DNA from: an uncultured virus (IMG/VR IMGVR_UViG_3300043428_000060)
Taxonomy: Duplodnaviria; Heunggongvirae; Uroviricota; Caudoviricetes
Length of the DNA: 64,000 nucleotides
Strand: one strand, 5' to 3'
Virus record (IMG/VR): IMGVR_UViG_3300043428_000060
Below, in pieces: positions 1 through 64,000 of this stretch (within the stretch, counting starts at the first letter, position 1; the number at the start of each line of letters is the position of its first letter). The position numbers were made by a program, and so were the translations under genes. The notes beneath the pieces were generated by a model. It saw only the letters and a list, made by a program, of their open reading frames with translations. It made no database searches and was not told where the DNA came from.

Positions 1-78
1 GAGATCGACCGTTTAGGCGGTATTGAACAATTATCCGACGAATTAGAGGAAATATTGCAAGATCTTCGCAAGGAATAG
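1..78 (+). CDS. partial hypothetical early protein (3' end)
   Basis: Frame 1 is open from the window edge (EIDRLGGIEQLSDELEEILQDLRKE) to TAG 76-78. Confidence 0.55.
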   Translation, partial: EIDRLGGIEQLSDELEEILQDLRKE

Positions 79-134
79 AGAGATAGAGGGTTATACTTAT
101 AATACCTTTATTCCCTATAAATAATTAACAACCC

Positions 135-177
135 TTACAAAGCGAATACGAGCTCCGTATGATAATATAAATGTAAC
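135..177 (+). promoter_or_regulatory. class I (early) phage promoter motif
   Basis: TTACA-N8-ACG-N10-GATAAT-N5-TGTAAC; one of ten copies with identical spacing, all intergenic and nine directly upstream of an ORF. Confidence 0.85.
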
Positions 178-197
178 AAATAAACAAACATATTACA

Positions 198-398
198 ATG
201 AGTGAAATAATACCTTACGTTAACCCTAAACATCCCGAACGTACTTATTACAAAGCGAGTTACGGTAATGAAACGTATCACCATACCGACAAGGCTATTG
301 TCAAAAAGTGGTTGATCGAGCAAATACTCGTAACACCATACAAAGAAGAAAAACAGCGTATAACTAACAGAGCGGCGGAATCGTTCTATAAAAAGTAA
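198..398 (+). CDS. hypothetical early protein
   Basis: ORF directly behind a class I motif, A-rich leader. Confidence 0.75.
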   Translation: MSEIIPYVNPKHPERTYYKASYGNETYHHTDKAIVKKWLIEQILVTPYKEEKQRITNRAAESFYKK

Positions 399-402
399 AA
401 TT

Positions 403-594
403 ATGAAGAAATTAAATGGATTTGAGAGCTTTTTAGCTACACAAGGTTTAGAATTATTAAGAGAACAAATGGTAAGTGACATCACCGAGTATGTACGACA
501 AGGTAAAACACCTATATTCACTACGGGATTCGTTGACGACTCTATCGATGCTCTAATCAAGAAACTTGAAACATTAACTTTAAAACAAAAGTAA
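403..594 (+). CDS. hypothetical early protein
   Basis: Tightly packed ORF. Confidence 0.75.
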   Translation: MKKLNGFESFLATQGLELLREQMVSDITEYVRQGKTPIFTTGFVDDSIDALIKKLETLTLKQK

Positions 595-595
595 T

Positions 596-638
596 CTACA
601 ATCCAAACACGATCGATAAACGATAATATTAATGTAAC
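596..638 (+). promoter_or_regulatory. class I (early) phage promoter motif
   Basis: CTACA-N8-ACG-N10-GATAAT-N5-TGTAAC. Confidence 0.85.
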
Positions 639-655
639 AAATAAAAATATATACT

Positions 656-925
656 ATGAACAAAGTACTAAAATTAACTAAGCTTTATGAATGCAGCGAC
701 CACGACCGTTATATCTATGTTGAATATACAAACGGTAAATTAACCTCAATAAATTATTGGCAAGGTATTAGCGATGAAGTTGATCAATCCACAATGAATA
801 ACGATCCGGATTTACTTAAATTCTACAATGCTATACACGATGCGTTGTACCACATGAGCGAAAATGAAGTCGATCAATTCAACTACGCAATCGATATGCA
901 CTTCGAATACAAAGACAATTATTAA
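656..925 (+). CDS. hypothetical early protein
   Basis: ORF behind a class I motif. Confidence 0.8.
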   Translation: MNKVLKLTKLYECSDHDRYIYVEYTNGKLTSINYWQGISDEVDQSTMNNDPDLLKFYNAIHDALYHMSENEVDQFNYAIDMHFEYKDNY

Positions 926-943
926 TTAATAAACTTATATACA

Positions 944-1165
944 ATGGAAAACTTACTAGACAAACTAAATTTACTAAGCAAACAATATGATATGTCAAAA
1001 TTCTATTGTATAACCTTATGGCTGGGTACGGATCAAATATATTTACAAGGGTATTATGCGGACGTTAACTTTGAAATCGCTAAAGATCTTGAAATAAAAC
1101 TTGAGCTTGAAGGTAGTATGCTACACGGTGAAAACAAATTTTATAAAATAACTTTAACAACATAA
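944..1165 (+). CDS. hypothetical early protein
   Basis: ORF with A-rich leader. Confidence 0.75.
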   Translation: MENLLDKLNLLSKQYDMSKFYCITLWLGTDQIYLQGYYADVNFEIAKDLEIKLELEGSMLHGENKFYKITLTT

Positions 1166-1167
1166 TC

Positions 1168-1245
1168 ATGAAAGCATTACTTAAATTATTATACAAAGAA
1201 TTACAAGAAGCTGGGAAAGCAGCGGCTTATGCAATGAGACATTAG
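1168..1245 (+). CDS. small hypothetical peptide (25 aa)
   Basis: MKALLKLLYKELQEAGKAAAYAMRH fills the gap between the previous stop and the next promoter; below the ORF-track cutoff. Confidence 0.55.
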   Translation: MKALLKLLYKELQEAGKAAAYAMRH

Positions 1246-1257
1246 CGATATAAGTAT

Positions 1258-1300
1258 CTACAAAACAAACACGATCACTTATTGATAATATAAATGTAAC
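1258..1300 (+). promoter_or_regulatory. class I (early) phage promoter motif
   Basis: CTACA-N8-ACG-N10-GATAAT-N5-TGTAAC. Confidence 0.85.
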
Positions 1301-1314
1301 TAAATAACAATACT

Positions 1315-1464
1315 ATGGAAGAAGCAATTAAAGATACCGAAAGATTTTCTGAATGGATGAAGAATACCGTAAAAAGTATACACTATGCAAACACTAATCG
1401 AATGATTATTGCATACGATAAAGTATTCCAAAACAACTTACGTTTAACTATAAAATCTAAATAA
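1315..1464 (+). CDS. small hypothetical early protein (49 aa)
   Basis: MEEAIKDTERFSEWMKN...; manual translation, directly behind a class I motif. Confidence 0.65.
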   Translation: MEEAIKDTERFSEWMKNTVKSIHYANTNRMIIAYDKVFQNNLRLTIKSK

Positions 1465-1465
1465 T

Positions 1466-1681
1466 ATGAATATAAGCGAAATAAAATACCGAGCACAATG
1501 TAAAGGCTACTCTAAAGTATTATCATTACAAAGTGACTTTCAACGAGCGGAACGTGATCTAAAACTAGGCTTAACCGGCGGTGTAAGTATCGAAGAGATC
1601 GAAGCAATACGTGATGGCATTGCAACCGAAATTACAGTATGGAATTATATATTTAAACTTATAGAAAATGACAACAAGTAA
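1466..1681 (+). CDS. hypothetical early protein
   Basis: Packed ORF. Confidence 0.75.
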   Translation: MNISEIKYRAQCKGYSKVLSLQSDFQRAERDLKLGLTGGVSIEEIEAIRDGIATEITVWNYIFKLIENDNK

Positions 1682-1907
1682 AGAACAAACATTACCTAAA
1701 TGGTTTACCGGTATGCTATACACTGACGGCGGCACAGTTAGCAATCCGTTCTCTGGCGAAAGCTACGATCTAACCCCCGCTGAGTTATCTATGTACGACT
1801 TTATTATGGGTTGTTCAATGACTGGTAGAATGCAGAATGAAATGATGAAAGGCTTAATGTGGTTTAGAAAAGCTAACCCGCAAGCATATATGGTATTATT
1901 AGACTAA
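1668..1907 (+). CDS. hypothetical early protein
   Basis: Packed, overlapping ORF. Confidence 0.8.
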   Translation: MTTSKEQTLPKWFTGMLYTDGGTVSNPFSGESYDLTPAELSMYDFIMGCSMTGRMQNEMMKGLMWFRKANPQAYMVLLD

Positions 1908-1917
1908 AATATAAATT

Positions 1918-2154
1918 ATGAGCAACGAAACATACAACGGTTACACTAATTACGCTACATGGCGAATTAACTTAGAAATATTAGATGGCATGGAATTCAC
2001 TGAAGCTATTGATGCAAGCGATCTAGAAGATATAGTAACAAACATTGTATTCAATGACGATCAATCCGGACTTATAGCCGATTATGCAGCAGCGTTTATT
2101 AGCGAAGTAAACTTCTATGAGTTAGCGAATATGATAAATGACGGATTAGAATAG
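1918..2154 (+). CDS. hypothetical acidic phage protein (YNGYTNYATW N-terminus)
   Basis: ORF; the N-terminal motif recurs in phage early proteins. Confidence 0.75.
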   Translation: MSNETYNGYTNYATWRINLEILDGMEFTEAIDASDLEDIVTNIVFNDDQSGLIADYAAAFISEVNFYELANMINDGLE

Positions 2155-2156
2155 AC

Positions 2157-2199
2157 TTACAAACCAAACACGACAACACAACGATAATATAAATGTAAC
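2157..2199 (+). promoter_or_regulatory. class I (early) phage promoter motif
   Basis: TTACA-N8-ACG-N10-GATAAT-N5-TGTAAC. Confidence 0.85.
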
Positions 2200-2215
2200 A
2201 AATAAAAAATTATAT

Positions 2216-2491
2216 ATGAAACAAATTAAAACAGTAGAACAATTCCGTTACTTTGTAGGATTTAACGGTAGATTATTCAGCGTAACATTCAGAAAAGCTG
2301 ACGGATCAATCAGAAAAATGGTAGCAAGATTAGATGTAAAGTCTTATTTAACTGGTGGCGGCGCTAAATATGATGCTAAAGAGCGTAACAATATTGTAGT
2401 ATTTTCTATGCGAGATAAAGCCTACCGTACTATCAAGATCGATAACTTATTGAGTGTCAAGGCTAACGGAGAATTAATTGAAAACAACTAA
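2216..2491 (+). CDS. SH3/Sm-like (WYL-like) beta-barrel protein
   Basis: FSVTFRKADGSIRKM...VFSMRDKAYRTI pattern. Confidence 0.6.
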   Translation: MKQIKTVEQFRYFVGFNGRLFSVTFRKADGSIRKMVARLDVKSYLTGGGAKYDAKERNNIVVFSMRDKAYRTIKIDNLLSVKANGELIENN

Positions 2492-2501
2492 ATAAAATAT
2501 T

Positions 2502-3113
2502 ATGGCAATCTCATTGCTCACGCAAAATTCGAAACTAAAAAAGACAAGCAAATTAACAGGTCATAGAGTATTTAATTTCGGCATTCCTGCATACAAATCA
2601 GCATCGGGTAAGTTAACCTGCCCGTTCGCTGGGGAATGTGTCAAATTTTGTTATGCTCAAAAAGGCGCATACTCATGGAGTAATGTAAAGCCAGCGTTTG
2701 AAAAACGTTATGAGCTAACTAAGACTGACGATTTTGTTAATGAGATGAATAAAGAAATAGCTAAAAAGAAACCTGATTATGTACGTGTACACGACAGTGG
2801 CGATTACTACTCCAAAGCATATCTTGATAAGTGGATCGAGATTGCTATACACAACCCGCATGTCAGGTTTTATAGCTACACAAACAGTGTTGAAATGTTA
2901 AAATCCGCTGATCTACCTGACAACTACGATATTATCTTTAGTGACTCTGGCAAACAAAAAGACAAAATTAATACTAAAGTTGATCGCCATACTAGAATTT
3001 TTGCTACCTTAGCCGAGATGACATTAGCTGGCTATGTAAACGCTATGGAAACTGATCTTAATGCAACTAAGTGGTTCAATAAAACAAATAGAGTAGGATT
3101 AATCTTTCATTAA
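2502..3113 (+). CDS. GP88-like, radical-SAM-related Fe-S protein
   Basis: TCPFAGECVKFCYA cysteine triad, VRVHDSGDYY and FYSYT motifs. Confidence 0.7.
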   Translation: MAISLLTQNSKLKKTSKLTGHRVFNFGIPAYKSASGKLTCPFAGECVKFCYAQKGAYSWSNVKPAFEKRYELTKTDDFVNEMNKEIAKKKPDYVRVHDSGDYYSKAYLDKWIEIAIHNPHVRFYSYTNSVEMLKSADLPDNYDIIFSDSGKQKDKINTKVDRHTRIFATLAEMTLAGYVNAMETDLNATKWFNKTNRVGLIFH

Positions 3114-3118
3114 TACTT

Positions 3119-3161
3119 TTACAGTCCTAATACGAATAACAATTGATAATATAAATGTAAC
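3119..3161 (+). promoter_or_regulatory. class I (early) phage promoter motif
   Basis: TTACA-N8-ACG-N10-GATAAT-N5-TGTAAC. Confidence 0.85.
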
Positions 3162-3178
3162 ATATAAAAATATAAATT

Positions 3179-3592
3179 ATGAATCCATTAGATCAAATTT
3201 TTGAAATTACCCAATTAAGCGTTATAAATTCTGCATCAAGTATTTTTACTAAAGACGATGTGCACAAGCTACTTACTCAACTACAATCTAACATTAATAA
3301 GCATGCAATTGATGAAAGTAAATTACCTCAACAACCAATATCAACACCTAATATATTAGCTAGCGACTTTGCTAAATTTACTTCGGCTGTTCGTAACAAA
3401 TTATCTTATTACTTAGAAAGTTCAGACCTTGTTGATTATGATTCTGCAGAATTTGAAATTGAATACAACAATCAGCTTGTACTTAATCATGTTAATGTAG
3501 ATCTTGATAGCTGGACAGAAGAGTTTGATGATTATATGCTAGATAACTTTACAGAAATATTTGGTGACAATAGTATTATTGCTGAACAGTAA
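3179..3592 (+). CDS. hypothetical acidic protein
   Basis: ORF behind a class I motif; strongly acidic C-terminal half. Confidence 0.8.
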   Translation: MNPLDQIFEITQLSVINSASSIFTKDDVHKLLTQLQSNINKHAIDESKLPQQPISTPNILASDFAKFTSAVRNKLSYYLESSDLVDYDSAEFEIEYNNQLVLNHVNVDLDSWTEEFDDYMLDNFTEIFGDNSIIAEQ

Positions 3593-3599
3593 TACTTAA

Positions 3600-3673
3600 G
3601 GACTTATAGCTCAGCCGGTTAGAGCAGGACACTCATAATGTCAAGGTCGTAGGTTCGAATCCTACTAGGTCCA
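3600..3673 (+). tRNA. tRNA with CAT anticodon (probably Ile2/lysidine type, otherwise elongator Met); CCA not encoded
   Basis: Acceptor GGACTTA/TAGGTCC, D arm GCTC..GAGC, anticodon loop CTCATAA, T arm GTAGG-TTCGAAT-CCTAC, discriminator A. Confidence 0.93.
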
Positions 3674-3693
3674 CAAATTTAAAACTTAACATT

Positions 3694-3978
3694 ATGTATT
3701 ACAAAAATTACGATTACAAAAAAGCGAAAGCAACTATCAAACAATACTTATCTGATCAAGGATTTGGACAGCTAATATCTGCATCACTTGGCATGGAAGA
3801 AGATTGGTTTTGGACTGCTGAAACTATATGGGAAGACGGCAAGTTTACAAATAAATTATCTAAAAACACAAAGATTGCTGGTATTGATAGAAGTTATTTC
3901 GCAACACCTATATTAGAATTAGAAACTGAAGACAATTTTAAATTAAAAATACCGTGTTATTTTGAAACTGAGGAATAG
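3694..3978 (+). CDS. hypothetical protein
   Basis: ORF with A-rich leader. Confidence 0.75.
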   Translation: MYYKNYDYKKAKATIKQYLSDQGFGQLISASLGMEEDWFWTAETIWEDGKFTNKLSKNTKIAGIDRSYFATPILELETEDNFKLKIPCYFETEE

Positions 3979-3979
3979 C

Positions 3980-4022
3980 TTACAAACCAAACACGAATAA
4001 CAATTGATAATATTAATATAAA
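3980..4022 (+). promoter_or_regulatory. class I (early) phage promoter motif, variant 3' end
   Basis: TTACA-N8-ACG-N10-GATAAT-N5-TATAAA. Confidence 0.8.
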
Positions 4023-4031
4023 AAACAAACT

Positions 4032-4481
4032 ATGAATATATTTTATTTAGACAGAGATCCAGTTAAAGCAGCTGAACAACATTACAATAAGCTAATATAC
4101 AAAATTAAACGTTTATTTAGAAATAAGAAATATAATGTTTATTGTCCTTACTGTACAAGTTGTGGTGAAACAGGTTGTTGTTCTCCTACCTCTTGTTTAA
4201 ATCATCCTAAAGGTTTTTATTGTGAAACTAATCAAGATGCTTTAAAAGTTTCTTATTGGACATTAAATGAATTTTGGAATAATTATTTTAAAGAGCAATC
4301 TAAAAAAGAAGATTATAACTTGCCTAATTTATGGACAAAAAAACAAATATTAAAAGAAGTTGAAGAAGCTTTAAGCGAAATACATCATAAACATTATGAT
4401 GAACAATATGAATATAGAATAAGCGCTCCAGAGAGATTAACTTTGATTGAAAAAATAATAAAATTTATTAAAAAAACATAA
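4032..4481 (+). CDS. chimeric protein: glycosylase N-terminal stub fused to a Cys-rich hypothetical domain
   Basis: The first ~20 aa (MNIFYLDRDPVKAAEQHYNK) duplicate the start of 5008..5448; the rest (CPYCTSCGETGCC) is unrelated. Confidence 0.7.
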   Translation: MNIFYLDRDPVKAAEQHYNKLIYKIKRLFRNKKYNVYCPYCTSCGETGCCSPTSCLNHPKGFYCETNQDALKVSYWTLNEFWNNYFKEQSKKEDYNLPNLWTKKQILKEVEEALSEIHHKHYDEQYEYRISAPERLTLIEKIIKFIKKT

Positions 4482-4492
4482 ATATACGTAAT
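4468..4492 (+). promoter_or_regulatory. class II (middle/late) phage promoter motif
   Basis: TTAA-N15-CGTAAT upstream of an endonuclease VII gene. Confidence 0.55.
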
Positions 4493-4528
4493 CATTTTAA
4501 TATAACAATAACTTAATATTAAAATGAT

Positions 4529-5011
4529 ATGGCTAAACACTTAACAACTAAAGAACAAATTGAACAATGGACAATCTTAGAACAAACAAAATATAAAGAT
4601 TGGAAAGTAAAAAAATCTGATTCATTTATTTATGAGATTAATAATGAAGAAGTAATAAAGTGTACTCAATGTAATAAGCATAAACCCGGTGATCAGTTTA
4701 AATTATATAGAACAATAGATCAATCAAATAAAACATTATATTATGGTAGAAAACAACACTGTACTAGCTGTACAAATATGCGCACAAGAAAATGGCGATA
4801 CAATGATCCTGAAAAAGTTGAGTCATTATTATTAGAAACTAATTGTCAAATATGCAATGATAAATTTGATAGTGATAGGAATAAATTTATAGATCACTGT
4901 CATACAACTAATAATGTTCGTGGTGTGTTATGTACAAAATGTAATACCTTATTAGGTATGATAGAAAGAAAAAAACAAATATTTACTAATATAAAAAAAT
5001 ACTTAAAATGA
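4529..5011 (+). CDS. endonuclease VII-family (HNH) putative homing endonuclease
   Basis: CQIC...IDHCHTTNNVRGVLCTKCNTLLG plus N-terminal CxxC pairs. Confidence 0.88.
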   Translation: MAKHLTTKEQIEQWTILEQTKYKDWKVKKSDSFIYEINNEEVIKCTQCNKHKPGDQFKLYRTIDQSNKTLYYGRKQHCTSCTNMRTRKWRYNDPEKVESLLLETNCQICNDKFDSDRNKFIDHCHTTNNVRGVLCTKCNTLLGMIERKKQIFTNIKKYLK

Positions 5012-5448
5012 ATATATTCTATTTAGATAGGGACCCTATCAAGGCCGCAAGAATGCACCACTCGAAGCATGTTGTTAAAATGGTCTTAGAAGCAGCACAA
5101 TTACTTTGTACAGCGCATCATTTAGCTGGTAATCCAAGCGATGTTCCATACAAAAAAACACACATGAATCATCCGTCTGCCGTATGGGTACGATCATCAG
5201 TGGCTAATTATATGTGGTGCTACGAATATATGTTAGCTCTTGGTGCTGAATATACTAAACGTTATGGTAAGCATCATTTAACTATCGCAAAGTGTCGTGA
5301 GATTCTTTCTAATGTACCGCATGCTATACACGCTGTCGACTTTTGCGATCCACCACAATGTATGCCTGACGAATACAAAATGATCGATGCAGTTGATGGC
5401 TACAGAAAATATTACGAAATTGGTAAAGCACACTTAAAAGATAGATAA
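5008..5448 (+). CDS. pyrimidine-dimer DNA glycosylase family (DenV-like) protein
   Basis: MNIFYLD, KHVVKMVLEAAQLL, THMNHPSAVW, EYTKRYGKHH, PQCMPDEY motifs. Confidence 0.8.
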   Translation: MNIFYLDRDPIKAARMHHSKHVVKMVLEAAQLLCTAHHLAGNPSDVPYKKTHMNHPSAVWVRSSVANYMWCYEYMLALGAEYTKRYGKHHLTIAKCREILSNVPHAIHAVDFCDPPQCMPDEYKMIDAVDGYRKYYEIGKAHLKDR

Positions 5449-5582
5449 TGGCTGATATAACTAAATGTAAAGGTTTGAATTGTCCTTTAAAAGAAACCTG
5501 CTATAGATATTCCGCTAAAGAATTTGATTACAATCAAACGTGGTTTTTGGCTGGTAATGTTGGTATATGGAAAGTATTATAG
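5448..5582 (+). CDS. small Cys-rich protein (MADITKC type), possibly truncated
   Basis: Manual translation MADITKCKGLNCPLKETCYRYSAKE...; start overlaps the previous stop. Confidence 0.6.
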   Translation: MADITKCKGLNCPLKETCYRYSAKEFDYNQTWFLAGNVGIWKVL

Positions 5583-5653
5583 GAGGTTCATTAGGTATTA
5601 TTATTGGTTTAATTGTATGTATTTTTATATCTAAGAAATTTAAAAACAAATAA
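5567..5653 (+). CDS. 28-aa single-TM peptide ending FKNK
   Basis: MESIIGGSLGIIIGLIVCIFISKKFKNK; ends in the array repeat. Confidence 0.55.
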   Translation: MESIIGGSLGIIIGLIVCIFISKKFKNK

Positions 5654-5685
5654 CCCCGATTGCAAGGATAAGTGCTACAAATATT

Positions 5686-5841
5686 ATGGAAAATGCAAAC
5701 ATTAATGAAAAACAATTTCAAAATCCTTTAAGCGAACCTTTGAATCATTCTCTTGAAGTTTTACTAAATGAAATTAAAAGAGGTAGACCTGCTGAAACAC
5801 AAAAACTAATCCAAAGTTGGATTGAGCAATTGAATAAGTAG
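5686..5841 (+). CDS. small hypothetical protein (51 aa)
   Basis: Manual translation MENANINEKQFQNPL... Confidence 0.6.
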   Translation: MENANINEKQFQNPLSEPLNHSLEVLLNEIKRGRPAETQKLIQSWIEQLNK

Positions 5842-5896
5842 TTTATCAAAACCTCACGATGTATAGGTTAATCGTTAATTTAAAAACAAATAAAAT

Positions 5897-6247
5897 ATGA
5901 AACGTGGTGTGACAAGAATAGTTTTTAAGATAGGAAACTATGTCATTAAAATACCTAATCATTCTTATAGCCATTTTAATTTTTTAAAAGGATGTTATGC
6001 AAATTGGTATGAACGCAATTATTATAAAAATTTTCAATGCATTGAAGAACAAAAAAATAAAATAGCTCCTTCACTGTATTGTAGCATTTTTGGATTAATT
6101 CAAATACAGAAATATTGCAAACCCATTAGAAGAGAACTTACAGACGAAGAACTAGATTACTTCTCTGATATTAGAAATGGAGAAACTAAAAAAGAAAATT
6201 TTGGTATTTATAACAACACAATAGTTTGTGTTGATTATTCAGATTAA
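5897..6247 (+). CDS. minimal protein-kinase-like fold protein
   Basis: GVTRIVF, VIKIP, ETKKENFG and VCVDY resemble kinase motifs I, II, VIb and VII. Confidence 0.55.
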   Translation: MKRGVTRIVFKIGNYVIKIPNHSYSHFNFLKGCYANWYERNYYKNFQCIEEQKNKIAPSLYCSIFGLIQIQKYCKPIRRELTDEELDYFSDIRNGETKKENFGIYNNTIVCVDYSD

Positions 6248-6271
6248 TAAAACAATTTAAAAGCAAATAAT

Positions 6272-6544
6272 ATGAGAAAAATTTTAATTAAACTTTTAGG
6301 TTTAGATGTTCCGTTCACTCAAATAAAAATTGAGTTAAGTGAATTACATAGGAGATTAGATTTTATACAAGAACAAGATAAGAAAATGTATAGTAAGGAA
6401 GATGTTCGTGGAATGTTATAAGATATGTCACGTTATGTTAGTACAAAAGAAATGAGAGTTGGATTGTTGTTTGGTTATAGTGAATGGGTAAAAAAACGTG
6501 ATTGTTTTGTAAATCATCTAATTGAACAATTTAAAAACAAATAA
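6272..6544 (+). pseudogene. cassette ORF interrupted by an in-frame TAA (6419-6421), or two tiny ORFs
   Basis: The frame continues after the TAA (...VRGML*DMSRYV...EQFKNK) to the array repeat. Confidence 0.55.
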
Positions 6545-6547
6545 GAC

Positions 6548-6721
6548 ATGACAGCAGTAGAATGGTTAGTTGAAACATTAAATAAAAAATATGGTAATGA
6601 TGATTTTATTATTACTTTTATTAATGAAATAGAACAAGCCAAAGAAATGGAAAAGCAACAGATGAAAGAAATGTATTTAAAAGGAATTGAAAATTACGAC
6701 CCAACATTTAAAAACAAATAA
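6548..6721 (+). CDS. MTAVEWL/QAKEMEK-type small protein
   Basis: Manual translation, 57 aa; paralogous to 7731..7931. Confidence 0.75.
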   Translation: MTAVEWLVETLNKKYGNDDFIITFINEIEQAKEMEKQQMKEMYLKGIENYDPTFKNK

Positions 6722-6725
6722 GATT

Positions 6726-6917
6726 ATGGAAAATAAACAATCACAAGAATTAACTATTGAAGAAAAAAGAAAATGGTTAAGTGAAAACGGTTGGATTCAA
6801 GGTTGGTCCAATGAAGATTGGTTGCAAAAAGGAAGAAACTATACTAGACCTGACTATGCTGGAATGAGTACAGAAAATGCTTTTAAATATGCTCAAGAAC
6901 AATTTAAAAACAAATAA
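6726..6917 (+). CDS. hypothetical cassette protein ending EQFKNK
   Basis: ATG 6726 follows the repeat; preferred over TTG 6687. Confidence 0.75.
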   Translation: MENKQSQELTIEEKRKWLSENGWIQGWSNEDWLQKGRNYTRPDYAGMSTENAFKYAQEQFKNK

Positions 6918-6920
6918 GAT

Positions 6921-7187
6921 ATGAAAGAAGAAGAATCAAGATTACAAGAAATTAAACTAAAATTAGACAAATCAAATGCAAGGTTATATGATTTTTCAAA
7001 TGACCTTTATTTACAAACTTCAAATTTATGTGGTGAATTTCCAAGACTTATAAATGAATTACCAAGCAAAGAAGTAGGAGATTTTTATTTAAATATTTTT
7101 CAAGGTCAAATATTGTTTCAAAAACACATTACTGCTGATATTGAAAATACATTAAGTTATTTAAAATCAGCCACGAATAAGATATGA
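6921..7187 (+). CDS. hypothetical cassette protein
   Basis: ORF starts right after the repeat. Confidence 0.75.
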   Translation: MKEEESRLQEIKLKLDKSNARLYDFSNDLYLQTSNLCGEFPRLINELPSKEVGDFYLNIFQGQILFQKHITADIENTLSYLKSATNKI

Positions 7188-7510
7188 GAAAGACCACAAT
7201 AGATATACCAATATACTGTTGTAAGTTAACTATCATATTAGATAAGGATTTGTCTTATGTTGAAAAGAAATATAAGACAAAGTCTCTATCTAATTTTGGA
7301 GCAGTTACAATGAGAGTTCCTGATAAATTTAGGGAGTATATTATAGCTTTTGAGTATACAGAAGGAGCTATAATAGCACACGAAATAGTGCATTTGAAAA
7401 ACTATATCTATCAAGACTGCTCAATAGAGCTAGATAGATATAACGATGAACCTGAGGCTTATTTAACAGGTTGGTTGTTTGGTCGGATTAATAATTTTTT
7501 AAACAAATAA
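7184..7510 (+). CDS. small HExxH zinc-metallopeptidase-like protein
   Basis: IIAHEIVH...DEPEAY. Confidence 0.65.
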   Translation: MRKTTIDIPIYCCKLTIILDKDLSYVEKKYKTKSLSNFGAVTMRVPDKFREYIIAFEYTEGAIIAHEIVHLKNYIYQDCSIELDRYNDEPEAYLTGWLFGRINNFLNK

Positions 7511-7514
7511 CAAT

Positions 7515-7727
7515 ATGAAAAACATTATGTATTTTTTTACAATGATAATAGGAATTATATTAGTAATGATTTTAACAATTATTTTAGTAGATAAATTAAA
7601 GAACTTTGATTATAATTCAAGCAAACCAATATCATACCCTGAAGAAATACAAATAGCAAAACCAGGAGATACATTAATTGTATACGCTGTTAAGGATAGT
7701 ATTTACATTGGATTTAAAAACAAATAA
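7515..7727 (+). CDS. membrane-anchored hypothetical protein ending FKNK
   Basis: N-terminal hydrophobic helix. Confidence 0.75.
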   Translation: MKNIMYFFTMIIGIILVMILTIILVDKLKNFDYNSSKPISYPEEIQIAKPGDTLIVYAVKDSIYIGFKNK

Positions 7728-7730
7728 GAT

Positions 7731-7931
7731 ATGACAGCAGTAGAATGGTTACACGAAAAATTAGCAAAGTCCTCGCAAGAGGAGCTAGTTAGTAATATAA
7801 ATCTATGGTTTAAACAAGCCAAAGAAATGGAGAAAGAAAATGCTTTACGTTTTGGTGCTAAATGTTGTATTATGACAACACAAAAAAACGATTGGACTTT
7901 AGAAAATTTATATAACGAAACATTTAATTAA
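7731..7931 (+). CDS. MTAVEWL/QAKEMEK-type small protein
   Basis: Paralogous to 6548..6721. Confidence 0.75.
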   Translation: MTAVEWLHEKLAKSSQEELVSNINLWFKQAKEMEKENALRFGAKCCIMTTQKNDWTLENLYNETFN

Positions 7932-7935
7932 TAAT

Positions 7936-8193
7936 ATGAAAGAAGAAGAAATCGAAAGAATTGCAGAATTAGTATTCCAAAAGCTAGTAAAAAAGCAAGA
8001 AGAATGGGATAAAGAATTTATGCTAGAAATAAAAGATCAAGTTATTATGGATATTTCTATTAAAGGTACAACAGATATTCAAACTAGAATTGATAACTTG
8101 CAAGCCCATCTTGATAGGTTAATTGAAAAAGAATTGTATACTGAGGCGCAAGCCGTAAAAGAACGCATTGATGAACTTAAAAAAGAATTATAA
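7936..8193 (+). CDS. protein with a C-terminal UVR (UvrB/C) motif
   Basis: LQAHLDRLIEKELYTEAQAVKERIDELK. Confidence 0.6.
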   Translation: MKEEEIERIAELVFQKLVKKQEEWDKEFMLEIKDQVIMDISIKGTTDIQTRIDNLQAHLDRLIEKELYTEAQAVKERIDELKKEL

Positions 8194-8306
8194 TGAGCAA
8201 AGCGAAACAACTTGTTGAACAGTATGCTGAAGAATATCTCGAAGAGAAAATAATTTATGAAACGTTATATGGCATCGTTGAATATGAAAAATGCGACGTA
8301 AGCTAA
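8193..8306 (+). CDS. small hypothetical protein (37 aa)
   Basis: MSKAKQLVEQYAEEYLEEK...; TAATG coupling. Confidence 0.55.
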   Translation: MSKAKQLVEQYAEEYLEEKIIYETLYGIVEYEKCDVS

Positions 8307-8338
8307 TTAATTAATAATAGTAATAGGCTAATGTCACA
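8292..8338 (-). promoter_or_regulatory. 47-bp dyad site (copy 1) overlapping the start codon of the HTH gene
   Basis: Reverse complement TGTGACATTAGC-N23-GCTTACGTCGCA closely matches 63910-63955 and 62223-62268. Confidence 0.75.
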
Positions 8339-8954
8339 GTACGATAGAAAATTAGAACACTTGAATAAAAATAGAATAATATATCGGCAAAATCCTATAA
8401 CAGATAAACCAACACAAAAGTTTGACTGGGGTGACTATTACGAAAACGGCACGTTTGAATGTTACGATTTATTTAGAAGCAAAGCTAAGATAACCACATA
8501 CAAATCATTAAAATGGCATTTATATGTTTTATGGTATCTTAATCATCAAATGAATCAAGATCAGTTTATTGAGGTTGCAAGGTTTATCTGCGATAAAACA
8601 AACGGATTTGTTACTTTTAATGTTAGCGAGCAATTGTTACAAAGTATGGTTTACGATGTTAGTTTACAAGATCTAGAAGAACCACCACCAAATAAGAATC
8701 GTAAGATTATATTTAAGGACAATTCCGGGCTTAGTTTAAACGAGAAACTATCTATAGTTGGACAAATAGCAGGCAAGAGTAAAATAGTCTCAGATTCGGA
8801 CATATATGACGCGATGCTATACATGCATGATGCAGATCAAAAGATCACGATTAAAAAGATTGCGGATTATTTCCAATGTACAACCAGAACAATACATCGT
8901 AATATGAGTAACGAATTAAAAAAAGAAAAAGAATTACTAAACCAAAGCTTATGA
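8331..8954 (+). CDS. DNA-binding protein with a C-terminal HTH (possible regulator or replication initiator)
   Basis: KITIKKIADYFQCTTRTIHRNM is a typical HTH; the central helical part is reminiscent of a PriCT-type domain. Confidence 0.7.
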   Translation: MSQYDRKLEHLNKNRIIYRQNPITDKPTQKFDWGDYYENGTFECYDLFRSKAKITTYKSLKWHLYVLWYLNHQMNQDQFIEVARFICDKTNGFVTFNVSEQLLQSMVYDVSLQDLEEPPPNKNRKIIFKDNSGLSLNEKLSIVGQIAGKSKIVSDSDIYDAMLYMHDADQKITIKKIADYFQCTTRTIHRNMSNELKKEKELLNQSL

Positions 8955-9163
8955 CACCAAAAGAAAAAGCAGGTCAATTGTTTTTTAAATATAGAAATTT
9001 AGAAAACAAAGATTCGTTTATAAATAATTATAATGCTAAAAAATGTGCATTAATCGCGGTTGATGAAATCATAAATAACTCTTTAGAATATATGGGTTGT
9101 GATTTAAATGATGGAGAAATAATTTATTGGGAAGAAGTTAAACAAGAAATAGAAAAGTTATGA
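8951..9163 (+). CDS. MTPKEKA-type small hypothetical protein
   Basis: ORF, ATGA-coupled. Confidence 0.75.
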   Translation: MTPKEKAGQLFFKYRNLENKDSFINNYNAKKCALIAVDEIINNSLEYMGCDLNDGEIIYWEEVKQEIEKL

Positions 9164-9345
9164 CACTCAAGCAAAAGTTTTTTGATATATACACTAGCTA
9201 TTACAAGAAAAGTAATGAATTAGATAAGATGGTTGAAGTAGCAGATGATTACGCTATTGAATTTGCAGAATATTTATCAGATTGGTATACAAAAAAAAGA
9301 TTAACTGAACTATTAAAGATATTTAAAGAAGAAAAAGGATTATGA
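9160..9345 (+). CDS. small hypothetical protein
   Basis: ORF, ATGA-coupled. Confidence 0.75.
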   Translation: MTLKQKFFDIYTSYYKKSNELDKMVEVADDYAIEFAEYLSDWYTKKRLTELLKIFKEEKGL

Positions 9346-9515
9346 AATTACAATTAGAAAGTTATAATATAAAATATACTGTAGAAACAGCAAATGATGA
9401 TCTTAATATAGAAGAATATGTTGATATATTGATAGGTATTTTGCATCAAGCAGGATTTCATAAAACGTCGATAGAGGAAGCTATTATAAGTTTAGCTGAT
9501 ACATATAAAGAATAA
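9342..9515 (+). CDS. small hypothetical protein (57 aa)
   Basis: Manual translation MKLQLESYNIKYTVE...; ATGA-coupled. Confidence 0.65.
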   Translation: MKLQLESYNIKYTVETANDDLNIEEYVDILIGILHQAGFHKTSIEEAIISLADTYKE

Positions 9516-9540
9516 TGCATCTCATATTGCGATATGAAAT

Positions 9541-9741
9541 ATGAAAGAGTTTATTAAATATACATTAGTTTGGGTATCATCTAATTTAGCCATACCATTC
9601 TGGACAATAGGTCACATTCATTTATCTATAAATATATATGAAGATATACATGAAATACTAATGTCCTGCGGAATGAATATAATAGTGTTAATAGGATTTA
9701 TAATAGAATATAAAAAAGAAAAAGATGAAACCAATACATAA
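9541..9741 (+). CDS. small two-TM membrane protein
   Basis: Two hydrophobic segments. Confidence 0.7.
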   Translation: MKEFIKYTLVWVSSNLAIPFWTIGHIHLSINIYEDIHEILMSCGMNIIVLIGFIIEYKKEKDETNT

Positions 9742-9880
9742 GTTTAATAATGAAGAAGGTGCTACATTATGTTATAGTTGCCATAATATAATAACATTGG
9801 GTTGGTCTGATGAAGTTCTTTGTAATAAGTGTAAAGGTTATGCGGAATCAAAGGAAAAAGAAAATTTAGCAAAAGATTAG
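9725..9880 (+). CDS. small zinc-finger protein (51 aa)
   Basis: MKPIHKFNN...CYSC...CNKC. Confidence 0.6.
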   Translation: MKPIHKFNNEEGATLCYSCHNIITLGWSDEVLCNKCKGYAESKEKENLAKD

Positions 9881-9910
9881 CATTAGGTAAATTAAATAGT
9901 TGTATCTTCG
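9877..9910 (+). promoter_or_regulatory. possible host-type Bacteroidetes promoter for the sigma gene
   Basis: TATCTTCG (9903-9910) is one mismatch from the TAnnTTTG -7 box; upstream TTAG is only a weak -33 match. Confidence 0.4.
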
Positions 9911-9927
9911 GTAATAAACTATTTAAT

Positions 9928-10695
9928 ATGAAAAGTTATAATATAGATAATTATTTGAGGTATAAAGAAGATCGAGATACTTCAATAGAAAAATTTCCGG
10001 AACAAGAGTTCTCTGCTAGTTGTTCACGAGACGAGTTAATTATTAAGTTCTTACCATTTGTTGAAAATATTGCAAGAAAGTTCTCCACTAGCCAGCAAGC
10101 GTCGGGAGTACTTGATATTACGGATTTAATTCAATATGGTTCAATAGGTTTAATACAAGCTGTTGATAAAATTGAATGGGACACAGTGAATCAAAGCGAG
10201 CATAAAGAAAGTACGCTTAAGTCATTTCTATCTAAAAGAATTAAAGGATCGATTAGAAGAGCTATAGATATTAACAGAGGCTCAATTAAGATCCCAGAGC
10301 ACAAGCTAAATGAAATAAGAAAAGATAATAGCAAGGACCACACGTTGGTTGCAATGTTTTTCAATTCAATATTCCTAAGCATCGATGAACAAATTGACGA
10401 TGATGATGAAGAGAATATGTTGTATCAAATACCGGATCAATCCGAAGTATACAATATAGGTTTAATGAATGCTTACTTAACTAGCTTGCTTAAGAAACAT
10501 TTAGACGATAAAGAGTTTGAAGTATTAAGATTAAGTTATGGTTTAGACTGTGACAAACATTCAGCTAATGAGATTGCTGACATATTAAATATAGACGGAG
10601 CTAGTGCTTATGTTAGAATATCTGAAATAAAGAAGCAAGCAATAAAAAAATTAGTTGATAATGTAGATGCGAATCAAGTTATTGATTATCTTTGA
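9928..10695 (+). CDS. phage RNA polymerase sigma-70 family factor
   Basis: Region 2: LPFVENIARKF...DLIQYGSIGLIQAVDK...RIKGSIRRAID; region 4: LDDKEFEVLRLSYGL...EIADILNI...RISEIKKQAIKKL. Confidence 0.93.
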   Translation: MKSYNIDNYLRYKEDRDTSIEKFPEQEFSASCSRDELIIKFLPFVENIARKFSTSQQASGVLDITDLIQYGSIGLIQAVDKIEWDTVNQSEHKESTLKSFLSKRIKGSIRRAIDINRGSIKIPEHKLNEIRKDNSKDHTLVAMFFNSIFLSIDEQIDDDDEENMLYQIPDQSEVYNIGLMNAYLTSLLKKHLDDKEFEVLRLSYGLDCDKHSANEIADILNIDGASAYVRISEIKKQAIKKLVDNVDANQVIDYL

Positions 10696-10721
10696 GAAGT
10701 AAACAATTAAATAACCTTTTG

Positions 10722-10746
10722 GTAAAAAAGTTATATTATACGTAAT
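10722..10746 (+). promoter_or_regulatory. class II (middle/late) phage promoter motif
   Basis: GTAA-N15-CGTAAT heading the replication operon. Confidence 0.75.
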
Positions 10747-10774
10747 TATATATTTATAACTAAACTATATAACT

Positions 10775-11173
10775 ATGAAAAATATTGACAAAGAAAATTG
10801 CCCTAAAGGTAATGAAATTAAAACTTGTAAAAAATGCGGATTTATTGGAACAAAATTTCCATTTTTTCATAGATCAAATATTAAAGGCAAAAACCAATAT
10901 GGCAATTGCAAAAAATGTGTTCAAGAGGGAACAAGAGCATGGCGTTATGGATTGTCTATTGATGAAATGAATAAATTATTAGATAGCATAACTCACTGTG
11001 AAATTTGCGAAACAGAATTTACAACTAATAGAAAAGTAATTGATCATTGCCATAAAGACAAGCATGTTAGGGGTATATTATGTGATCCATGTAATACCAC
11101 ATTAGGACAATTAGAAAAGACGAATGATATGTTATATAGGATGACGCATTATTTAAAAACAAGAAACAATTAA
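10775..11173 (+). CDS. endonuclease VII-family (HNH) putative homing endonuclease
   Basis: CEIC...IDHCHKDKHVRGILCDPCNTTLG. Confidence 0.88.
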   Translation: MKNIDKENCPKGNEIKTCKKCGFIGTKFPFFHRSNIKGKNQYGNCKKCVQEGTRAWRYGLSIDEMNKLLDSITHCEICETEFTTNRKVIDHCHKDKHVRGILCDPCNTTLGQLEKTNDMLYRMTHYLKTRNN

Positions 11174-11182
11174 ATTAAATAT

Positions 11183-11749
11183 ATGGAAAAAAAAGAAACA
11201 ATTAGAGAATTAACATTAAATGAAAAGTTATCGCTTATTCAAGTAGAAATGAAAGCTAAGAAGAGTAGGTTTAATAGTTTTGGTAAATACAATTTTAGAT
11301 CGGCAGAGGATCTGTTGGAAGCGGTTAAGCCCTATTTAACAAAGTATAATGTATCAGTGACAGTGACAGAAACTTTAATTACTAATAGTAACCACGGGTT
11401 TCCAATAATAGAATCAGTTGCTACAATATCTGATAACTTAGATCATATTAGCGCAACAGCGATTGTTGGTGTAGATCTTGATCAGAAAGGTATGCAAATG
11501 CCACAGAAGTTTGGTTCAGCATCTAGTTATGGTAAGAAGTATGCTTTAGGTAATCTATTCTTGATTGATGATACCCAAGATCCTGATCATGGCAAAGCAG
11601 ATCCAAAGCCAAAGGTTAAGATTGAAGTAGGTACAGAGACATTTGATAAAGCTAAAGCTTATGTTAAAGATCAAACAACATTAGATACTATTTTAAATAA
11701 GTACGATGTAGATCCAAAGGCGATTGAAGAACTTAAAAAATTAATCTAA
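11183..11749 (+). CDS. ERF-family single-strand annealing protein
   Basis: FGKYNFRSAEDLL...QKFGSASSYGKKYALGNLF..DDTQDPD. Confidence 0.88.
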   Translation: MEKKETIRELTLNEKLSLIQVEMKAKKSRFNSFGKYNFRSAEDLLEAVKPYLTKYNVSVTVTETLITNSNHGFPIIESVATISDNLDHISATAIVGVDLDQKGMQMPQKFGSASSYGKKYALGNLFLIDDTQDPDHGKADPKPKVKIEVGTETFDKAKAYVKDQTTLDTILNKYDVDPKAIEELKKLI

Positions 11750-12480
11750 TGACTAAAGAAGAAATTTTAGAGAAGCTAAGGGACGACCAACATTATTATG
11801 GCGAATTTGGAAAACAATTTCTTAGCAACTCTAATATAAGTTCATTACTAACTAATCCGTTAGAGATGAATGCACCTCAAGCGCCTAATCCAAATTTTGC
11901 AATTGGCGGTTATTTTCACACTGCAATATTGGAACCCGATAAGCTACATAAATACAAGATAATTAACACAACTACCCGTAACACTAACGTTTACAAAGAG
12001 TTATCTGGTGGTGAGATTTGTTTATTACAACACGAAGTTGATAATATCGAACTACTGAAAGATAAAATGTTAGCTAACAAAGTATGTGAAGGTCTTATAA
12101 GAGGTTTCAATGTTGAGTATGAAGTTCCTGGAATTGTTGACATTAACAATGTGATGTGGAAAGGTAAGGCCGATATTATAAACCATGACGAAGGTTTAAT
12201 AGTCGATCTTAAAACAACATCAGATCTATCAGGGTTTGCTTATTCCGCAAAGAAATATAATTACGATAGTCAAGCTTACATTTATAAAAAGTTGTTTGGT
12301 TACGATTTAATTTTCATTGCAATAGATAAAAAGTCGCATCAAATTGGTATCTTTGACTGTTCTGATAAATTTTTACAAGGAGGTGAAGATAAAGTAATGA
12401 AAGCTATTGATGCATACAATTTATTTTTTAAGACTGAAGACTTTGATCCTCAACAACATTTATTAACTAAAACATTATAA
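11749..12480 (+). CDS. PD-(D/E)XK exonuclease (RecE/exonuclease VIII-like)
   Basis: KGKADII...IVDLKTT...YNYDSQAYIY. Confidence 0.85.
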   Translation: MTKEEILEKLRDDQHYYGEFGKQFLSNSNISSLLTNPLEMNAPQAPNPNFAIGGYFHTAILEPDKLHKYKIINTTTRNTNVYKELSGGEICLLQHEVDNIELLKDKMLANKVCEGLIRGFNVEYEVPGIVDINNVMWKGKADIINHDEGLIVDLKTTSDLSGFAYSAKKYNYDSQAYIYKKLFGYDLIFIAIDKKSHQIGIFDCSDKFLQGGEDKVMKAIDAYNLFFKTEDFDPQQHLLTKTL

Positions 12481-12495
12481 TTAAATTAAATAAAC

Positions 12496-12687
12496 ATGAG
12501 TAACAAAAGAAACACAAAAGAAGCTGTTGCAACAAGAGTTTGTACAGTATCAGGTTTAACAAGACCAACAACAGAGTTCTATAAAGGACAGAACCATTTA
12601 AAAGCTATTGATAACTTAAGAAGAAATTCAGGAGCTACTAAAGATCAAATGAGAAGAATGTTTAATAACCTACAAATAAATAACTAA
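12496..12687 (+). CDS. hypothetical protein
   Basis: Packed ORF. Confidence 0.7.
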   Translation: MSNKRNTKEAVATRVCTVSGLTRPTTEFYKGQNHLKAIDNLRRNSGATKDQMRRMFNNLQINN

Positions 12688-12688
12688 G

Positions 12689-13003
12689 ATGGCATCAATT
12701 TTAAAAACGAGCATTAACCTAAATGATATTCCAAAAGACAAAATCATTAATGGAAAAAAAGGGAAGTATCTTCCTATTACCATTACACTTAACGACGAGG
12801 TGGATCAATTCGGCAATCAAGGTCCAGTCCTTGTTGAACAGTCCAAAGAAGAGCGTGACGCTAAGGTGGCGAAAGTATACTTAGGAAATGTTAAGGTTGT
12901 ATGGACTAACGGCACAAACGTTGCGGCAGCTCCAAGACAAGACGTAGGCGCTCCGGTAACACAAAGAGCACCAGCAGTTGTTGAAGATGATCTTCCGTTT
13001 TAA
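12689..13003 (+). CDS. ssb: single-stranded DNA-binding protein
   Basis: Beta-rich body, acidic tail EDDLPF, position between recombination genes and primase. Confidence 0.75.
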   Translation: MASILKTSINLNDIPKDKIINGKKGKYLPITITLNDEVDQFGNQGPVLVEQSKEERDAKVAKVYLGNVKVVWTNGTNVAAAPRQDVGAPVTQRAPAVVEDDLPF

Positions 13004-13148
13004 GGTTATAGCCTTAAAATAAAATAAAAATTTAAGGTTATAGCCTTAAAAAAAATTGTATTACTTATGATGCGTTATAATATTTTTTATATCTTAGCGC
13101 ATCATATTTAGTGCAAAACAAGCCAAAATGTCCATAATATAAGACATT
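12998..13148. repeat. cluster of short imperfect palindromes
   Basis: TTTAAGGTTATAGCCTTAAA twice (12999, 13031), TTATAATGCGTTATAA (13065), AATGTC-N10-GACATT (13127). Confidence 0.75.
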
Positions 13149-13168
13149 AACAAATTAAATTTTTTCCT

Positions 13169-14884
13169 ATGAATGTAGAGACAGTTGAAATTAATGGGTT
13201 TTTGATTGATGAATTTAATCAACATAAACTTGAAGAAGGTAAGACGCAAGGTATATGTCCTTTGTGTTCCCCAGACAGAAAACCTAAGAATGAAAAAGCC
13301 AAATGCGCTAGCTATGATTGGCAACGTGGTATCGGAACCTGCCACAATTGTAATAAAACATTTCAACTACACACTTACCAACGTAAAGGTAAATCTGAAA
13401 AAGTATATGAGAAACCTGAACCGGTTGCTATACACGAAGTCAGTTCAAAAGTTGAAGAATGGTTCAAAACAAGAGGAATTTCAAAAGACACATTAACAGA
13501 ACTTAAGGTTACCGAAGGTTCAGAATTCATGCCACAAACGAGTAAGGTTGAAAACGTAATAAGGTTTAATTACTTTATAGGAGATCAACTTATAAATGTT
13601 AAGTATAGAGATGGTAGAAAGAATTTTAAACTATATAAAGGTGCTGAAAAAGTTTTCTACAATATTAATAGCATCGTTGGTTATGAGTATTGTGTTATCG
13701 TTGAAGGTGAAATGGATGTGCTTGCGCTGCATGAAGCAGGTATAACAAATGCAATATCTGTTCCTAATGGAGCTACCCTTAATAATAATAATCTTGACTA
13801 CTTAGATAGTTGCATAGATTATTTCGAAGACAAATCAAAGATAATTATAGCGGTTGATTCAGACGAAGCAGGTCAAGCGTTGCAAGTTGAATTAGTCAGA
13901 AGATTAGGATCTGAAATATGTTACTTAGCTACATTTGAAGACTGTAAAGACGCTAATGAATACTTATTAAAGTATGGAAAAGAAAGACTATCACAGAGAA
14001 TTTCAAGAGCAAAGCCTGTACCACTTGAGAACGTTGTCACATTTAGAGATCTCGAAAATGAAGTTACTGACTTTGTTCGTAACGGTTTTAAGCCGGGATT
14101 TCAAGTTGGCCTTCCAAATTTTGATGAAATCTTTTCAACTTATACTGGCCAATTCATTACTGTCACTGGTATTCCGTCTTCCGGTAAAAGTGATTTTGTC
14201 GACCAAATGGTTGTGGGTTATAATCGAAACTACGGCTGGAAAACCGCATTTGCATCTCCTGAAAATACACCAGCTTACTTACACGCGCACAAATTAATGC
14301 GTAAAGTTTGGGAAGGTATGCCATCACAAGATGATATTGGTGGGGATCGTTGGAATCAAATAGCGGATCATTGCAATGCTAATTTCTTTCACATCGACAT
14401 GGAACGTTACACTTTAGAATCTGTATTACGTAAAGGAGCTGAATTAGTTAAGCGTAAAGGCATTAAATGTTTAGTTATAGATCCATTTAATAAAGTAAGA
14501 GATGTTGATGCTAAGACAGAAGATGTCAATAAGTATACAATGGAATACTTGCAGAAAATTGAAATCTTTGCTAAGAAGTACGATGTGCTAGTATTTATTG
14601 TTGCACATCCAACTAAGATGTATAAAGGTTCTGATGGTAAGATTGAAGAGCCTACGATGTACAACATTAAAGGAGGCGGCGAATGGTACGATGCTTCTTA
14701 TCATGGATTGTTAGTCCATAGAGATTACGAAAACAAAACTGTTAAATGTAAAGTATTAAAAGTTAAGTTTCAAAATCTTGGAGAGAACGGAGCTGAGGCA
14801 CATTTCAAATGGGAACCAAACTCAGGATGCTTTATACCACACGTGCCATTAGATGTATCGGGAGAAAAATTGCCTTGGGAATAA
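13169..14884 (+). CDS. T7 gp4/Twinkle-type DNA primase-helicase
   Basis: Zn finger CPLC..CHNC, TOPRIM EGEMD and DSD, Walker A GIPSSGKS, LVIDP, VAHP. Confidence 0.95.
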   Translation: MNVETVEINGFLIDEFNQHKLEEGKTQGICPLCSPDRKPKNEKAKCASYDWQRGIGTCHNCNKTFQLHTYQRKGKSEKVYEKPEPVAIHEVSSKVEEWFKTRGISKDTLTELKVTEGSEFMPQTSKVENVIRFNYFIGDQLINVKYRDGRKNFKLYKGAEKVFYNINSIVGYEYCVIVEGEMDVLALHEAGITNAISVPNGATLNNNNLDYLDSCIDYFEDKSKIIIAVDSDEAGQALQVELVRRLGSEICYLATFEDCKDANEYLLKYGKERLSQRISRAKPVPLENVVTFRDLENEVTDFVRNGFKPGFQVGLPNFDEIFSTYTGQFITVTGIPSSGKSDFVDQMVVGYNRNYGWKTAFASPENTPAYLHAHKLMRKVWEGMPSQDDIGGDRWNQIADHCNANFFHIDMERYTLESVLRKGAELVKRKGIKCLVIDPFNKVRDVDAKTEDVNKYTMEYLQKIEIFAKKYDVLVFIVAHPTKMYKGSDGKIEEPTMYNIKGGGEWYDASYHGLLVHRDYENKTVKCKVLKVKFQNLGENGAEAHFKWEPNSGCFIPHVPLDVSGEKLPWE

Positions 14885-15151
14885 ATGGGCAGTGGAACTA
14901 AAGTTAGGAAAGGGCAGATTGATATGGGCAACTATATACAAAGCGCTAAAGAGCAAGAAGCAATGATGTGGTGCGTTAGAAATAATATCTTTATAGCACC
15001 ATTTGCTGAAAGCACAACTAAGTGGTATTTAGATATTACTATAAACGGTAAAAAGAATAGAAGCCCGGATGTACATACTAAAACTACTTTATGGAATCAA
15101 ATGTTTAAATATTATATATACTATTATGAAAAGTACAAAAAGAATGAGTAG
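14885..15151 (+). CDS. hypothetical protein
   Basis: Packed ORF. Confidence 0.7.
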   Translation: MGSGTKVRKGQIDMGNYIQSAKEQEAMMWCVRNNIFIAPFAESTTKWYLDITINGKKNRSPDVHTKTTLWNQMFKYYIYYYEKYKKNE

Positions 15152-15911
15152 CTATGAATACCAATACAGAAATATATTAAAAGATATATTGAGTATGGGC
15201 CATTTCAGAAACGACAGAACAGGCGTTGGATCTTATTCATTATTCAATGAAAGTTTGAAGATAGATCTTAAAGAAGGTTTCCCTTTATTAACTGGTAGAA
15301 AGATGTTTGAAAAAACATTTAAGACAGAATTTGATTGGTTTATTAATGGCGAAACAAATATAAAAAGGTTTCAAGATAATGGCATTAAAATCTGGGATGC
15401 TTGGGCAGATGAGAATGGAGATTTAGGGCCTGTTTATGGGCATCAATTAAGGAATTTCAATGGTGAATACTATGATCAACTTGCAATCCTTATAAACAAT
15501 CTTAAAACAGCTCCAGATAGCAGAAGACACATTATTAGTTTATGGAATCCATTGCAACTTGAAGAGATGGCATTGCCGCCTTGCTATTTGTATTTCCAAT
15601 TCTTTGTAGAAGGTGATGAATTAAATATGTTTGTTGTCCAAAGATCAGGGGATGTGTTATTAGGTATACCTTATGATGTTGCTTTGTTTGCTCAAATACA
15701 ATTATATATTGCAGAACAAACAGGATATAAAGCTTCTAGACTTGAAATGCAAATAATTGATGCTCACATTTATAAGAATCAAATTGATACCGTAAAACAG
15801 TATTTAGAACAAGAAACATTCTTATCTCCAAAGTATACTTATAAAGATGGAAAGTTAGAAATAAAAAATTATCAACACGGACCAAAAATAACTGCTGCAG
15901 TTGCAGTGTAA
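15144..15911 (+). CDS. thyA: thymidylate synthase
   Basis: NDRTGVG, GDLGPVYG, SRRH, MALPPC, QRSGD, DAHIY; ATG 15144 preferred as start. Confidence 0.96.
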   Translation: MSSYEYQYRNILKDILSMGHFRNDRTGVGSYSLFNESLKIDLKEGFPLLTGRKMFEKTFKTEFDWFINGETNIKRFQDNGIKIWDAWADENGDLGPVYGHQLRNFNGEYYDQLAILINNLKTAPDSRRHIISLWNPLQLEEMALPPCYLYFQFFVEGDELNMFVVQRSGDVLLGIPYDVALFAQIQLYIAEQTGYKASRLEMQIIDAHIYKNQIDTVKQYLEQETFLSPKYTYKDGKLEIKNYQHGPKITAAVAV

Positions 15912-15921
15912 ATTAAAAAAA

Positions 15922-16851
15922 ATGTATTATCTTTATCACATATTAGGGAAAAAAATAGGAGTTACACGTAATCTTAATAATAGAATTACGGTACAACAAG
16001 GGTACCAGCCATCCGAATACGAAGTTCTGGACTCTAGCGACGATATAGATTATATATCAGCAAAGGAGGCAGAGCTTCAATTACTCTACGGCTATAAGAT
16101 AGACTTGCATTCCTATAAAGAATTAATGAATAAACTTAAATTAAATAAAATGGAAACAAACGTAACAGAACAAACAATTACATTTGCATGCCCTGTAAGT
16201 AAATTAAAAGGGCAGCTTATGGACAACATTGGAGAAATAATTACTTCTCCTTATGGAAATTTTAAATTGACTCCTACTATTGTAGATTGGATCATGACAA
16301 ATGTAAGAACATCGATGTACAATCCTAATAGATCGTACGTTTATAATAAAGCATTAAGTGAATACTTAAAATTATTGCCAACAAATGTAACGGTAGACAA
16401 TAGATTAATTGCTACTTTACCAAATCAACAAATTGAATTTAAAGAAAAAACTAGCAAAAAAACTAATAGGTTTAAAGACATTAGATCTTGGGCGCAAGAA
16501 AGAGGTATATATGCCAGCGGTGATCCTAAAACACAATATGTAAAACTTATTGAAGAGGTTGGTGAATTAGCTAAAGCTATTCTTAATGGCAATAAAGAAG
16601 AACAAAAAGACGGAATTGGAGATTCAATTGTTGTATTAACTAACTTAGCACACTTATTAGGATTTAAAGTTGAGGATTGTATTGACGCAGCTTATAATGA
16701 AATTAAGAATAGAAAAGGATCAATGCAAAATGGTACATTCGTAAAATCAAGCTGTAGCAATTCAGCTATGCCTAATGGGTTTGCTTATTATACCGGTTTA
16801 ACTAATACAGCTAAAGGCAGTACAACAAACACATTTAACAGTACATTGTAA
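15922..16851 (+). CDS. fusion of a GIY-YIG-like N-terminal domain and a MazG-family NTP pyrophosphohydrolase
   Basis: MYYLYHI..KIGVTRNLNNR at the N-terminus; KLIEEVGELAKA...KDGIGD in the C-terminal part. Confidence 0.8.
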   Translation: MYYLYHILGKKIGVTRNLNNRITVQQGYQPSEYEVLDSSDDIDYISAKEAELQLLYGYKIDLHSYKELMNKLKLNKMETNVTEQTITFACPVSKLKGQLMDNIGEIITSPYGNFKLTPTIVDWIMTNVRTSMYNPNRSYVYNKALSEYLKLLPTNVTVDNRLIATLPNQQIEFKEKTSKKTNRFKDIRSWAQERGIYASGDPKTQYVKLIEEVGELAKAILNGNKEEQKDGIGDSIVVLTNLAHLLGFKVEDCIDAAYNEIKNRKGSMQNGTFVKSSCSNSAMPNGFAYYTGLTNTAKGSTTNTFNSTL

Positions 16852-17156
16852 TGAGAACAAAAGAAATAATGTTTAGAGATCCAGTTGTTGAAAATGTAGT
16901 AGACAAATTTGTATCAAGATCAGATGTTGGATTTGCAAAGTATGGTAAAACATTACGCGATGACAAATCAGATATGCATACTTGGCTTAATCATTTTCAA
17001 GAAGAATTAATGGATGCCGTCTTATATGTTCAACGTCTTAAAGAAGAAGTTACATCTATAAAAGAAGAATTAGAACTTTTAAAAATAGATGTTAAAGACG
17101 CTGAAAAATGGACAGAGGCTAATGGTTTTTCATATACAATAGATGAAGAAAATTAG
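16851..17156 (+). CDS. all-alpha nucleotide pyrophosphohydrolase-like protein
   Basis: RSDVGFAKYG...WLNHFQEELMDAVLY. Confidence 0.55.
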   Translation: MRTKEIMFRDPVVENVVDKFVSRSDVGFAKYGKTLRDDKSDMHTWLNHFQEELMDAVLYVQRLKEEVTSIKEELELLKIDVKDAEKWTEANGFSYTIDEEN

Positions 17157-17619
17157 CAGAAAAAAGGGACCAGTAGTAGCAAAAAAGGTTATGTATGACG
17201 GCGTAACCTTTGCTTCTGGCCTTGAAAAGTATATGTTTATTGCTTTAATGGAAGCTGGTATAGATTTTAAATATGAAGGGCAGACATTTGAATTAGTACC
17301 AGCATTTACATTTATAAACAACTGTATTGAAAGGCAATCTAATAGTAAAGGTGATTTTGTAAACAGAGGTAATAAAAAAGTTCTTAATTTAAAATACACG
17401 CCTGATTTTGTTGGTGATGATTTTATAATTGAAACTAAAGGTAGAGCTAATGAGTCATTCCCTCTTAGATGGAAACTATTTAAGAAATGGATGCACGATA
17501 ATAACGACGAGAGAACATTATATAAACCACAAAAGATTTCAGAATGCGACGAGACGATACGTTTGATTCTATTAGAAAGAAACATGAGGCAAGGAAAAAA
17601 TATGCCGAAAGACAAATAG
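17143..17619 (+). CDS. T7 endonuclease I-like Holliday junction resolvase
   Basis: FASGLE...YEG...KYTPDF...IIETKG. Confidence 0.88.
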   Translation: MKKISRKKGPVVAKKVMYDGVTFASGLEKYMFIALMEAGIDFKYEGQTFELVPAFTFINNCIERQSNSKGDFVNRGNKKVLNLKYTPDFVGDDFIIETKGRANESFPLRWKLFKKWMHDNNDERTLYKPQKISECDETIRLILLERNMRQGKNMPKDK

Positions 17620-17711
17620 ACAAATGGGTAGCTTGGTCCTTTGCTAATAAAGGTAAAGTGATATATAAAGAGTTACTCGAAGTAATAGAACAATATAACA
17701 ATGCTAAATAA
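17544..17711 (+). CDS. small basic protein overlapping the 3' end of the endonuclease gene
   Basis: Manual translation MRRDDTFDSIRKKHEARKKYAERQIDKW...; fills an otherwise empty gap. Confidence 0.45.
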   Translation: MRRDDTFDSIRKKHEARKKYAERQIDKWVAWSFANKGKVIYKELLEVIEQYNNAK

Positions 17712-17717
17712 ATAATT

Positions 17718-17885
17718 ATGACTAGAAAGAAAAAAGTAGAAGCAGAAGAGCCAAAATCATGGGAATTATCTATAGGAATTTATCCAGGTATATTATTTGG
17801 AATTAGAACCTATGAATACGATGAATCAAAGTTGCACGTATTATACTTGCCGTTTATTGATATTGCTTTAGAAATTTATAAATAA
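17718..17885 (+). CDS. small hypothetical protein (55 aa)
   Basis: MTRKKKVEAEEPKSWELSIGIYPGILFG... Confidence 0.65.
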   Translation: MTRKKKVEAEEPKSWELSIGIYPGILFGIRTYEYDESKLHVLYLPFIDIALEIYK

Positions 17886-17893
17886 AAATATAT

Positions 17894-18862
17894 ATGGGAT
17901 TATTTGACAAAAGAATTGAATACAAACCGTTTGAATATCCTATATACTACACAGAAGGTTGGTTAAAGCAAGCTCAAGCATTTTGGCTGCACACGGAAAT
18001 CAGTATGTCTGGTGATGTGAAAGACTGGAATGAAAAGCTAAGCGAGTCTGAAAAGAATCTAGTGGGTAATATCCTGCTAGGTTTTGCTCAGACAGAGTGC
18101 GCGGTATCAGATTACTGGACACAAAGTGTGGTTAAATGGTTTCCTAAGCATGAGATACAACAGATGGCAATGCTATTTGGTTCTCAAGAAACTATTCACG
18201 CTGTAGCATATAGTTATTTAAATGAAACATTAGGATTAGATGATTTTAAAGCTTTTTTACACGAGCCTGCAACGGCTGAAAGGTTTGCTAACCTGGTTGC
18301 AACAGAAGGTAGGAGTACAGTTGATATTGGCCGTTCTCTTGCTGTATTTAGCGCTTTCGCTGAAGGGGTTAGTCTTTATTCTGCTTTTGCTGTATTGTAT
18401 TCTTTTCAATTAAGGAATTTACTTAAAGGCATTGGACAACAAATGAAGTGGAGTGTACGTGATGAATCATTACACAGTAAAATGGGATGCCAATTATTCC
18501 GCCACATGTGTGAAGAAGATCCTACGCTATTAGAAAATTGCAGACAAGACGTTATAACGGCTGCAGAGACAATGGTTGAATTAGAGATTAAGTATATTGA
18601 TAAGATGTTTGAAGCTGGAGAAATTGAAGGTATCAAATCTTATGACTTAATACAATTCATAAAGAAAAGAACAAACGAAAAATTAGTTGAGCTTGGTTAT
18701 TTAGATTTGGGATCTTATTTCCCATTCAATAAAGATGCGGCATCAAATTTAGATTGGTTCTATCATTTAACAGGAGGTGTAACACATACGGATTTCTTTG
18801 CTATTAGACCTACTGATTACAGTAAAGCAAATGAAGGAGAAGATTTTGAAGATATTTGGTAA
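17894..18862 (+). CDS. nrdB: ribonucleotide reductase class Ia beta subunit
   Basis: ETIHAVAY, EGVSLYSAF and RDESLH di-iron motifs. Confidence 0.95.
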   Translation: MGLFDKRIEYKPFEYPIYYTEGWLKQAQAFWLHTEISMSGDVKDWNEKLSESEKNLVGNILLGFAQTECAVSDYWTQSVVKWFPKHEIQQMAMLFGSQETIHAVAYSYLNETLGLDDFKAFLHEPATAERFANLVATEGRSTVDIGRSLAVFSAFAEGVSLYSAFAVLYSFQLRNLLKGIGQQMKWSVRDESLHSKMGCQLFRHMCEEDPTLLENCRQDVITAAETMVELEIKYIDKMFEAGEIEGIKSYDLIQFIKKRTNEKLVELGYLDLGSYFPFNKDAASNLDWFYHLTGGVTHTDFFAIRPTDYSKANEGEDFEDIW

Positions 18863-18877
18863 TTAAAATTATATAAA

Positions 18878-19084
18878 ATGAAAGAACAAACGTTAATTGA
18901 AATGAAAAATAAGCTTGATGCTATCATAAGAGTATTACAAACTGTGATGGATGATCAACAGCATTTAACAAGCTTATCGGTAGGTACATTAGAAACCGTA
19001 AAGTTAATGCCAGGTTATGATGAAGCTATTAAACAGATCACTGAAAAAGTAACAACAAAAGAAACAGATACGAATGTGGAATAA
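18878..19084 (+). CDS. hypothetical protein
   Basis: Packed ORF. Confidence 0.7.
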   Translation: MKEQTLIEMKNKLDAIIRVLQTVMDDQQHLTSLSVGTLETVKLMPGYDEAIKQITEKVTTKETDTNVE

Positions 19085-19103
19085 CGAATGGATAAATAAT
19101 TAA
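19074..19103 (+). pseudogene. orphaned 5' stub of nrdA (MWNNEWINN*)
   Basis: W-x3-W-I matches WDPLWI near the present NrdA N-terminus; lies immediately before the inserted endonuclease gene. Confidence 0.55.
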
Positions 19104-19116
19104 AAAAACACGTAAT
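19092..19116 (+). promoter_or_regulatory. class II (middle/late) phage promoter motif
   Basis: ATAA-N15-CGTAAT upstream of an endonuclease VII gene. Confidence 0.65.
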
Positions 19117-19141
19117 ATTAATAATATATAAAATTGTTAAT

Positions 19142-19645
19142 ATGAAAAAGTGTACAAAGTGCAACGCAGAGAAACCTTCTAGCGAGTATTATAAACATAG
19201 AGGAGGCTTATATTCTTCATGCAAAGAATGTAAGAAAAAAATACAAGCATTAAGATATGAGCCAAATCCTATTGTTTTAAAAAGTAATAAAATACCAAAT
19301 AGCCAAACTTGTTCAAAGTGTAATATTGAAAAATCAATTAAAAATTTTAGATATAGAAAAGATAGAAATCACTTTTATACAATATGTATAGATTGTCAAA
19401 GACTATCCCATATATGTAAAACTTATCTTGTCAATATTGATAAAGCGGTCGAATTGCATAATACAAATAAATGTAGTATATGTGATGTTGCTGTAATAGG
19501 TAAGAATCAATGCGTAGATCATTCACATAAAACAGGAATAGTTAGAGGAATATTATGCAGTAATTGCAATAGGGGATTAGGTTATTTTAATGATAATATA
19601 TATAAATTAGCAAATGCTATAAAATACTTAAATAATAATGAGTGA
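19142..19645 (+). CDS. endonuclease VII-family (HNH) putative homing endonuclease
   Basis: Two N-terminal CxxC zinc-finger repeats; [23 protein letters not shown]. Confidence 0.9.
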
Positions 19646-21374
19646 TAAAGTAAATGGATGGGATCCATTATGGATTAAGGGCGAAGATTATCCCGCGTGG
19701 GCTGATACGGACGTGTATAAGAAGACAATTGCCGGGGGGTATCTATTACCTTGGGAAACGCCAAAAGATGCTTATATGCGCGTCGCATCAACTGTTGCTA
19801 AAAGATTATATAAGCCAGAACTTACTGAAAAGTTTTTTGATTATATATGGAATGGTTGGTTGTGTTTAGCTTCGCCGGTATTGTCAAATACAGGAACAGA
19901 TCGTGGATTACCAATCAGTTGTTTTGGTATTGATGTAGCAGATAGTATTCAAGACATTGGACAAAAGAATTTAGAGATGATGCTACTCGCTAAGCACGGC
20001 GGTGGAGTTGGTATCGGAGTTAATCAAATTAGACCCGCTGGCAGTAAAATAACAGGCAATGGAACATCAGACGGAGTTGTCCCTTTCTGCAAGATATATG
20101 ACTCGACTATCCTCGCAACTAACCAAGGCTCAGTCCGTAGGGGAGCAGCTTCTGTTAATATCAACATTGAACACGGAGATTTTAAAGAATGGCTTGAAAT
20201 TAGAGAACCAAAAGGGGATGTCAACAGACAATCTCTTAATTTACATCAATGCGTCGTTGTCGGTGATAAATTCATGCGAAAGCTTGAACAAGGAGATAAT
20301 GAGGCGAGGGATAAGTGGAGCTCCCTTATCAGAAAACGTAAAGCAACTGGTGAACCTTATGTCTTGTTTAAAGGAAACACAAACAAATCAAATCCACAAG
20401 CTTATAGAACTCATGGGTTAAAAGTACACATGACTAATATATGCAGCGAAATAACATTACACACCGATGAAACACATAGCTTTGTATGTTGTTTATCATC
20501 ATTAAATTTAGCAAAATATGAAGAATGGAAAGACACAAACCTCATCTATGACGCAATCTGGTTTCTCGACGGAGTCATGGAAGAATTCATCCAAAGAGCA
20601 AAAGGATTACGAGGCTTTGAAAATGCGGTTAGATCGGCTAGTAAGGGAAGGCCTCTTGGACTTGGAGTGTTGGGATGGCACACATACCTGCAAGAAAAAG
20701 GATTGCCCTTCGAAGGATTGCTTGCACAGTATGAAACAAGGAAAATCTTTAGTCAACTCAAAATTGAAAGTGAACGAGCCAGTAAGGCACTTGCAGAAGT
20801 TTATGGCGAACCTTTATGGTGCGTTGGTACTGGTATGCGTAATACCCATCTTCGTGCCATTGCTCCTACTGTCAGCAATAGTAAGCTTAGTGGGAACGTA
20901 TCTTCAGGTATTGAGCCATGGGCTGCTAACGTATTTACCGAGCAAAGTGCAAAAGGTACTTTCATTCGAAAGAATCCAAGCTTAGTAAAACTATTAAAGA
21001 AACATAAAATTAATACAGATGAAATTTGGGCAAAAATATTGGCTGATGGAGGTTCTGTTCAAGATATTGACGAGCTCGATGATATTATGTTTAATCACGA
21101 CATACCGGCTAAAGATGTTTTCAAAACGTTTAAAGAGATCAATCAATTAGAATTGGTTAACCAAGCAGGTATTAGACAACAATATATTGATCAATCCGTT
21201 AGTTTAAATTTGGCTTTTCCAAACGAAGCAACGCCAAAGTGGATTAATAAAGTTCACATGGATGCATGGAAAAAAGGAATTAAGACTTTGTATTATATGC
21301 GTACTGAATCTGTTTTACGTGGTGACTTAGCAGCTAAAGCAATGGACGAAGGCTGTTTATCTTGTGACGGATAA
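19638..21374 (+). CDS. nrdA: ribonucleotide reductase class Ia alpha subunit (no ATP cone)
   Basis: SPVLSN, ISCF, GGGVG, TNICSEI, APTVS, KTLYY, C-terminal CLSC. Confidence 0.96.
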
Positions 21375-21454
21375 ATGTGCAGTATATTGCATATTATCTT
21401 GCATTTTGAATGATATTGTATAATATGTTGTACAAAAATGCCGTATAATGCATT
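21374..21454. repeat. cluster of short imperfect palindromes
   Basis: AATGTGCAGTATATTGCATATT (21374), TTGTATAATATGTTGTACAA (21416), AATGC-N8-GCATT (21437). Confidence 0.7.
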
Positions 21455-21466
21455 AAAATATAAATT

Positions 21467-22048
21467 ATGAAAGATATATATATAGTAGATGATTTCTTTC
21501 CAAAGGAATTACTTAGCCGCATTGAAAGTGATAAAGCGTCTTATGAAGAAGTTAAAACACCTGGAAAATCATTCTGGGTAAAAAGACCTTCAAATGATTT
21601 TATGAACTGGATATGCGGTAGTATATCTGATATAGAAGGTAATTTAATATCTCCTATACTTGGATTCTTTAGGCAAGCCAAGGAAGGCCAAGATAATGAT
21701 TGGAGAATACATAATGATTCTATAATAGAGGGACAACAACCTGATAGAGCAATTGTTATCTATGTGTCCGATAATAATTCAAACAAATTAAACGGGACAG
21801 CTTTCTGGAGCCATAAATTATATGGAGATAGATTTGTAAAGGAAGGAGAATTAGTTGATCCTGATGAGTTTAATCGATTAATAATGGAAGACTCAAACAA
21901 TCTTGATCTATGGGAATTAAGCTCTGTTATTGGTCACAAAAAAAATAGATTATTATCTTATCCTTGTGATTACTTTCACAGTAAATATCCGAATGAGTTT
22001 ATAGAAAGCAGAGAAGTATTTGTTATGTTTTATAAAGTTGATAAATAA
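21467..22048 (+). CDS. 2OG-Fe(II) oxygenase family protein
   Basis: HxD (IHND), GTAFW, NRLLSY, FHS and distal R. Confidence 0.8.
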   Translation: MKDIYIVDDFFPKELLSRIESDKASYEEVKTPGKSFWVKRPSNDFMNWICGSISDIEGNLISPILGFFRQAKEGQDNDWRIHNDSIIEGQQPDRAIVIYVSDNNSNKLNGTAFWSHKLYGDRFVKEGELVDPDEFNRLIMEDSNNLDLWELSSVIGHKKNRLLSYPCDYFHSKYPNEFIESREVFVMFYKVDK

Positions 22049-22050
22049 AA

Positions 22051-22076
22051 AAAGGGAGGCCGTTAAGCTTCCCTTT
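22051..22076. terminator. likely bidirectional intrinsic terminator at the convergence of the two arms
   Basis: AAAGGGAGGC-CGTTAA-GCTTCCCTTT hairpin with an A tract before and a T-rich tract after. Confidence 0.85.
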
Positions 22077-22115
22077 CTCTATTCATGGATTTCTAGGTAT
22101 GGTGCCTATTTTTCA

Positions 22116-25100
22116 TTAACCCATTTTTCTTCTTCTTCTTTTTTCTCTTCGATCAGCAACGGCTTGTCTTTTTAATTTGATACGCTCTGCTAGCGGTAAA
22201 CTTCTAATAGAATCTTTTGTTCTTTCTCTAGTCTCTTTAGCTTTTTCAACGCCCTCAATTTTTCTTTTAGCTTTTGCTTCTTCTCTGATTTTTTTATCAC
22301 CAGCTGAATCTTCAATACCAGCGCTATAAGGTGACCAACCAAGACCAACCATTATTCTTTGCATTGCAGTATTCTGAGAATTCAAAGCTTCGGATGCATT
22401 ATTTATTTTAGTAACCAAACGATCCATAGGTACATTGGTTGTTGCTTCAACAACTTTACCGGCTACTCCGTATGACGGACTTAAATTAACTCTGCCATCT
22501 TGCGTTACATCCCAGCCTCTTGCCTCAATTAAATCTTTATCAAATTTAGTTTGCTGAAGTCCACTGTAAAGTTTTCTAAGCTTAGATCCAATTGGCGGTG
22601 AAAGGTTAGCTGCTTCAAGTACAACTTTGGCATAATCAGCTTTGAACTTTTTATCTCTTTCGTCCAAATATTTTTTAGCCATATTTTTTACAGTAGCAAC
22701 AATTCCTCCAACAAAACCTGTACCTCTTAATATAGTGTCAATTACACCATCAGCAACATCAAACAATTTGTCATCTAATTTTTTCTCTTTATCAGATTTC
22801 TCTTTGTCTTCATCGTCATCACCAAAAGCTACAGCAAATAATCCTTGTTGTAATACAGCAAACATTGTATTTTGTATTGCTACATAATAAGCAATCTTAG
22901 CAAAGTTTGTTTTAGCATCACCCCTACCATTTTTAAGATCAAGCACTGCTTTTTTAACAATACGAGATTGTTGCATCGCGGTATTCTGGAATGTTAACAA
23001 TAATCTACCAGCAGGACTAGCTTGTTGTTTAGATATATCTCTTGGATCACCAGATTGTTGTGTTTCATCAGATACTTTTGTAAAGTCATCCCAAGCTGCT
23101 TCTTCAGCCTCTTGCTCTGTCATTCCCTCTTTCAAATAACTCTTTATTCTATTTCTATAGAAAGGAGCACCTCCTGAAGCAATAGCAAAACTATCTGCCA
23201 TTTGCGTTGGTGTATAACCTATCTTCAATAAATAAGATAATATAGCACCAACTTTATTCTTACTACCTTCAGCAGCATTAGCAATCTCAGCAGCAGCAAC
23301 GTCTTCTTTTAAACCGCCACGTCTTTCCTTCATTTTGTCTGAATTCCAGATAGTAGCAAAATCTTCCCAATATTGCTTTTGATTAGCAAATGCTTTAGCA
23401 GCAGCATAAGGATTATTGTCCCTTAAGTTTAAGAAATTGACTGCTCCAATTAACTGTAACGCAGCGGATCTTACGTTTAAGAACATGATTGCTCCAGTGG
23501 ATCCAGATACCCAATTAGCCCAAGCGCTAGTCTCTTTGTCTTTTCCAAAGCTTTTGTTTTTACCAGTTATCATTCTGTATAAAACATCTTCTAAGGCTTC
23601 TCTAACATCTGTACCATATACAGCTTCAACTTTGTTTATATTAGGACCAACTAATTTACCATTTTCGAATTTACCAAACATCTCTTCAGCATTGGCAATA
23701 AATTCAGATAAGAATTTCTTTCTACCTTCGCCTTCTGTTAAGTTATGTAAATCTGTGATAATTGTATTAGCATCCCAATATTGTTCTGGTTTAATCCAAC
23801 CTCTACCTTGTCTTCCTGTTACAATTAAACTATCTTTAAAAGCTTTTAATTCTGGATCTGAATTAACAAGAGTAGTTAGTTTATTAGAATCTCGTTGTGA
23901 TAGTCCTGGAATATCTACGCCTTCTTCATTCCACATTGCAACACGAATTGCTTGATCGTAAGTAAAGTCTCCATCTGGAGTTCTTTTTTCAATCTTCTTA
24001 GCTACATCTGGGAATTCGTTTAATAATTGCTTATACTCTTTTTTAATAGATTGCCTTGCAGCATCCATTAAATCATTTCCATTAGCATAAGGTTTTAACA
24101 ATGTATCAGCAAAAAATTTCTTTTGCTCTTCTCCTTTTGCTCCTTTGCCTATAAAGTTATAAAGTAACAATTCAAAATCAGCTGCTGAAGCAGGCACATA
24201 AAAATCAAATTTGTTTTTACCAATACCTCTTCTTCTAGCAACAATATCTGAAAAGCTTTTATAGTCTTCAACTCCTTTATTCTCTTCTATTATTTTATTA
24301 AACTTAGGTGATATTGTTTTACTAAACTTAATAGAATCATTAACAAATTCTTCAGGATTGTCTATTAAATTATAATCAGATTTTTGATCCCAATTATTAC
24401 CTAATTGAAAAAACAATCTTTCAATTATTCTCCTATTCTTACCCGATGCAACAGAAGTTATTCTGCTATACACGTACATATTGCCGTTGATCAAAGGCAC
24501 TTTAGCTAATTCGCCAGTATTACTGCCCTCATAAGTAAATGAGCCATTCCCTTGTATATGAATAATATCTTTACCAACATTTATTTGAGCCAATGTTTTT
24601 GGAGTTATAACCATACTGGGCCCAGTTTTTTCTCCTTTAACATTATTCCAAACTTCATTGGATACAATTAATGAATTGCCGTCTTTGCTTAAATTATTGC
24701 TTTTTAAATATTCTAATGCTTTTTGGCGTGACTCATTATCCTTCATTTTGGATTTCATTTCGGTATCACCGTCAAATCCTTTTGTAAATATTATTTCATC
24801 ACCAAGCAAATTAGAGTTTGATGTGCTTCCATGAGGAGCAGTCTTATCTGCTTTTAATTCAACTATTACATTACGACCATCTTTACCAACTCTATATACT
24901 AAATCTGGATTTCTGCTATTAAATTTATCAGGCGCAGCCTCATTTAAAATAAAATCAGGATTATTTTTAGAAAACTTCCTTAATTTATTAAATGCTTCCG
25001 CTTCAAATTTAACACCTGCATTTGATTCCCATATTCTTTTATATTCATCAAGCAAATTACTTACACGGCGTATCCATTTTTTTCTAAAATCAGTATAATA

Positions 25101-28100
25101 TCTTTGATCTTTATCATCAAGAGAATTTTTAAAGTCAACTAATTCTTTAGAATTAAAATCCCAATTATTTTCTTTTAATAAGAATAACATTGAATTAGTT
25201 ACCGCTGATTTAGAAAATTTAACATTACCTCTTTCAACTTGATTAGCAAAAGCGGTAGTCAATACGTCATCAATTTCTACACCTAATCTTTCTTGGTTTG
25301 TTATAAATGCATCGAATATAGGGCCTTGGTTTTCAAAATCATCTAATACAATATCAAAAGAAGCCTCTTCTGCAATTGCTTTAGCTAATGATTCTTTTCT
25401 ACCTCTTATAGGATTGCCAGATGGTTCTAGGACATTACTTAAAAAGTCTTCATTAGAAACATTGTTTGCAACATTAGGTAATCTTCTAACAAGCTCAGCT
25501 CCTGAAGTTCTACCTGCATTATCAGTTGAAACAGATTCTCTATCTATTTTCTTACCAACCCAATCAGGATAATTAGTCCACTTACCGTCAATTTGTTTTT
25601 GAATAGCTTGCGGTATACCTCCTTTGCCATCTAATCCCATTAACCATGTTGTGGTCATGTTTTCAAGAATATATTTCTTATTCTTTAATAACCAATTTTT
25701 AAGTTGATTATCTTTTTTACCACCCATTGCGGTTTTAACGTCAATATCAACTTGCTTGCCAATTTCATCTCTAATTTCAGCAATTAATGGCGTAACAGTT
25801 CTATTTATAGATACAGGTGCGTCAATTTTAGATTTCAACGTTCTAACAACGCTTAATATCTTTTTATTAATTGTTTCAAGAGCTTCTTTGCTAAAAACTT
25901 TTGATTCTAATGCGTTTGCATACTTTGGTTTTTCTTTTACCTCAGAAACAGTTTCTTCAGCCATTAAAGCTTTTTCTTCTGTAACATCTTTACTAAATTC
26001 TTTACCAAGTAATCTTTTTGAAGTAGCAATTGCTCGTACTGGTAAATACTTATTAATATAAGCAGCCAATGGAACTCCAGATTCAGGATTGTATTTTGTT
26101 ATTAAATCTAAAATACCACCTACACCTGTTTCAATCTCATCTGTTAATAGTTCTCTATCAAAATCAGGGGCGTCTCTACGTTTATCTACTATTTTTTTAG
26201 TAATAGGTTTAAATAGATCTATAATATCCTGAGCTCCTTCTTTACCCTTTGTATCATATATTTTTTGAACTTTATCAGAAGCAACAGAAGATTTGTTTTC
26301 TTTTATTATTTCTTTTACTTCATCTTCCTCAGTTAAAATTTCTTTTTTAACTACAGGTTGCTCTGTTTTTAATTCAGATTCTTTTTTAAGAGCTGTTTTT
26401 ATTTTATTTTCGATGCTTTGTTTTTTAGGCAAGTATTCCTCCTCAGGCATGTCCCCATAACCCTCGTCATATTCTTCTTCTAAATCCGCAAGCTCTTGTT
26501 TAAATATTTCTGATTGTGTCTTAGACATTTTAGTAACACCAGATATATTTTCTCCCGCTTTTAATAAAGACTCGGCTCTTCCAGAAACTTTACCTTTATT
26601 TACAGTTTTAGCATACTCTTTAACAAAATTATAAATATCTCTACCATCTTCAAATTCAATGTTTTTAAATCCTTGTTTTACAAATATAGGTTTTAAAACA
26701 TTTTTCCATAATCCAACTAAAGTTTCCTTTACATTATCAGACCATTTTATATCGCCGTTTCTTAATAACTCAAAATATTGTGTTATATATTCATCAGGTG
26801 CATTCTCTAGTTCTTTAGCGGTATAAGCAAGCATTCTTTCATCAAGCTTTGCTCTTTCTGCTTTACTTAATACATTTAAAAAACTATCTTTTAATTCTAC
26901 TTTTTTTACCGGATCTGAAAATTCAGATTTAAGAATATTATGTAACAATTCATGAGAAGCTACATTCAACGCTTTTACTTCAGCAGCTCTTTGTTTATTT
27001 ATAAGTATTTGACCATTAGGCAAAACAAATCCATCAGTTTTAGTTATATCTTCCGATGCTTTATTATTTTCTGCCGCCCATTTATCATAAGCTGATTGAG
27101 CATCCTCAGCTGTTTCAAATACTTCAAATGATTTTCCTTCCCCTAAAGGATTTTTATAAGATTTTGCTCCTTCTTTATCAACAACACTAGTTAATGCACT
27201 CACTTCTTCTTCGATTTTTTGTTTAGAAGCTTTAGTGGTTATTTCAGAAATTTTAGCATTTATAGCTTTAACTTCTTCATTTTGGAATGATGTTAATGTT
27301 GGATCATCTACTGCTTTTATAGTTGAGTTTAATTTATCTCTTTGCTTTAATAAATTAATAACTTCAATATTATCAACTTCGGACATATTAAGGCTTTTTA
27401 CCTTATTAGCAGCATGATATGTAAATGCAAATTCTTTTTTAATGTCTTCCCCTTGTTCTGGAGTAATCTTATCTGAATTAATATCAAAATCAATTTGATC
27501 ATTCAGTATTTTATATGAATTTGGTATTGTTGCAATATTAATTTGCTCTTTTGTAACGGGAGTTATTGGATTAAAAACCTCAGGTAAATTATTTACATTT
27601 GTATTTTTTAATTCCTTATTAACTTTATAGGTCGTTAAACCTTTTTTGAATCCTTGTATACCTTTTTGCAAATTTACAGGAGATCCCCATACGCTACCTC
27701 CACCAACACCGGCTATGAAAGAATCTGTTACATTTTCAAATGCAGGCTTTTTGGATATTAAATTTTGAGTTATAGTTGTAGCAACCTCTTCTAATCCTTC
27801 ACCAACCATTGCAGTTGGAGCGCCGTATTTTTTTAGCGCAGTTTCATAAGCAGAAACAAGCCCGTCTTTGAATATTTTAGACCCAACCTCAGTCCCTTCT
27901 TTCTTTACAATATCCTTATAAACTTTACCAAGACTACCTTCCCCAATTGCTGAAAATACACTTTCCGCTGCTGCCATTCCAAAACCGGTAACAACATTTT
28001 CTATTTCAGATTGATTAGGATTTTCTTCCGCAATCTTTCTTGATTCTGGACCAGCCATTAAACCAGTAGATGCAGCTGCTAATTTACCAAGACCCATATT

Positions 28101-29150
28101 TGCACCGCCAATCATCATAGCAATGCTCACAGGCGCACTCTCAGCAATTCCAGTGCCTAATAATTTAAAAGCATCACTCCAATTACCATTAGATATATTT
28201 TCAGAAATGCTAGCAGAGTCATAGTTAGCACTGTCATATATATTATTATTTTTTTGTATTTTCTTTTGCTCCTCAACAAAATGATCCATTAATGGATTTG
28301 AAGTTCCTGTTAATTTTTTTAATTTTTCAGGCGTGGCTTCTAAATCTTTGTTGTCTGTTATAGAAGCTATTATATTTTGAGGTAATGCAAATACACGATA
28401 AACTGTTTCTGGAATAGAAGCAAAAGATTCTCCAACATAATTTGCGCCGCCGGCAATACCATTTATAAATCTATCTACATAAGATGCTTGCTCAATACCT
28501 TTCTTTTTTTCAGCAGCCTTAGACAATATTTCTTGTGATTTTAATTCTATATCTTTTGGAGATAAAGAATATGATTCACCTATTTTTATATTACTTTGTA
28601 GTAAGTCCGCCGCTTTATTATCTAACGATAATTTCTGTTCCGGTGTTAATTTAGAATAATTAAAATTATCAAAAGTATCAAACACTTCATTTGCTACTTT
28701 TTCTTCTGCTTTTTTCTTTTTAACTCCAGTTGCTTCAATATTTTTTTCGCCTTTTGTATAAAATCCTTCCGTTTTATCGGTAGCCATGTCTTTAGCAAAT
28801 TTCTTTGCATTAAATTTGACTTCTTTTTTTGGTTGAATTTTAGCTGCTTCAAGACTATTTTTTGTAATATTTAAAGGATCAAATATATTTACTTTACCAA
28901 AAGGATTATCTTGTGATACCGATGAAGATTTTACCGATTTGGATGCCGTATTTTTTGGTCCCGCTACAGTTGCATCCTTTACCGCAACGGGTTTTTTCTT
29001 TCCCGGTCCTTCTGCAGGTGTTTCTTTGCTATTTTTAGACAGTCCATTTTTTTCAATGATGTCTTCAAATGTAGTATCATTTTCTTCAGCCGCTTGATTT
29101 ACTTCGTCTATTGTATATAAATGTCCGTCTTTGCTAATATAATCTGCCAT
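22116..29150 (-). CDS. giant internal virion/ejection protein; polyvalent (zincin peptidase, sigma-like domain, PD-(D/E)XK nuclease)
   Basis: 2344 aa, last gene of the structural arm after the GNAT and two internal-protein genes; HELLH at aa 733, sigma region-2-like aa ~970-1048, PD..ELK motif at aa ~1380-1435. Confidence 0.8.
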   Translation of the reverse strand: MADYISKDGHLYTIDEVNQAAEENDTTFEDIIEKNGLSKNSKETPAEGPGKKKPVAVKDATVAGPKNTASKSVKSSSVSQDNPFGKVNIFDPLNITKNSLEAAKIQPKKEVKFNAKKFAKDMATDKTEGFYTKGEKNIEATGVKKKKAEEKVANEVFDTFDNFNYSKLTPEQKLSLDNKAADLLQSNIKIGESYSLSPKDIELKSQEILSKAAEKKKGIEQASYVDRFINGIAGGANYVGESFASIPETVYRVFALPQNIIASITDNKDLEATPEKLKKLTGTSNPLMDHFVEEQKKIQKNNNIYDSANYDSASISENISNGNWSDAFKLLGTGIAESAPVSIAMMIGGANMGLGKLAAASTGLMAGPESRKIAEENPNQSEIENVVTGFGMAAAESVFSAIGEGSLGKVYKDIVKKEGTEVGSKIFKDGLVSAYETALKKYGAPTAMVGEGLEEVATTITQNLISKKPAFENVTDSFIAGVGGGSVWGSPVNLQKGIQGFKKGLTTYKVNKELKNTNVNNLPEVFNPITPVTKEQINIATIPNSYKILNDQIDFDINSDKITPEQGEDIKKEFAFTYHAANKVKSLNMSEVDNIEVINLLKQRDKLNSTIKAVDDPTLTSFQNEEVKAINAKISEITTKASKQKIEEEVSALTSVVDKEGAKSYKNPLGEGKSFEVFETAEDAQSAYDKWAAENNKASEDITKTDGFVLPNGQILINKQRAAEVKALNVASHELLHNILKSEFSDPVKKVELKDSFLNVLSKAERAKLDERMLAYTAKELENAPDEYITQYFELLRNGDIKWSDNVKETLVGLWKNVLKPIFVKQGFKNIEFEDGRDIYNFVKEYAKTVNKGKVSGRAESLLKAGENISGVTKMSKTQSEIFKQELADLEEEYDEGYGDMPEEEYLPKKQSIENKIKTALKKESELKTEQPVVKKEILTEEDEVKEIIKENKSSVASDKVQKIYDTKGKEGAQDIIDLFKPITKKIVDKRRDAPDFDRELLTDEIETGVGGILDLITKYNPESGVPLAAYINKYLPVRAIATSKRLLGKEFSKDVTEEKALMAEETVSEVKEKPKYANALESKVFSKEALETINKKILSVVRTLKSKIDAPVSINRTVTPLIAEIRDEIGKQVDIDVKTAMGGKKDNQLKNWLLKNKKYILENMTTTWLMGLDGKGGIPQAIQKQIDGKWTNYPDWVGKKIDRESVSTDNAGRTSGAELVRRLPNVANNVSNEDFLSNVLEPSGNPIRGRKESLAKAIAEEASFDIVLDDFENQGPIFDAFITNQERLGVEIDDVLTTAFANQVERGNVKFSKSAVTNSMLFLLKENNWDFNSKELVDFKNSLDDKDQRYYTDFRKKWIRRVSNLLDEYKRIWESNAGVKFEAEAFNKLRKFSKNNPDFILNEAAPDKFNSRNPDLVYRVGKDGRNVIVELKADKTAPHGSTSNSNLLGDEIIFTKGFDGDTEMKSKMKDNESRQKALEYLKSNNLSKDGNSLIVSNEVWNNVKGEKTGPSMVITPKTLAQINVGKDIIHIQGNGSFTYEGSNTGELAKVPLINGNMYVYSRITSVASGKNRRIIERLFFQLGNNWDQKSDYNLIDNPEEFVNDSIKFSKTISPKFNKIIEENKGVEDYKSFSDIVARRRGIGKNKFDFYVPASAADFELLLYNFIGKGAKGEEQKKFFADTLLKPYANGNDLMDAARQSIKKEYKQLLNEFPDVAKKIEKRTPDGDFTYDQAIRVAMWNEEGVDIPGLSQRDSNKLTTLVNSDPELKAFKDSLIVTGRQGRGWIKPEQYWDANTIITDLHNLTEGEGRKKFLSEFIANAEEMFGKFENGKLVGPNINKVEAVYGTDVREALEDVLYRMITGKNKSFGKDKETSAWANWVSGSTGAIMFLNVRSAALQLIGAVNFLNLRDNNPYAAAKAFANQKQYWEDFATIWNSDKMKERRGGLKEDVAAAEIANAAEGSKNKVGAILSYLLKIGYTPTQMADSFAIASGGAPFYRNRIKSYLKEGMTEQEAEEAAWDDFTKVSDETQQSGDPRDISKQQASPAGRLLLTFQNTAMQQSRIVKKAVLDLKNGRGDAKTNFAKIAYYVAIQNTMFAVLQQGLFAVAFGDDDEDKEKSDKEKKLDDKLFDVADGVIDTILRGTGFVGGIVATVKNMAKKYLDERDKKFKADYAKVVLEAANLSPPIGSKLRKLYSGLQQTKFDKDLIEARGWDVTQDGRVNLSPSYGVAGKVVEATTNVPMDRLVTKINNASEALNSQNTAMQRIMVGLGWSPYSAGIEDSAGDKKIREEAKAKRKIEGVEKAKETRERTKDSIRSLPLAERIKLKRQAVADRREKRRRRKMG

Positions 29151-29162
29151 AAATATTTAATT

Positions 29163-30605
29163 TTATTTTCCTTTTAACTTAGGTTTTTCTTCTTTTTTAT
29201 ATCCAATAAACGTCGCTAATTCCGTAGGTTGTGTTATACCTTCAGTTCCAAACATTTGATCACCTTGGCGGTTAAAAATACCCCAACGGCCATCCATTTT
29301 ATCTAATCTCCATCCCCCAGGGCCCAACACTCTACCTTTACCAGCTTTAGCCACTTTTTCAACTTCTCTTTGGAATTCAAGTTGAGATTTTTCACGAGCA
29401 CCTAATTTAGGAGCAGATGTGCCATTGCCTTTTGTTGAGCTTGCGGTTTTTTCAGCTTTAATTCTTTGCGGTTCTCCAGAAATCCAAATATCTTGACCAT
29501 CATTTGTTTTTCTAAATTTCTTAGTCATATTACCAACAGCTTTTTCTGTCAAAAGTTTAGCTAATGCTGCTTGTTGAACTTCAGGAGCCTGATCTCTAGG
29601 AAATACTTTTTCGTAATAACCTTCACCCATCCCTAATGACCAGTTAACTAATGACCACATATCTGTAGGCTTGTTTGCCTTTAAATAACCAGCAGCCTTA
29701 ATATCTGCTTTCTTATATATCTCACCTCTAACAGCTTCTAAATCTAATTTTCTAGCTTTAGCTAATCTATATCCGTCTCCTAAATTAACATCTTGTTCAC
29801 TGCCATCTATAAAATTATCATATATTTTACCGGATTTGGAGTCAAGAACGGTTTTAGTGGCATCGTCAAAAAATTCATTTGTATTTTCTACTTTATAAAG
29901 TAAACCACCATTACCATTATCATCGGAATTTAAATAATCCGATGCATTGATAGAAGTTTTAAATTCAGTATCTTCACCTTTTCTTTTGCCAAAGAATTCA
30001 ACATCAAATGTATCACCTTTGTCAATCAATTTAACGCCGTGTGATTCAAAGTTGCCTGTTCTTTTGCACATAATATCTAAAGCAGAAGTTCTATCTCTAC
30101 GTTTAGTCTCATCACCTGTAACGGCCCATCCGCCCGGAACATTCATTGCAATTGCGCTAGTGTCTCCGTAAGTAGCTGCTTCCATTCCAAATCCTTTTCC
30201 AGCCTTAGCGGCAACATCCATAAACTTATTTGCATTAGTTATATGTTTTAGATATTCCTCTCTTTTAGCAGGATCAGTTTCCATTGTCAATGCAATTTTA
30301 GCGTCCGCTGCCATTTTTATTTTGCCCTGCAGCATAGATCTAATTTGAGAACTAATATCACTATTATCTGAAGGATTTTTAATTTCCCAATCAGATAGTT
30401 TTTCGCTATAGTAAAGATCTGTTTTATTTTTTTCTTCTTGTATTTTTTGAATACTAAGTTTTCTTTGTTTTTCTTCTTCTCTTCTGTCTTCGCCTCTTTT
30501 AATCAATGCTTTAGATACAGAATCTGCCGCATCCATAATACCAGCTGTGATTTTGTCAGCGCCGGGATTAAGATTTATTATAGGTGGATTTTCGTAATAC
30601 CCCAT
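29163..30605 (-). CDS. internal virion/ejection protein
   Basis: Position equivalent to T7 gp15; helical, charged. Confidence 0.6.
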   Translation of the reverse strand: MGYYENPPIINLNPGADKITAGIMDAADSVSKALIKRGEDRREEEKQRKLSIQKIQEEKNKTDLYYSEKLSDWEIKNPSDNSDISSQIRSMLQGKIKMAADAKIALTMETDPAKREEYLKHITNANKFMDVAAKAGKGFGMEAATYGDTSAIAMNVPGGWAVTGDETKRRDRTSALDIMCKRTGNFESHGVKLIDKGDTFDVEFFGKRKGEDTEFKTSINASDYLNSDDNGNGGLLYKVENTNEFFDDATKTVLDSKSGKIYDNFIDGSEQDVNLGDGYRLAKARKLDLEAVRGEIYKKADIKAAGYLKANKPTDMWSLVNWSLGMGEGYYEKVFPRDQAPEVQQAALAKLLTEKAVGNMTKKFRKTNDGQDIWISGEPQRIKAEKTASSTKGNGTSAPKLGAREKSQLEFQREVEKVAKAGKGRVLGPGGWRLDKMDGRWGIFNRQGDQMFGTEGITQPTELATFIGYKKEEKPKLKGK

Positions 30606-30629
30606 TATTTATATTTTTTATATAGTTTA

Positions 30630-31373
30630 TTATTTACCGCCCGCTAATAATCCAGCACCAATACTACCAACTGCACTTGCTGCAGCTCCATAAGCAGCAT
30701 TTTGTGATTGTTTTGCAGAAGCTGCATTAGCTTGTGATTGCGCTTGTTGACCAGACAATCTATTTAGTTTAGATATATCTCTAGATTCTTGCTCACCATA
30801 TTTGAATTTGGTTCCTTCAATTTCAGCTTGCTGTAATCTCTGAGCCTCACTCATTTGTAAATTTTGTAGCCTTTGCTCTTCAGCCATTTTCAATTGTTGC
30901 ATTTGAGCTTGTCCGTCTGCTTTTAATTTTTCATTATCAGCCTCTTGTTTCTCAATACTAGCAGAAACTCCTTTTTTGCTTTGTAATGCTGCTTGTGCCA
31001 AAGCAGTCGCGCCACCAGCGCCTGATCCAGTTGCTCTTAATGTATCTAAAGTATTAGCTAATGATATATCCGCTTCTTCTATTTGCATCTCAGCAGCTTT
31101 AGTAGATACTCCAATATTTGCATAAGGATTACTAATCATTCCGCTAAGGTTTTTAGCCATAACACTTACATCCTTAACATTTTCATAAGGATTTGGAATA
31201 GCTTGTCTATTCTTTTCTAGTTCAGAAATCTCCCATTGCTTACGCTCAGCTTCATTTCTAAAACCTTTAGCTGCTTGTTTAGATTGATTTGCTGAAATTA
31301 GACTACCTCCAACAGACGCTGCCGCAGAAGCCCCCGCTACTATTAATGCTGTTGATGCTGATATTACTGCCAT
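30630..31373 (-). CDS. internal virion/ejection protein (pilot-like)
   Basis: Ala/Gly-rich hydrophobic ends with a Gln-rich coiled coil. Confidence 0.65.
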   Translation of the reverse strand: MAVISASTALIVAGASAAASVGGSLISANQSKQAAKGFRNEAERKQWEISELEKNRQAIPNPYENVKDVSVMAKNLSGMISNPYANIGVSTKAAEMQIEEADISLANTLDTLRATGSGAGGATALAQAALQSKKGVSASIEKQEADNEKLKADGQAQMQQLKMAEEQRLQNLQMSEAQRLQQAEIEGTKFKYGEQESRDISKLNRLSGQQAQSQANAASAKQSQNAAYGAAASAVGSIGAGLLAGGK

Positions 31374-31374
31374 A

Positions 31375-31782
31375 TTATGCTATTTTTTTTGATATTTCAT
31401 ACGATGGATTATCATCCACAGTATACCCTAATTCTTTATGTATGTTTAATAATCCTTTGTTTCTACCCACGCTTAATACTATTTTATATCCAGCGCTTAT
31501 AGCTACATCTTCTAATCCTTGAACAATCATTTTTAAACATTCTGATCTATCGTCTTCTCTATAATTAGGATCCGATATAATCCATTCTGTCCAAGCAACC
31601 TTAGCATTCGTAAGGTACAAAAACCCTGAAGCTATAGGTTTGCTATCTTTTTCAACAATCAGCCCTCCTAAGCCGTCTAAAGGCATTAGATCTTTACTCA
31701 TTTCCGGCCAGCCCCATGCTTTCCACCAACTTTGTAAAGTTTCCCAATCTGATTCTTTTAATGATCTTAATTTTAATTCCAT
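31375..31782 (-). CDS. GNAT-fold protein (position of T7 gp13)
   Basis: LRSLKESDW...AWTEWIISDPNYR...HKELGY. Confidence 0.7.
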   Translation of the reverse strand: MELKLRSLKESDWETLQSWWKAWGWPEMSKDLMPLDGLGGLIVEKDSKPIASGFLYLTNAKVAWTEWIISDPNYREDDRSECLKMIVQGLEDVAISAGYKIVLSVGRNKGLLNIHKELGYTVDDNPSYEISKKIA

Positions 31783-31803
31783 TTAATTTGATTTTATTTA
31801 ATT

Positions 31804-33273
31804 TTAGAATACTGAGTAATCAAAGTTACAAGATGCAGCAAATAATTCTTTAGCGCCACCAACATCTGTCGCATTGTCTAAAGACATATCAACAACAGCA
31901 AAATAACCTTTAATTCCTGATATTTCATTTCCAAAAGAAATTTCTTCTGGATTTGGCTCACTCTTATTCATAAGTACAGCCATATATTTATTTTCTTTTC
32001 TATCGAATCCAGCTCTATTTATTGGAGGATACAATGTACTTGGATACGAATTACCGTAATCATCATAAGCTCCCGTCATATAACTAAATACTGCAGGTGT
32101 AGTTAATACACCAACGACGTCTTGAGTGCTTATATAACCAGAGTTCAAATAATCAGGTCCGGTTAAATCCGATCTAAACGAATCAACTTGCCATCCATTT
32201 GCTCCTTCGTAATTTATTGTTTTAAATACTTTAACATTACTAGGCGCTTCGTTAAAAACAAATCTTATAGTAGAATTATATTGAACTCCGTAGAAATTAC
32301 CTCTTGTATTAGCGGCTTCATTATAGTGAACCCAAAGTCTACCTTTATTTAAAGTATAAAATTTACTTTTTAAACTTAATATTTGTGAAGGTATAAAAGA
32401 ATAAAAACTAGTAAAGCCATTAGCATCATCACTGAATCCTAATGTTTTATCTTGTTTGTATTGATCCGGTGTAGCGGCTGATGATTGTGTAGATAATACA
32501 TATTGTTTGTTATGTGTATCCCATCCTCCAATTACTTTCCCAGGACCATAAGTTGCGGTATCTATATTACTAAATTCATCTCTAAAGTAATCAGTCATAC
32601 CGTATTGTGATATTTCTGTTATACCGTCTTGAGATAATCTAAGAACCGCATTTCTATTTCTATCAGTAAAGTATTTTCTATACCCATAGACAGCAAAACT
32701 ACCAGGGTCTTGACTAATGCCATAAGTACCAGCGTAAGCTTGTGTTTGTCCAATTACAACATTAGATGATGTAACTGTACCCGCTCCTTCCGCTGAATAT
32801 ATTGCATCTTTATCTATCAATGCTCTGCTTACTTTATTCTCTTGAAATATAATTAAGTTAGTATCTTCAGCATATAATTTTTGAATTGAACCATTTGCTG
32901 GATCTAGTCCTTTAGTTATCTCTTCTCCAGAAGAAAATTGATTTGTATTATTAACACCTGTTCTTGAATTGAATAATCCAGAATATATTAAAGCACTTGA
33001 TCTAATAGCCGCGGTGTTTGTTGCGTCTACTATATATGCTTTAACACCAAAATCAACCGTTAGATTATTATACCCTCCTCTTATTCTAGCTTCTTCAATA
33101 AACCATTCTTTTGTAGTACTCGGAACAACAGTAGATATTGGATAACCAGTATTGTCACCATCTATAGTAGTAGGTATACCGAAAGATCCACCCCAAACAG
33201 GGGTGTTTCCTCCAGCGAATACTTTCTTTAATATGAATGTGTTAAAATATTTTACTTCTACAACTGCTGCCAT
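31804..33273 (-). CDS. tail/stabilisation (nozzle-like) protein, C-terminal part
   Basis: Beta-rich; GSIQKL, YGIS..P.SF, YFTD...VLRLSQDG motifs. Confidence 0.65.
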   Translation of the reverse strand: MAAVVEVKYFNTFILKKVFAGGNTPVWGGSFGIPTTIDGDNTGYPISTVVPSTTKEWFIEEARIRGGYNNLTVDFGVKAYIVDATNTAAIRSSALIYSGLFNSRTGVNNTNQFSSGEEITKGLDPANGSIQKLYAEDTNLIIFQENKVSRALIDKDAIYSAEGAGTVTSSNVVIGQTQAYAGTYGISQDPGSFAVYGYRKYFTDRNRNAVLRLSQDGITEISQYGMTDYFRDEFSNIDTATYGPGKVIGGWDTHNKQYVLSTQSSAATPDQYKQDKTLGFSDDANGFTSFYSFIPSQILSLKSKFYTLNKGRLWVHYNEAANTRGNFYGVQYNSTIRFVFNEAPSNVKVFKTINYEGANGWQVDSFRSDLTGPDYLNSGYISTQDVVGVLTTPAVFSYMTGAYDDYGNSYPSTLYPPINRAGFDRKENKYMAVLMNKSEPNPEEISFGNEISGIKGYFAVVDMSLDNATDVGGAKELFAASCNFDYSVF

Positions 33274-33282
33274 ATAATTATT

Positions 33283-33307
33283 ATTACTTATTTATAAGCA
33301 TGTTTAC
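33283..33307 (-). promoter_or_regulatory. class II (late) phage promoter motif
   Basis: GTAA-N15-AGTAAT on the minus strand. Confidence 0.65.
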
Positions 33308-33320
33308 CATACCTTTTTTA

Positions 33321-36300
33321 TTATTGTATGTAGTTTATTCCACCACATCCTACTCCAGAACCAGAAATTACTCTATCAACTTCTATAAAGTATGGATAAG
33401 TGCCTGCAGGTAAAGTTAGAACACCTGAAGTGGTTGTCCCAATTGTATTTCTGAAAGCATTTAATGATGTTCCATTAATTATCACATCAGTTGTAATACT
33501 AACTGTGCCGGTATTTACTGTTGCAAACGCATTAAAATTAGCATCAGAACCAGTAATTGTTATAAACCCAGTAGTAGTTTCAATAGCCGATACAGTTCCA
33601 CACTTAGATGACCAACTTGTAAATGTAACAGAATTTCTAAAAGGATATATAACAGTTATATTAACAAAATCCGTATTGCCAGATGCTTCCGTCAATGTTA
33701 CTTTTAGATTGAATGTTCCTTCTGCTAAACCGCTTAGATCTTGTAATAATCCACCTGAAGTTATAGTAAATATAGTTGTAGGTGAACCGTCTGCATTTGT
33801 AACAGACCAAGTTAAACCAGCGGTACTTAATCCACCAGCCGGATTTGATCCATTTACCCCGTTAAAATCGTAAATATCTATATCGCCTATATCCATGTTA
33901 AATGGAGTAGTAGGCTTATTAGTTATCGTTGGATTAACATTACTTAAGTAACCATTCTGAACAAAAGAGTTTGATACAGGTGGAGAACCTATGGTAGCTC
34001 TAATGGTAAAAAAGTAATGATTAACTGTTGAGGCATTAAAGCCATAATAAAAATATGCTGCGGGAGCAGTTTTAATTATATATGTGTTTGTAACACCAAC
34101 TCTTTCTAATATGAATTTGCTTGTTACATCAGTAGGAGAAGCTTCACCTGTAAGCACACTATCTAACACTACACTAGTAGGTGTTACATCCGCACCTAAT
34201 ACATCTTTAAATTTGAATGGTGTTGTAACTACCGTCCCAGGTCCATCAGCTTCTGATAATGTAAAACTCCAACCTACCATAGAATCAACACTAGCAGAAG
34301 ATCCGCTTTGTATTGCTGTATTTAATTCGCTTATTAAACCAGATGTTGAAGTTTCCCAATATATATCCAATTTAGATTCTACCGGTTTTGTTTCGTATAC
34401 GGCTAAATTTATGACATCGTTTGTAGAAGTTATTACACCTAGTTCTTGAGGTGTAGACAATCTAGCTATTAAAGGGTCTGAATTTATTTGATAGAAATTT
34501 AAAAAACCAGCGGGAGGTGTAGTTGGAGAAACTCCGTCAGGGTAAAACAAAGAATTACTTGTAGCTATTGTATTAGCAAAAGCATATTCGTTTCCTGGGT
34601 AGTATTGTTCATTGTTATAAGCCAAAGTATTATTATTAACTCTAGGAAATAAAATTACACTACTTCTAAATTGTTTTTGAGCAGGCCCAACCTCACTTAA
34701 ATCTCTTGGTATTTTATTTATATTATCATTAAGCAATACAATATGAGATGTTTTACCTAACTCTAAAGTGGTGCTATTTGGATACGCAGCCATAACCCCA
34801 GGAAGATATACATTATAATAATCTTGCTCTGTTTGTTTTACTACTATTTTGTATGAATACCAACCTAATGGATTATAATTAGGAGATGTTTTGTCCCCAT
34901 TATATATCCCAGGCCATCCCGTTGAAGGGTTTGGAGACGCGGGTTGTATAGGTTGATTGAATAATATTTTTAATGAATTACCAAACCAATTATATGGAGC
35001 CGGAGCACCTGGTTCGGTATATGGTAAATATAAAGACGATGCTCCAAATGAACTGTCAAACGATGATAGCTGATCCGATAATATAACACCTGATTCTCTA
35101 CCAAATCTATCTCCTAATACAACACCTATTTGATAATTCCTATTTTCTTTTACAGAATGATTAGGATATTCTACAACGCTTGTGCCTTCACTAGCGCCAA
35201 AACCAAAACCAAATTTTTCACTTGCTCCTGCATTATAATCTAAATATTTAGGGTAAGTATATTTATCTTGGTAATTACCATAAACAACTCTATTACCGAC
35301 AATCTCTTGACTTAATGCTTTTACAGGAGTTATATCATTAACTCTTATAACATCTCTATTAGGTAATGTTTTAAATGGTTTTTTAGATGGATAATCATAA
35401 CTATATATTTCGCCTGTGGTATTCCAAAAAGAACCGGTCTTTGGTATAGTTGGTATTGCATCTACCGCATTAACGGCTATACTATCCGCTTCTTTATATA
35501 ATATTTCTAATTCTACTATTTTATATAAAGAATACATTGTGTTGGCAGGACATGGTAATGGTATTTGAAGTAATATATCATTAACTTTATTTTCCATAAA
35601 TTCAACAATTGTACTTCTATAAGCACTTGTCTCATCATCCTGTACAGGTTCACCTCCGGGGGCAACTGGTCCTTCATATAAAAAGAATCCATCTTGTTTT
35701 GGTATATAAGCTATTTGGGTAAATGGAGCCATAATTGAATACTCTCCATCTTCAAATTTATATCTATAACTAAATCTAGCATATCTGCTTTCTAAATAAG
35801 CTGGATCACCTGGCCAATCAGCAACATAATATGGATTCGCTGTGCCATCTGGTAAATCAGGGCTAACAACATCGTACATAGTTGTTTCATATTCTCCTGG
35901 GGCAACCACACTTTCACGATAAAGTTGAGGAGCATATAAAGGGCTAAGCTTAGCTACTGATATTTGTTCTTCAACTGTATAATATCCACTATTGTTTGAT
36001 GCATTAATAACATTTATTTTTCTAGGTTGATTTCTATTGTCAGTCCAGAAAAGTAAATTCTCTATTAAATTAATTCCGTATATTGGATATAAAGTTGAAA
36101 AATTAAGGAAAGCACCTGAAACTAATAATTTAGGATTTGCTATTGAAACTGGTTGCAAGTTATTATATACATAAATATAATTGCCAGCAGTTGTGCTATA
36201 TGCAGTTCCATTATAATCCGTTAAAAAAACGTATATATTATTATTTGATTCATCCGGCAAAACGCCAATACATTCTAAGTTTGATTTTCCAGTGATAGAT

Positions 36301-36476
36301 CTAAAATCAACGGCTAAACTATTACCTAATATATTTTGTAATGTTCCAACATCTGAAGCTTCTGACCTATTGACTTCAAGATTTAATGCGTAACGATATT
36401 CATTGTTAGGCATTAATCTATCGTCTATATCTTGGTTCATTTTAGAACTAAGAAAATTATTTTTAATTTCCGCCAT
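33321..36476 (-). CDS. tail/stabilisation (nozzle-like) protein with C-terminal Ig-like extension
   Basis: MNQDIDDRL..NEYRYALN, LFWTDNRNQPRKIN; beta-rich C-terminus. Confidence 0.7.
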   Translation of the reverse strand: MAEIKNNFLSSKMNQDIDDRLMPNNEYRYALNLEVNRSEASDVGTLQNILGNSLAVDFRSITGKSNLECIGVLPDESNNNIYVFLTDYNGTAYSTTAGNYIYVYNNLQPVSIANPKLLVSGAFLNFSTLYPIYGINLIENLLFWTDNRNQPRKINVINASNNSGYYTVEEQISVAKLSPLYAPQLYRESVVAPGEYETTMYDVVSPDLPDGTANPYYVADWPGDPAYLESRYARFSYRYKFEDGEYSIMAPFTQIAYIPKQDGFFLYEGPVAPGGEPVQDDETSAYRSTIVEFMENKVNDILLQIPLPCPANTMYSLYKIVELEILYKEADSIAVNAVDAIPTIPKTGSFWNTTGEIYSYDYPSKKPFKTLPNRDVIRVNDITPVKALSQEIVGNRVVYGNYQDKYTYPKYLDYNAGASEKFGFGFGASEGTSVVEYPNHSVKENRNYQIGVVLGDRFGRESGVILSDQLSSFDSSFGASSLYLPYTEPGAPAPYNWFGNSLKILFNQPIQPASPNPSTGWPGIYNGDKTSPNYNPLGWYSYKIVVKQTEQDYYNVYLPGVMAAYPNSTTLELGKTSHIVLLNDNINKIPRDLSEVGPAQKQFRSSVILFPRVNNNTLAYNNEQYYPGNEYAFANTIATSNSLFYPDGVSPTTPPAGFLNFYQINSDPLIARLSTPQELGVITSTNDVINLAVYETKPVESKLDIYWETSTSGLISELNTAIQSGSSASVDSMVGWSFTLSEADGPGTVVTTPFKFKDVLGADVTPTSVVLDSVLTGEASPTDVTSKFILERVGVTNTYIIKTAPAAYFYYGFNASTVNHYFFTIRATIGSPPVSNSFVQNGYLSNVNPTITNKPTTPFNMDIGDIDIYDFNGVNGSNPAGGLSTAGLTWSVTNADGSPTTIFTITSGGLLQDLSGLAEGTFNLKVTLTEASGNTDFVNITVIYPFRNSVTFTSWSSKCGTVSAIETTTGFITITGSDANFNAFATVNTGTVSITTDVIINGTSLNAFRNTIGTTTSGVLTLPAGTYPYFIEVDRVISGSGVGCGGINYIQ

Positions 36477-36480
36477 TTAA

Positions 36481-37713
36481 TTAATGTTTAATCCATTTTG
36501 ATTGTCCTCTTAATACTTGAGATATTTCTTCAAGTTTAATATTAGATAATCTTATTTTAGCATTTCTTAATTTAGCACTCTTCTCTTGTTTAAGTCTTTG
36601 TACTAAATATTCGGGTTGATTAGCTCGGGTTGAAACAATTGCATGTAACAAATAAGCATACATTGCCTCTTCAGCAAGTTTAGGAACTCTTGAGTCCATC
36701 TCATAAGCTAATCCATCAGAAATATATTCTAATACAATAAGCTTACCAATAAGGTTACTACTAAAAGCAATTTTACCTTCTCTGTCATTTATTGTAAAGT
36801 ATCCATTTGTATTTGCATACTGGGGATCCATTCCGTATCTTCTTCCGTACCAAGCGTTTTGCACCCAAGCATCCCCATTATACCAATCGCCTACAAAATA
36901 ATCTGCACCAAAAATTTCAATATCAGCATTATTTCTTTTCCATCTTCTTTCAGTTATAGAAGTTCCTTCTATATTAGAATCAAAGTTATCTTGGATTGGC
37001 ACTCCGTTATCATCTTGCAACGGAGTTGCATAAGGATCTATCGTAAGATTGTTTGTTGGATATATAATATGTTTTACACCATGGTAATCAATCCATGACA
37101 TGCGTACATAATTAACATAATCCTGAGGTATAACCACATTTAAGTTATGCGGTATTGTAAGCTCTTGCGACTTTATACTTTTTAAAGTATCATAACTAAA
37201 TTCTTGTAACGCTCTTTTAGTATGGAATATAACATCTGTCTTTTTAACAGAACTTATTAATTTACCATTACCAACATAAGCAATCATAAAGTTATTTACT
37301 ACATCCTCTAAAGTAATATACTCGTAAGAACCATAATTGTTTTCTACGGTATTGCCATAAGCATAACTTGATGGATCTGACCAATCGCCATAATTACCAC
37401 CGTCCAGTGTTTTAAGTTGAACAACAACATAAGTTCCATTTGCTAAAGTACCAACTGTTGTTATAGTATTACCGCTTACAGAATAATTGCTTGTGTATTC
37501 AGTAAATGTTCCAGGATAACCATTAGGGCTGGTATATAGTTTAAAGTTATTTAATCCATAATCAACATTAGAAGGATCATAATTACCAAATACTAGATTA
37601 GTATCAAACGTTGTTGTAAATGCCCTCTGAGTTCCATCAGCTAAGAAACTTTGTGCTCCTTCGTAATATTGTCTATTTGTTTCGGTAATTAAACCGTTAT
37701 CTGGTATCGCCAT
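36481..37713 (-). CDS. virion structural protein (tail ring/adaptor-like)
   Basis: IPQDYVNYVR motif; position in the structural operon. Confidence 0.6.
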   Translation of the reverse strand: MAIPDNGLITETNRQYYEGAQSFLADGTQRAFTTTFDTNLVFGNYDPSNVDYGLNNFKLYTSPNGYPGTFTEYTSNYSVSGNTITTVGTLANGTYVVVQLKTLDGGNYGDWSDPSSYAYGNTVENNYGSYEYITLEDVVNNFMIAYVGNGKLISSVKKTDVIFHTKRALQEFSYDTLKSIKSQELTIPHNLNVVIPQDYVNYVRMSWIDYHGVKHIIYPTNNLTIDPYATPLQDDNGVPIQDNFDSNIEGTSITERRWKRNNADIEIFGADYFVGDWYNGDAWVQNAWYGRRYGMDPQYANTNGYFTINDREGKIAFSSNLIGKLIVLEYISDGLAYEMDSRVPKLAEEAMYAYLLHAIVSTRANQPEYLVQRLKQEKSAKLRNAKIRLSNIKLEEISQVLRGQSKWIKH

Positions 37714-37720
37714 ATTCTAT

Positions 37721-38488
37721 TTAGCTTTTTGAATTTATATCCTCTAATTGAGATTGTTGAGCTGCTGCTTGTACAATCTGCGGGTCCTTTATTATTATAC
37801 CAGCATACATTAATATTTTTATTATTAATCTTGTTTGCTCTGACTCATGTAACTCAAAATTTCTAGACCCAGTGGCTGGTGTGCCTGGTGAATAAGGAGC
37901 TGGGTTATATATATATTGACCTCTTGATCCAACTGTAAATCCCCAAACAGGATCCAAAGGTTTTCTAATATAGTTTGCGGTGATGTTAGTTATTATTGAG
38001 CTAGGCGCTACAATGATTCTTCCCGACTCTCTTAAGAATGTAGGATTCTTTTCTGTGGAAGCTGTTAACCTTGAATTTTGTATGTAGTAAAATTCTGATT
38101 TTTGTAATTCTTCTAATGGCCCAATGCTTGTATTGTAAATATTTTTATATGCCAATGACCCTAATCTGTATGGAGAGCATACTAGACCATAAGAATCAGT
38201 TGTAGGCAATGAAAAATATCCGCCTGCTGAATTGGTAGTATACGTACATAATCCTGTTGTTTCAAATATAGACATCTTCTCTTCAATATTTACAACTCGA
38301 TCAGCATAATTCTCGTCGCTTTGTGGAACTCGGAGTTGTTGATTCAAATCATCAAAGTATTGTTCGAATATTTCAAGCTGTACTTGAGTTGCTGTCCTAT
38401 TAAACTCTTGTGGTGTCATATAACCACGTTGTTCTTTGTTTAATATAGATAAAACCGTTTTATAAACTATGTCTACGTTTACTGCCAT
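37721..38488 (-). CDS. head-tail adaptor/ring protein
   Basis: NKEQRGYMTPQEFN...YIRKP; position. Confidence 0.6.
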   Translation of the reverse strand: MAVNVDIVYKTVLSILNKEQRGYMTPQEFNRTATQVQLEIFEQYFDDLNQQLRVPQSDENYADRVVNIEEKMSIFETTGLCTYTTNSAGGYFSLPTTDSYGLVCSPYRLGSLAYKNIYNTSIGPLEELQKSEFYYIQNSRLTASTEKNPTFLRESGRIIVAPSSIITNITANYIRKPLDPVWGFTVGSRGQYIYNPAPYSPGTPATGSRNFELHESEQTRLIIKILMYAGIIIKDPQIVQAAAQQSQLEDINSKS

Positions 38489-38510
38489 TTGTTATATTTA
38501 TTATAATATT

Positions 38511-38548
38511 TAGGCAGTTATTGCAGTTTTAAGTACAATAACCGCCTA
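38511..38548 (-). terminator. intergenic hairpin (terminator or RNA processing site)
   Basis: TAGGCAGTTATTG...CAATAACCGCCTA inverted repeat. Confidence 0.55.
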
Positions 38549-38565
38549 TATATTAATATTACGTA

Positions 38566-39432
38566 TTATTTAAGTTTTTTCTCAATAGACTTGAAAATTT
38601 GGATACCTTCATCAGTCTTAAAGAAAGCCGCCATTGCTGAGTATGGATTTTCATCAAATGGCACTGTCATTAATTTTCTATCGTTTTCACCCCACATAAA
38701 TGTACGTTGATCTTGTGATAGTTTTATAATATTATTTTCTGTAGCTCTAATTGCTAAGTTTCTTAATTGAACATTATCGTCATTAGCCAGTTCTAAGAAC
38801 AAAGAAGGATTTCTTCTAGCAAATAACAACAAGTCTCTTTTTATCTCCTTAGAGCTCATCTTATTAACTCTAGAACCAACCTCTACACGTACAATTGCTT
38901 CAGCTTCGTCAATATCCATTTCAAAAGCAGCATTCATAGCTTCGTATTCTAATTCTAGATAATCTAAATCATCTTCAGCTTCAGCAGTTGGATCAAATTC
39001 AGTATATTTAGAATTTAAACCAGGGTGATAAAGTGATAATAATTTTTGTAAGTTTTGTTTTTCTTTTGGAACATGTAAAATACCGTTCTCAAACATAATA
39101 TGACCCAAAGTAACTTGACCTTTTTGTTGGCTAACTAATGGTGAATTTTGGTTTGTAGCATATCTAAGCTCTTCTTGTTCGCCTGTTTCTTTGTTAAACC
39201 ATATAAGTGGGTATCTAAGCGTATGTTTGCTTTGTAAAGTATAAGTCAAAGATGGATGACTATCAGCAATTACGTATGTTCTATCTTTTATTTCCCATGA
39301 AGGCGCACTAGGTTTCTTTTCTTGTACTACCTGTTTTGGTTTTGCAACCTCTTCTACTGCTTGTACAGTTTCTGTTGCGATGAATTCTTTTTCTGCGCTA
39401 ACTTGAGCGTCTTCTTTTTTAGCTACTGCCAT
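38566..39432 (-). CDS. conserved hypothetical protein downstream of the capsid gene
   Basis: 288-aa ORF in the structural operon. Confidence 0.75.
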   Translation of the reverse strand: MAVAKKEDAQVSAEKEFIATETVQAVEEVAKPKQVVQEKKPSAPSWEIKDRTYVIADSHPSLTYTLQSKHTLRYPLIWFNKETGEQEELRYATNQNSPLVSQQKGQVTLGHIMFENGILHVPKEKQNLQKLLSLYHPGLNSKYTEFDPTAEAEDDLDYLELEYEAMNAAFEMDIDEAEAIVRVEVGSRVNKMSSKEIKRDLLLFARRNPSLFLELANDDNVQLRNLAIRATENNIIKLSQDQRTFMWGENDRKLMTVPFDENPYSAMAAFFKTDEGIQIFKSIEKKLK

Positions 39433-39454
39433 AATATAATATAATTTAATAGAT

Positions 39455-39500
39455 TTTTTAAAAAGGTAATAATTACCCCCGTAGTTTCAACAGGGGTAAT
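39455..39500 (-). terminator. intrinsic terminator after the major capsid gene
   Basis: ATTACCCC/GGGGTAAT stem followed by a T-rich tract on the minus strand. Confidence 0.7.
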
Positions 39501-39512
39501 ATCACCAGGTAA

Positions 39513-40979
39513 TTACGCTACAGAAGAAGTGAACAACACGAAGTTGTTAGCTGCTTGAGTAACTAAACATCTTTCAGACAAGAAGTGTACTTGCATTGCA
39601 TCAAGATCAGAAGTGTAAGCACCTCCAACAGATCCAGTGATCCAGTTTTTCATTCTTCTATCGTCAGCTTGGTTAGCTCTATAACGAACGTGTAAGAATG
39701 GACGACGGATATTAGTACCTAATTGTTGATCGTATACTGTAGATGTACCAGCTGGAACAAGAACACCATCAATAGAAGTGTTAGCCATTCCACCACGAGT
39801 AGAAGCATCATTTAAGTATTTCCAATCAGTTTTGTAGAAATCGTAAGATCCACGACGGAATCCAGAGAATCCTAAATTCAAAGCCATTTGCTCAGAGTTT
39901 TCAAACAATCCGTAAGCAACACCACCAGCAGCACCAGCAGATAAAGAAGCTAACATATCATCAAAGTCAAGAGAAGTAGCGCGGTTCAAGAAGAACATGT
40001 TTTCTTCAATAGCCCCTTGAGTATCTAAGTTTTTCAAGATTGAATCAAAATCACCTAATCCAGCAGCAGCAGTAAAGTTATTTACAACGTTACCTCTTTC
40101 TTTAACTGCAGAGAAAAGACCTTGAGTTCCTTTAATGTTATTAGATCCTAAAGTAGAACCTCCAGAAACTAATTCACCCTCAATAACTGACATCTCTAAG
40201 TAATCTTCAAAACGCAAACGAGTTTCAGATTCAGCTTTCAAATACCATAAGTATCCAGAAGTACCTTCTTCAGTTGCAACTTCAACCCATCCGATTTGAG
40301 CAGTGTCAGATCCAGAGATTTGGTATCTTTCTTTGATGATGATTGGAGAGTTACTGTATTGAGTGAATGAAGGAGTTACAGAGTTTAAACTTGCATCAGT
40401 AGTTCCTTTTTTGAATTCAGAACCATAAACGAAGATTTTAAGATCTGTTGCTCCAGCAAAGTTTACTACGTTACCAGCACCAGTAGTTAAATCTAACTGA
40501 GTGTATGGTTTAACAGTAATAACAGCAGGGTTTGTAGCTCCACCTGTTCCAGTAGCAGCGTCAGCAGTAGAAGCCGTAACATAAACTTTAAGTTCTTTTC
40601 CTGTAGAAGGACTCATAACTACTAAAGTTTGACCTACAGAAATAACGTTGTTTACAAAGTTAGCACCAGTACCACCAGTAACAAAAGTTAAAGTTGTAGC
40701 AGAAGCACAAGTTACATCTTTGTAAGCAATGTGTAATCTATTTTGTTCAGACCATACTACCTGATCAGAAGACATTGGCATTTCAGCACCAACCATACGT
40801 AAGAATCCAGATAAAGTTCTGTTTCCGAAACGTTCTACTTCTGCTTCATATACTTCTGGTAAATATTGTTGCGCGAAATCATTACCACTTCCATCTGTAA
40901 AGTTTAAGTAATTTGTTTCTAGCGCTTGTTGTTTTTGAGACGGTTTAATAGTCCCAAACTGTGGAGTCACATTAGACAT
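39513..40979 (-). CDS. major capsid protein
   Basis: Follows the scaffold gene; strong high-expression codon bias; QIGWVEV, RLRFEDYLE, GTQGLF motifs. Confidence 0.88.
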   Translation of the reverse strand: MSNVTPQFGTIKPSQKQQALETNYLNFTDGSGNDFAQQYLPEVYEAEVERFGNRTLSGFLRMVGAEMPMSSDQVVWSEQNRLHIAYKDVTCASATTLTFVTGGTGANFVNNVISVGQTLVVMSPSTGKELKVYVTASTADAATGTGGATNPAVITVKPYTQLDLTTGAGNVVNFAGATDLKIFVYGSEFKKGTTDASLNSVTPSFTQYSNSPIIIKERYQISGSDTAQIGWVEVATEEGTSGYLWYLKAESETRLRFEDYLEMSVIEGELVSGGSTLGSNNIKGTQGLFSAVKERGNVVNNFTAAAGLGDFDSILKNLDTQGAIEENMFFLNRATSLDFDDMLASLSAGAAGGVAYGLFENSEQMALNLGFSGFRRGSYDFYKTDWKYLNDASTRGGMANTSIDGVLVPAGTSTVYDQQLGTNIRRPFLHVRYRANQADDRRMKNWITGSVGGAYTSDLDAMQVHFLSERCLVTQAANNFVLFTSSVA

Positions 40980-40990
40980 AATCGTAATTT

Positions 40991-42172
40991 TTAATTGTTA
41001 AATTTTTTTGTTTGTATTCTTAATTTAGAAGAATCGAAACCACTAATAGACTTCACTTTTAATCCATTTACAAACACATCTCCAGGAGCTTGTCTTGGTT
41101 GTGTTGAACTTGGGTTTTTAGAGCTAGCTATAACCTCTTTAACTGCGTCGGCTTTACCTTGTTCATAAAAGTGTTGCGCGATTTTGTCTGAGTTCATTGC
41201 GGTGTAGAGAGCTTTATGATAACCAGCGGTATCAGCAACATTACCTTCTTTATCTAGGAACTTCCCTAAGAAATTGTTGATGTCTGATTGTTTTTCTGCA
41301 ACCTGCTCTTGGTTTTGAACACCATACCTAAAACGTTTTTCACCAACATTATATTCAAAACCTTTGAATTCGCCGTTAAATAAATTTTTAGTATTGTTTT
41401 TAAACCTAGCATGTTTTTCAGCATTCTGCTCTTCGGTCTTCTTATATCGATTAAAAAAGTCGTAAGCTTCTTGTTGTTCTTTTGGTACACTTGTTGATCT
41501 CAACTTGATTTCATTATAGTACTTTGATTTAAGATCTTCTAAGAAACTTTTGGCTTTTGCAACCTCTTCTTTAAATGCGAGTTTTTTCTTTCTGATGTCT
41601 CGCTCATCATCTAATTCTTCATCATAACTAAATTCATCTTCCATTAGAAATTCAATTTCTTCAGAATCTAAATGCGGTCTTGATTTCTTATAATATTCTT
41701 TTAGCAAAGCTTCATTGTTAATAGAAGAGTAGTCCGTATTTAAACGAGCATAATCATCTATTGTCCCACCTGTTTCTTCCATAAAGCTAATAAGCTTTTC
41801 GATGTTTTCAGGTAATGGCTTTCCTGTATTTATTTGTTCCTGTACGTGATGCTCAATTTGATCTTCAATACTTTGTGTATTTACTTCTGGCTCCTCAATT
41901 TCTTGAATAACATCTTCAATGGGCCTTTCGTCTCCTTGTCCCACTTCTTGCAATCCCAATTCGGGTTGTTCTGTGCGTAACACGCTTTCCTCTGTGCTTG
42001 ACTCTTGAATGGCATCTTTTTCTGTATTAGGAATAATTACTTTTGTTATTTCCTGTTCTGCTGCAGGCGTAGACAAATCAACCTTAGTTATGTTATCTGC
42101 TTTAGATAAATTTCTAGGCTTCTTTGGCTTCTGCATTTTGAAGTCTCCTTCTTGTTTAATAATTTCTGACAT
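40991..42172 (-). CDS. capsid scaffolding protein
   Basis: Acidic, helical; between portal and capsid genes. Confidence 0.7.
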   Translation of the reverse strand: MSEIIKQEGDFKMQKPKKPRNLSKADNITKVDLSTPAAEQEITKVIIPNTEKDAIQESSTEESVLRTEQPELGLQEVGQGDERPIEDVIQEIEEPEVNTQSIEDQIEHHVQEQINTGKPLPENIEKLISFMEETGGTIDDYARLNTDYSSINNEALLKEYYKKSRPHLDSEEIEFLMEDEFSYDEELDDERDIRKKKLAFKEEVAKAKSFLEDLKSKYYNEIKLRSTSVPKEQQEAYDFFNRYKKTEEQNAEKHARFKNNTKNLFNGEFKGFEYNVGEKRFRYGVQNQEQVAEKQSDINNFLGKFLDKEGNVADTAGYHKALYTAMNSDKIAQHFYEQGKADAVKEVIASSKNPSSTQPRQAPGDVFVNGLKVKSISGFDSSKLRIQTKKFNN

Positions 42173-42205
42173 GATATAATAATATAAAATTGGTTAATAA
42201 GCGTG

Positions 42206-44611
42206 TTACATTCCAAGCATCGAATTTAAGTCTCCTGAAAATTCATTATCTGAAGTTTCAAAATCTTTAGGCAACGAATTGTTTTTACGTTGGTCTATTA
42301 GTTCTGATTGTTGAGTTGCTTGAATTTTTGTTCTAGCATCTTTACGATCTTCTGCTGCTTGTAAGTTCTTATCTATTGTTTGAGCTTTGATTTGAGCCAG
42401 TTGCATATCGTATTGATACTGTAATTCCATAAGCTGCTTTTTAATTTCAGCTTCTGTTTGCATTCTTTGTATCTCAAATTGCGACTTAGCTTGCTCAACA
42501 TTAACGGTTTCTTGTGTTAATGCTTGTTGTTTTTGCACCTCAAACAAAGCTGCTTTCTCTGCTGTCTGTTGATTTGCTTGCGCTTGTGCCTGAATATTAG
42601 CCATTTGCGCTTCTTGCATTGCTTTTTGTTTTTTCTTCTTTCTAAACTTTAACGTTTGATTAGCTAACTTTAGATTTTTGATTTGGCGAATATCAATAGC
42701 ATCATCTAAATCTATACCACCTGTTTGCAATGCAACTTGTATGTTTTGTTCTAATAAAGCTTTTTCTTCTTCATCAGGTTCTAATTCTAAGTAAATACCA
42801 AAATCATAAAGGTTTAAGTATTTAATTTCTTTTAAGGTAGCTACATTATAAGTAGTAATACTTTCTTCTAGCACCTTAGCTAGTAATGGGTAATCAAGGC
42901 AATCTGCAATTCTAAGTGAGATGTTTTCGCATATCCTAAGAGCTATAAATAAGCTTGATTGTAAAATATGTTTGGTAGCTGTATTTGATGCGTTAGCGGC
43001 CATCTTTTGAAGCCCTACAAGCGTATCTCTTTCTGGCATACTTCCGTCACGCGCTTCATTAAGTCCCGTAACATCTCTTATCATTTGTAAATAATATTGA
43101 TAAGTCTGTATAAGCGATTGTATTTTTGCTTGACCAGATGAACTACTTAATTCCTGAATAGGAACTTTACCAGCATTCATATTACCATCTTGAGTAAGTG
43201 ATCTGCCAATTATACTACCAGTTTGGAAATACATATTTAATGCTTCCGCTGGATTATAATTTGTACCATTACCTAAATCAACTTCAGCTAAACCATCAAC
43301 ATCTACAAATACTCCATCAGGAACCATCTTAGACATTACTTGTTGTAACTTAAGGTGGGTTAATTGGATCATATCCGCAAAACCTGTAATCTTATTTACA
43401 ATAGAATCAATTCTACCTTTGTACATTCTAGGCGCTGAAATAACATAATTCATTTCAACTTTAGTCATATTAGAATATGGACGAGACATGTTCTCTGATA
43501 ACTTCCATTCTAACATCATATTTGTACCTAAGATCTTTGCTCCTGAATATAATACTTCAATTGATCTTGATACTTTATCAAACTTGTCACTTGGCGGTGG
43601 ATTAAAATCGTCAGTCTTTTCAAGGACTTTCTCCATTCCGTTTTCACCGTATTTTATTTTGAATACTTGGTTCATATAAGTTTTATACTCAAAGTATAAT
43701 ACCTGAACCGTATTCTCGTCATAGTTACCCCATCCTGTAATATATTGTCTATTACCAGGCATTTGTTGTATCTTATATAATTCGTCAGCCGATAAATGAG
43801 GGAATTGCATTTGCAACTCTGGAATTGTAACAGCTTTAACTTCTCCAACATAATATATATCTTCAAAGTTTGGATCTTCAGTATAAGAATAAACTAAATA
43901 AGCAGGGTCTACGTATTCTGTTTTAATACCTTCACTAACATTAAAGTTAGTTTTAGCGCATGCAATACCTATAACTGTAAGGTCATAGTTTAATCTTCTT
44001 TTAATTAAGTCCCATTTATTCTGAGCCAAAGTATTATTGATAGCTTCTTCTTCTGCAATTTCAATAGATTGCTTATAGTCTAGTTGCATGTGAAGTTCTA
44101 ATTCTTCTTTAGTTTCCGGTAATTCATCTTTTGATAACGGAGAACTAGCAAAGTCTTCACCAGTTAAAGCTCTAGCTTTGTCAAGTAAATCTTGAGAATA
44201 CATATCTCTAAGAATAGCTTGAGCGTAATTTGTTTTTGATTTTAAAGACTCCGGATCCTGAGCGTAAGCTTTTATATCGTAACTTTTTTGTGACATACCG
44301 TTAACTACGATGTCAACAAACTTTGATATAATTGGTACAGGTTTCCAGTCTAAGTTTAAATATGAAATATCACCATTGGTAGCTAATTCATCTTTATATT
44401 TTTGTACAGATTGTTCTCCTCTAGCATACAGTCTTAATTGGTGAAAGTTATTCCAATTAGTTAAATATCTATTACCAGTAGTTCTACCCTGTTCAAACCA
44501 TTCTTGTTCTATAGCACGTGATACTTGTAACCCGTACTCTTCAGACGCTTTAACTGAATCAGGTACTACCTGACTTGGGAAGGCACTATTTGTATTTGTG
44601 TATATATTCAT
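42206..44611 (-). CDS. portal protein
   Basis: 801 aa after terminase; Gln-rich coiled-coil C-terminal barrel typical of podoviral portals. Confidence 0.88.
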   Translation of the reverse strand: MNIYTNTNSAFPSQVVPDSVKASEEYGLQVSRAIEQEWFEQGRTTGNRYLTNWNNFHQLRLYARGEQSVQKYKDELATNGDISYLNLDWKPVPIISKFVDIVVNGMSQKSYDIKAYAQDPESLKSKTNYAQAILRDMYSQDLLDKARALTGEDFASSPLSKDELPETKEELELHMQLDYKQSIEIAEEEAINNTLAQNKWDLIKRRLNYDLTVIGIACAKTNFNVSEGIKTEYVDPAYLVYSYTEDPNFEDIYYVGEVKAVTIPELQMQFPHLSADELYKIQQMPGNRQYITGWGNYDENTVQVLYFEYKTYMNQVFKIKYGENGMEKVLEKTDDFNPPPSDKFDKVSRSIEVLYSGAKILGTNMMLEWKLSENMSRPYSNMTKVEMNYVISAPRMYKGRIDSIVNKITGFADMIQLTHLKLQQVMSKMVPDGVFVDVDGLAEVDLGNGTNYNPAEALNMYFQTGSIIGRSLTQDGNMNAGKVPIQELSSSSGQAKIQSLIQTYQYYLQMIRDVTGLNEARDGSMPERDTLVGLQKMAANASNTATKHILQSSLFIALRICENISLRIADCLDYPLLAKVLEESITTYNVATLKEIKYLNLYDFGIYLELEPDEEEKALLEQNIQVALQTGGIDLDDAIDIRQIKNLKLANQTLKFRKKKKQKAMQEAQMANIQAQAQANQQTAEKAALFEVQKQQALTQETVNVEQAKSQFEIQRMQTEAEIKKQLMELQYQYDMQLAQIKAQTIDKNLQAAEDRKDARTKIQATQQSELIDQRKNNSLPKDFETSDNEFSGDLNSMLGM

Positions 44612-46831
44612 TTAGTATATTTTTGATAAAGAACCTGTATTGTCGTATTTTTTAATACCTAAATTATGCACTTGCCTAATTATAGGATTTGTCGGTGTGT
44701 ATCTATGTTTATTGCAAGCCATTATAGCTAATCCAGAACTGATAGAAGCATCATACTTTGTTCTATCATTTATATTGAACCTTGCCCAGTCATTTAATGT
44801 TTTATTAAAATACATATTACCATAACCGGTTTCAAGCAATCCAACGTGATCTTCTATATATGATTCGATAGCAGCAGCGTGAGCTTGTTTAATATCTTCG
44901 CTTGAGTTTGGTATTCCTCCAATTTCTCTTTCTGTTATTGATAATTTAGAATAAGCTTTATCAGGTCGATTCATTGAAAAACCTCTATATCCTCTTCTTT
45001 TAAAATGGAATAATAATCTTGGCTTGTTATTCTCCGCTAATATTGGCATACCGTAAAATATACATGCCATCAAAACCTCCTCAAAAAATATTTCAGCTGT
45101 CTGAGGTCTTGCGATATATTCTAAAAAGAAAGTGTTTGGCGGTGCATCATCCATTGAAAACTTAGTTAAACCACTAAGCGCTCCATTAGACCCTTTCCCA
45201 TCAACAGTACCAGATATATCATAAGGGTCACATCCAAATGCACCCATGTGCTCATTACCAGGATGTTTAACGCCATTCTTTATAATTACATTGTTTTGCA
45301 AATGCAATGGAGGTATCCACGATATTAAAAATCTACCGTCTTTATTAGGATAAAATATAACCTTTGTATCAGGTATACCATTCTCCCACATAAAACTTCC
45401 TTTGGTAACAACGCTTGTATTTCTTAAATCTTCGTTATAATCTATTTGTTCATAGATCTTTGTAAGATTAAATAATGATTGTTTTGTTTCATCACGGAAT
45501 GCGTGTTGTTCTGTTCTAGGGAACTGGCGATAGTATTCATTTAAACCATCTTGATCGCTTTTTAAACCATCAACCTCGTTTTGCCAGTGCTCTATAACAC
45601 CATACTCTATTTCGTTTCCGTCGACTCCTTTGACTGGTTTTTCTGGAGTGTCGAAGACAGGTAAGCCATAAGTATCAATGAATCCCTCGTACGACCATTC
45701 CATAGGTATGAACAAACTATATAATCCTGAGCTAGTCTGTCCATTGCGGTTTCTTTTTGTAACATCTGAATTATAATAAAGTGTTTTAAAATTCTCTCCT
45801 CCTTTGTCTAAAGCATTAGATGTTGAACCCATCATACACTTTCCAATAACCCTACTACCTAATCTTAATGTAGTTTTAGTTACACGCCAGTTATTAAGAA
45901 TGTTATCAGGTCTTTCCCATTTACCACTTTCATCATGAACTAACAGTTTTAATTTTTCACCATCATAACTGTTATCACCTGTATTCTTCCAGTCAATAGT
46001 AGTATCCAACCCATCCATCTCTTCAACCTTATCGTTTGTATCTAGCTTCTTCCTTGTTAATTTAGAAGCAGGTATACGATAAGCTAACTCTGTTTTCGGA
46101 CGGTCCATACCGTCTTGGATAGGTTTGAAAAAGAAAGGATAGTTAATGGAGATTGGCACAACCTTGTCGGTAAACATTTTTTTAGCATCAGCTCCAGACT
46201 TTGATAATATACCAAACCTGGAATCACTAGATATAGTTGCTTGATTTACTAATTCAGCAGATGACATAAATGAAAATCCGGAACGTCTATTCTTTAAATA
46301 GCACATACCGTAGCATCTTGGATCTGCCTTGCAAGCTTCCCAAAATATAAAGAACAATCTATTTGACTCTCTATAATCAGGCGCTCCAATATCAATCTTA
46401 CTCCACTGTAAATACATATAATGTGTTCCAGTTATGTAAGTTGGTTGACCATTGTTGTAGAAGAATAAACCTTCTTCTCTATATTTAAACTCATTGTCGA
46501 TGTAATCATACCATCTATCTTTAAAAGAATCTGGTTGCTTATTCCAATCGAATGTGCTTTTTATTTTACTTATTTCTTTAGGGAACTCCATTTGCTCCCA
46601 GTATTGTTCTTCTTTTTTAGCAGATCTTGAATACGCATTCTCCGCTAATGGCAATGCTATTTTTAAATTCTGGATTTCAATGATCTCACCGATCTTTCCA
46701 GTCTTGCTAATAACAACCACATCATGGTCTTTATTGTATCCATATTTCCACTTGTTTAAGCGATTGTTTTGTTTAATAACACTAGACTTAATATAGTCTG
46801 GCACTATTTTATATAAAGTTTGCTCGTACAT
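44612..46831 (-). CDS. terL: terminase large subunit
   Basis: LKNRRSGFS Walker A, LLVHDESGK Walker B, GCDPYD nuclease motif, ENN. Confidence 0.92.
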   Translation of the reverse strand: MYEQTLYKIVPDYIKSSVIKQNNRLNKWKYGYNKDHDVVVISKTGKIGEIIEIQNLKIALPLAENAYSRSAKKEEQYWEQMEFPKEISKIKSTFDWNKQPDSFKDRWYDYIDNEFKYREEGLFFYNNGQPTYITGTHYMYLQWSKIDIGAPDYRESNRLFFIFWEACKADPRCYGMCYLKNRRSGFSFMSSAELVNQATISSDSRFGILSKSGADAKKMFTDKVVPISINYPFFFKPIQDGMDRPKTELAYRIPASKLTRKKLDTNDKVEEMDGLDTTIDWKNTGDNSYDGEKLKLLVHDESGKWERPDNILNNWRVTKTTLRLGSRVIGKCMMGSTSNALDKGGENFKTLYYNSDVTKRNRNGQTSSGLYSLFIPMEWSYEGFIDTYGLPVFDTPEKPVKGVDGNEIEYGVIEHWQNEVDGLKSDQDGLNEYYRQFPRTEQHAFRDETKQSLFNLTKIYEQIDYNEDLRNTSVVTKGSFMWENGIPDTKVIFYPNKDGRFLISWIPPLHLQNNVIIKNGVKHPGNEHMGAFGCDPYDISGTVDGKGSNGALSGLTKFSMDDAPPNTFFLEYIARPQTAEIFFEEVLMACIFYGMPILAENNKPRLLFHFKRRGYRGFSMNRPDKAYSKLSITEREIGGIPNSSEDIKQAHAAAIESYIEDHVGLLETGYGNMYFNKTLNDWARFNINDRTKYDASISSGLAIMACNKHRYTPTNPIIRQVHNLGIKKYDNTGSLSKIY

Positions 46832-47106
46832 TATTTAGATCTCCCCTCTGCAAAGCCTTTAAATACTTTAACTTCCGCTTCTTTATCTCCTTCTACTAAT
46901 AGCTTTTCTTCTTCTTCGATGCGACTTAATATTTCAAAGGCATCAAATATTGCAAGTTTTTTAGTAGCAGCAGCATTTTTTAATTTATCGGCAGACAAAT
47001 CGTCTTCACCATTATCCAAAATAGCTTCTTCAGCAACCTTGATTAACTCAAGAACTGCTTTGTGCCCAGCTTGGATTATATTCTGCTTCGTCTCCTTTAC
47101 ATTCAT
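46831..47106 (-). CDS. putative terminase small subunit
   Basis: Short helical ORF coupled to terL. Confidence 0.5.
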   Translation of the reverse strand: MNVKETKQNIIQAGHKAVLELIKVAEEAILDNGEDDLSADKLKNAAATKKLAIFDAFEILSRIEEEEKLLVEGDKEAEVKVFKGFAEGRSK

Positions 47107-47659
47107 ATTTAATTACAATATCATTAGATTTCATACAATAAAGTCGTTCTCCATCAATGATAAAATCAAATTCACCATACGGAGTATAACCTACAAGGTC
47201 TCCCTCGTTAATTTTAAGCTTGTTTAAAGAGTCGTTTCCATACTTTAGTATTCCAATAAGCTCTCGTTCTTTATTTAGCTTTAAATCGTCTATATTCTTT
47301 AATGGCTTTATGAAACATCTGTCTCCAAATGTGTTCCATTTATCGTCATTTGATTTATATAAGTAGATTTGCTCTAAGTCACAAAAGTATAAATCGTCCA
47401 TAAAAAAAGCTCTACTGTTCTTTTGATTACCTCTAATGTCATAGAATCTTCTAAAAACATTATGGTGTATAAGAACAATATCGCCAACTTTAATATTAGT
47501 TGAATAAGCTAGCGGGGTAGATATTACCTCCGCTAAATTATTCACAGATTTAAAACTTTCTATTTTTGTATTCAGTATAAGCTCTTTGTCTTCTACTTTA
47601 ATTTTGTTATTGTATCTTGCCCCTACGGGTTTTACAATAAAATTAAATACACTTTTCAT
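47048..47659 (-). CDS. tandem GroES-like domain protein
   Basis: IKVGDIVL and INEGDLVGY...FIIDGERLYCMKSNDI resemble two Cpn10 barrels. Confidence 0.6.
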   Translation of the reverse strand: MKSVFNFIVKPVGARYNNKIKVEDKELILNTKIESFKSVNNLAEVISTPLAYSTNIKVGDIVLIHHNVFRRFYDIRGNQKNSRAFFMDDLYFCDLEQIYLYKSNDDKWNTFGDRCFIKPLKNIDDLKLNKERELIGILKYGNDSLNKLKINEGDLVGYTPYGEFDFIIDGERLYCMKSNDIVIKYECKGDEAEYNPSWAQSSS

Positions 47660-47886
47660 TAGTATTCCAAATCGTATTCAACAGATATAGCCATGTTAGC
47701 ATTGAATTTCTTCCATGGCATTACTTCATCTCCTTTTTTTATATAAATGTTATAGGATGAATCTTTTTGATCAGACTTTATATAAGCAATCTCATGACCT
47801 CCGTACACTTGTTGTCCGATAGAATAATGCATTGCTTCGTTTTTGTAGTCCGTACCAATACTTATCTTCCTAATAACCGCATCCAT
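47659..47886 (-). CDS. hypothetical protein
   Basis: Packed ORF. Confidence 0.75.
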   Translation of the reverse strand: MDAVIRKISIGTDYKNEAMHYSIGQQVYGGHEIAYIKSDQKDSSYNIYIKKGDEVMPWKKFNANMAISVEYDLEY

Positions 47887-47888
47887 TA

Positions 47889-48158
47889 TTATACAACATC
47901 TAACTTAGCAGCTTCTTTTGCTTCTTCTTCAACCTCAACATAAGAACCATCTTCTAAATTGATATTGATAGAACCATATTCTGCTTGTAACTCAGACTTG
48001 AACTCTTCGGCTTCTTTATTAATATCAGCTAATTGGTGTAATAAGCCATGCTTTTGTGATTCTAAAACCCCGATATTAACTAACACGCTGTTAAGTTCTC
48101 TTTGATTCTTTACAAGTACTTCTAATTGTTCTGCTGTAATCTTTTTTGTTTCTGTCAT
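47889..48158 (-). CDS. small coiled-coil protein
   Basis: Heptad pattern ending YGSININLEDG; start could be 48173. Confidence 0.7.
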   Translation of the reverse strand: MTETKKITAEQLEVLVKNQRELNSVLVNIGVLESQKHGLLHQLADINKEAEEFKSELQAEYGSININLEDGSYVEVEEEAKEAAKLDVV

Positions 48159-48184
48159 TTTCTTTAATTTCATTTGATTGTTTT

Positions 48185-48445
48185 TTATTTTTTAAATATT
48201 TTGTTATAGATACCGTTTTTTCTTCTAACAATACCTCCTTTTCTAATAGGAAATTCTATAACAACATCTCCTTCGAACGAATATTCGTTTTCAGGTTCCA
48301 TTAACTTAGAATTACCTTTATTATCAATACCTAATACAGGGAAATCTACATTTTTCATTGTGATCTCCCCGCTAGGTATTACATTATAAGGTCTATCTTT
48401 GTCAGGACTATTCTTTTTGTAACCTGTTGTAGATAGATTTTTCAT
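48185..48445 (-). CDS. hypothetical late protein
   Basis: Packed ORF. Confidence 0.75.
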   Translation of the reverse strand: MKNLSTTGYKKNSPDKDRPYNVIPSGEITMKNVDFPVLGIDNKGNSKLMEPENEYSFEGDVVIEFPIRKGGIVRRKNGIYNKIFKK

Positions 48446-48449
48446 TGTA

Positions 48450-48878
48450 CTATAGGTTTACAACTTTACGTTTAGGTCTTTTATCATTAACACTTTTCAT
48501 TTCAACTTTGTCATACTTATACTCAGAAGCTGATTGTTGTTGTCTAGTCTCGTTAGCTTTTTTATTACCCATATATGCCGATAACTCACCGTATCCAGCT
48601 TTTCTCATTTTATTGTCAACGGCTGTACTGTCGCTTACTGCTTGTTTTTCAGTAGCGAATTTTTTTGCCATATAAGCATTAGCTTCTGATTTTCTTTGAG
48701 AACTTTCAAGCTTAGCTCTTGCGGCTTCTGCTGATTTTCTAACTCCTTCGCTTTTCTTATCAGCTATCATTTCGTCTACTTGTGCGTCAACTTTTGTTTT
48801 TACTTGTAAAAGAGCACTAGGAATTCCATTTCCTGTCTTTGCGTTATTACCTCTACCTGGTTTTTGTAAGTATGCCAT
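48450..48878 (-). CDS. basic hypothetical late protein
   Basis: ORF behind a class II motif. Confidence 0.75.
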   Translation of the reverse strand: MAYLQKPGRGNNAKTGNGIPSALLQVKTKVDAQVDEMIADKKSEGVRKSAEAARAKLESSQRKSEANAYMAKKFATEKQAVSDSTAVDNKMRKAGYGELSAYMGNKKANETRQQQSASEYKYDKVEMKSVNDKRPKRKVVNL

Positions 48879-48902
48879 TTTGTTTTGTTATTTATTATTA
48901 AT

Positions 48903-48927
48903 ATTACGCGTATTTATTGCTTTTTAT
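48903..48927 (-). promoter_or_regulatory. class II (late) phage promoter motif
   Basis: ATAA-N15-CGTAAT on the minus strand. Confidence 0.65.
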
Positions 48928-49228
48928 AAGCTTCTACTTCCCAAGGTAATTTTTTTGAACCTTCATTAATAGAAGCACGCAAATACTTTTTACCTTTCCA
49001 TATAACATGAGAATCAGTATAATCTAAATCACCTCTTTTCATTTGATCGATGTGAACCATCTCGTGCTCTATAGTTTTACTTTTTTTTAATTCTAATGGC
49101 GATACATTCTTGTTTATAAGTATAGAACCATTGTTCTGAGCCATACCTAAAATGTTATCATCCATATCAACACTATAAATTGGGGTATTGTCCATATTAT
49201 ACGGAGCTCCCTTCATTATAAATGCCAT
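48914..49228 (-). CDS. small HExxH zinc metallopeptidase
   Basis: GMAQNNGSILIN...EHEMVHIDQ...PWEVEAY. Confidence 0.75.
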   Translation of the reverse strand: MAFIMKGAPYNMDNTPIYSVDMDDNILGMAQNNGSILINKNVSPLELKKSKTIEHEMVHIDQMKRGDLDYTDSHVIWKGKKYLRASINEGSKKLPWEVEAYKKQ

Positions 49229-49229
49229 A

Positions 49230-49382
49230 TTAGCATTTCTTCATTTTAGCTGGAGACTTACCTTTCATTACTTCTTTTTTCTGCATTGACTTAGACTCTT
49301 TTTTTTCGTGTTTAGCCATTGCTGCTTTTGAAGCGTATTTTTCTCCTGTAGCTTTTTCTACAATTTTCTTTTTGATCGCCAT
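49230..49382 (-). CDS. small Lys-rich protein (50 aa)
   Basis: Manual translation MAIKKKIVEKATGEKYASK...GKSPAKMKKC. Confidence 0.7.
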   Translation of the reverse strand: MAIKKKIVEKATGEKYASKAAMAKHEKKESKSMQKKEVMKGKSPAKMKKC

Positions 49383-49400
49383 GATATTTTGTATTTAATA

Positions 49401-49432
49401 AAAACAACCGCAAATTTCTTCACGGTTGTTTT
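49401..49432 (-). terminator. intrinsic terminator
   Basis: AAAACAACCG-N12-CGGTTGTTTT. Confidence 0.7.
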
Positions 49433-49444
49433 AAATTTTTATAA

Positions 49445-49717
49445 TTATGCTACAACTGGTAAAGCACCGATTGTAACTCCAGAAGGCATTACAACGTCTA
49501 CTAATGTTGGGCCATTAACTGCAAGGATCGCTTTATTAACCGCAGCAACAGTTCCAGCAGCACCCGCAGCACTAGTTGTGAATGTGAATGATTTTACACC
49601 AGCATAGATAGCGAATGTAGTAGCTGTTAAATAAGAAACTGCGCTAATAGAATCTGCGTTAAATAAGATAACAGGAGAACCAGCTACAGTTGTTGGAATT
49701 TGGATGAATTTTGCCAT
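49445..49717 (-). CDS. small, probably abundant virion protein
   Basis: Ala/Thr/Val-rich, capsid-like codon bias, followed by a terminator. Confidence 0.65.
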   Translation of the reverse strand: MAKFIQIPTTVAGSPVILFNADSISAVSYLTATTFAIYAGVKSFTFTTSAAGAAGTVAAVNKAILAVNGPTLVDVVMPSGVTIGALPVVA

Positions 49718-49755
49718 TTTTGTTTTAGTGTTTAAGTGTTTGTTATTGTTTGTTA

Positions 49756-50148
49756 TTATATTTTGCTTATTTTTTTTGATGCATTATATTTATTAAACGT
49801 AAAAGCGTCTTCTTTATTACGTAAAGCATTAGTAGTTCTTGTATCTTTCAATAATTCGGAACCTTCTTTTACCTTAAATGCTTTGCTAGCTTCCGCTTTA
49901 ACCGTTTTTGGATCTAAGACTTTCTCTTTAGGTTTTTCTTTTTCTTTTTCTTTGCCTGCAGCTGTTAATCCTGCTCCAACAATTTTACCAAAAGACATTA
50001 TAGCTGCATTAGCCGCATCATTGTTATATACATTGTTTGGATCAAAACCCCCTGATTCATAAGCTCCGCCAGAACCTCCTTGATCTACCATACTTCTTTG
50101 AAGATGGAAAGGAGAACCACTATTTTTCTTTATTAAGTTTAAAGACAT
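49756..50148 (-). CDS. hypothetical late protein
   Basis: Start at MSLNLIKK (50148) avoids overlap with the upstream gene. Confidence 0.7.
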   Translation of the reverse strand: MSLNLIKKNSGSPFHLQRSMVDQGGSGGAYESGGFDPNNVYNNDAANAAIMSFGKIVGAGLTAAGKEKEKEKPKEKVLDPKTVKAEASKAFKVKEGSELLKDTRTTNALRNKEDAFTFNKYNASKKISKI

Positions 50149-50152
50149 AGCT

Positions 50153-50371
50153 TTAGAATCTAGCTTTAGCTCTTTGAGTAATTGGACCTGCTTTATATAT
50201 AGGCTTGTCATTATTAAAGATCATACCGTCTTTACCACTGCTTGATCCTTTACCTTTAGGATACCCTTCAGAATCCCATGGTCCAGCCCATACTGCATTA
50301 GCTCCTAATCCAGATAATTGACCTTCTCTATCTAAAGGAGTCTTTGGGTGTTTCGTTGCGTTTATTTTCAT
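50153..50371 (-). CDS. hypothetical late protein
   Basis: Packed ORF. Confidence 0.7.
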   Translation of the reverse strand: MKINATKHPKTPLDREGQLSGLGANAVWAGPWDSEGYPKGKGSSSGKDGMIFNNDKPIYKAGPITQRAKARF

Positions 50372-50373
50372 AA

Positions 50374-50700
50374 TTATTGTCCGTTTAAATCGTAGTTCGG
50401 TGTAATTGGTGTTTGTACTCCCATTGGCGGTGGAACCGGTTGTCCATATCCTTGTAACGCCCCATCAGTTCCTGCCATAATAGCATTAACATCATTTTGT
50501 TGCGTTGGATTAGTTGGATCCATTGGCGGAATATATCCTTGACTTGTCATTTGCATTAATGGAGCTGCCCCCACGGATCTTGTGAATGTTCCTGGATTTG
50601 CTTGACCAAACACACCTTGAATTGCATCTTGATTTGAGAGCGCTGTTGGGCTAATTGCATTTGGTTGCAATTGATTATTGTATAATTTGTTATTCATCAT
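50374..50700 (-). CDS. Pro/Gln/Asn-rich hypothetical protein
   Basis: Packed ORF. Confidence 0.7.
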   Translation of the reverse strand: MMNNKLYNNQLQPNAISPTALSNQDAIQGVFGQANPGTFTRSVGAAPLMQMTSQGYIPPMDPTNPTQQNDVNAIMAGTDGALQGYGQPVPPPMGVQTPITPNYDLNGQ

Positions 50701-51148
50701 AATCGTGTCTTGTTTTATCTTTATTTGTATTTTCTATTGCAGTAATCATTACAGTATCCGTATATGTTTTACCACTCATTATAATATTTCTACTACTTGT
50801 TGGTATATCTTCTTTACCAAGCATTATACGGTACATGCGACTTATAAGTTGTTTACACTTGAATGAAACTTTATATATATTGTATTTTTGAGTTGTGTGG
50901 TTTCTGGGTCTCCATACCACAATCCAACCTTCTTTTAATAAATTGTTCCAGCGTTTATTGTCCCAACTGTATGCGTAAGTACCTATCTTATAATCCTGTT
51001 TGGTAAAGAAATCCATGCAATCAAAATAAATTAACAGTTCTAAATCAGCATCTGTTAAGTCATTGTTACGGCATGCCCATCTTCGTATAATTCTATAATG
51101 TTTTAATAAACCAAGATCTTTAATGTCGGATGCTTCTAAGCGTATCAT
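50690..51148 (-). CDS. putative winged-helix protein
   Basis: LTDADLELLIYF...LLKEGWIVVW...YKVSFK pattern. Confidence 0.55.
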   Translation of the reverse strand: MIRLEASDIKDLGLLKHYRIIRRWACRNNDLTDADLELLIYFDCMDFFTKQDYKIGTYAYSWDNKRWNNLLKEGWIVVWRPRNHTTQKYNIYKVSFKCKQLISRMYRIMLGKEDIPTSSRNIIMSGKTYTDTVMITAIENTNKDKTRHDYDE

Positions 51149-51405
51149 AATACAATAACTACGTCTCCTAACTTTATAACTTGGTAAGTTTCTTTATCTA
51201 CTTCAATTTTATGACCGGCATGCCTGTCGTAGAATATACTATCACCTTGCTTAACACCTACAACCTGATCTCCAACTTGTATAACTTTAGCTTCAATATA
51301 TCTAATATCGTCTCTATGGTTTTCCGCAAGTAACAAACCACCTTTTGTAGCGGTTGTACCTTCTTTTACTTTTTGTATAACTAAATTAATTCCAATTGCT
51401 TTCAT
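51145..51405 (-). CDS. groES: co-chaperonin
   Basis: TKGGLLL mobile loop, VIQVG, VKQGD. Confidence 0.88.
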   Translation of the reverse strand: MKAIGINLVIQKVKEGTTATKGGLLLAENHRDDIRYIEAKVIQVGDQVVGVKQGDSIFYDRHAGHKIEVDKETYQVIKLGDVVIVL

Positions 51406-52949
51406 TACATTCTCATGTTATTAATGACACAATCAGTTGACAATATAGTTGTAGCCACAGATCCGGCATTTCTTAAAGCGCTTTTAGTAACCAATAATGG
51501 ATCAATAATTCCTGCTTCAATCATATTAACAGTCTTGTTTGTAATAACATTAAGACCATAACCTGTTTTAGATACTGGATCTAATGAAACAACGTCAATA
51601 CCCGCATTAGCTAATATAGTATTGAATGGTGCTCTAATAGAGTCTAGTAATATTTCTTCGCCTAAAGATTTCGCATCAACATTGTACGAAGCATTTAATA
51701 AAGCAATTCCGCCTCCTGGCACAATACCTTCTTTAATAGCTGCTTTTGTTGCACATATTGCATCTTCAATTCTATCGGCTTTTTCTTTTAATTCTATTTC
51801 TGAATTAGCTCCTACTTTAACAATAGCAATTTTTGCTGTTAATCTAGCTAATCTTTTTTCTAACTTAATAACCTTGTGACTTGGTTGATTCTCAGATAAT
51901 GATTTTTTAATCTCATCTATAATCTCTAATACCTCTTCTTTAGTTTCACCAACGTGTAAGATAGTTTCTTCATGGTTAGTAATACTCTTAAGGCAAGTAC
52001 CTAATAATTCAGGTTGTATTAAATCTAAGTCATCACCTAAGTCTTCGTTTATTAACGTTGCACCAGTTAATAAAGCAAGATCATCAAAGATCTCTTTTCT
52101 ATTAATACCATAAGTTGGTGCATTGATAACGTTTACTTTTATATTACCTTTTGATTTGTTCATTGCCAATGTAGACAATACTGTTTGATCCAAGTCAGCA
52201 ATAATAAGTAATGATTTATTATTCTTTATAACATACTCCAATACTGATTGGATTTGTCTTATACTTTCAACAGGAGATTCTACCAATAATACTAATGGAT
52301 TTTCTAACTCTGCTGATTTGTTTTTATGGTTTGTAATGAAATGTGTATTGGTTAATCCCATATCACATTGCACTCCTTCAACAATTTGTAAGCTACACTC
52401 AGGTTCTACTGATGTTTCCATCATAACAATTCCTGTATTACCTACTGATCTAAAAGCATCTCCAACTAACTTACCTAATTCAGGATCATTGTTTGTTGAA
52501 ATTGTAGCAATCTGATCTAACATATTGCCATCAACTTTTATTGACATGCTCTCAAGGTATTCAATTACGTTTTCAATAGCTTTATTGATACCTTCTTTAA
52601 TTTCTCTTGCATTAGGATTTTCAATAGCATAAGCATTTTTTAAAATTGAATGTGCTAATACTGTTGCAGTAGTTGTTCCGTCTCCGGCTTCTCTTACTGT
52701 TTTTCTAGCAGCTTCTTTTAATAATGTAGCCCCCATATTTTCAACAGGATCTAGCAAGATAATTGAATCCGCAACGGATACACCATCTTTCGTAATAACA
52801 GGTCTACCGGCAGCATCTTCTAAAAGAACACATTTACCACTTGCTCCTAATGTAGAGCTAACTGCTTTTGCTAGCTTTTCTATTCCAGCAAAAACTTTAT
52901 CGCTTGCTTCTTTTCCAAAGCTTAAATTTTTGACTATAGCGTCTGACAT
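51405..52949 (-). CDS. groEL: chaperonin
   Basis: ITKDGVSVA, GDGTTTATVLA, EGIVPGGG, GIIDP. Confidence 0.96.
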   Translation of the reverse strand: MSDAIVKNLSFGKEASDKVFAGIEKLAKAVSSTLGASGKCVLLEDAAGRPVITKDGVSVADSIILLDPVENMGATLLKEAARKTVREAGDGTTTATVLAHSILKNAYAIENPNAREIKEGINKAIENVIEYLESMSIKVDGNMLDQIATISTNNDPELGKLVGDAFRSVGNTGIVMMETSVEPECSLQIVEGVQCDMGLTNTHFITNHKNKSAELENPLVLLVESPVESIRQIQSVLEYVIKNNKSLLIIADLDQTVLSTLAMNKSKGNIKVNVINAPTYGINRKEIFDDLALLTGATLINEDLGDDLDLIQPELLGTCLKSITNHEETILHVGETKEEVLEIIDEIKKSLSENQPSHKVIKLEKRLARLTAKIAIVKVGANSEIELKEKADRIEDAICATKAAIKEGIVPGGGIALLNASYNVDAKSLGEEILLDSIRAPFNTILANAGIDVVSLDPVSKTGYGLNVITNKTVNMIEAGIIDPLLVTKSALRNAGSVATTILSTDCVINNMRM

Positions 52950-52982
52950 AATTTTATTTAATTTGATTGATATAGTTTATAT

Positions 52983-53007
52983 ATTACACGTTTTACAAAA
53001 ATCTTAC
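52983..53007 (-). promoter_or_regulatory. class II (late) phage promoter motif
   Basis: GTAA-N15-TGTAAT upstream of groEL. Confidence 0.72.
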
Positions 53008-53477
53008 CTACTTAACGTAAACAACGACTTACCGTATTTTTCTAAAACAATTATAATAGCTACAGGTATTAAAAACCAAAGATACATCCAGTAGTTTGCT
53101 TTTTTGTCAATTTTTTTATTAATTAACTTTTTAGAATCTTCTCTTTTTACATTTAACTTTTTTACAGAAGATACTTTGCTTGTTACTTTGGTTTTATCTA
53201 TCTTAATACCTTTTTTCTTTTTTAACTTTATAATAGTATTGATGTACTGTTTACCATCAATAACCATCGGCTTTAATGTATCTAAAGGTTTGTATTCTAT
53301 TTCTTCTTCACAATCCTCAGTTACCACATTATTTTCTTTTACATAAGTACCGTCGACTTTTACAACAACGGTACTATCTACAACAGTTTTAATATCTTCT
53401 TTTACAATCGCAACCTTTCTTGATGCGCAAGAAACAAATAGTAATAAACTAATAATTAATATAAGACGTTTTGCCAT
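53004..53477 (-). CDS. putative unimolecular spanin
   Basis: N-terminal lipobox (LLFVSC) plus C-terminal TM helix, adjacent to the endolysin gene. Confidence 0.7.
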   Translation of the reverse strand: MAKRLILIISLLLFVSCASRKVAIVKEDIKTVVDSTVVVKVDGTYVKENNVVTEDCEEEIEYKPLDTLKPMVIDGKQYINTIIKLKKKKGIKIDKTKVTSKVSSVKKLNVKREDSKKLINKKIDKKANYWMYLWFLIPVAIIIVLEKYGKSLFTLSR

Positions 53478-53907
53478 TTTTCTTTATTGCTTTAAGTATT
53501 TGTTTTCTTTGTTTACCAGTTGACTCGTAAGATACATGTACCCAATCAGGATTTTTATCTGTACCAAATTCCCATATTAATTGATCAAATACTAAATTAT
53601 CTTTTATCCAATTAAATATTTGAGCATTTGTAATCGCAGTTCCATCCATATCTATATCCATAGCTTCACCTGAACAGTGTTGGCTCGATATAGCTCCTTT
53701 TATCGCTTTATTTAAAGCTAAGCTTCTGTAACCTGAAGATATATGTATTGGCTCTTTAAAATGATCTCTAATAGGCTGGAATACATTAATGGCTAACTTT
53801 TTCATATTAACTAAATGGTCATCACTTGGCATATTTGAAATACTTCTTCTTTTTGCCTCACTACTGATAATCATTTCTGCTAATGATAGGTTTTTAGATA
53901 ATTGCAT
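53449..53907 (-). CDS. endolysin, peptidase M15 family
   Basis: ISSGYRS...SQHCSGEAMD...WVHVSY. Confidence 0.9.
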   Translation of the reverse strand: MQLSKNLSLAEMIISSEAKRRSISNMPSDDHLVNMKKLAINVFQPIRDHFKEPIHISSGYRSLALNKAIKGAISSQHCSGEAMDIDMDGTAITNAQIFNWIKDNLVFDQLIWEFGTDKNPDWVHVSYESTGKQRKQILKAIKKNGKTSYINY

Positions 53908-53922
53908 TGTTTATTAATTTAA

Positions 53923-54093
53923 TTAAATATCTTTGCTATTGTTTTTATTTCTCATTGTCTCGAATATTTTCAATCCGGTATATAATATTGAGAATACTAA
54001 TAACACTATTTTTAAAGTGTTTTCAATATTTGAAAAACTTAATGCCATTGATATGGTGTTTATGATTCCTATCTTTAGATCGTTATTGTTCAT
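53923..54093 (-). CDS. putative holin (56 aa, two TM)
   Basis: Manual translation MNNNDLKIGIINTISMALSFSNIENTLKIVLLVFSIIYTGLKIF... with a charged tail. Confidence 0.65.
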   Translation of the reverse strand: MNNNDLKIGIINTISMALSFSNIENTLKIVLLVFSILYTGLKIFETMRNKNNSKDI

Positions 54094-54283
54094 GCTTGGA
54101 CTTATATATACGTTCTACAATATCTGTCACTCCTTGTAGCGATATATAAGCTGTAGCTATTATCACCCAATCATTGCTTTCTATACTGCCTGAAAATAAA
54201 GCTATAGAAGCTATTGCAAATACGGTTAATTTTCTACTAACCCATTTGTTTAAAAACAAATCTATTTTTTCTTTTCTACTCAT
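54083..54283 (-). CDS. putative holin/antiholin
   Basis: SRKL followed by two hydrophobic segments; in the lysis cluster. Confidence 0.65.
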   Translation of the reverse strand: MSRKEKIDLFLNKWVSRKLTVFAIASIALFSGSIESNDWVIIATAYISLQGVTDIVERIYKSKHEQ

Positions 54284-54420
54284 TATTTCCCTTGACCTTT
54301 ATATGATTTCTTATAATTTTTAGAATCTTTAAGACTTGATGTCTTTGATTTAGCATGAACACCTGGTCTACTTATTTTTTTCTTCTCTAACTTAATAGAT
54401 TCGTTTTTTGCTTTTGCCAT
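54283..54420 (-). CDS. small highly basic protein (45 aa)
   Basis: MAKAKNESIKLEKKKISRPGVHAKSK...YKGQGK. Confidence 0.7.
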   Translation of the reverse strand: MAKAKNESIKLEKKKISRPGVHAKSKTSSLKDSKNYKKSYKGQGK

Positions 54421-54430
54421 TATTTTATTA

Positions 54431-54889
54431 TTAAGGTTGTGTAAATACTAATCCGCCACCAATTCCACTATTCTGCGCTTGTGACAAACTCGCTGTATAA
54501 GAATAAACACCTGGCGATAATACTAAAGCTGATGAATCTGTTGTTCCGGTTGTTTTAGATCTAACAGCTGACCTTGTATTGCCCCCAATATTAATATTTG
54601 CTGTAACTGTAGGCGTTCCGTTTATAATAGTTGCTCTAGCATAAAATGTAGCGCTTGATCCAGTTATAGTTATTGTTCCGGATCCACTATTACTACTTAA
54701 TGTTGTATAACTCCAAAAATATGTTCCTGTTATTACAACACTGTTATTACTATATCCATAAAAATCAGATATTTTATCAGGCGTTGAAAACCCGGCCTGA
54801 GCGCTTAATGCTCTAAGCGACCCATTGCTAGTACCTAATTCATTGCGAATTTGATTTATGGATAAAGGTCCTGATACTGGTAATGCCAT
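54431..54889 (-). CDS. tail fibre tip/receptor-binding accessory protein
   Basis: MALPVSGPLSINQIRNELG...ISDFYG adaptor plus beta-rich domain. Confidence 0.65.
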   Translation of the reverse strand: MALPVSGPLSINQIRNELGTSNGSLRALSAQAGFSTPDKISDFYGYSNNSVVITGTYFWSYTTLSSNSGSGTITITGSSATFYARATIINGTPTVTANINIGGNTRSAVRSKTTGTTDSSALVLSPGVYSYTASLSQAQNSGIGGGLVFTQP

Positions 54890-54901
54890 AACTTATTATA
54901 T

Positions 54902-55267
54902 TTATACTGTTGGCGGGATTGGTGTAGGTTCAGGTGTTGCCCAAGGAGAAGGAACAGGTTCATACATAGGATGAATCTTTGCTTCAATTTGTTTTGCAAT
55001 GCGTTCTTGCATGTGAGCAATATCTGCCGTAGCCTCTAACCAAGCAACTACTTCGTCTGGAGTTAAATCAGCAAATGGAATATAATTTTCGGTGTCTTCT
55101 GGTAATGGCATTGGTGTTGCACCTGCAAATGATCCTTCTATTCCATTTTCGTCTACACCTACATATTGGTATCTTACTCGGGTTACTACATCTGTTAAGC
55201 TACCTAATACTGGAGCTACTTCTAATTGCATCGTTTCGTTTGTTAAAAACGTATAAGTGATTGCCAT
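54902..55267 (-). CDS. tail fibre-associated/assembly protein
   Basis: YIPFADLTPDEVVAW motif; directly after the fibre gene. Confidence 0.6.
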   Translation of the reverse strand: MAITYTFLTNETMQLEVAPVLGSLTDVVTRVRYQYVGVDENGIEGSFAGATPMPLPEDTENYIPFADLTPDEVVAWLEATADIAHMQERIAKQIEAKIHPMYEPVPSPWATPEPTPIPPTV

Positions 55268-55268
55268 A

Positions 55269-58200
55269 TTATTTGTTTATTAATTTATTTACTAATTCTT
55301 TTAATTCTTCTATTTGTGATTGCTGTTCTTTTATTGCTTCAACTAATGCGGGCACTAATTTAGAGTAATTTACAGTTAAATAATTCTCCCCTGATTTAGA
55401 TATTTTTTTTCCATACTCATTATAATCAGTATCAAATGGAGCAAGAGATACAATTTCAGGGAATTCTTTTTGAACTTCTTGAGCAGAAAGACCTAATTGC
55501 AACTCATCATTATTATATCCATTAGTTTTAGCTATATTGTTATCTGTATAATAAAAACCATTCAAAGATAATATTTTAGACAATGCGTTTACAACATTCC
55601 CTTTTTTATCTTTTAATCTTTCATCTGAATAGTATGCTGTAACATCTCCTGTAACCGCTAAATTCACTGCTAAACCAGAAGCACTACTTATATTCATTAT
55701 TTGACCAGTACTACCCCACATATCTATCCAACCAGAATGCGGCCAGTTCATACTAAATGCAGATCCAGCACTATTATATCCAGATGTTTTTATTCCTCCT
55801 CTAGCATTTATTGATTGCCCAGTTGATGCTAAGTCAGCATAATAAGAAGTGTCATTTGAATCGTAAAATATAGGGGCTCTAAAATCAGCAGTCGCATATA
55901 CATTACCTGCGCTGGTAGATTTTAAAGCCCAGTTACCCGCATTATTTAAAAACCCTATTTCATTACTATCATTAGCATAAGCATATCCCCTTAAAGAGGT
56001 TACATGCCCACCAGTATAAAACCTAATGGCCGAAACATTTGTAGTACTTGATGCATCCCAATATCCGTTTGTATTAGAAGACCAGTGTTGAGTTGTAGTT
56101 TGGTTATATAAACCCTCATTTGAATCATTATTTCTGAACCAACCATTAGTATAATATTCTTGAGCAGTTATAGTATTTATATTGCTTGAAGAAGCTGGAT
56201 CAACATAATACCCGGTATTATTTGAGTCATAAAAAATAGGGGAACGCATATCTCCAGTTACACTTAAGCTTCCTCCTACTGTAAGATTAAGTTTATTAAC
56301 TCCATTAAGTTGAACTACAAAATCTGCTGCTGCAGCTCCGCCTGATCTAGTTGCTCCTAGTCTCCAAATATCTGAATACCATTTATAGTTAGTTCCTGAT
56401 ACTAAATCATTAGTCGTATATGAGCTAGGTAAATATGTACTTACCTCTCTACTTTCAGTTGCTGGAGCTATAAAATTATTTGCGGTTAAAACCCCCGTGT
56501 TTGGATTATACTTTAATGTACCTACTGTATAAAGAAATTCAGCAGCCGGGGAACCATTATTGGAATCTACAAAAGGAATATAAAAGTCCGCATTAGTTGT
56601 AACATAAGTAGTATTGACTGAAGCAGCATTACCTGTAATGTTAATGCCCCAATTACCTGATGCTCCTGTTCCATCTGCGAAAGCTAATGATTTGGTCCAG
56701 TTAATTAAATTACCATTACCTCCTCCAACTTTAACTCCAGCTGTTGAATAATCCATAGCTATGAATCCCTGCGTATCCGAACCGGCCCAAGCAAACATTG
56801 TTCCATAAGCATTTAATCCTGAAAGAGGCGCAGGAACATTATTCCATCTTGAAGTAGATATTTGATATCCATTTGTAGTAGAGCCAAATAATGTGGTTCT
56901 AAAATTACTTGTTGTAAGAGTATCTATAAGCGCCGGAGCTGATAGACTATCTCTTAATAATACTGTATTATTGGTTATGCTTGAAACTGTAACAGCATTT
57001 CCCGAAACACTAATTGGCCAAGTACCAGTAGGCGTTCCACCTAAAGTTAAAGATCCTGAAGTTGTAACGGTACCTGATAATGTTAATCCGCCGTAACCTC
57101 CTGTTCCTGAAACAGATGTTACAGTGCCTGTATTACTAGTTTTATTATTAAATGTATTCCAATCGGTACTTGATAAATAACCATTGCTTGCTATTCCGGC
57201 TTGAGTAATACTTATTGCTCCTGTTGCATTGTTATATGCAATAGGCGCAGTTCCACTTAACGACGCTAATGTAATATAATTAGAGCCATTAGTTAATTGA
57301 TTTGTATTAGTAGGTATTGTAATAACCCCTGTTGTACTATTATAAGCACCACTTCCTGCTGTAAATGAAAGCGCAGAACGAGCTCTACTATTTATATAAT
57401 ATAAATTCGTAGATCCTTCAGAAATATTATCGGTAGTTAAACTAACGGCACCTGTTTGACCATTAACGCTTACTACAGCATCGGTGTTATCTACTTGTTG
57501 CCAAGCAGTACCATCAAATATTACCCAGTCACCAACAAACCAATCTGTAATACCATCAAGATTTGTTGTACCTGCTACATTAACAATATAGTAATATCCT
57601 CTTGTTCCAACACCACTAGCTAATGCAGGAGTGTTTGTAGAAGCATTCCAAGTTCCTTGATAAATACTACTACCAATTAATCCATTGATTTGGTTTTGTA
57701 GTTTACCAAAAGCGGTAAGCATTGTATCAGTAGCCTGAACCGTGCCCCCTGTAATATTAACACCTGTTAATAGTTTACCAGTTACAGAAGCATTGTTTAA
57801 AGTTACCGCAGCGGCGCCAGGCCCTGAAGCAGTTGCTTCACCTGTTAAGCTTGTAATATAATTACCTGAAGCTTGTTTGTTATTAAAAGTAGTCCAATCG
57901 GTTGAACTTAAATATCCATTCTGACTTCCGCTTGCTTGTTGAATTGTTATGTTTGGAGTAGATCCTCCACTTGAAGCTAATGGGCTACTAGCTGTCACGC
58001 CACCTACTTTTGTATTAAATGTTGACCAATCAGTAGCGCTTAATGCGCCACGATTAGCAGCACTTGCTGTTGGCACATTCAATGTAATTACAGGAGTTGT
58101 TGTTCCTGTAGCAACGGTAGATGATAAGTCAGTTCCGGATGTTCCTAATGTTAACGCAGCTACACTTGTTACTGTACCAACACTCCATGTTCTATTTGCT

Positions 58201-58886
58201 GATAAATCTTGTGCAGTGCCATTGATAGTTATTGTTCTCGCATCCGTAACAGGAGTATATCCTAACCAACCTGGTATTGTTTTATTTACCCATAATGTGC
58301 CGTTATATCCAAGAACATCTCCATTTACAGGAGGAGTAGTTATAATGTCCACATCGTGTATTTCTTTTAATTCAAAACCGTTTTGTACAGTTACAAAGAT
58401 CTCGCCATTATTAGCATTTACCCTTGTAACTACTCCAATGTAAACTAAGTGAGCCGGAGCATAAGGTTTATTAGCTAATCCATAAATAAGATTACCATTA
58501 GTGCCTAACCATACTGGATCTCCAATTACAGCAGTTGATGTATTAAGCCCTGCTAATTTTCCTATTTGCACAACATCGGCAAAACCATTAACAGCAACTG
58601 TAGCGTTAAGTAATCCTAAAGTTTTTGAAGAGGTGGCTTCAGAAGTATTTGATGCTAATCCGACAATTATATTTGTCCCATCGGCACCAGTAACATAGAC
58701 AGCCTGCCCTTTATTTATAGCAACACCTGCTTTAACTTGGTTCTGAACGTCACTAGCAGTTGATGAGCCGGCATTAATCCAGCTTACTGTTGTACCGTTC
58801 GAAGATAGTATTTGTCCAGATGTACCATTAGCGCCTGAAGAATCCTTCAGACCGGCTTGGACCTCTATATCACTTTTAAATTTCAT
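55269..58886 (-). CDS. long tail fibre with C-terminal S74 intramolecular chaperone
   Basis: Gly/Thr/Ser-rich with internal repeats; AYYSDERLK...GLSAQEV...VNYSKLVPALVEAIKE. Confidence 0.9.
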   Translation of the reverse strand: MKFKSDIEVQAGLKDSSGANGTSGQILSSNGTTVSWINAGSSTASDVQNQVKAGVAINKGQAVYVTGADGTNIIVGLASNTSEATSSKTLGLLNATVAVNGFADVVQIGKLAGLNTSTAVIGDPVWLGTNGNLIYGLANKPYAPAHLVYIGVVTRVNANNGEIFVTVQNGFELKEIHDVDIITTPPVNGDVLGYNGTLWVNKTIPGWLGYTPVTDARTITINGTAQDLSANRTWSVGTVTSVAALTLGTSGTDLSSTVATGTTTPVITLNVPTASAANRGALSATDWSTFNTKVGGVTASSPLASSGGSTPNITIQQASGSQNGYLSSTDWTTFNNKQASGNYITSLTGEATASGPGAAAVTLNNASVTGKLLTGVNITGGTVQATDTMLTAFGKLQNQINGLIGSSIYQGTWNASTNTPALASGVGTRGYYYIVNVAGTTNLDGITDWFVGDWVIFDGTAWQQVDNTDAVVSVNGQTGAVSLTTDNISEGSTNLYYINSRARSALSFTAGSGAYNSTTGVITIPTNTNQLTNGSNYITLASLSGTAPIAYNNATGAISITQAGIASNGYLSSTDWNTFNNKTSNTGTVTSVSGTGGYGGLTLSGTVTTSGSLTLGGTPTGTWPISVSGNAVTVSSITNNTVLLRDSLSAPALIDTLTTSNFRTTLFGSTTNGYQISTSRWNNVPAPLSGLNAYGTMFAWAGSDTQGFIAMDYSTAGVKVGGGNGNLINWTKSLAFADGTGASGNWGINITGNAASVNTTYVTTNADFYIPFVDSNNGSPAAEFLYTVGTLKYNPNTGVLTANNFIAPATESREVSTYLPSSYTTNDLVSGTNYKWYSDIWRLGATRSGGAAAADFVVQLNGVNKLNLTVGGSLSVTGDMRSPIFYDSNNTGYYVDPASSSNINTITAQEYYTNGWFRNNDSNEGLYNQTTTQHWSSNTNGYWDASSTTNVSAIRFYTGGHVTSLRGYAYANDSNEIGFLNNAGNWALKSTSAGNVYATADFRAPIFYDSNDTSYYADLASTGQSINARGGIKTSGYNSAGSAFSMNWPHSGWIDMWGSTGQIMNISSASGLAVNLAVTGDVTAYYSDERLKDKKGNVVNALSKILSLNGFYYTDNNIAKTNGYNNDELQLGLSAQEVQKEFPEIVSLAPFDTDYNEYGKKISKSGENYLTVNYSKLVPALVEAIKEQQSQIEELKELVNKLINK

Positions 58887-58896
58887 ATATTATATT

Positions 58897-60183
58897 TTAT
58901 TTTTGTACCAATACTCTAATTGGATTAGTTGGCGTTGAAGCAAATGTTATAGTTACCGTATCGACAGTTGGTCTAGTTACATCTGCATATACTGTATCAA
59001 AAGTAACAGTATCATATAATTGAATCATTACATCTCTCGTATTTAAACTATGCGTAACAGTTCCTGATGCTGATATAGTAGCTGCGTAAGATGTAGTTAC
59101 CGGTGTGTATGACGATGCAATCGTTATTTCGTCTGTTGCCGCATCTGTTGTTATTGTAATTGAATTACCTGCGACTAAAGTAAGAGTATCGTTATTAGTA
59201 TCTGCAACTACAGTTGATTGCCCAGCTACAGCTATATTCTTAAATATATTTTGAGAAGAACCTAAGTCCGTATTTGTAACCGTTGCTGTACCATTAGAAT
59301 AAGCAACTCCAATACCAGTTCCAGCATTAACATTACCAATACCAACCTGAGTTAGACTCGCAAGGTCAATGTTATTTTGAACTGTTGTCCAATCTGCTAA
59401 TGTTGTTGGTGTATCTATTTCGGCAATTAAAACATCACCAATTCTAACCTGTTCAGTGAAGAAAGAACCATCGGCAGTTACAGTCCAAGTAAATCCTTTT
59501 TTAATTGTACCGGTTGGGGGGGAATCTAAGTTAGGTGTATTAGTTGCAGCGTTATATCCTCCTTGATATATTAAACCGCCAGCTACGGAAGCATCGACAT
59601 AAGCTTTACTTGCAGCATCAGTGCTTGCTACTGGTGTAGTAGGAATTGTAACTTGGCCACCAAAACTATTTTGCCCAGTTCCTGTTACAGTTAAAGAGTT
59701 AGCAATAACTACGTCGGCTTCTAGACTTATATCTATATCAGTTCCTACGCGAGATGTAATGATTTGATCTGTTGTACCATTAATTGATACAGTATCTCCA
59801 TTTACAATGCTCACTGTTGAACCATCCTGATCACTAAGAGCCCAAACATAAATGCCACTAATTGCCGACCAGGTATTGTCTCCTCTTAAATACTTTGTAT
59901 TATCAGGCGTACCTGTTGCATTTAGTGTAGCTTGTAGACTTATTATATTACTTCCCGCAGCACTTAAATTAGTTAAATTAATGAATGTGCTGTTGTTTAG
60001 GTTTAATTGTTTTAACCCTATCCATCCAGATCCATCATGGTATTTAAATGTATTTACATTCGTTGTGCTATCAAGATATATTTGCCCTTTAGCAGCCGTT
60101 GGTGCTGTAGACGCGACTTGAGCCTTTGCGTTTAGTAGCTGGTTATCGTTGAGGTTTACATTATTTAAAAATGGTATCGCCAT
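58897..60183 (-). CDS. tail fibre/structural protein
   Basis: Thr-rich, DAASKAYVD motif, YQGGYNAATNTP module shared with the long fibre. Confidence 0.75.
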   Translation of the reverse strand: MAIPFLNNVNLNDNQLLNAKAQVASTAPTAAKGQIYLDSTTNVNTFKYHDGSGWIGLKQLNLNNSTFINLTNLSAAGSNIISLQATLNATGTPDNTKYLRGDNTWSAISGIYVWALSDQDGSTVSIVNGDTVSINGTTDQIITSRVGTDIDISLEADVVIANSLTVTGTGQNSFGGQVTIPTTPVASTDAASKAYVDASVAGGLIYQGGYNAATNTPNLDSPPTGTIKKGFTWTVTADGSFFTEQVRIGDVLIAEIDTPTTLADWTTVQNNIDLASLTQVGIGNVNAGTGIGVAYSNGTATVTNTDLGSSQNIFKNIAVAGQSTVVADTNNDTLTLVAGNSITITTDAATDEITIASSYTPVTTSYAATISASGTVTHSLNTRDVMIQLYDTVTFDTVYADVTRPTVDTVTITFASTPTNPIRVLVQK

Positions 60184-60185
60184 GG

Positions 60186-60881
60186 TTAGTTTAGATATGC
60201 TTTTCCAGATTCATCTCCAGAAAATGTTATTGTTAAGTTATTTTCGTCTATATATACAACATCAGCAATTCCTACTTGCCCGGTAGATAATACCATTGTT
60301 ACTGATGGAAATTTATTGAGATCATGCTCTATTATCCATGGATTTGCAGGTGTATCTTGTGTGAATACAAATGTTTTATCACCAATTGGAAATGGATAGA
60401 ACATAGACATGTCATAGTAAGCGTCTTCTATTAATTCACCACTACCACCTATGTATTCCAGATTTAGTATATAGAACCCCGGCATTGTATCCGGAACGTA
60501 AGAAGTTATTTCGTAATGACCAAAGAAGCTTATTTCTTTTTGCTCAGAAATCATTATCTGAGAACCTATTATATAAGTAAGAAATTCTACGACATTTTGA
60601 TTACTTAAATCATTCATTGCTACTCTTAAAGATGTGACCGCACTGAATGGTGTTCCATCTCCTTCTAAGTCAATAAAAGATATAGTACCTTGTAAAGGAT
60701 TTGCTGTAACAAACTGAAATGACATTTGACCTGCTATAGAGATCTTGCCATGCCTATTAAGATAATCCGCAATGCTTTCCGCAGGGAAGTTTACCGTTTG
60801 TCTGTTTGAATATTTTGTACCAATAAATAAATCCTGATCTTCTACATTTTTATCTATTGGATAAGAATTACCTATTGCCAT
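60186..60881 (-). CDS. tail-associated structural protein
   Basis: C-terminal WIIEHDLNKFPSV...SGKAYLN domain. Confidence 0.65.
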   Translation of the reverse strand: MAIGNSYPIDKNVEDQDLFIGTKYSNRQTVNFPAESIADYLNRHGKISIAGQMSFQFVTANPLQGTISFIDLEGDGTPFSAVTSLRVAMNDLSNQNVVEFLTYIIGSQIMISEQKEISFFGHYEITSYVPDTMPGFYILNLEYIGGSGELIEDAYYDMSMFYPFPIGDKTFVFTQDTPANPWIIEHDLNKFPSVTMVLSTGQVGIADVVYIDENNLTITFSGDESGKAYLN

Positions 60882-60892
60882 CTATTATTGTT

Positions 60893-61198
60893 TTATACAA
60901 CCGTTATAGAGTACGAAACCCATGAGGTTGTGTTTGTTTTTTCGTATATTTTGAGTACAGATGAATTAGTACATTGTACTTTAAAACCAATCATTGCATT
61001 TGGGTATGCTAAATTTAAAGCTGCTGAGTTTAATGCTACAGATGTAGAATTAGCCACAGTTGTAGTAGCAACTAAATTAACGATGTCCCCGATGTTAAAT
61101 GAATTGGTGGTTGGTTCTTTGTTCTCTATAAACTTTGTACCAACTAAGGTATCTGTTATAGAAGGTACCGCTATTGGGTAACTTGATGTAATAGCCAT
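60893..61198 (-). CDS. structural protein
   Basis: N-terminus MAITSSYP resembles MAIGNSYP of the neighbouring gene. Confidence 0.65.
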   Translation of the reverse strand: MAITSSYPIAVPSITDTLVGTKFIENKEPTTNSFNIGDIVNLVATTTVANSTSVALNSAALNLAYPNAMIGFKVQCTNSSVLKIYEKTNTTSWVSYSITVV

Positions 61199-61211
61199 GT
61201 ATTATTATGTA

Positions 61212-61718
61212 TTAACAGTTCCACTTGTCTAATGCAAGCTTTTTCCTTGTTGGTTCTCCATTTGGTTTCTTCAAAGCGCCCGGCATACCAGACATTCTTG
61301 CACAAAAAGATTTACGTCTCTTTGCGTCTTTGCTGCCAGCTTTTAATTTAGATGGTTTAGTTGTAACCGCTGTCTGTAATTTACTGCCTGGATTCTCTCT
61401 TCTGTAGCTTGCTACTCCTTTTGCATTTAATCCTCCTTTAGGATCTTTACCTTCTTTACGTGTCCAAGCTGCAGTTTTTTTCAAAGGTGATCCTTCTCCA
61501 GCGCCGCAAGCACATTTATGTGATTTCATTTTTAAAGGCGAATTATCAATAACACCTCTACCAATTAAAACATCTTTCTGTGTAACTTTACCGTCACCGC
61601 TTAAGTCTTTTAGTTTCTTCATAGGGCTAAGGCTGTTATCTCCTGCTGAATTACCAATCCAAAATCCATTATGTGTTCTAGTCCCTAATCCTTGAGGACC
61701 TACTCCTTTTACTCCCAT
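61212..61718 (-). CDS. basic late protein with SP(L/M)K repeats
   Basis: DLSGDGKVTQKD EF-hand-like loop; AWTRKEGK..GGLN...RRKSFCARM domain. Confidence 0.75.
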   Translation of the reverse strand: MGVKGVGPQGLGTRTHNGFWIGNSAGDNSLSPMKKLKDLSGDGKVTQKDVLIGRGVIDNSPLKMKSHKCACGAGEGSPLKKTAAWTRKEGKDPKGGLNAKGVASYRRENPGSKLQTAVTTKPSKLKAGSKDAKRRKSFCARMSGMPGALKKPNGEPTRKKLALDKWNC

Positions 61719-61719
61719 A

Positions 61720-62043
61720 TTACTTTATTTTATAATGTTTACCGCTTTCTTTCTTAGTGCCTTCGCCTTCATTGCCACGGTTTTGTTTTACACTTTCCCA
61801 TCTACCATCTTCATGATCCCAATCTTTGCCGTTACCGCTGGGGTCTTTACGATGCATCCTTTGCGCATGAGCTTTCTTTATTCTTCGCTCATCAGTCTTA
61901 GCAAAAGCTAAATCCCTAGCAGCTTTTTTCTTAGCAGCCAAAGGCGACAACTTCTGTTTTAATAAAGGTGATTCCCCTACTCCTTCAGCATAGACATAGT
62001 TAGCCTGCTTCAAAGGTGATTGTGATTTCAACTTGAATGCCAT
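61720..62043 (-). CDS. basic protein with a minimal HNH-like motif
   Basis: GKDWDH...SVKQNRG. Confidence 0.55.
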   Translation of the reverse strand: MAFKLKSQSPLKQANYVYAEGVGESPLLKQKLSPLAAKKKAARDLAFAKTDERRIKKAHAQRMHRKDPSGNGKDWDHEDGRWESVKQNRGNEGEGTKKESGKHYKIK

Positions 62044-62044
62044 A

Positions 62045-62185
62045 TTATTTCTTTTTAGCTTTTATCTTCTTTGCTTCTGCAAGCATTGCTTTGGTCGGTT
62101 TTTTACCAGAACCTTTAGCATCTCGGATATTATCCCACAGTCCGCGTTTTGACACAGATCCGTCTTTTCTTTTAAGTAGTTCCAT
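62045..62185 (-). CDS. small basic protein, first gene of the late arm
   Basis: MELLKRKDGS..RGLWDNIR; ATG 62185 lies downstream of the class II motif. Confidence 0.7.
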   Translation of the reverse strand: MELLKRKDGSVSKRGLWDNIRDAKGSGKKPTKAMLAEAKKIKAKKK

Positions 62186-62195
62186 ACTACTGTTA

Positions 62196-62220
62196 ATTAC
62201 GTGCGTTGACAAAATCTTAC
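62196..62220 (-). promoter_or_regulatory. class II (late) phage promoter heading the structural arm
   Basis: GTAA-N15-CGTAAT on the minus strand. Confidence 0.78.
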
Positions 62221-62222
62221 AG

Positions 62223-62268
62223 TGCGACAATAGCCCCCTACTATATAATATAACACCCTAATGTCACA
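62223..62268 (+). promoter_or_regulatory. 46-bp dyad site (copy 2)
   Basis: TGCGACAATAGC-N22-CCTAATGTCACA with CTACTATATAA core. Confidence 0.72.
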
Positions 62269-62625
62269 CTATTCGGTTAAAAATTATAATCTAATGACGT
62301 ATACTTATTATAACAAATTGAAAAAAAATATTGTAAAAAATTTTTTAGGGGTAGGTAAATTTTGATAAATGAGATATAGAGAAATAAAATTTAAAAAAAC
62401 CGGGTCCCTCTGGATGAATTGAATGAGATATAGAGAATTTGAGAGTTATAGCACTATTTTGAACAGCATACCCGAAAAGGGAAATCAGTTTTCATTTACC
62501 GGGTCCCCCGATTCTGTACAGGTTTACGGCATAGGTTTCGCCTTTCGGCTGTGTGATTGTGTTACAGTTAGCAATTCTAGTTGAGCTATTGTAGCTGCTG
62601 CAGCGCAGCGCGTAGCGTATAGCAT
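62269..62625. other. non-coding divergence region; candidate origin, genome end or packaging region
   Basis: No ORF; repeats AATGAGATATAGAGAA (62368, 62422) and ACCGGGTCCC (62399, 62498); long A/T tracts. Confidence 0.55.
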
Positions 62626-62668
62626 TTACAGTACCGACACGGATCGGTTGTGATAATATATATGTAAC
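62626..62668 (+). promoter_or_regulatory. class I (early) phage promoter motif
   Basis: TTACA-N8-ACG-N10-GATAAT-N5-TGTAAC. Confidence 0.85.
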
Positions 62669-62686
62669 AAGATAACAATATAAGAT

Positions 62687-62887
62687 ATGATACGAGTGAA
62701 TGATTTACCAAGACAAGTTAGACTGGATCTGATAGAGGAAGCTAGATGGCAGAATGGTGCTGAGTATGTGAATGATTGTGTACGTGACAATGTGTTCATT
62801 GCAGAGATCTGTAACTGGGCTAGGACGCGTCAGGGCTTCGATTACTGGCAATGGATAGATAAGGGTCTGTTCGCGGTTATGAACTGA
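62687..62887 (+). CDS. hypothetical early protein, first gene of the early arm
   Basis: Behind a class I motif; W..T.QGFDYW motif. Confidence 0.75.
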   Translation: MIRVNDLPRQVRLDLIEEARWQNGAEYVNDCVRDNVFIAEICNWARTRQGFDYWQWIDKGLFAVMN

Positions 62888-62950
62888 TACGTGGAGCGTG
62901 GTAACACGCGAAGCGTATAGCAAATGTATAGCATTTGCGTATAGCATTCC

Positions 62951-62993
62951 TTACAAACCTAGCACGAATGGTATTTGATAATATATATGTAAC
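62951..62993 (+). promoter_or_regulatory. class I (early) phage promoter motif
   Basis: TTACA-N8-ACG-N10-GATAAT-N5-TGTAAC. Confidence 0.85.
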
Positions 62994-63018
62994 AACAAAT
63001 AAATAATACTAAATGTTC

Positions 63019-63061
63019 TTACAATCCTAATACGAAGTTAATTTGATAATATTAATGTAAA
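63019..63061 (+). promoter_or_regulatory. class I (early) phage promoter motif, tandem copy
   Basis: TTACA-N8-ACG-N10-GATAAT-N5-TGTAAA. Confidence 0.85.
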
Positions 63062-63090
63062 TAAGTAACAAACAAATAAAAACAAATATC

Positions 63091-63414
63091 ATGACAAACA
63101 AAGAATTATTACAACAAGCAATTTCTAAATTAACTAAAGAAGAATTACAAGCAATCTATCCACCAATCGAAAGAGCTAACTTTGTGGTAAGAAAATCATG
63201 GCTAGGTCGTAACCAAGTTATAACCTTTGTCAACAAGAAGAATCAAAGAGTAACTTACAACCACGACGAAGTACTTAATGTAATGCTACCTAAACTATCC
63301 ATAATGCCATGTTGGATCAAACGTGAATATTGGTCACAATCAACCGATATGCCCGCTAATGTAAGAAGTCTAGCGACTATTGAAAATCTTAATGTAGAAG
63401 AGGTTAGCGAATAG
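63091..63414 (+). CDS. hypothetical early protein
   Basis: ORF behind two tandem class I motifs. Confidence 0.8.
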   Translation: MTNKELLQQAISKLTKEELQAIYPPIERANFVVRKSWLGRNQVITFVNKKNQRVTYNHDEVLNVMLPKLSIMPCWIKREYWSQSTDMPANVRSLATIENLNVEEVSE

Positions 63415-63420
63415 CCTCTT

Positions 63421-63463
63421 TTACAAAACGAATACGAAGTGTAATTGATAATATTAATGTAAC
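63421..63463 (+). promoter_or_regulatory. class I (early) phage promoter motif
   Basis: TTACA-N8-ACG-N10-GATAAT-N5-TGTAAC. Confidence 0.85.
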
Positions 63464-63477
63464 TAAATAAAACTAAT

Positions 63478-63639
63478 ATGACTTACGAAATTAAATTTAA
63501 AAATTGTTTATCTAATCCAAACTCTTCTTATTACAAAAGATTCAACGGAATTCTAACTAAGTTAGTAACTGTTAAAACTGAAGAAGATCTTAAACTAATA
63601 CCTAACTACGATAAAATAATATCAATTAATAAACTATAA
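63478..63639 (+). CDS. small hypothetical early protein (53 aa)
   Basis: MTYEIKFKNCLSNPNS...; manual translation. Confidence 0.65.
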   Translation: MTYEIKFKNCLSNPNSSYYKRFNGILTKLVTVKTEEDLKLIPNYDKIISINKL

Positions 63640-63641
63640 TT

Positions 63642-63803
63642 ATGATGACTTACGAAAAACTACACGAATTAGCAAGAATGTTTATGTATCAATTCCCTGA
63701 TCTAGAAACATTATCATTAGATGAATTCCTAATGGAATACAGAGAAGAATTAACTGACGAACAATACGAATTAGGAACTTATATATTAACTTTATTTGAA
63801 TAA
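63642..63803 (+). CDS. small acidic early protein (53 aa)
   Basis: MMTYEKLHELARMF...; manual translation. Confidence 0.65.
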   Translation: MMTYEKLHELARMFMYQFPDLETLSLDEFLMEYREELTDEQYELGTYILTLFE

Positions 63804-63805
63804 CC

Positions 63806-63895
63806 ATGAGTGAACAACAAAAAGAATCGATCATTGAAGGATTATGCTTAGGATTAGTAATTGGCATCGTAATTGGATGGCTAATCTTCGGATAA
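63806..63895 (+). CDS. 29-aa single-TM peptide
   Basis: MSEQQKESIIEGLCLGLVIGIVIGWLIFG with GxxxG repeats. Confidence 0.55.
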   Translation: MSEQQKESIIEGLCLGLVIGIVIGWLIFG

Positions 63896-63909
63896 TTAAC
63901 TAAGAAAAG

Positions 63910-63955
63910 TGTGACAATAGCCTACTACTATATAACTTAATTAGCTAACGTCACC
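63910..63955 (+). promoter_or_regulatory. 46-bp dyad site (copy 3)
   Basis: TGTGACAATAGC-N22-GCTAACGTCACC. Confidence 0.75.
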
Positions 63956-64000
63956 TTTTTTCGTAACCAAAATGTTGCACCGGAACACGGTGTATAGCAT

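Follow-up and report, generated by a model that had tools for sequence, protein, structure and literature searches.

A Sigma-70 Domain-2-Like Module inside a Probable Virion Cargo Protein of an Uncultured Caudoviricetes Virus

Here, we describe a sigma-family domain embedded in a giant protein of 2,344 residues that is encoded by an uncultured virus of the Caudoviricetes (IMG/VR record IMGVR_UViG_3300043428_000060), within a window of 64,000 nucleotides, i.e. the whole stretch of DNA that was analysed. Judged from a predicted model and from family profiles, residues 962-1050 of this protein are homologous to domain 2 of sigma-70, from which they have diverged. We will argue that this domain probably does not choose the early promoters of the phage, for which a conserved sigma factor with two domains, either the phage's own or that of the host, is the more likely reader, and that the phage may carry a handle on the polymerase into the cell with its DNA. 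N4, crAss-like and phiKZ-like phages bring a whole RNA polymerase into the cell and T4 brings in a polymerase-modifying enzyme, Alt, while free phage sigma factors are made after entry. A sigma-family domain inside a probable virion cargo protein, as the model and the profiles suggest here, would fall in neither known class, and full-text searches of the literature turned up no published report of one.

The domain, called module A in the following, lies at 26001..26267 on the minus strand. The initial annotation had pointed to a sigma-like peptide at about 26005-26240, inside a range (25209..26531) that corresponds to residues 874-1314 of the giant open reading frame. This peptide is indeed present, starting with AQDIIDLFKP at residue 973, and its 79 residues occupy nucleotides 25998-26234. 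The proposed likeness to sigma-70 region 2 is above chance, with a structure search, a PDB profile search and a comparison with the profile of the phage's free sigma factor in agreement.

For the structure search, residues 962-1320 of the giant protein were modelled with AlphaFold2 using 34 sequences. The mean pLDDT is 80, with blocks of 80-89 over model residues 1-80, and the helices of module A comprise residues 963-979, 981-989, 999-1008, 1013-1019 and 1028-1048. When the model was aligned with VIA against 48,161 PDB representatives, ranks 1-29 of the best 50 were taken by sigma factors, chains of RNA polymerase initiation complexes and a sigma-derived scaffold, all of them matching model residues 1 to ~90 (Z 5.9-8.8, 72-97 residues aligned); unrelated folds begin at rank 30. 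The engineered scaffold aligns over the same residues as domain 2 of Taq sigma-A. Among the matches are 8x6g_H (Z 8.8, rmsd 2.5, 82 residues aligned), 6pmj_F (Z 8.4), and 8b3z_A and 1sig_A (both Z 7.7). It should be noted that Z values of 6-9 are in a range that helical models often reach by chance, and the case rests on the identity of the matched chains. The fold search that had been suggested as a check returned the sigma-2 fold for residues 962-1050, a fold that is not known outside sigma factors.

The profile comparisons point in the same direction. In an hmmsearch of the module A family profile against 177,635 PDB sequences, the top match is 8b3z_A, an 82-residue sigma factor entry described as 'SigE N-terminal Domain' (E=0.022), and the third is sigma-K (E=0.56), both in the register of regions 2.1-2.4. 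An hhalign comparison with the phage's free sigma factor and its relatives gives the same register, at E=0.0081 but with a stated probability of only 4.9%. The single-sequence stretch gave nothing useful against Pfam and the PDB (phmmer), and Sigma70_r2 of Pfam matched neither the whole protein nor pieces of 117 and 436 residues at E<=10. Module A stays below the Pfam gathering score for Sigma70_r2 (PF04542), and of 34 relatives two (module classes III and IV) match this family weakly, the best E of 0.029 being under the cut-off. The class III module by itself has no sigma match in the PDB or in the free sigma family, its alignment being of low diversity (Neff 1.5), and Foldseek with the whole two-domain model returned nothing at E<=0.001, only spurious global alignments. 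Co-folding had also been suggested; module A (A1 columns 1-95) with residues 220-350 of RpoC from Flavobacterium johnsoniae, used as a stand-in host, scored 0.07, the mark being 0.32, which speaks neither for nor against binding. No clear region 4 had been seen, and none was recognised in our searches: Sigma70_r4 of Pfam does not match the giant protein, and the best 50 structural rows of the following domain, module B, contain no sigma-3 or sigma-4, although several weak winged-helix rows appear and absence is not thereby proven.

We now consider the protein in which the module resides. The giant open reading frame (22116..29150, minus strand; from the ORF list and its translation) encodes a candidate virion cargo or 'polyvalent' protein and closes the virion arm on the minus strand. 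Genes for TerL and the portal precede it on that strand, as do genes matching 'virion structural' PHROGs and two reading frames that together make up the muzzle (crAss_MUZ matches at 33321-36476 and 31804-33273), followed by three small open reading frames and then the giant one. PhiCrAss001 has the cargo proteins gp45 and gp46 after its muzzle protein, gp44, and three more of its cargo proteins are annotated as RNA-polymerase-related (PMC10172136). By analogy, the position after crAss-type muzzle genes, together with the polyvalent build, suggests a virion cargo protein.

The giant protein has 732 relatives at E<=0.001 (7,996 candidates scored), nearly all of 2,000-3,200 residues; a relative is encoded on 181 IMG/VR stretches, and the region of residues 950-1330 is matched by 462 cluster representatives. 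No cultured relative came to light: neither tblastn nor megablast matched any of 50,697 phage records, and the combined modules A and B have no relative among 185,579 species genomes. No Pfam family was matched, the only row being DUF885 at E=7, and PHROGs gave no match. Conserved blocks at residues 700-1300 and 1600-2300 are separated by variable parts. The first contains a region with an HExxH motif (26526..27053, minus strand), a candidate zincin-like peptidase. The motif reads HELLH (residues 733-737, nucleotides 26940-26954), and of the 90 relatives that could be aligned here, at least 90% retain H-E-x-L-H. One relative (P0244) matches DUF6782, a putative metallopeptidase family, at E=0.0066, which is under the cut-off, and the region had no match among PDB sequences. 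An acidic, lysine-rich low-complexity linker, read from the translation (26268..26525, minus strand, residues 876-961), leads into module A, and a disordered linker (25932..26000, minus strand, residues 1051-1073; pLDDT <50 at model residues 90-112) leads out of it. The latter has the conserved motifs DVTEEK and EKPKY and, over 156 relatives, the consensus 'kDv.eekglmA.Et..e.kEKPkYknalE'.

Module B (25224..25931, minus strand, residues 1074-1309) is a conserved alpha/beta domain with no recognised fold. Its model (70 sequences, pLDDT 82, pTM 0.77) gave a best VIA Z of 4.6, to the winged-helix part of DpnI, and none at Z>=5; Foldseek found nothing at E<=0.001 in the PDB and BFVD, and the Atlas contained no named relatives. 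Weak winged-helix rows were also returned (DpnI, NiaR, Z-alpha, Lrp-type), which we take as no more than leads. Further downstream lies a variable insert (24351..25193, minus strand, residues 1320-1600), which is aligned by just 50-58 of the 120 relatives listed and is replaced by other domains in relatives: in the stretch that separates module B from the C-terminal block, P0162 has a kinase domain of the AAA_33/zeta-toxin type (E=8e-14). A DUF6934 domain is found in P0244. The conserved C-terminal block (22251..24350, minus strand, residues 1601-2300) is aligned by 120 of 120 listed relatives over residues ~1650-2300 and by 114 over 1601-1650, and a hydropathy scan shows two moderately hydrophobic stretches near residues 1886 and 2136. 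The nearest named Atlas clusters carry LPD39 in 28% and LPD38 in 63% of their members, a lead only. With several unrelated domains and their swapping among relatives, the giant protein resembles polyvalent proteins in these two respects.

Module A itself varies strongly, with at least four sequence classes among relatives. In 14 genomes, class I was found six times, class II three times, class III four times and class V once; these genomes were gathered via the giant protein itself, and the observation that 14 of 14 carry the module is therefore biased. Most class pairs have little or no recognisable sequence similarity. With hhalign, several are nonetheless connected: I with III (95%, E 2.5e-8), I with VI (97%), III with IV (98%, E 6.6e-14) and III with VII (92%). 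Class II is linked weakly (II with IV, 35%, E 4e-4) and class V to none, both having been compared at the sequence level. In all classes, the Y430-like position is aromatic and a K(F/Y/W)(D/N)(P/G) motif is kept. From these comparisons the classes are diverged homologues, with II tied weakly and V not tied to the others, and the sigma-like module is a cassette that evolves fast and can be exchanged: class II occurs in the close relative G002 and in the distant G014 and G015, and class V in G012, G013 and G016.

Such cassette-like exchange would also be expected of an arms race. The delivered sigma mimic might be a decoy or sensor-blocker that acts against an anti-sigma-like or defence protein watching sigma or the RNA polymerase. 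The other inserts of the relatives are typical conflict domains, such as the zeta-toxin-type kinase, and polyvalent proteins often aim at host defences (PMC5512222). We saw no defence context, however. Moreover, sigma groups that all bind the same core site probably vary at least as much as the module classes do. On balance, we regard a role in conflict as quite improbable.

As to the transcription apparatus of the phage, the statements that the window encodes no RNA polymerase and only one free-standing sigma factor are both in line with our searches: among 52 open reading frames of at least 100 residues, no polymerase family was matched in Pfam, and no second sigma gene was seen. A hidden polymerase motif of the DxDGD type was looked for in the giant protein as well; the sole DGD stretch, TPDGD at residue ~1725, is not conserved, and structure models covered residues 962-1320. 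The free sigma factor (9928..10695, plus strand) has 255 residues with regions 2 and 4 (Pfam Sigma70_r2, E=1.9e-5; r4, E=3.8e-4, slightly under its cut-off) and belongs to the sigma factors of PHROG_351 (E=5e-23). It has 8,000 relatives, with 77-98% identity among the 120 listed. In a search of five genomes it was found in four (G002, G003, G010 and G015; E 1e-116 to 1e-146) and was missing from one 88%-complete record. The four closest matches of the phage ThyA (56-72% identity) are on contigs of Bacteroidota MAGs (Fluviicola, Bacteroidia), a hint, from sequence, at a Bacteroidota host.

Ten class I promoters had been counted in the window, and ten sites with both motif halves are found there. 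Four make up the left part of the array (62585..63477, plus strand) and six the right part (125..4031, plus strand), before small plus-strand open reading frames. The consensus is tTACAr-N6-A(C/T)ACGA-N9/10-tt-GATAATATWAATGTAAc, with the two-part form TACA..ACGA..GATAATATWAATGTAAC; the scan for the latter covered the whole window here and the early regions alone in the other genomes. Of the two promoter classes originally described, the first is thus borne out with 10 two-part copies, while the second has too few matches to define: its strict pattern, ACGTAATW7, occurs three times against 0.59 expected, and two of 100 shuffles reach three. RNA data were also inspected. Part of the early region is contained in 17 RNA runs, none of which reaches half of its words; four of these, all freshwater metatranscriptome contig sets, were compared with window positions 1-11000. 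Contigs cannot show transcript starts, the table of starts and ends was empty, and neither a transcription start site nor proof of transcription emerged.

The initial annotation took the injected module to be the reader of the class I promoters and proposed the covariation of module and motif as a check. The outcome speaks against this role: the two-part promoter is identical in 14 of 14 genomes, irrespective of whether the module is of class I, II, III or V, and the consensus is the same for each class (60, 11, 36 and 2 sites, respectively). The module class changes and neither promoter half does. The accompanying idea that a novel domain reads the upstream TACA/ACG elements fares no better with module B, which is undetected in the giant proteins of G014, G015 and G016. 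The first two, both with a class II module, keep the promoter (two and three sites, respectively), and module B cannot read TACA and ACGA there because it is undetected. The free sigma factor, on the other hand, is as conserved as the class I promoter and, from its sequence, suits a two-part promoter better than module A does.

These results bear on the proposal that an ejected module consisting of sigma-2 only, similar to T4 gp55, makes the host core enzyme start from the ten class I promoters at time zero, with the free sigma then serving the second class. Several observations are in line with it, namely the sigma-2 fold and its match to one chain of the gp45-dependent late complex of T4, the lack of an RNA polymerase family in the window, the aromatic residue and K(F/Y/W)(D/N)(P/G) motif kept across classes, and a few-copy delivery that fits a local starter. 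Furthermore, the class I core contains TATAAATG, near to the T4 late element, TATAAATA, and class I, in our reading, looks unlike both the standard -35/-10 and the Bacteroidota -33/-7 promoters. However, the proposal has to accommodate a module class that switches in the 14 genomes without any change in the promoter, strongly conserved upstream TACA and ACGA elements that require a second reader, and a free two-domain sigma that matches the promoter in conservation. We consider it unlikely. In its broadest form, equally doubtful in our view, this abundant group of uncultured phages from fresh and marine waters, whose hosts are probably Bacteroidota, would deliver such a gp55-like module in the virion, and the host core would open the TAnnAATG of class I at time zero; if true, immediate-early transcription would have a third route, in addition to the injection of polymerases or of enzymes that modify them.

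The explanation that we tentatively prefer, and to which we would give somewhat less than an even chance, is by analogy that the module is a few-copy, virion-delivered handle on the host core RNA polymerase, which acts locally where the DNA enters and does not set the class I sequence. The giant protein would be part of the particle and leave it together with the DNA, as the crassvirus cargo proteins do, and its candidate HExxH peptidase may divide it into modules. Module A would dock at the sigma-binding site of the host core enzyme, the beta-prime clamp helices, and recruit the polymerase to the incoming genome, where it would start or assist the first transcription and possibly aid DNA entry; the promoter sequence would be determined elsewhere. 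Copy numbers are relevant here. For the ejection proteins of P22, about 12, 12 and 30 injected molecules are given in PMC8402733. With a few to a few dozen ejected copies per virion, the module would be unable to titrate the polymerase of the cell and would have to act locally. Zincin-like processing and 'jump-start transcription' are both among the themes of the polyvalent-protein paper (PMC5512222). One point counts against the handle: by occupying the sigma site of a polymerase molecule, the module would also get in the way of the phage's own sigma there.

It is also conceivable that the giant protein stays undelivered, or that the sigma-2 fold has no role at the polymerase and is a helical scaffold, retained by descent, that serves the producing cell at a late stage or the assembly or packing of the giant protein. 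The gene belongs to the late arm, hence the protein is made late, the sigma signals in sequence are weak, and helical bundles can be reused for other ends. Against this stand the synteny with the crassvirus cargo genes, the presence of the module or a variant in every genome of the set gathered through the giant protein despite fast evolution, and a fold not known outside sigma factors, with unrelated folds appearing from rank 30 on. We think this alternative improbable. If, as the handle explanation has it, the module binds core polymerase, it would offer a simple, testable case of few injected molecules seizing transcription locally and a set of natural sigma-2 domains that differ widely yet keep one job. 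It would also warn against reading promoter choice into every sigma fold.

Finally, we compare module A and the giant protein with known systems. Module A has the same helical fold as sigma-70 domain 2 (regions 1.2-2.4, PF04542) over ~82 residues with an rmsd of 2.5-3.5, the nearest rows being the S. aureus SigB complex (8x6g_H), sigma-28 (6pmj_F), pro-sigma-K (8vjl_B) and SigE (8b3z_A), and the two share the register ..G..G(I/L)..(L/A)(I/V).K(F/Y)(D/N)P..G..(L/F)..Y.... Whereas sigma-70 proteins are free factors of 150-600 residues, module A sits inside a late protein of 2,344 residues and under the Pfam threshold, with no region 3 or 4 recognised downstream. In our reading of the alignment, module A does not keep the Trp pair of region 2.3. 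Another structural match is chain F of the T4 complex 7d7d (Z 7.1, rmsd 3.0, 83 residues aligned), which we take from the title of the entry to be gp55. T4 gp55 is a minimal late sigma that acts on an AT-rich, -10-like element with a sigma-2-type domain and no region 4; it is produced as a separate protein in the course of infection and depends on gp33 and the sliding clamp. Module A differs in belonging to a probable virion protein, with no co-activators known.

With the polyvalent proteins of Iyer et al. 2017 (PMC5512222), the giant protein has in common many unrelated domains and variable effector inserts, and its HExxH region may be zincin-like as in theirs. In the main text of the paper, to which this statement is limited, the word 'sigma' occurs 0 times and no sigma-family domain is among the domains listed. 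N4 gp50 and the RNA-polymerase-related cargo proteins of crAss-like phages (for the latter, PMC10172136) are likewise giant proteins from the end of the virion genes that should come in along with the DNA and act on early transcription, and the crAss-like ones share with the giant reading frame the position at the end of the virion gene block, after the muzzle and cargo genes. The giant protein, in which Pfam and PHROGs recognise no polymerase catalytic domain, would use the polymerase of its host.

The giant protein, a 2,344-residue ORF at 22116..29150 on the minus strand, contains the peptide that the initial annotation had likened to sigma-70 region 2. The peptide starts at residue 973 and its 79 residues correspond to nt 25998-26234; the range annotated around it equals residues 874-1314. 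As a single sequence, the protein finds only DUF885 in Pfam (E=7) and no family in PHROGs, and searches of Pfam and the PDB with pieces of the sigma-like stretch bring up nothing relevant. Its own family comprises 732 proteins at E<=0.001 (7,996 candidates scored). Residues 950-1330 are matched by 462 cluster representatives, 252 of them at E<=1e-30, and residues ca 800-1300 and ca 1650-2300 are aligned in all 120 relatives listed.

An alignment of residues 962-1320 with 33 relatives was used as a profile against 177,635 PDB sequences, 11 of which matched at E<=10. The first in rank is 8b3z_A, a sigma factor chain ('SigE N-terminal Domain', E=0.022), and the third is sigma-K (E=0.56). Both align at profile positions 10-90 in the register of regions 2.1-2.4, and the remaining matches, amyloid precursor and FICD chains, fall on a different part of the profile. 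With hhalign, the same alignment matches that of the free-standing sigma factor of the phage in the same register, with E=0.0081 and a stated probability of 4.9%. When the 34 members were scanned singly, Sigma70_r2 was tied with DUF6092 as the most-matched family; it was matched by two members, one with a class III and one with a class IV module (sequence classes described below), the best E of 0.029 being below the cut-off.

The AlphaFold2 model of residues 962-1320 (mean pLDDT 80) consists of two domains with a disordered linker between them. Foldseek returned nothing at E<=0.001 for the whole two-domain model. The model was also aligned to each of 48,161 PDB representatives, and among the best 50 rows, rows 1-29 are sigma factors, chains of RNA polymerase initiation complexes or an engineered scaffold, the last aligning over the same residues as domain 2 of Taq sigma-A; the identity of one of these rows, 9n9q_C, is not evident from its title. 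All 29 lie on model residues 1 to ca 90 (Z 5.9-8.8, rmsd 2.5-5.7, 72-97 residues aligned), and unrelated folds start at row 30. It is important to point out that, according to the warning of the search tool, Z values of 7-8 are frequent for helical models, and what counts for the sigma argument is therefore the identity of the matching chains rather than the score. The profile and the predicted fold thus bear out the proposed region-2-like module, and residues 962-1050 (module A) are very probably a diverged sigma-2 domain.

The linker after module A carries conserved DVTEEK and EKPKY motifs and leads to an alpha/beta domain, module B (residues 1074-1309). Folded separately from an alignment of 70 sequences (pLDDT 82, pTM 0.77), module B gives a best Z of 4.6 against PDB chains with VIA and none at Z>=5, nothing at E<=0.001 with Foldseek against the PDB and BFVD, and no named neighbour in the Atlas. 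Neither sigma-3 nor sigma-4 is seen among its 50 best structural matches, several of the weak rows being winged-helix DNA binders. Upstream of module A, at least 90% of the 90 relatives in the alignment retain an HELLH motif (residues 733-737), and one relative touches the putative metallopeptidase family DUF6782 (E=0.0066, below the cut-off). The relative P0162 has an AAA_33/zeta-toxin-type kinase (residues 1772-1913, E 8e-14) and P0244 has DUF6934 (residues 1287-1363, E 1e-4), each located after module B and before the C-terminal block. For the C-terminal block itself, the nearest named Atlas clusters, taken as a lead, carry LPD39 in 28% and LPD38 in 63% of their members.

In the relatives, the stretch ahead of module B occurs in variants that keep K(F/Y/W)(D/N)(P/G)...L..(Y/F)(I/L) and little else. 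Sorted by motif, 250 segments fall into classes I (145), II (20), III (16), IV (22), V (15), VI (2) and VII (6), with 24 unassigned. By hhalign, class I is linked to III (95%, E 2.5e-8) and VI (97%), class III to IV (98%, E 6.6e-14) and VII (92%), class IV to VII (64%), and class II to IV (35%, E 4e-4); class V shows no link to any other class in these profile-profile comparisons. Neither the PDB nor the free sigma family yields a sigma match to class III alone. Classes II and V are likely to be sigma in nature. The class II module is shared by the close relative G002 and the distant genomes G014 and G015, and the class V module is found in G012, G013 and G016, a scatter that looks like cassette exchange. 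The giants of the distant G014, G015 and G016 (2,566-3,217 residues) have a class II or V module and the C-terminal block. Module B is undetected in them (best independent E 0.0065), and module A is thus more widespread than module B.

We now turn to the promoters that the module had been proposed to read. The class I promoters are real: the window has ten two-part sites of 42 bp, all on the plus strand and ahead of small ORFs, at ca 125-4031 and 62585-63477, with the consensus tTACAr-N6-A(C/T)ACGA-N9/10-tt-GATAATATWAATGTAAc. These are the 10 of 23 core matches (at most 3 mismatches, window-wide) that have the upstream half in register. In spacing they match neither the -35/-10 nor the Bacteroidota -33/-7 consensus. 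The core, with 2 mismatches allowed, is present in 14 of 15 related records, the miss being a 38%-complete fragment. Both halves are present at 114 of 145 core matches in the window and in early-region sequence of 13 related IMG/VR genomes.

With the module class of each genome read from loci and class profiles, the sites read ctTACAa....AAtACGAa....aatTGATAATAtaaATGTAAc for class I (6 genomes, 60 sites), cTTACAGTC.t.ATACGA..aa.aAaTGATAATATAaATGTAAc for class II (G002, 11 sites) and TACAaa.c.AAtACGA.....aAtTGATAATATaaaTGTAAc for class III (4 genomes, 36 sites). The same blocks are found with the class V module of G012 (2 sites) and with the class II modules lacking a detectable module B in G015 (3 sites) and G014 (2 sites). 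The motif is kept even where the C-terminus of the giant is 42-43% identical to that of P0171, a class V relative. Among these genomes, which were found via the giant protein itself and scanned for two-part sites in their early regions, the promoter thus shows no change that goes with the module A class or with whether module B is present.

This speaks against the claim that the module reads the class I promoters, and a gp55-like injected sigma for them is an unlikely explanation, although the few residues kept in all module classes could in principle suffice to read a -10-like element. Two-domain sigmas read promoters of this kind, in two parts and with upstream blocks under strong conservation, and the free sigma (255 residues, 9928..10695, plus strand) holds both region 2 and region 4. 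The 120 relatives listed, of 8,000, are 77-98% identical to it, and it was found in 4 of 5 genomes searched (E 1e-116 to 1e-146), including the distant G015, the miss being the 88%-complete G014. The class I reader could be this sigma or that of the host. For the proposed second promoter class, the strict form, ACGTAAT with an AT run, has 3 matches against 0.59 expected (10740-10753 and 19110-19123, plus strand; 38551-38564, minus strand), ahead of middle and late genes; 2 of 100 shuffles also reach 3, and the matches are too few for the class to be defined. Looser copies lie near 4482, 52950 and 62100.

A single phage genome of ca 64 kb makes up essentially the whole window. The plus-strand arm runs from ca 62.3 kb through the window end and start to 22 kb, with small early-type ORFs and sigma factor, recombination, replication and nucleotide genes. 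It also carries a single tRNA-Met (CAT; 3600-3674, plus strand) among early genes, flanked by two class I promoters, and three plus-strand Endonuclease VII-type genes (4529-5011, 10775-11173 and 19142-19645; E 2e-13 to 3e-17) that may be homing endonucleases, one of them between the small and large ribonucleotide reductase genes. A possible origin or terminator pair lies in the intergenic 13004-13168, before the primase-helicase gene, where an AT-rich stretch accompanies a direct repeat whose unit, AAGGTTATAGCCTTAAAA, is a short palindrome. The minus-strand arm (62.0 to 22.1 kb) has TerL, portal, several 'virion structural protein' PHROGs, a tail fibre, a GroEL-type chaperonin (51405-52949, Cpn60_TCP1, E 4e-54), a GroES-like co-chaperonin (47048-47659, PHROG_13932, E 8e-27) and a crAss-type muzzle split over 33321-36476 and 31804-33273 (Pfam crAss_MUZ). 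The former ORF matches the N-terminal end of crAss_MUZ and the latter its C-terminal end and crAss_MUZ_C; both match PHROG_14478, a 1,474-position 'virion structural protein'. Three small ORFs follow, and the giant gene is the final one of the arm.

As to the host, the four closest ThyA matches (56-72% identity; next <=45%) are on Bacteroidota MAG contigs (Fluviicola, Bacteroidia), which hints at a Bacteroidota host. These contigs include one of 56 kb and might come from related phages and have been binned with a host. A cultured relative was not found in 50,697 phage records. Four freshwater metatranscriptome runs, each from a different study, have contigs related to the early region; these contigs prove neither transcription nor transcript starts.

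A sigma-2 domain holds the beta-prime clamp helices and helps to open DNA. The reading we favour, tentatively, is that module A is a locally acting polymerase handle that does not set the class I sequence. The giant protein would be ejected and, perhaps after self-processing, would capture a core polymerase of the host where the DNA enters and help it in the first transcription. Few copies of an ejected protein enter the cell (ca 12, 12 and 30 for the three ejection proteins of P22, PMC8402733), and a stoichiometric block of the polymerase of the cell is therefore unlikely. Delivery with the virion is suggested by the position after the muzzle-type genes and by the polyvalent build. In PhiCrAss001, the cargo proteins gp45 and gp46 come after the muzzle gp44, and another three cargo proteins carry RNA-polymerase-related annotations (PMC10172136). 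A module whose role lacks delivery or polymerase binding is improbable, given this position and the sigma-2 fold. We consider it quite unlikely that the exchangeable module is a decoy or conflict effector.

The giant protein resembles the polyvalent proteins of Iyer et al. (PMC5512222) in its conserved blocks, swappable inserts and HExxH motif. Their themes include zincin-like processing and jump-starting transcription; the word 'sigma' occurs 0 times in the main text of that article. Among the records listed by full-text literature searching, there was no report of a probable virion cargo protein that contains a sigma-family domain. Such a domain is a new form of things already known: phage sigma factors, virion-delivered transcription proteins and polyvalent proteins.
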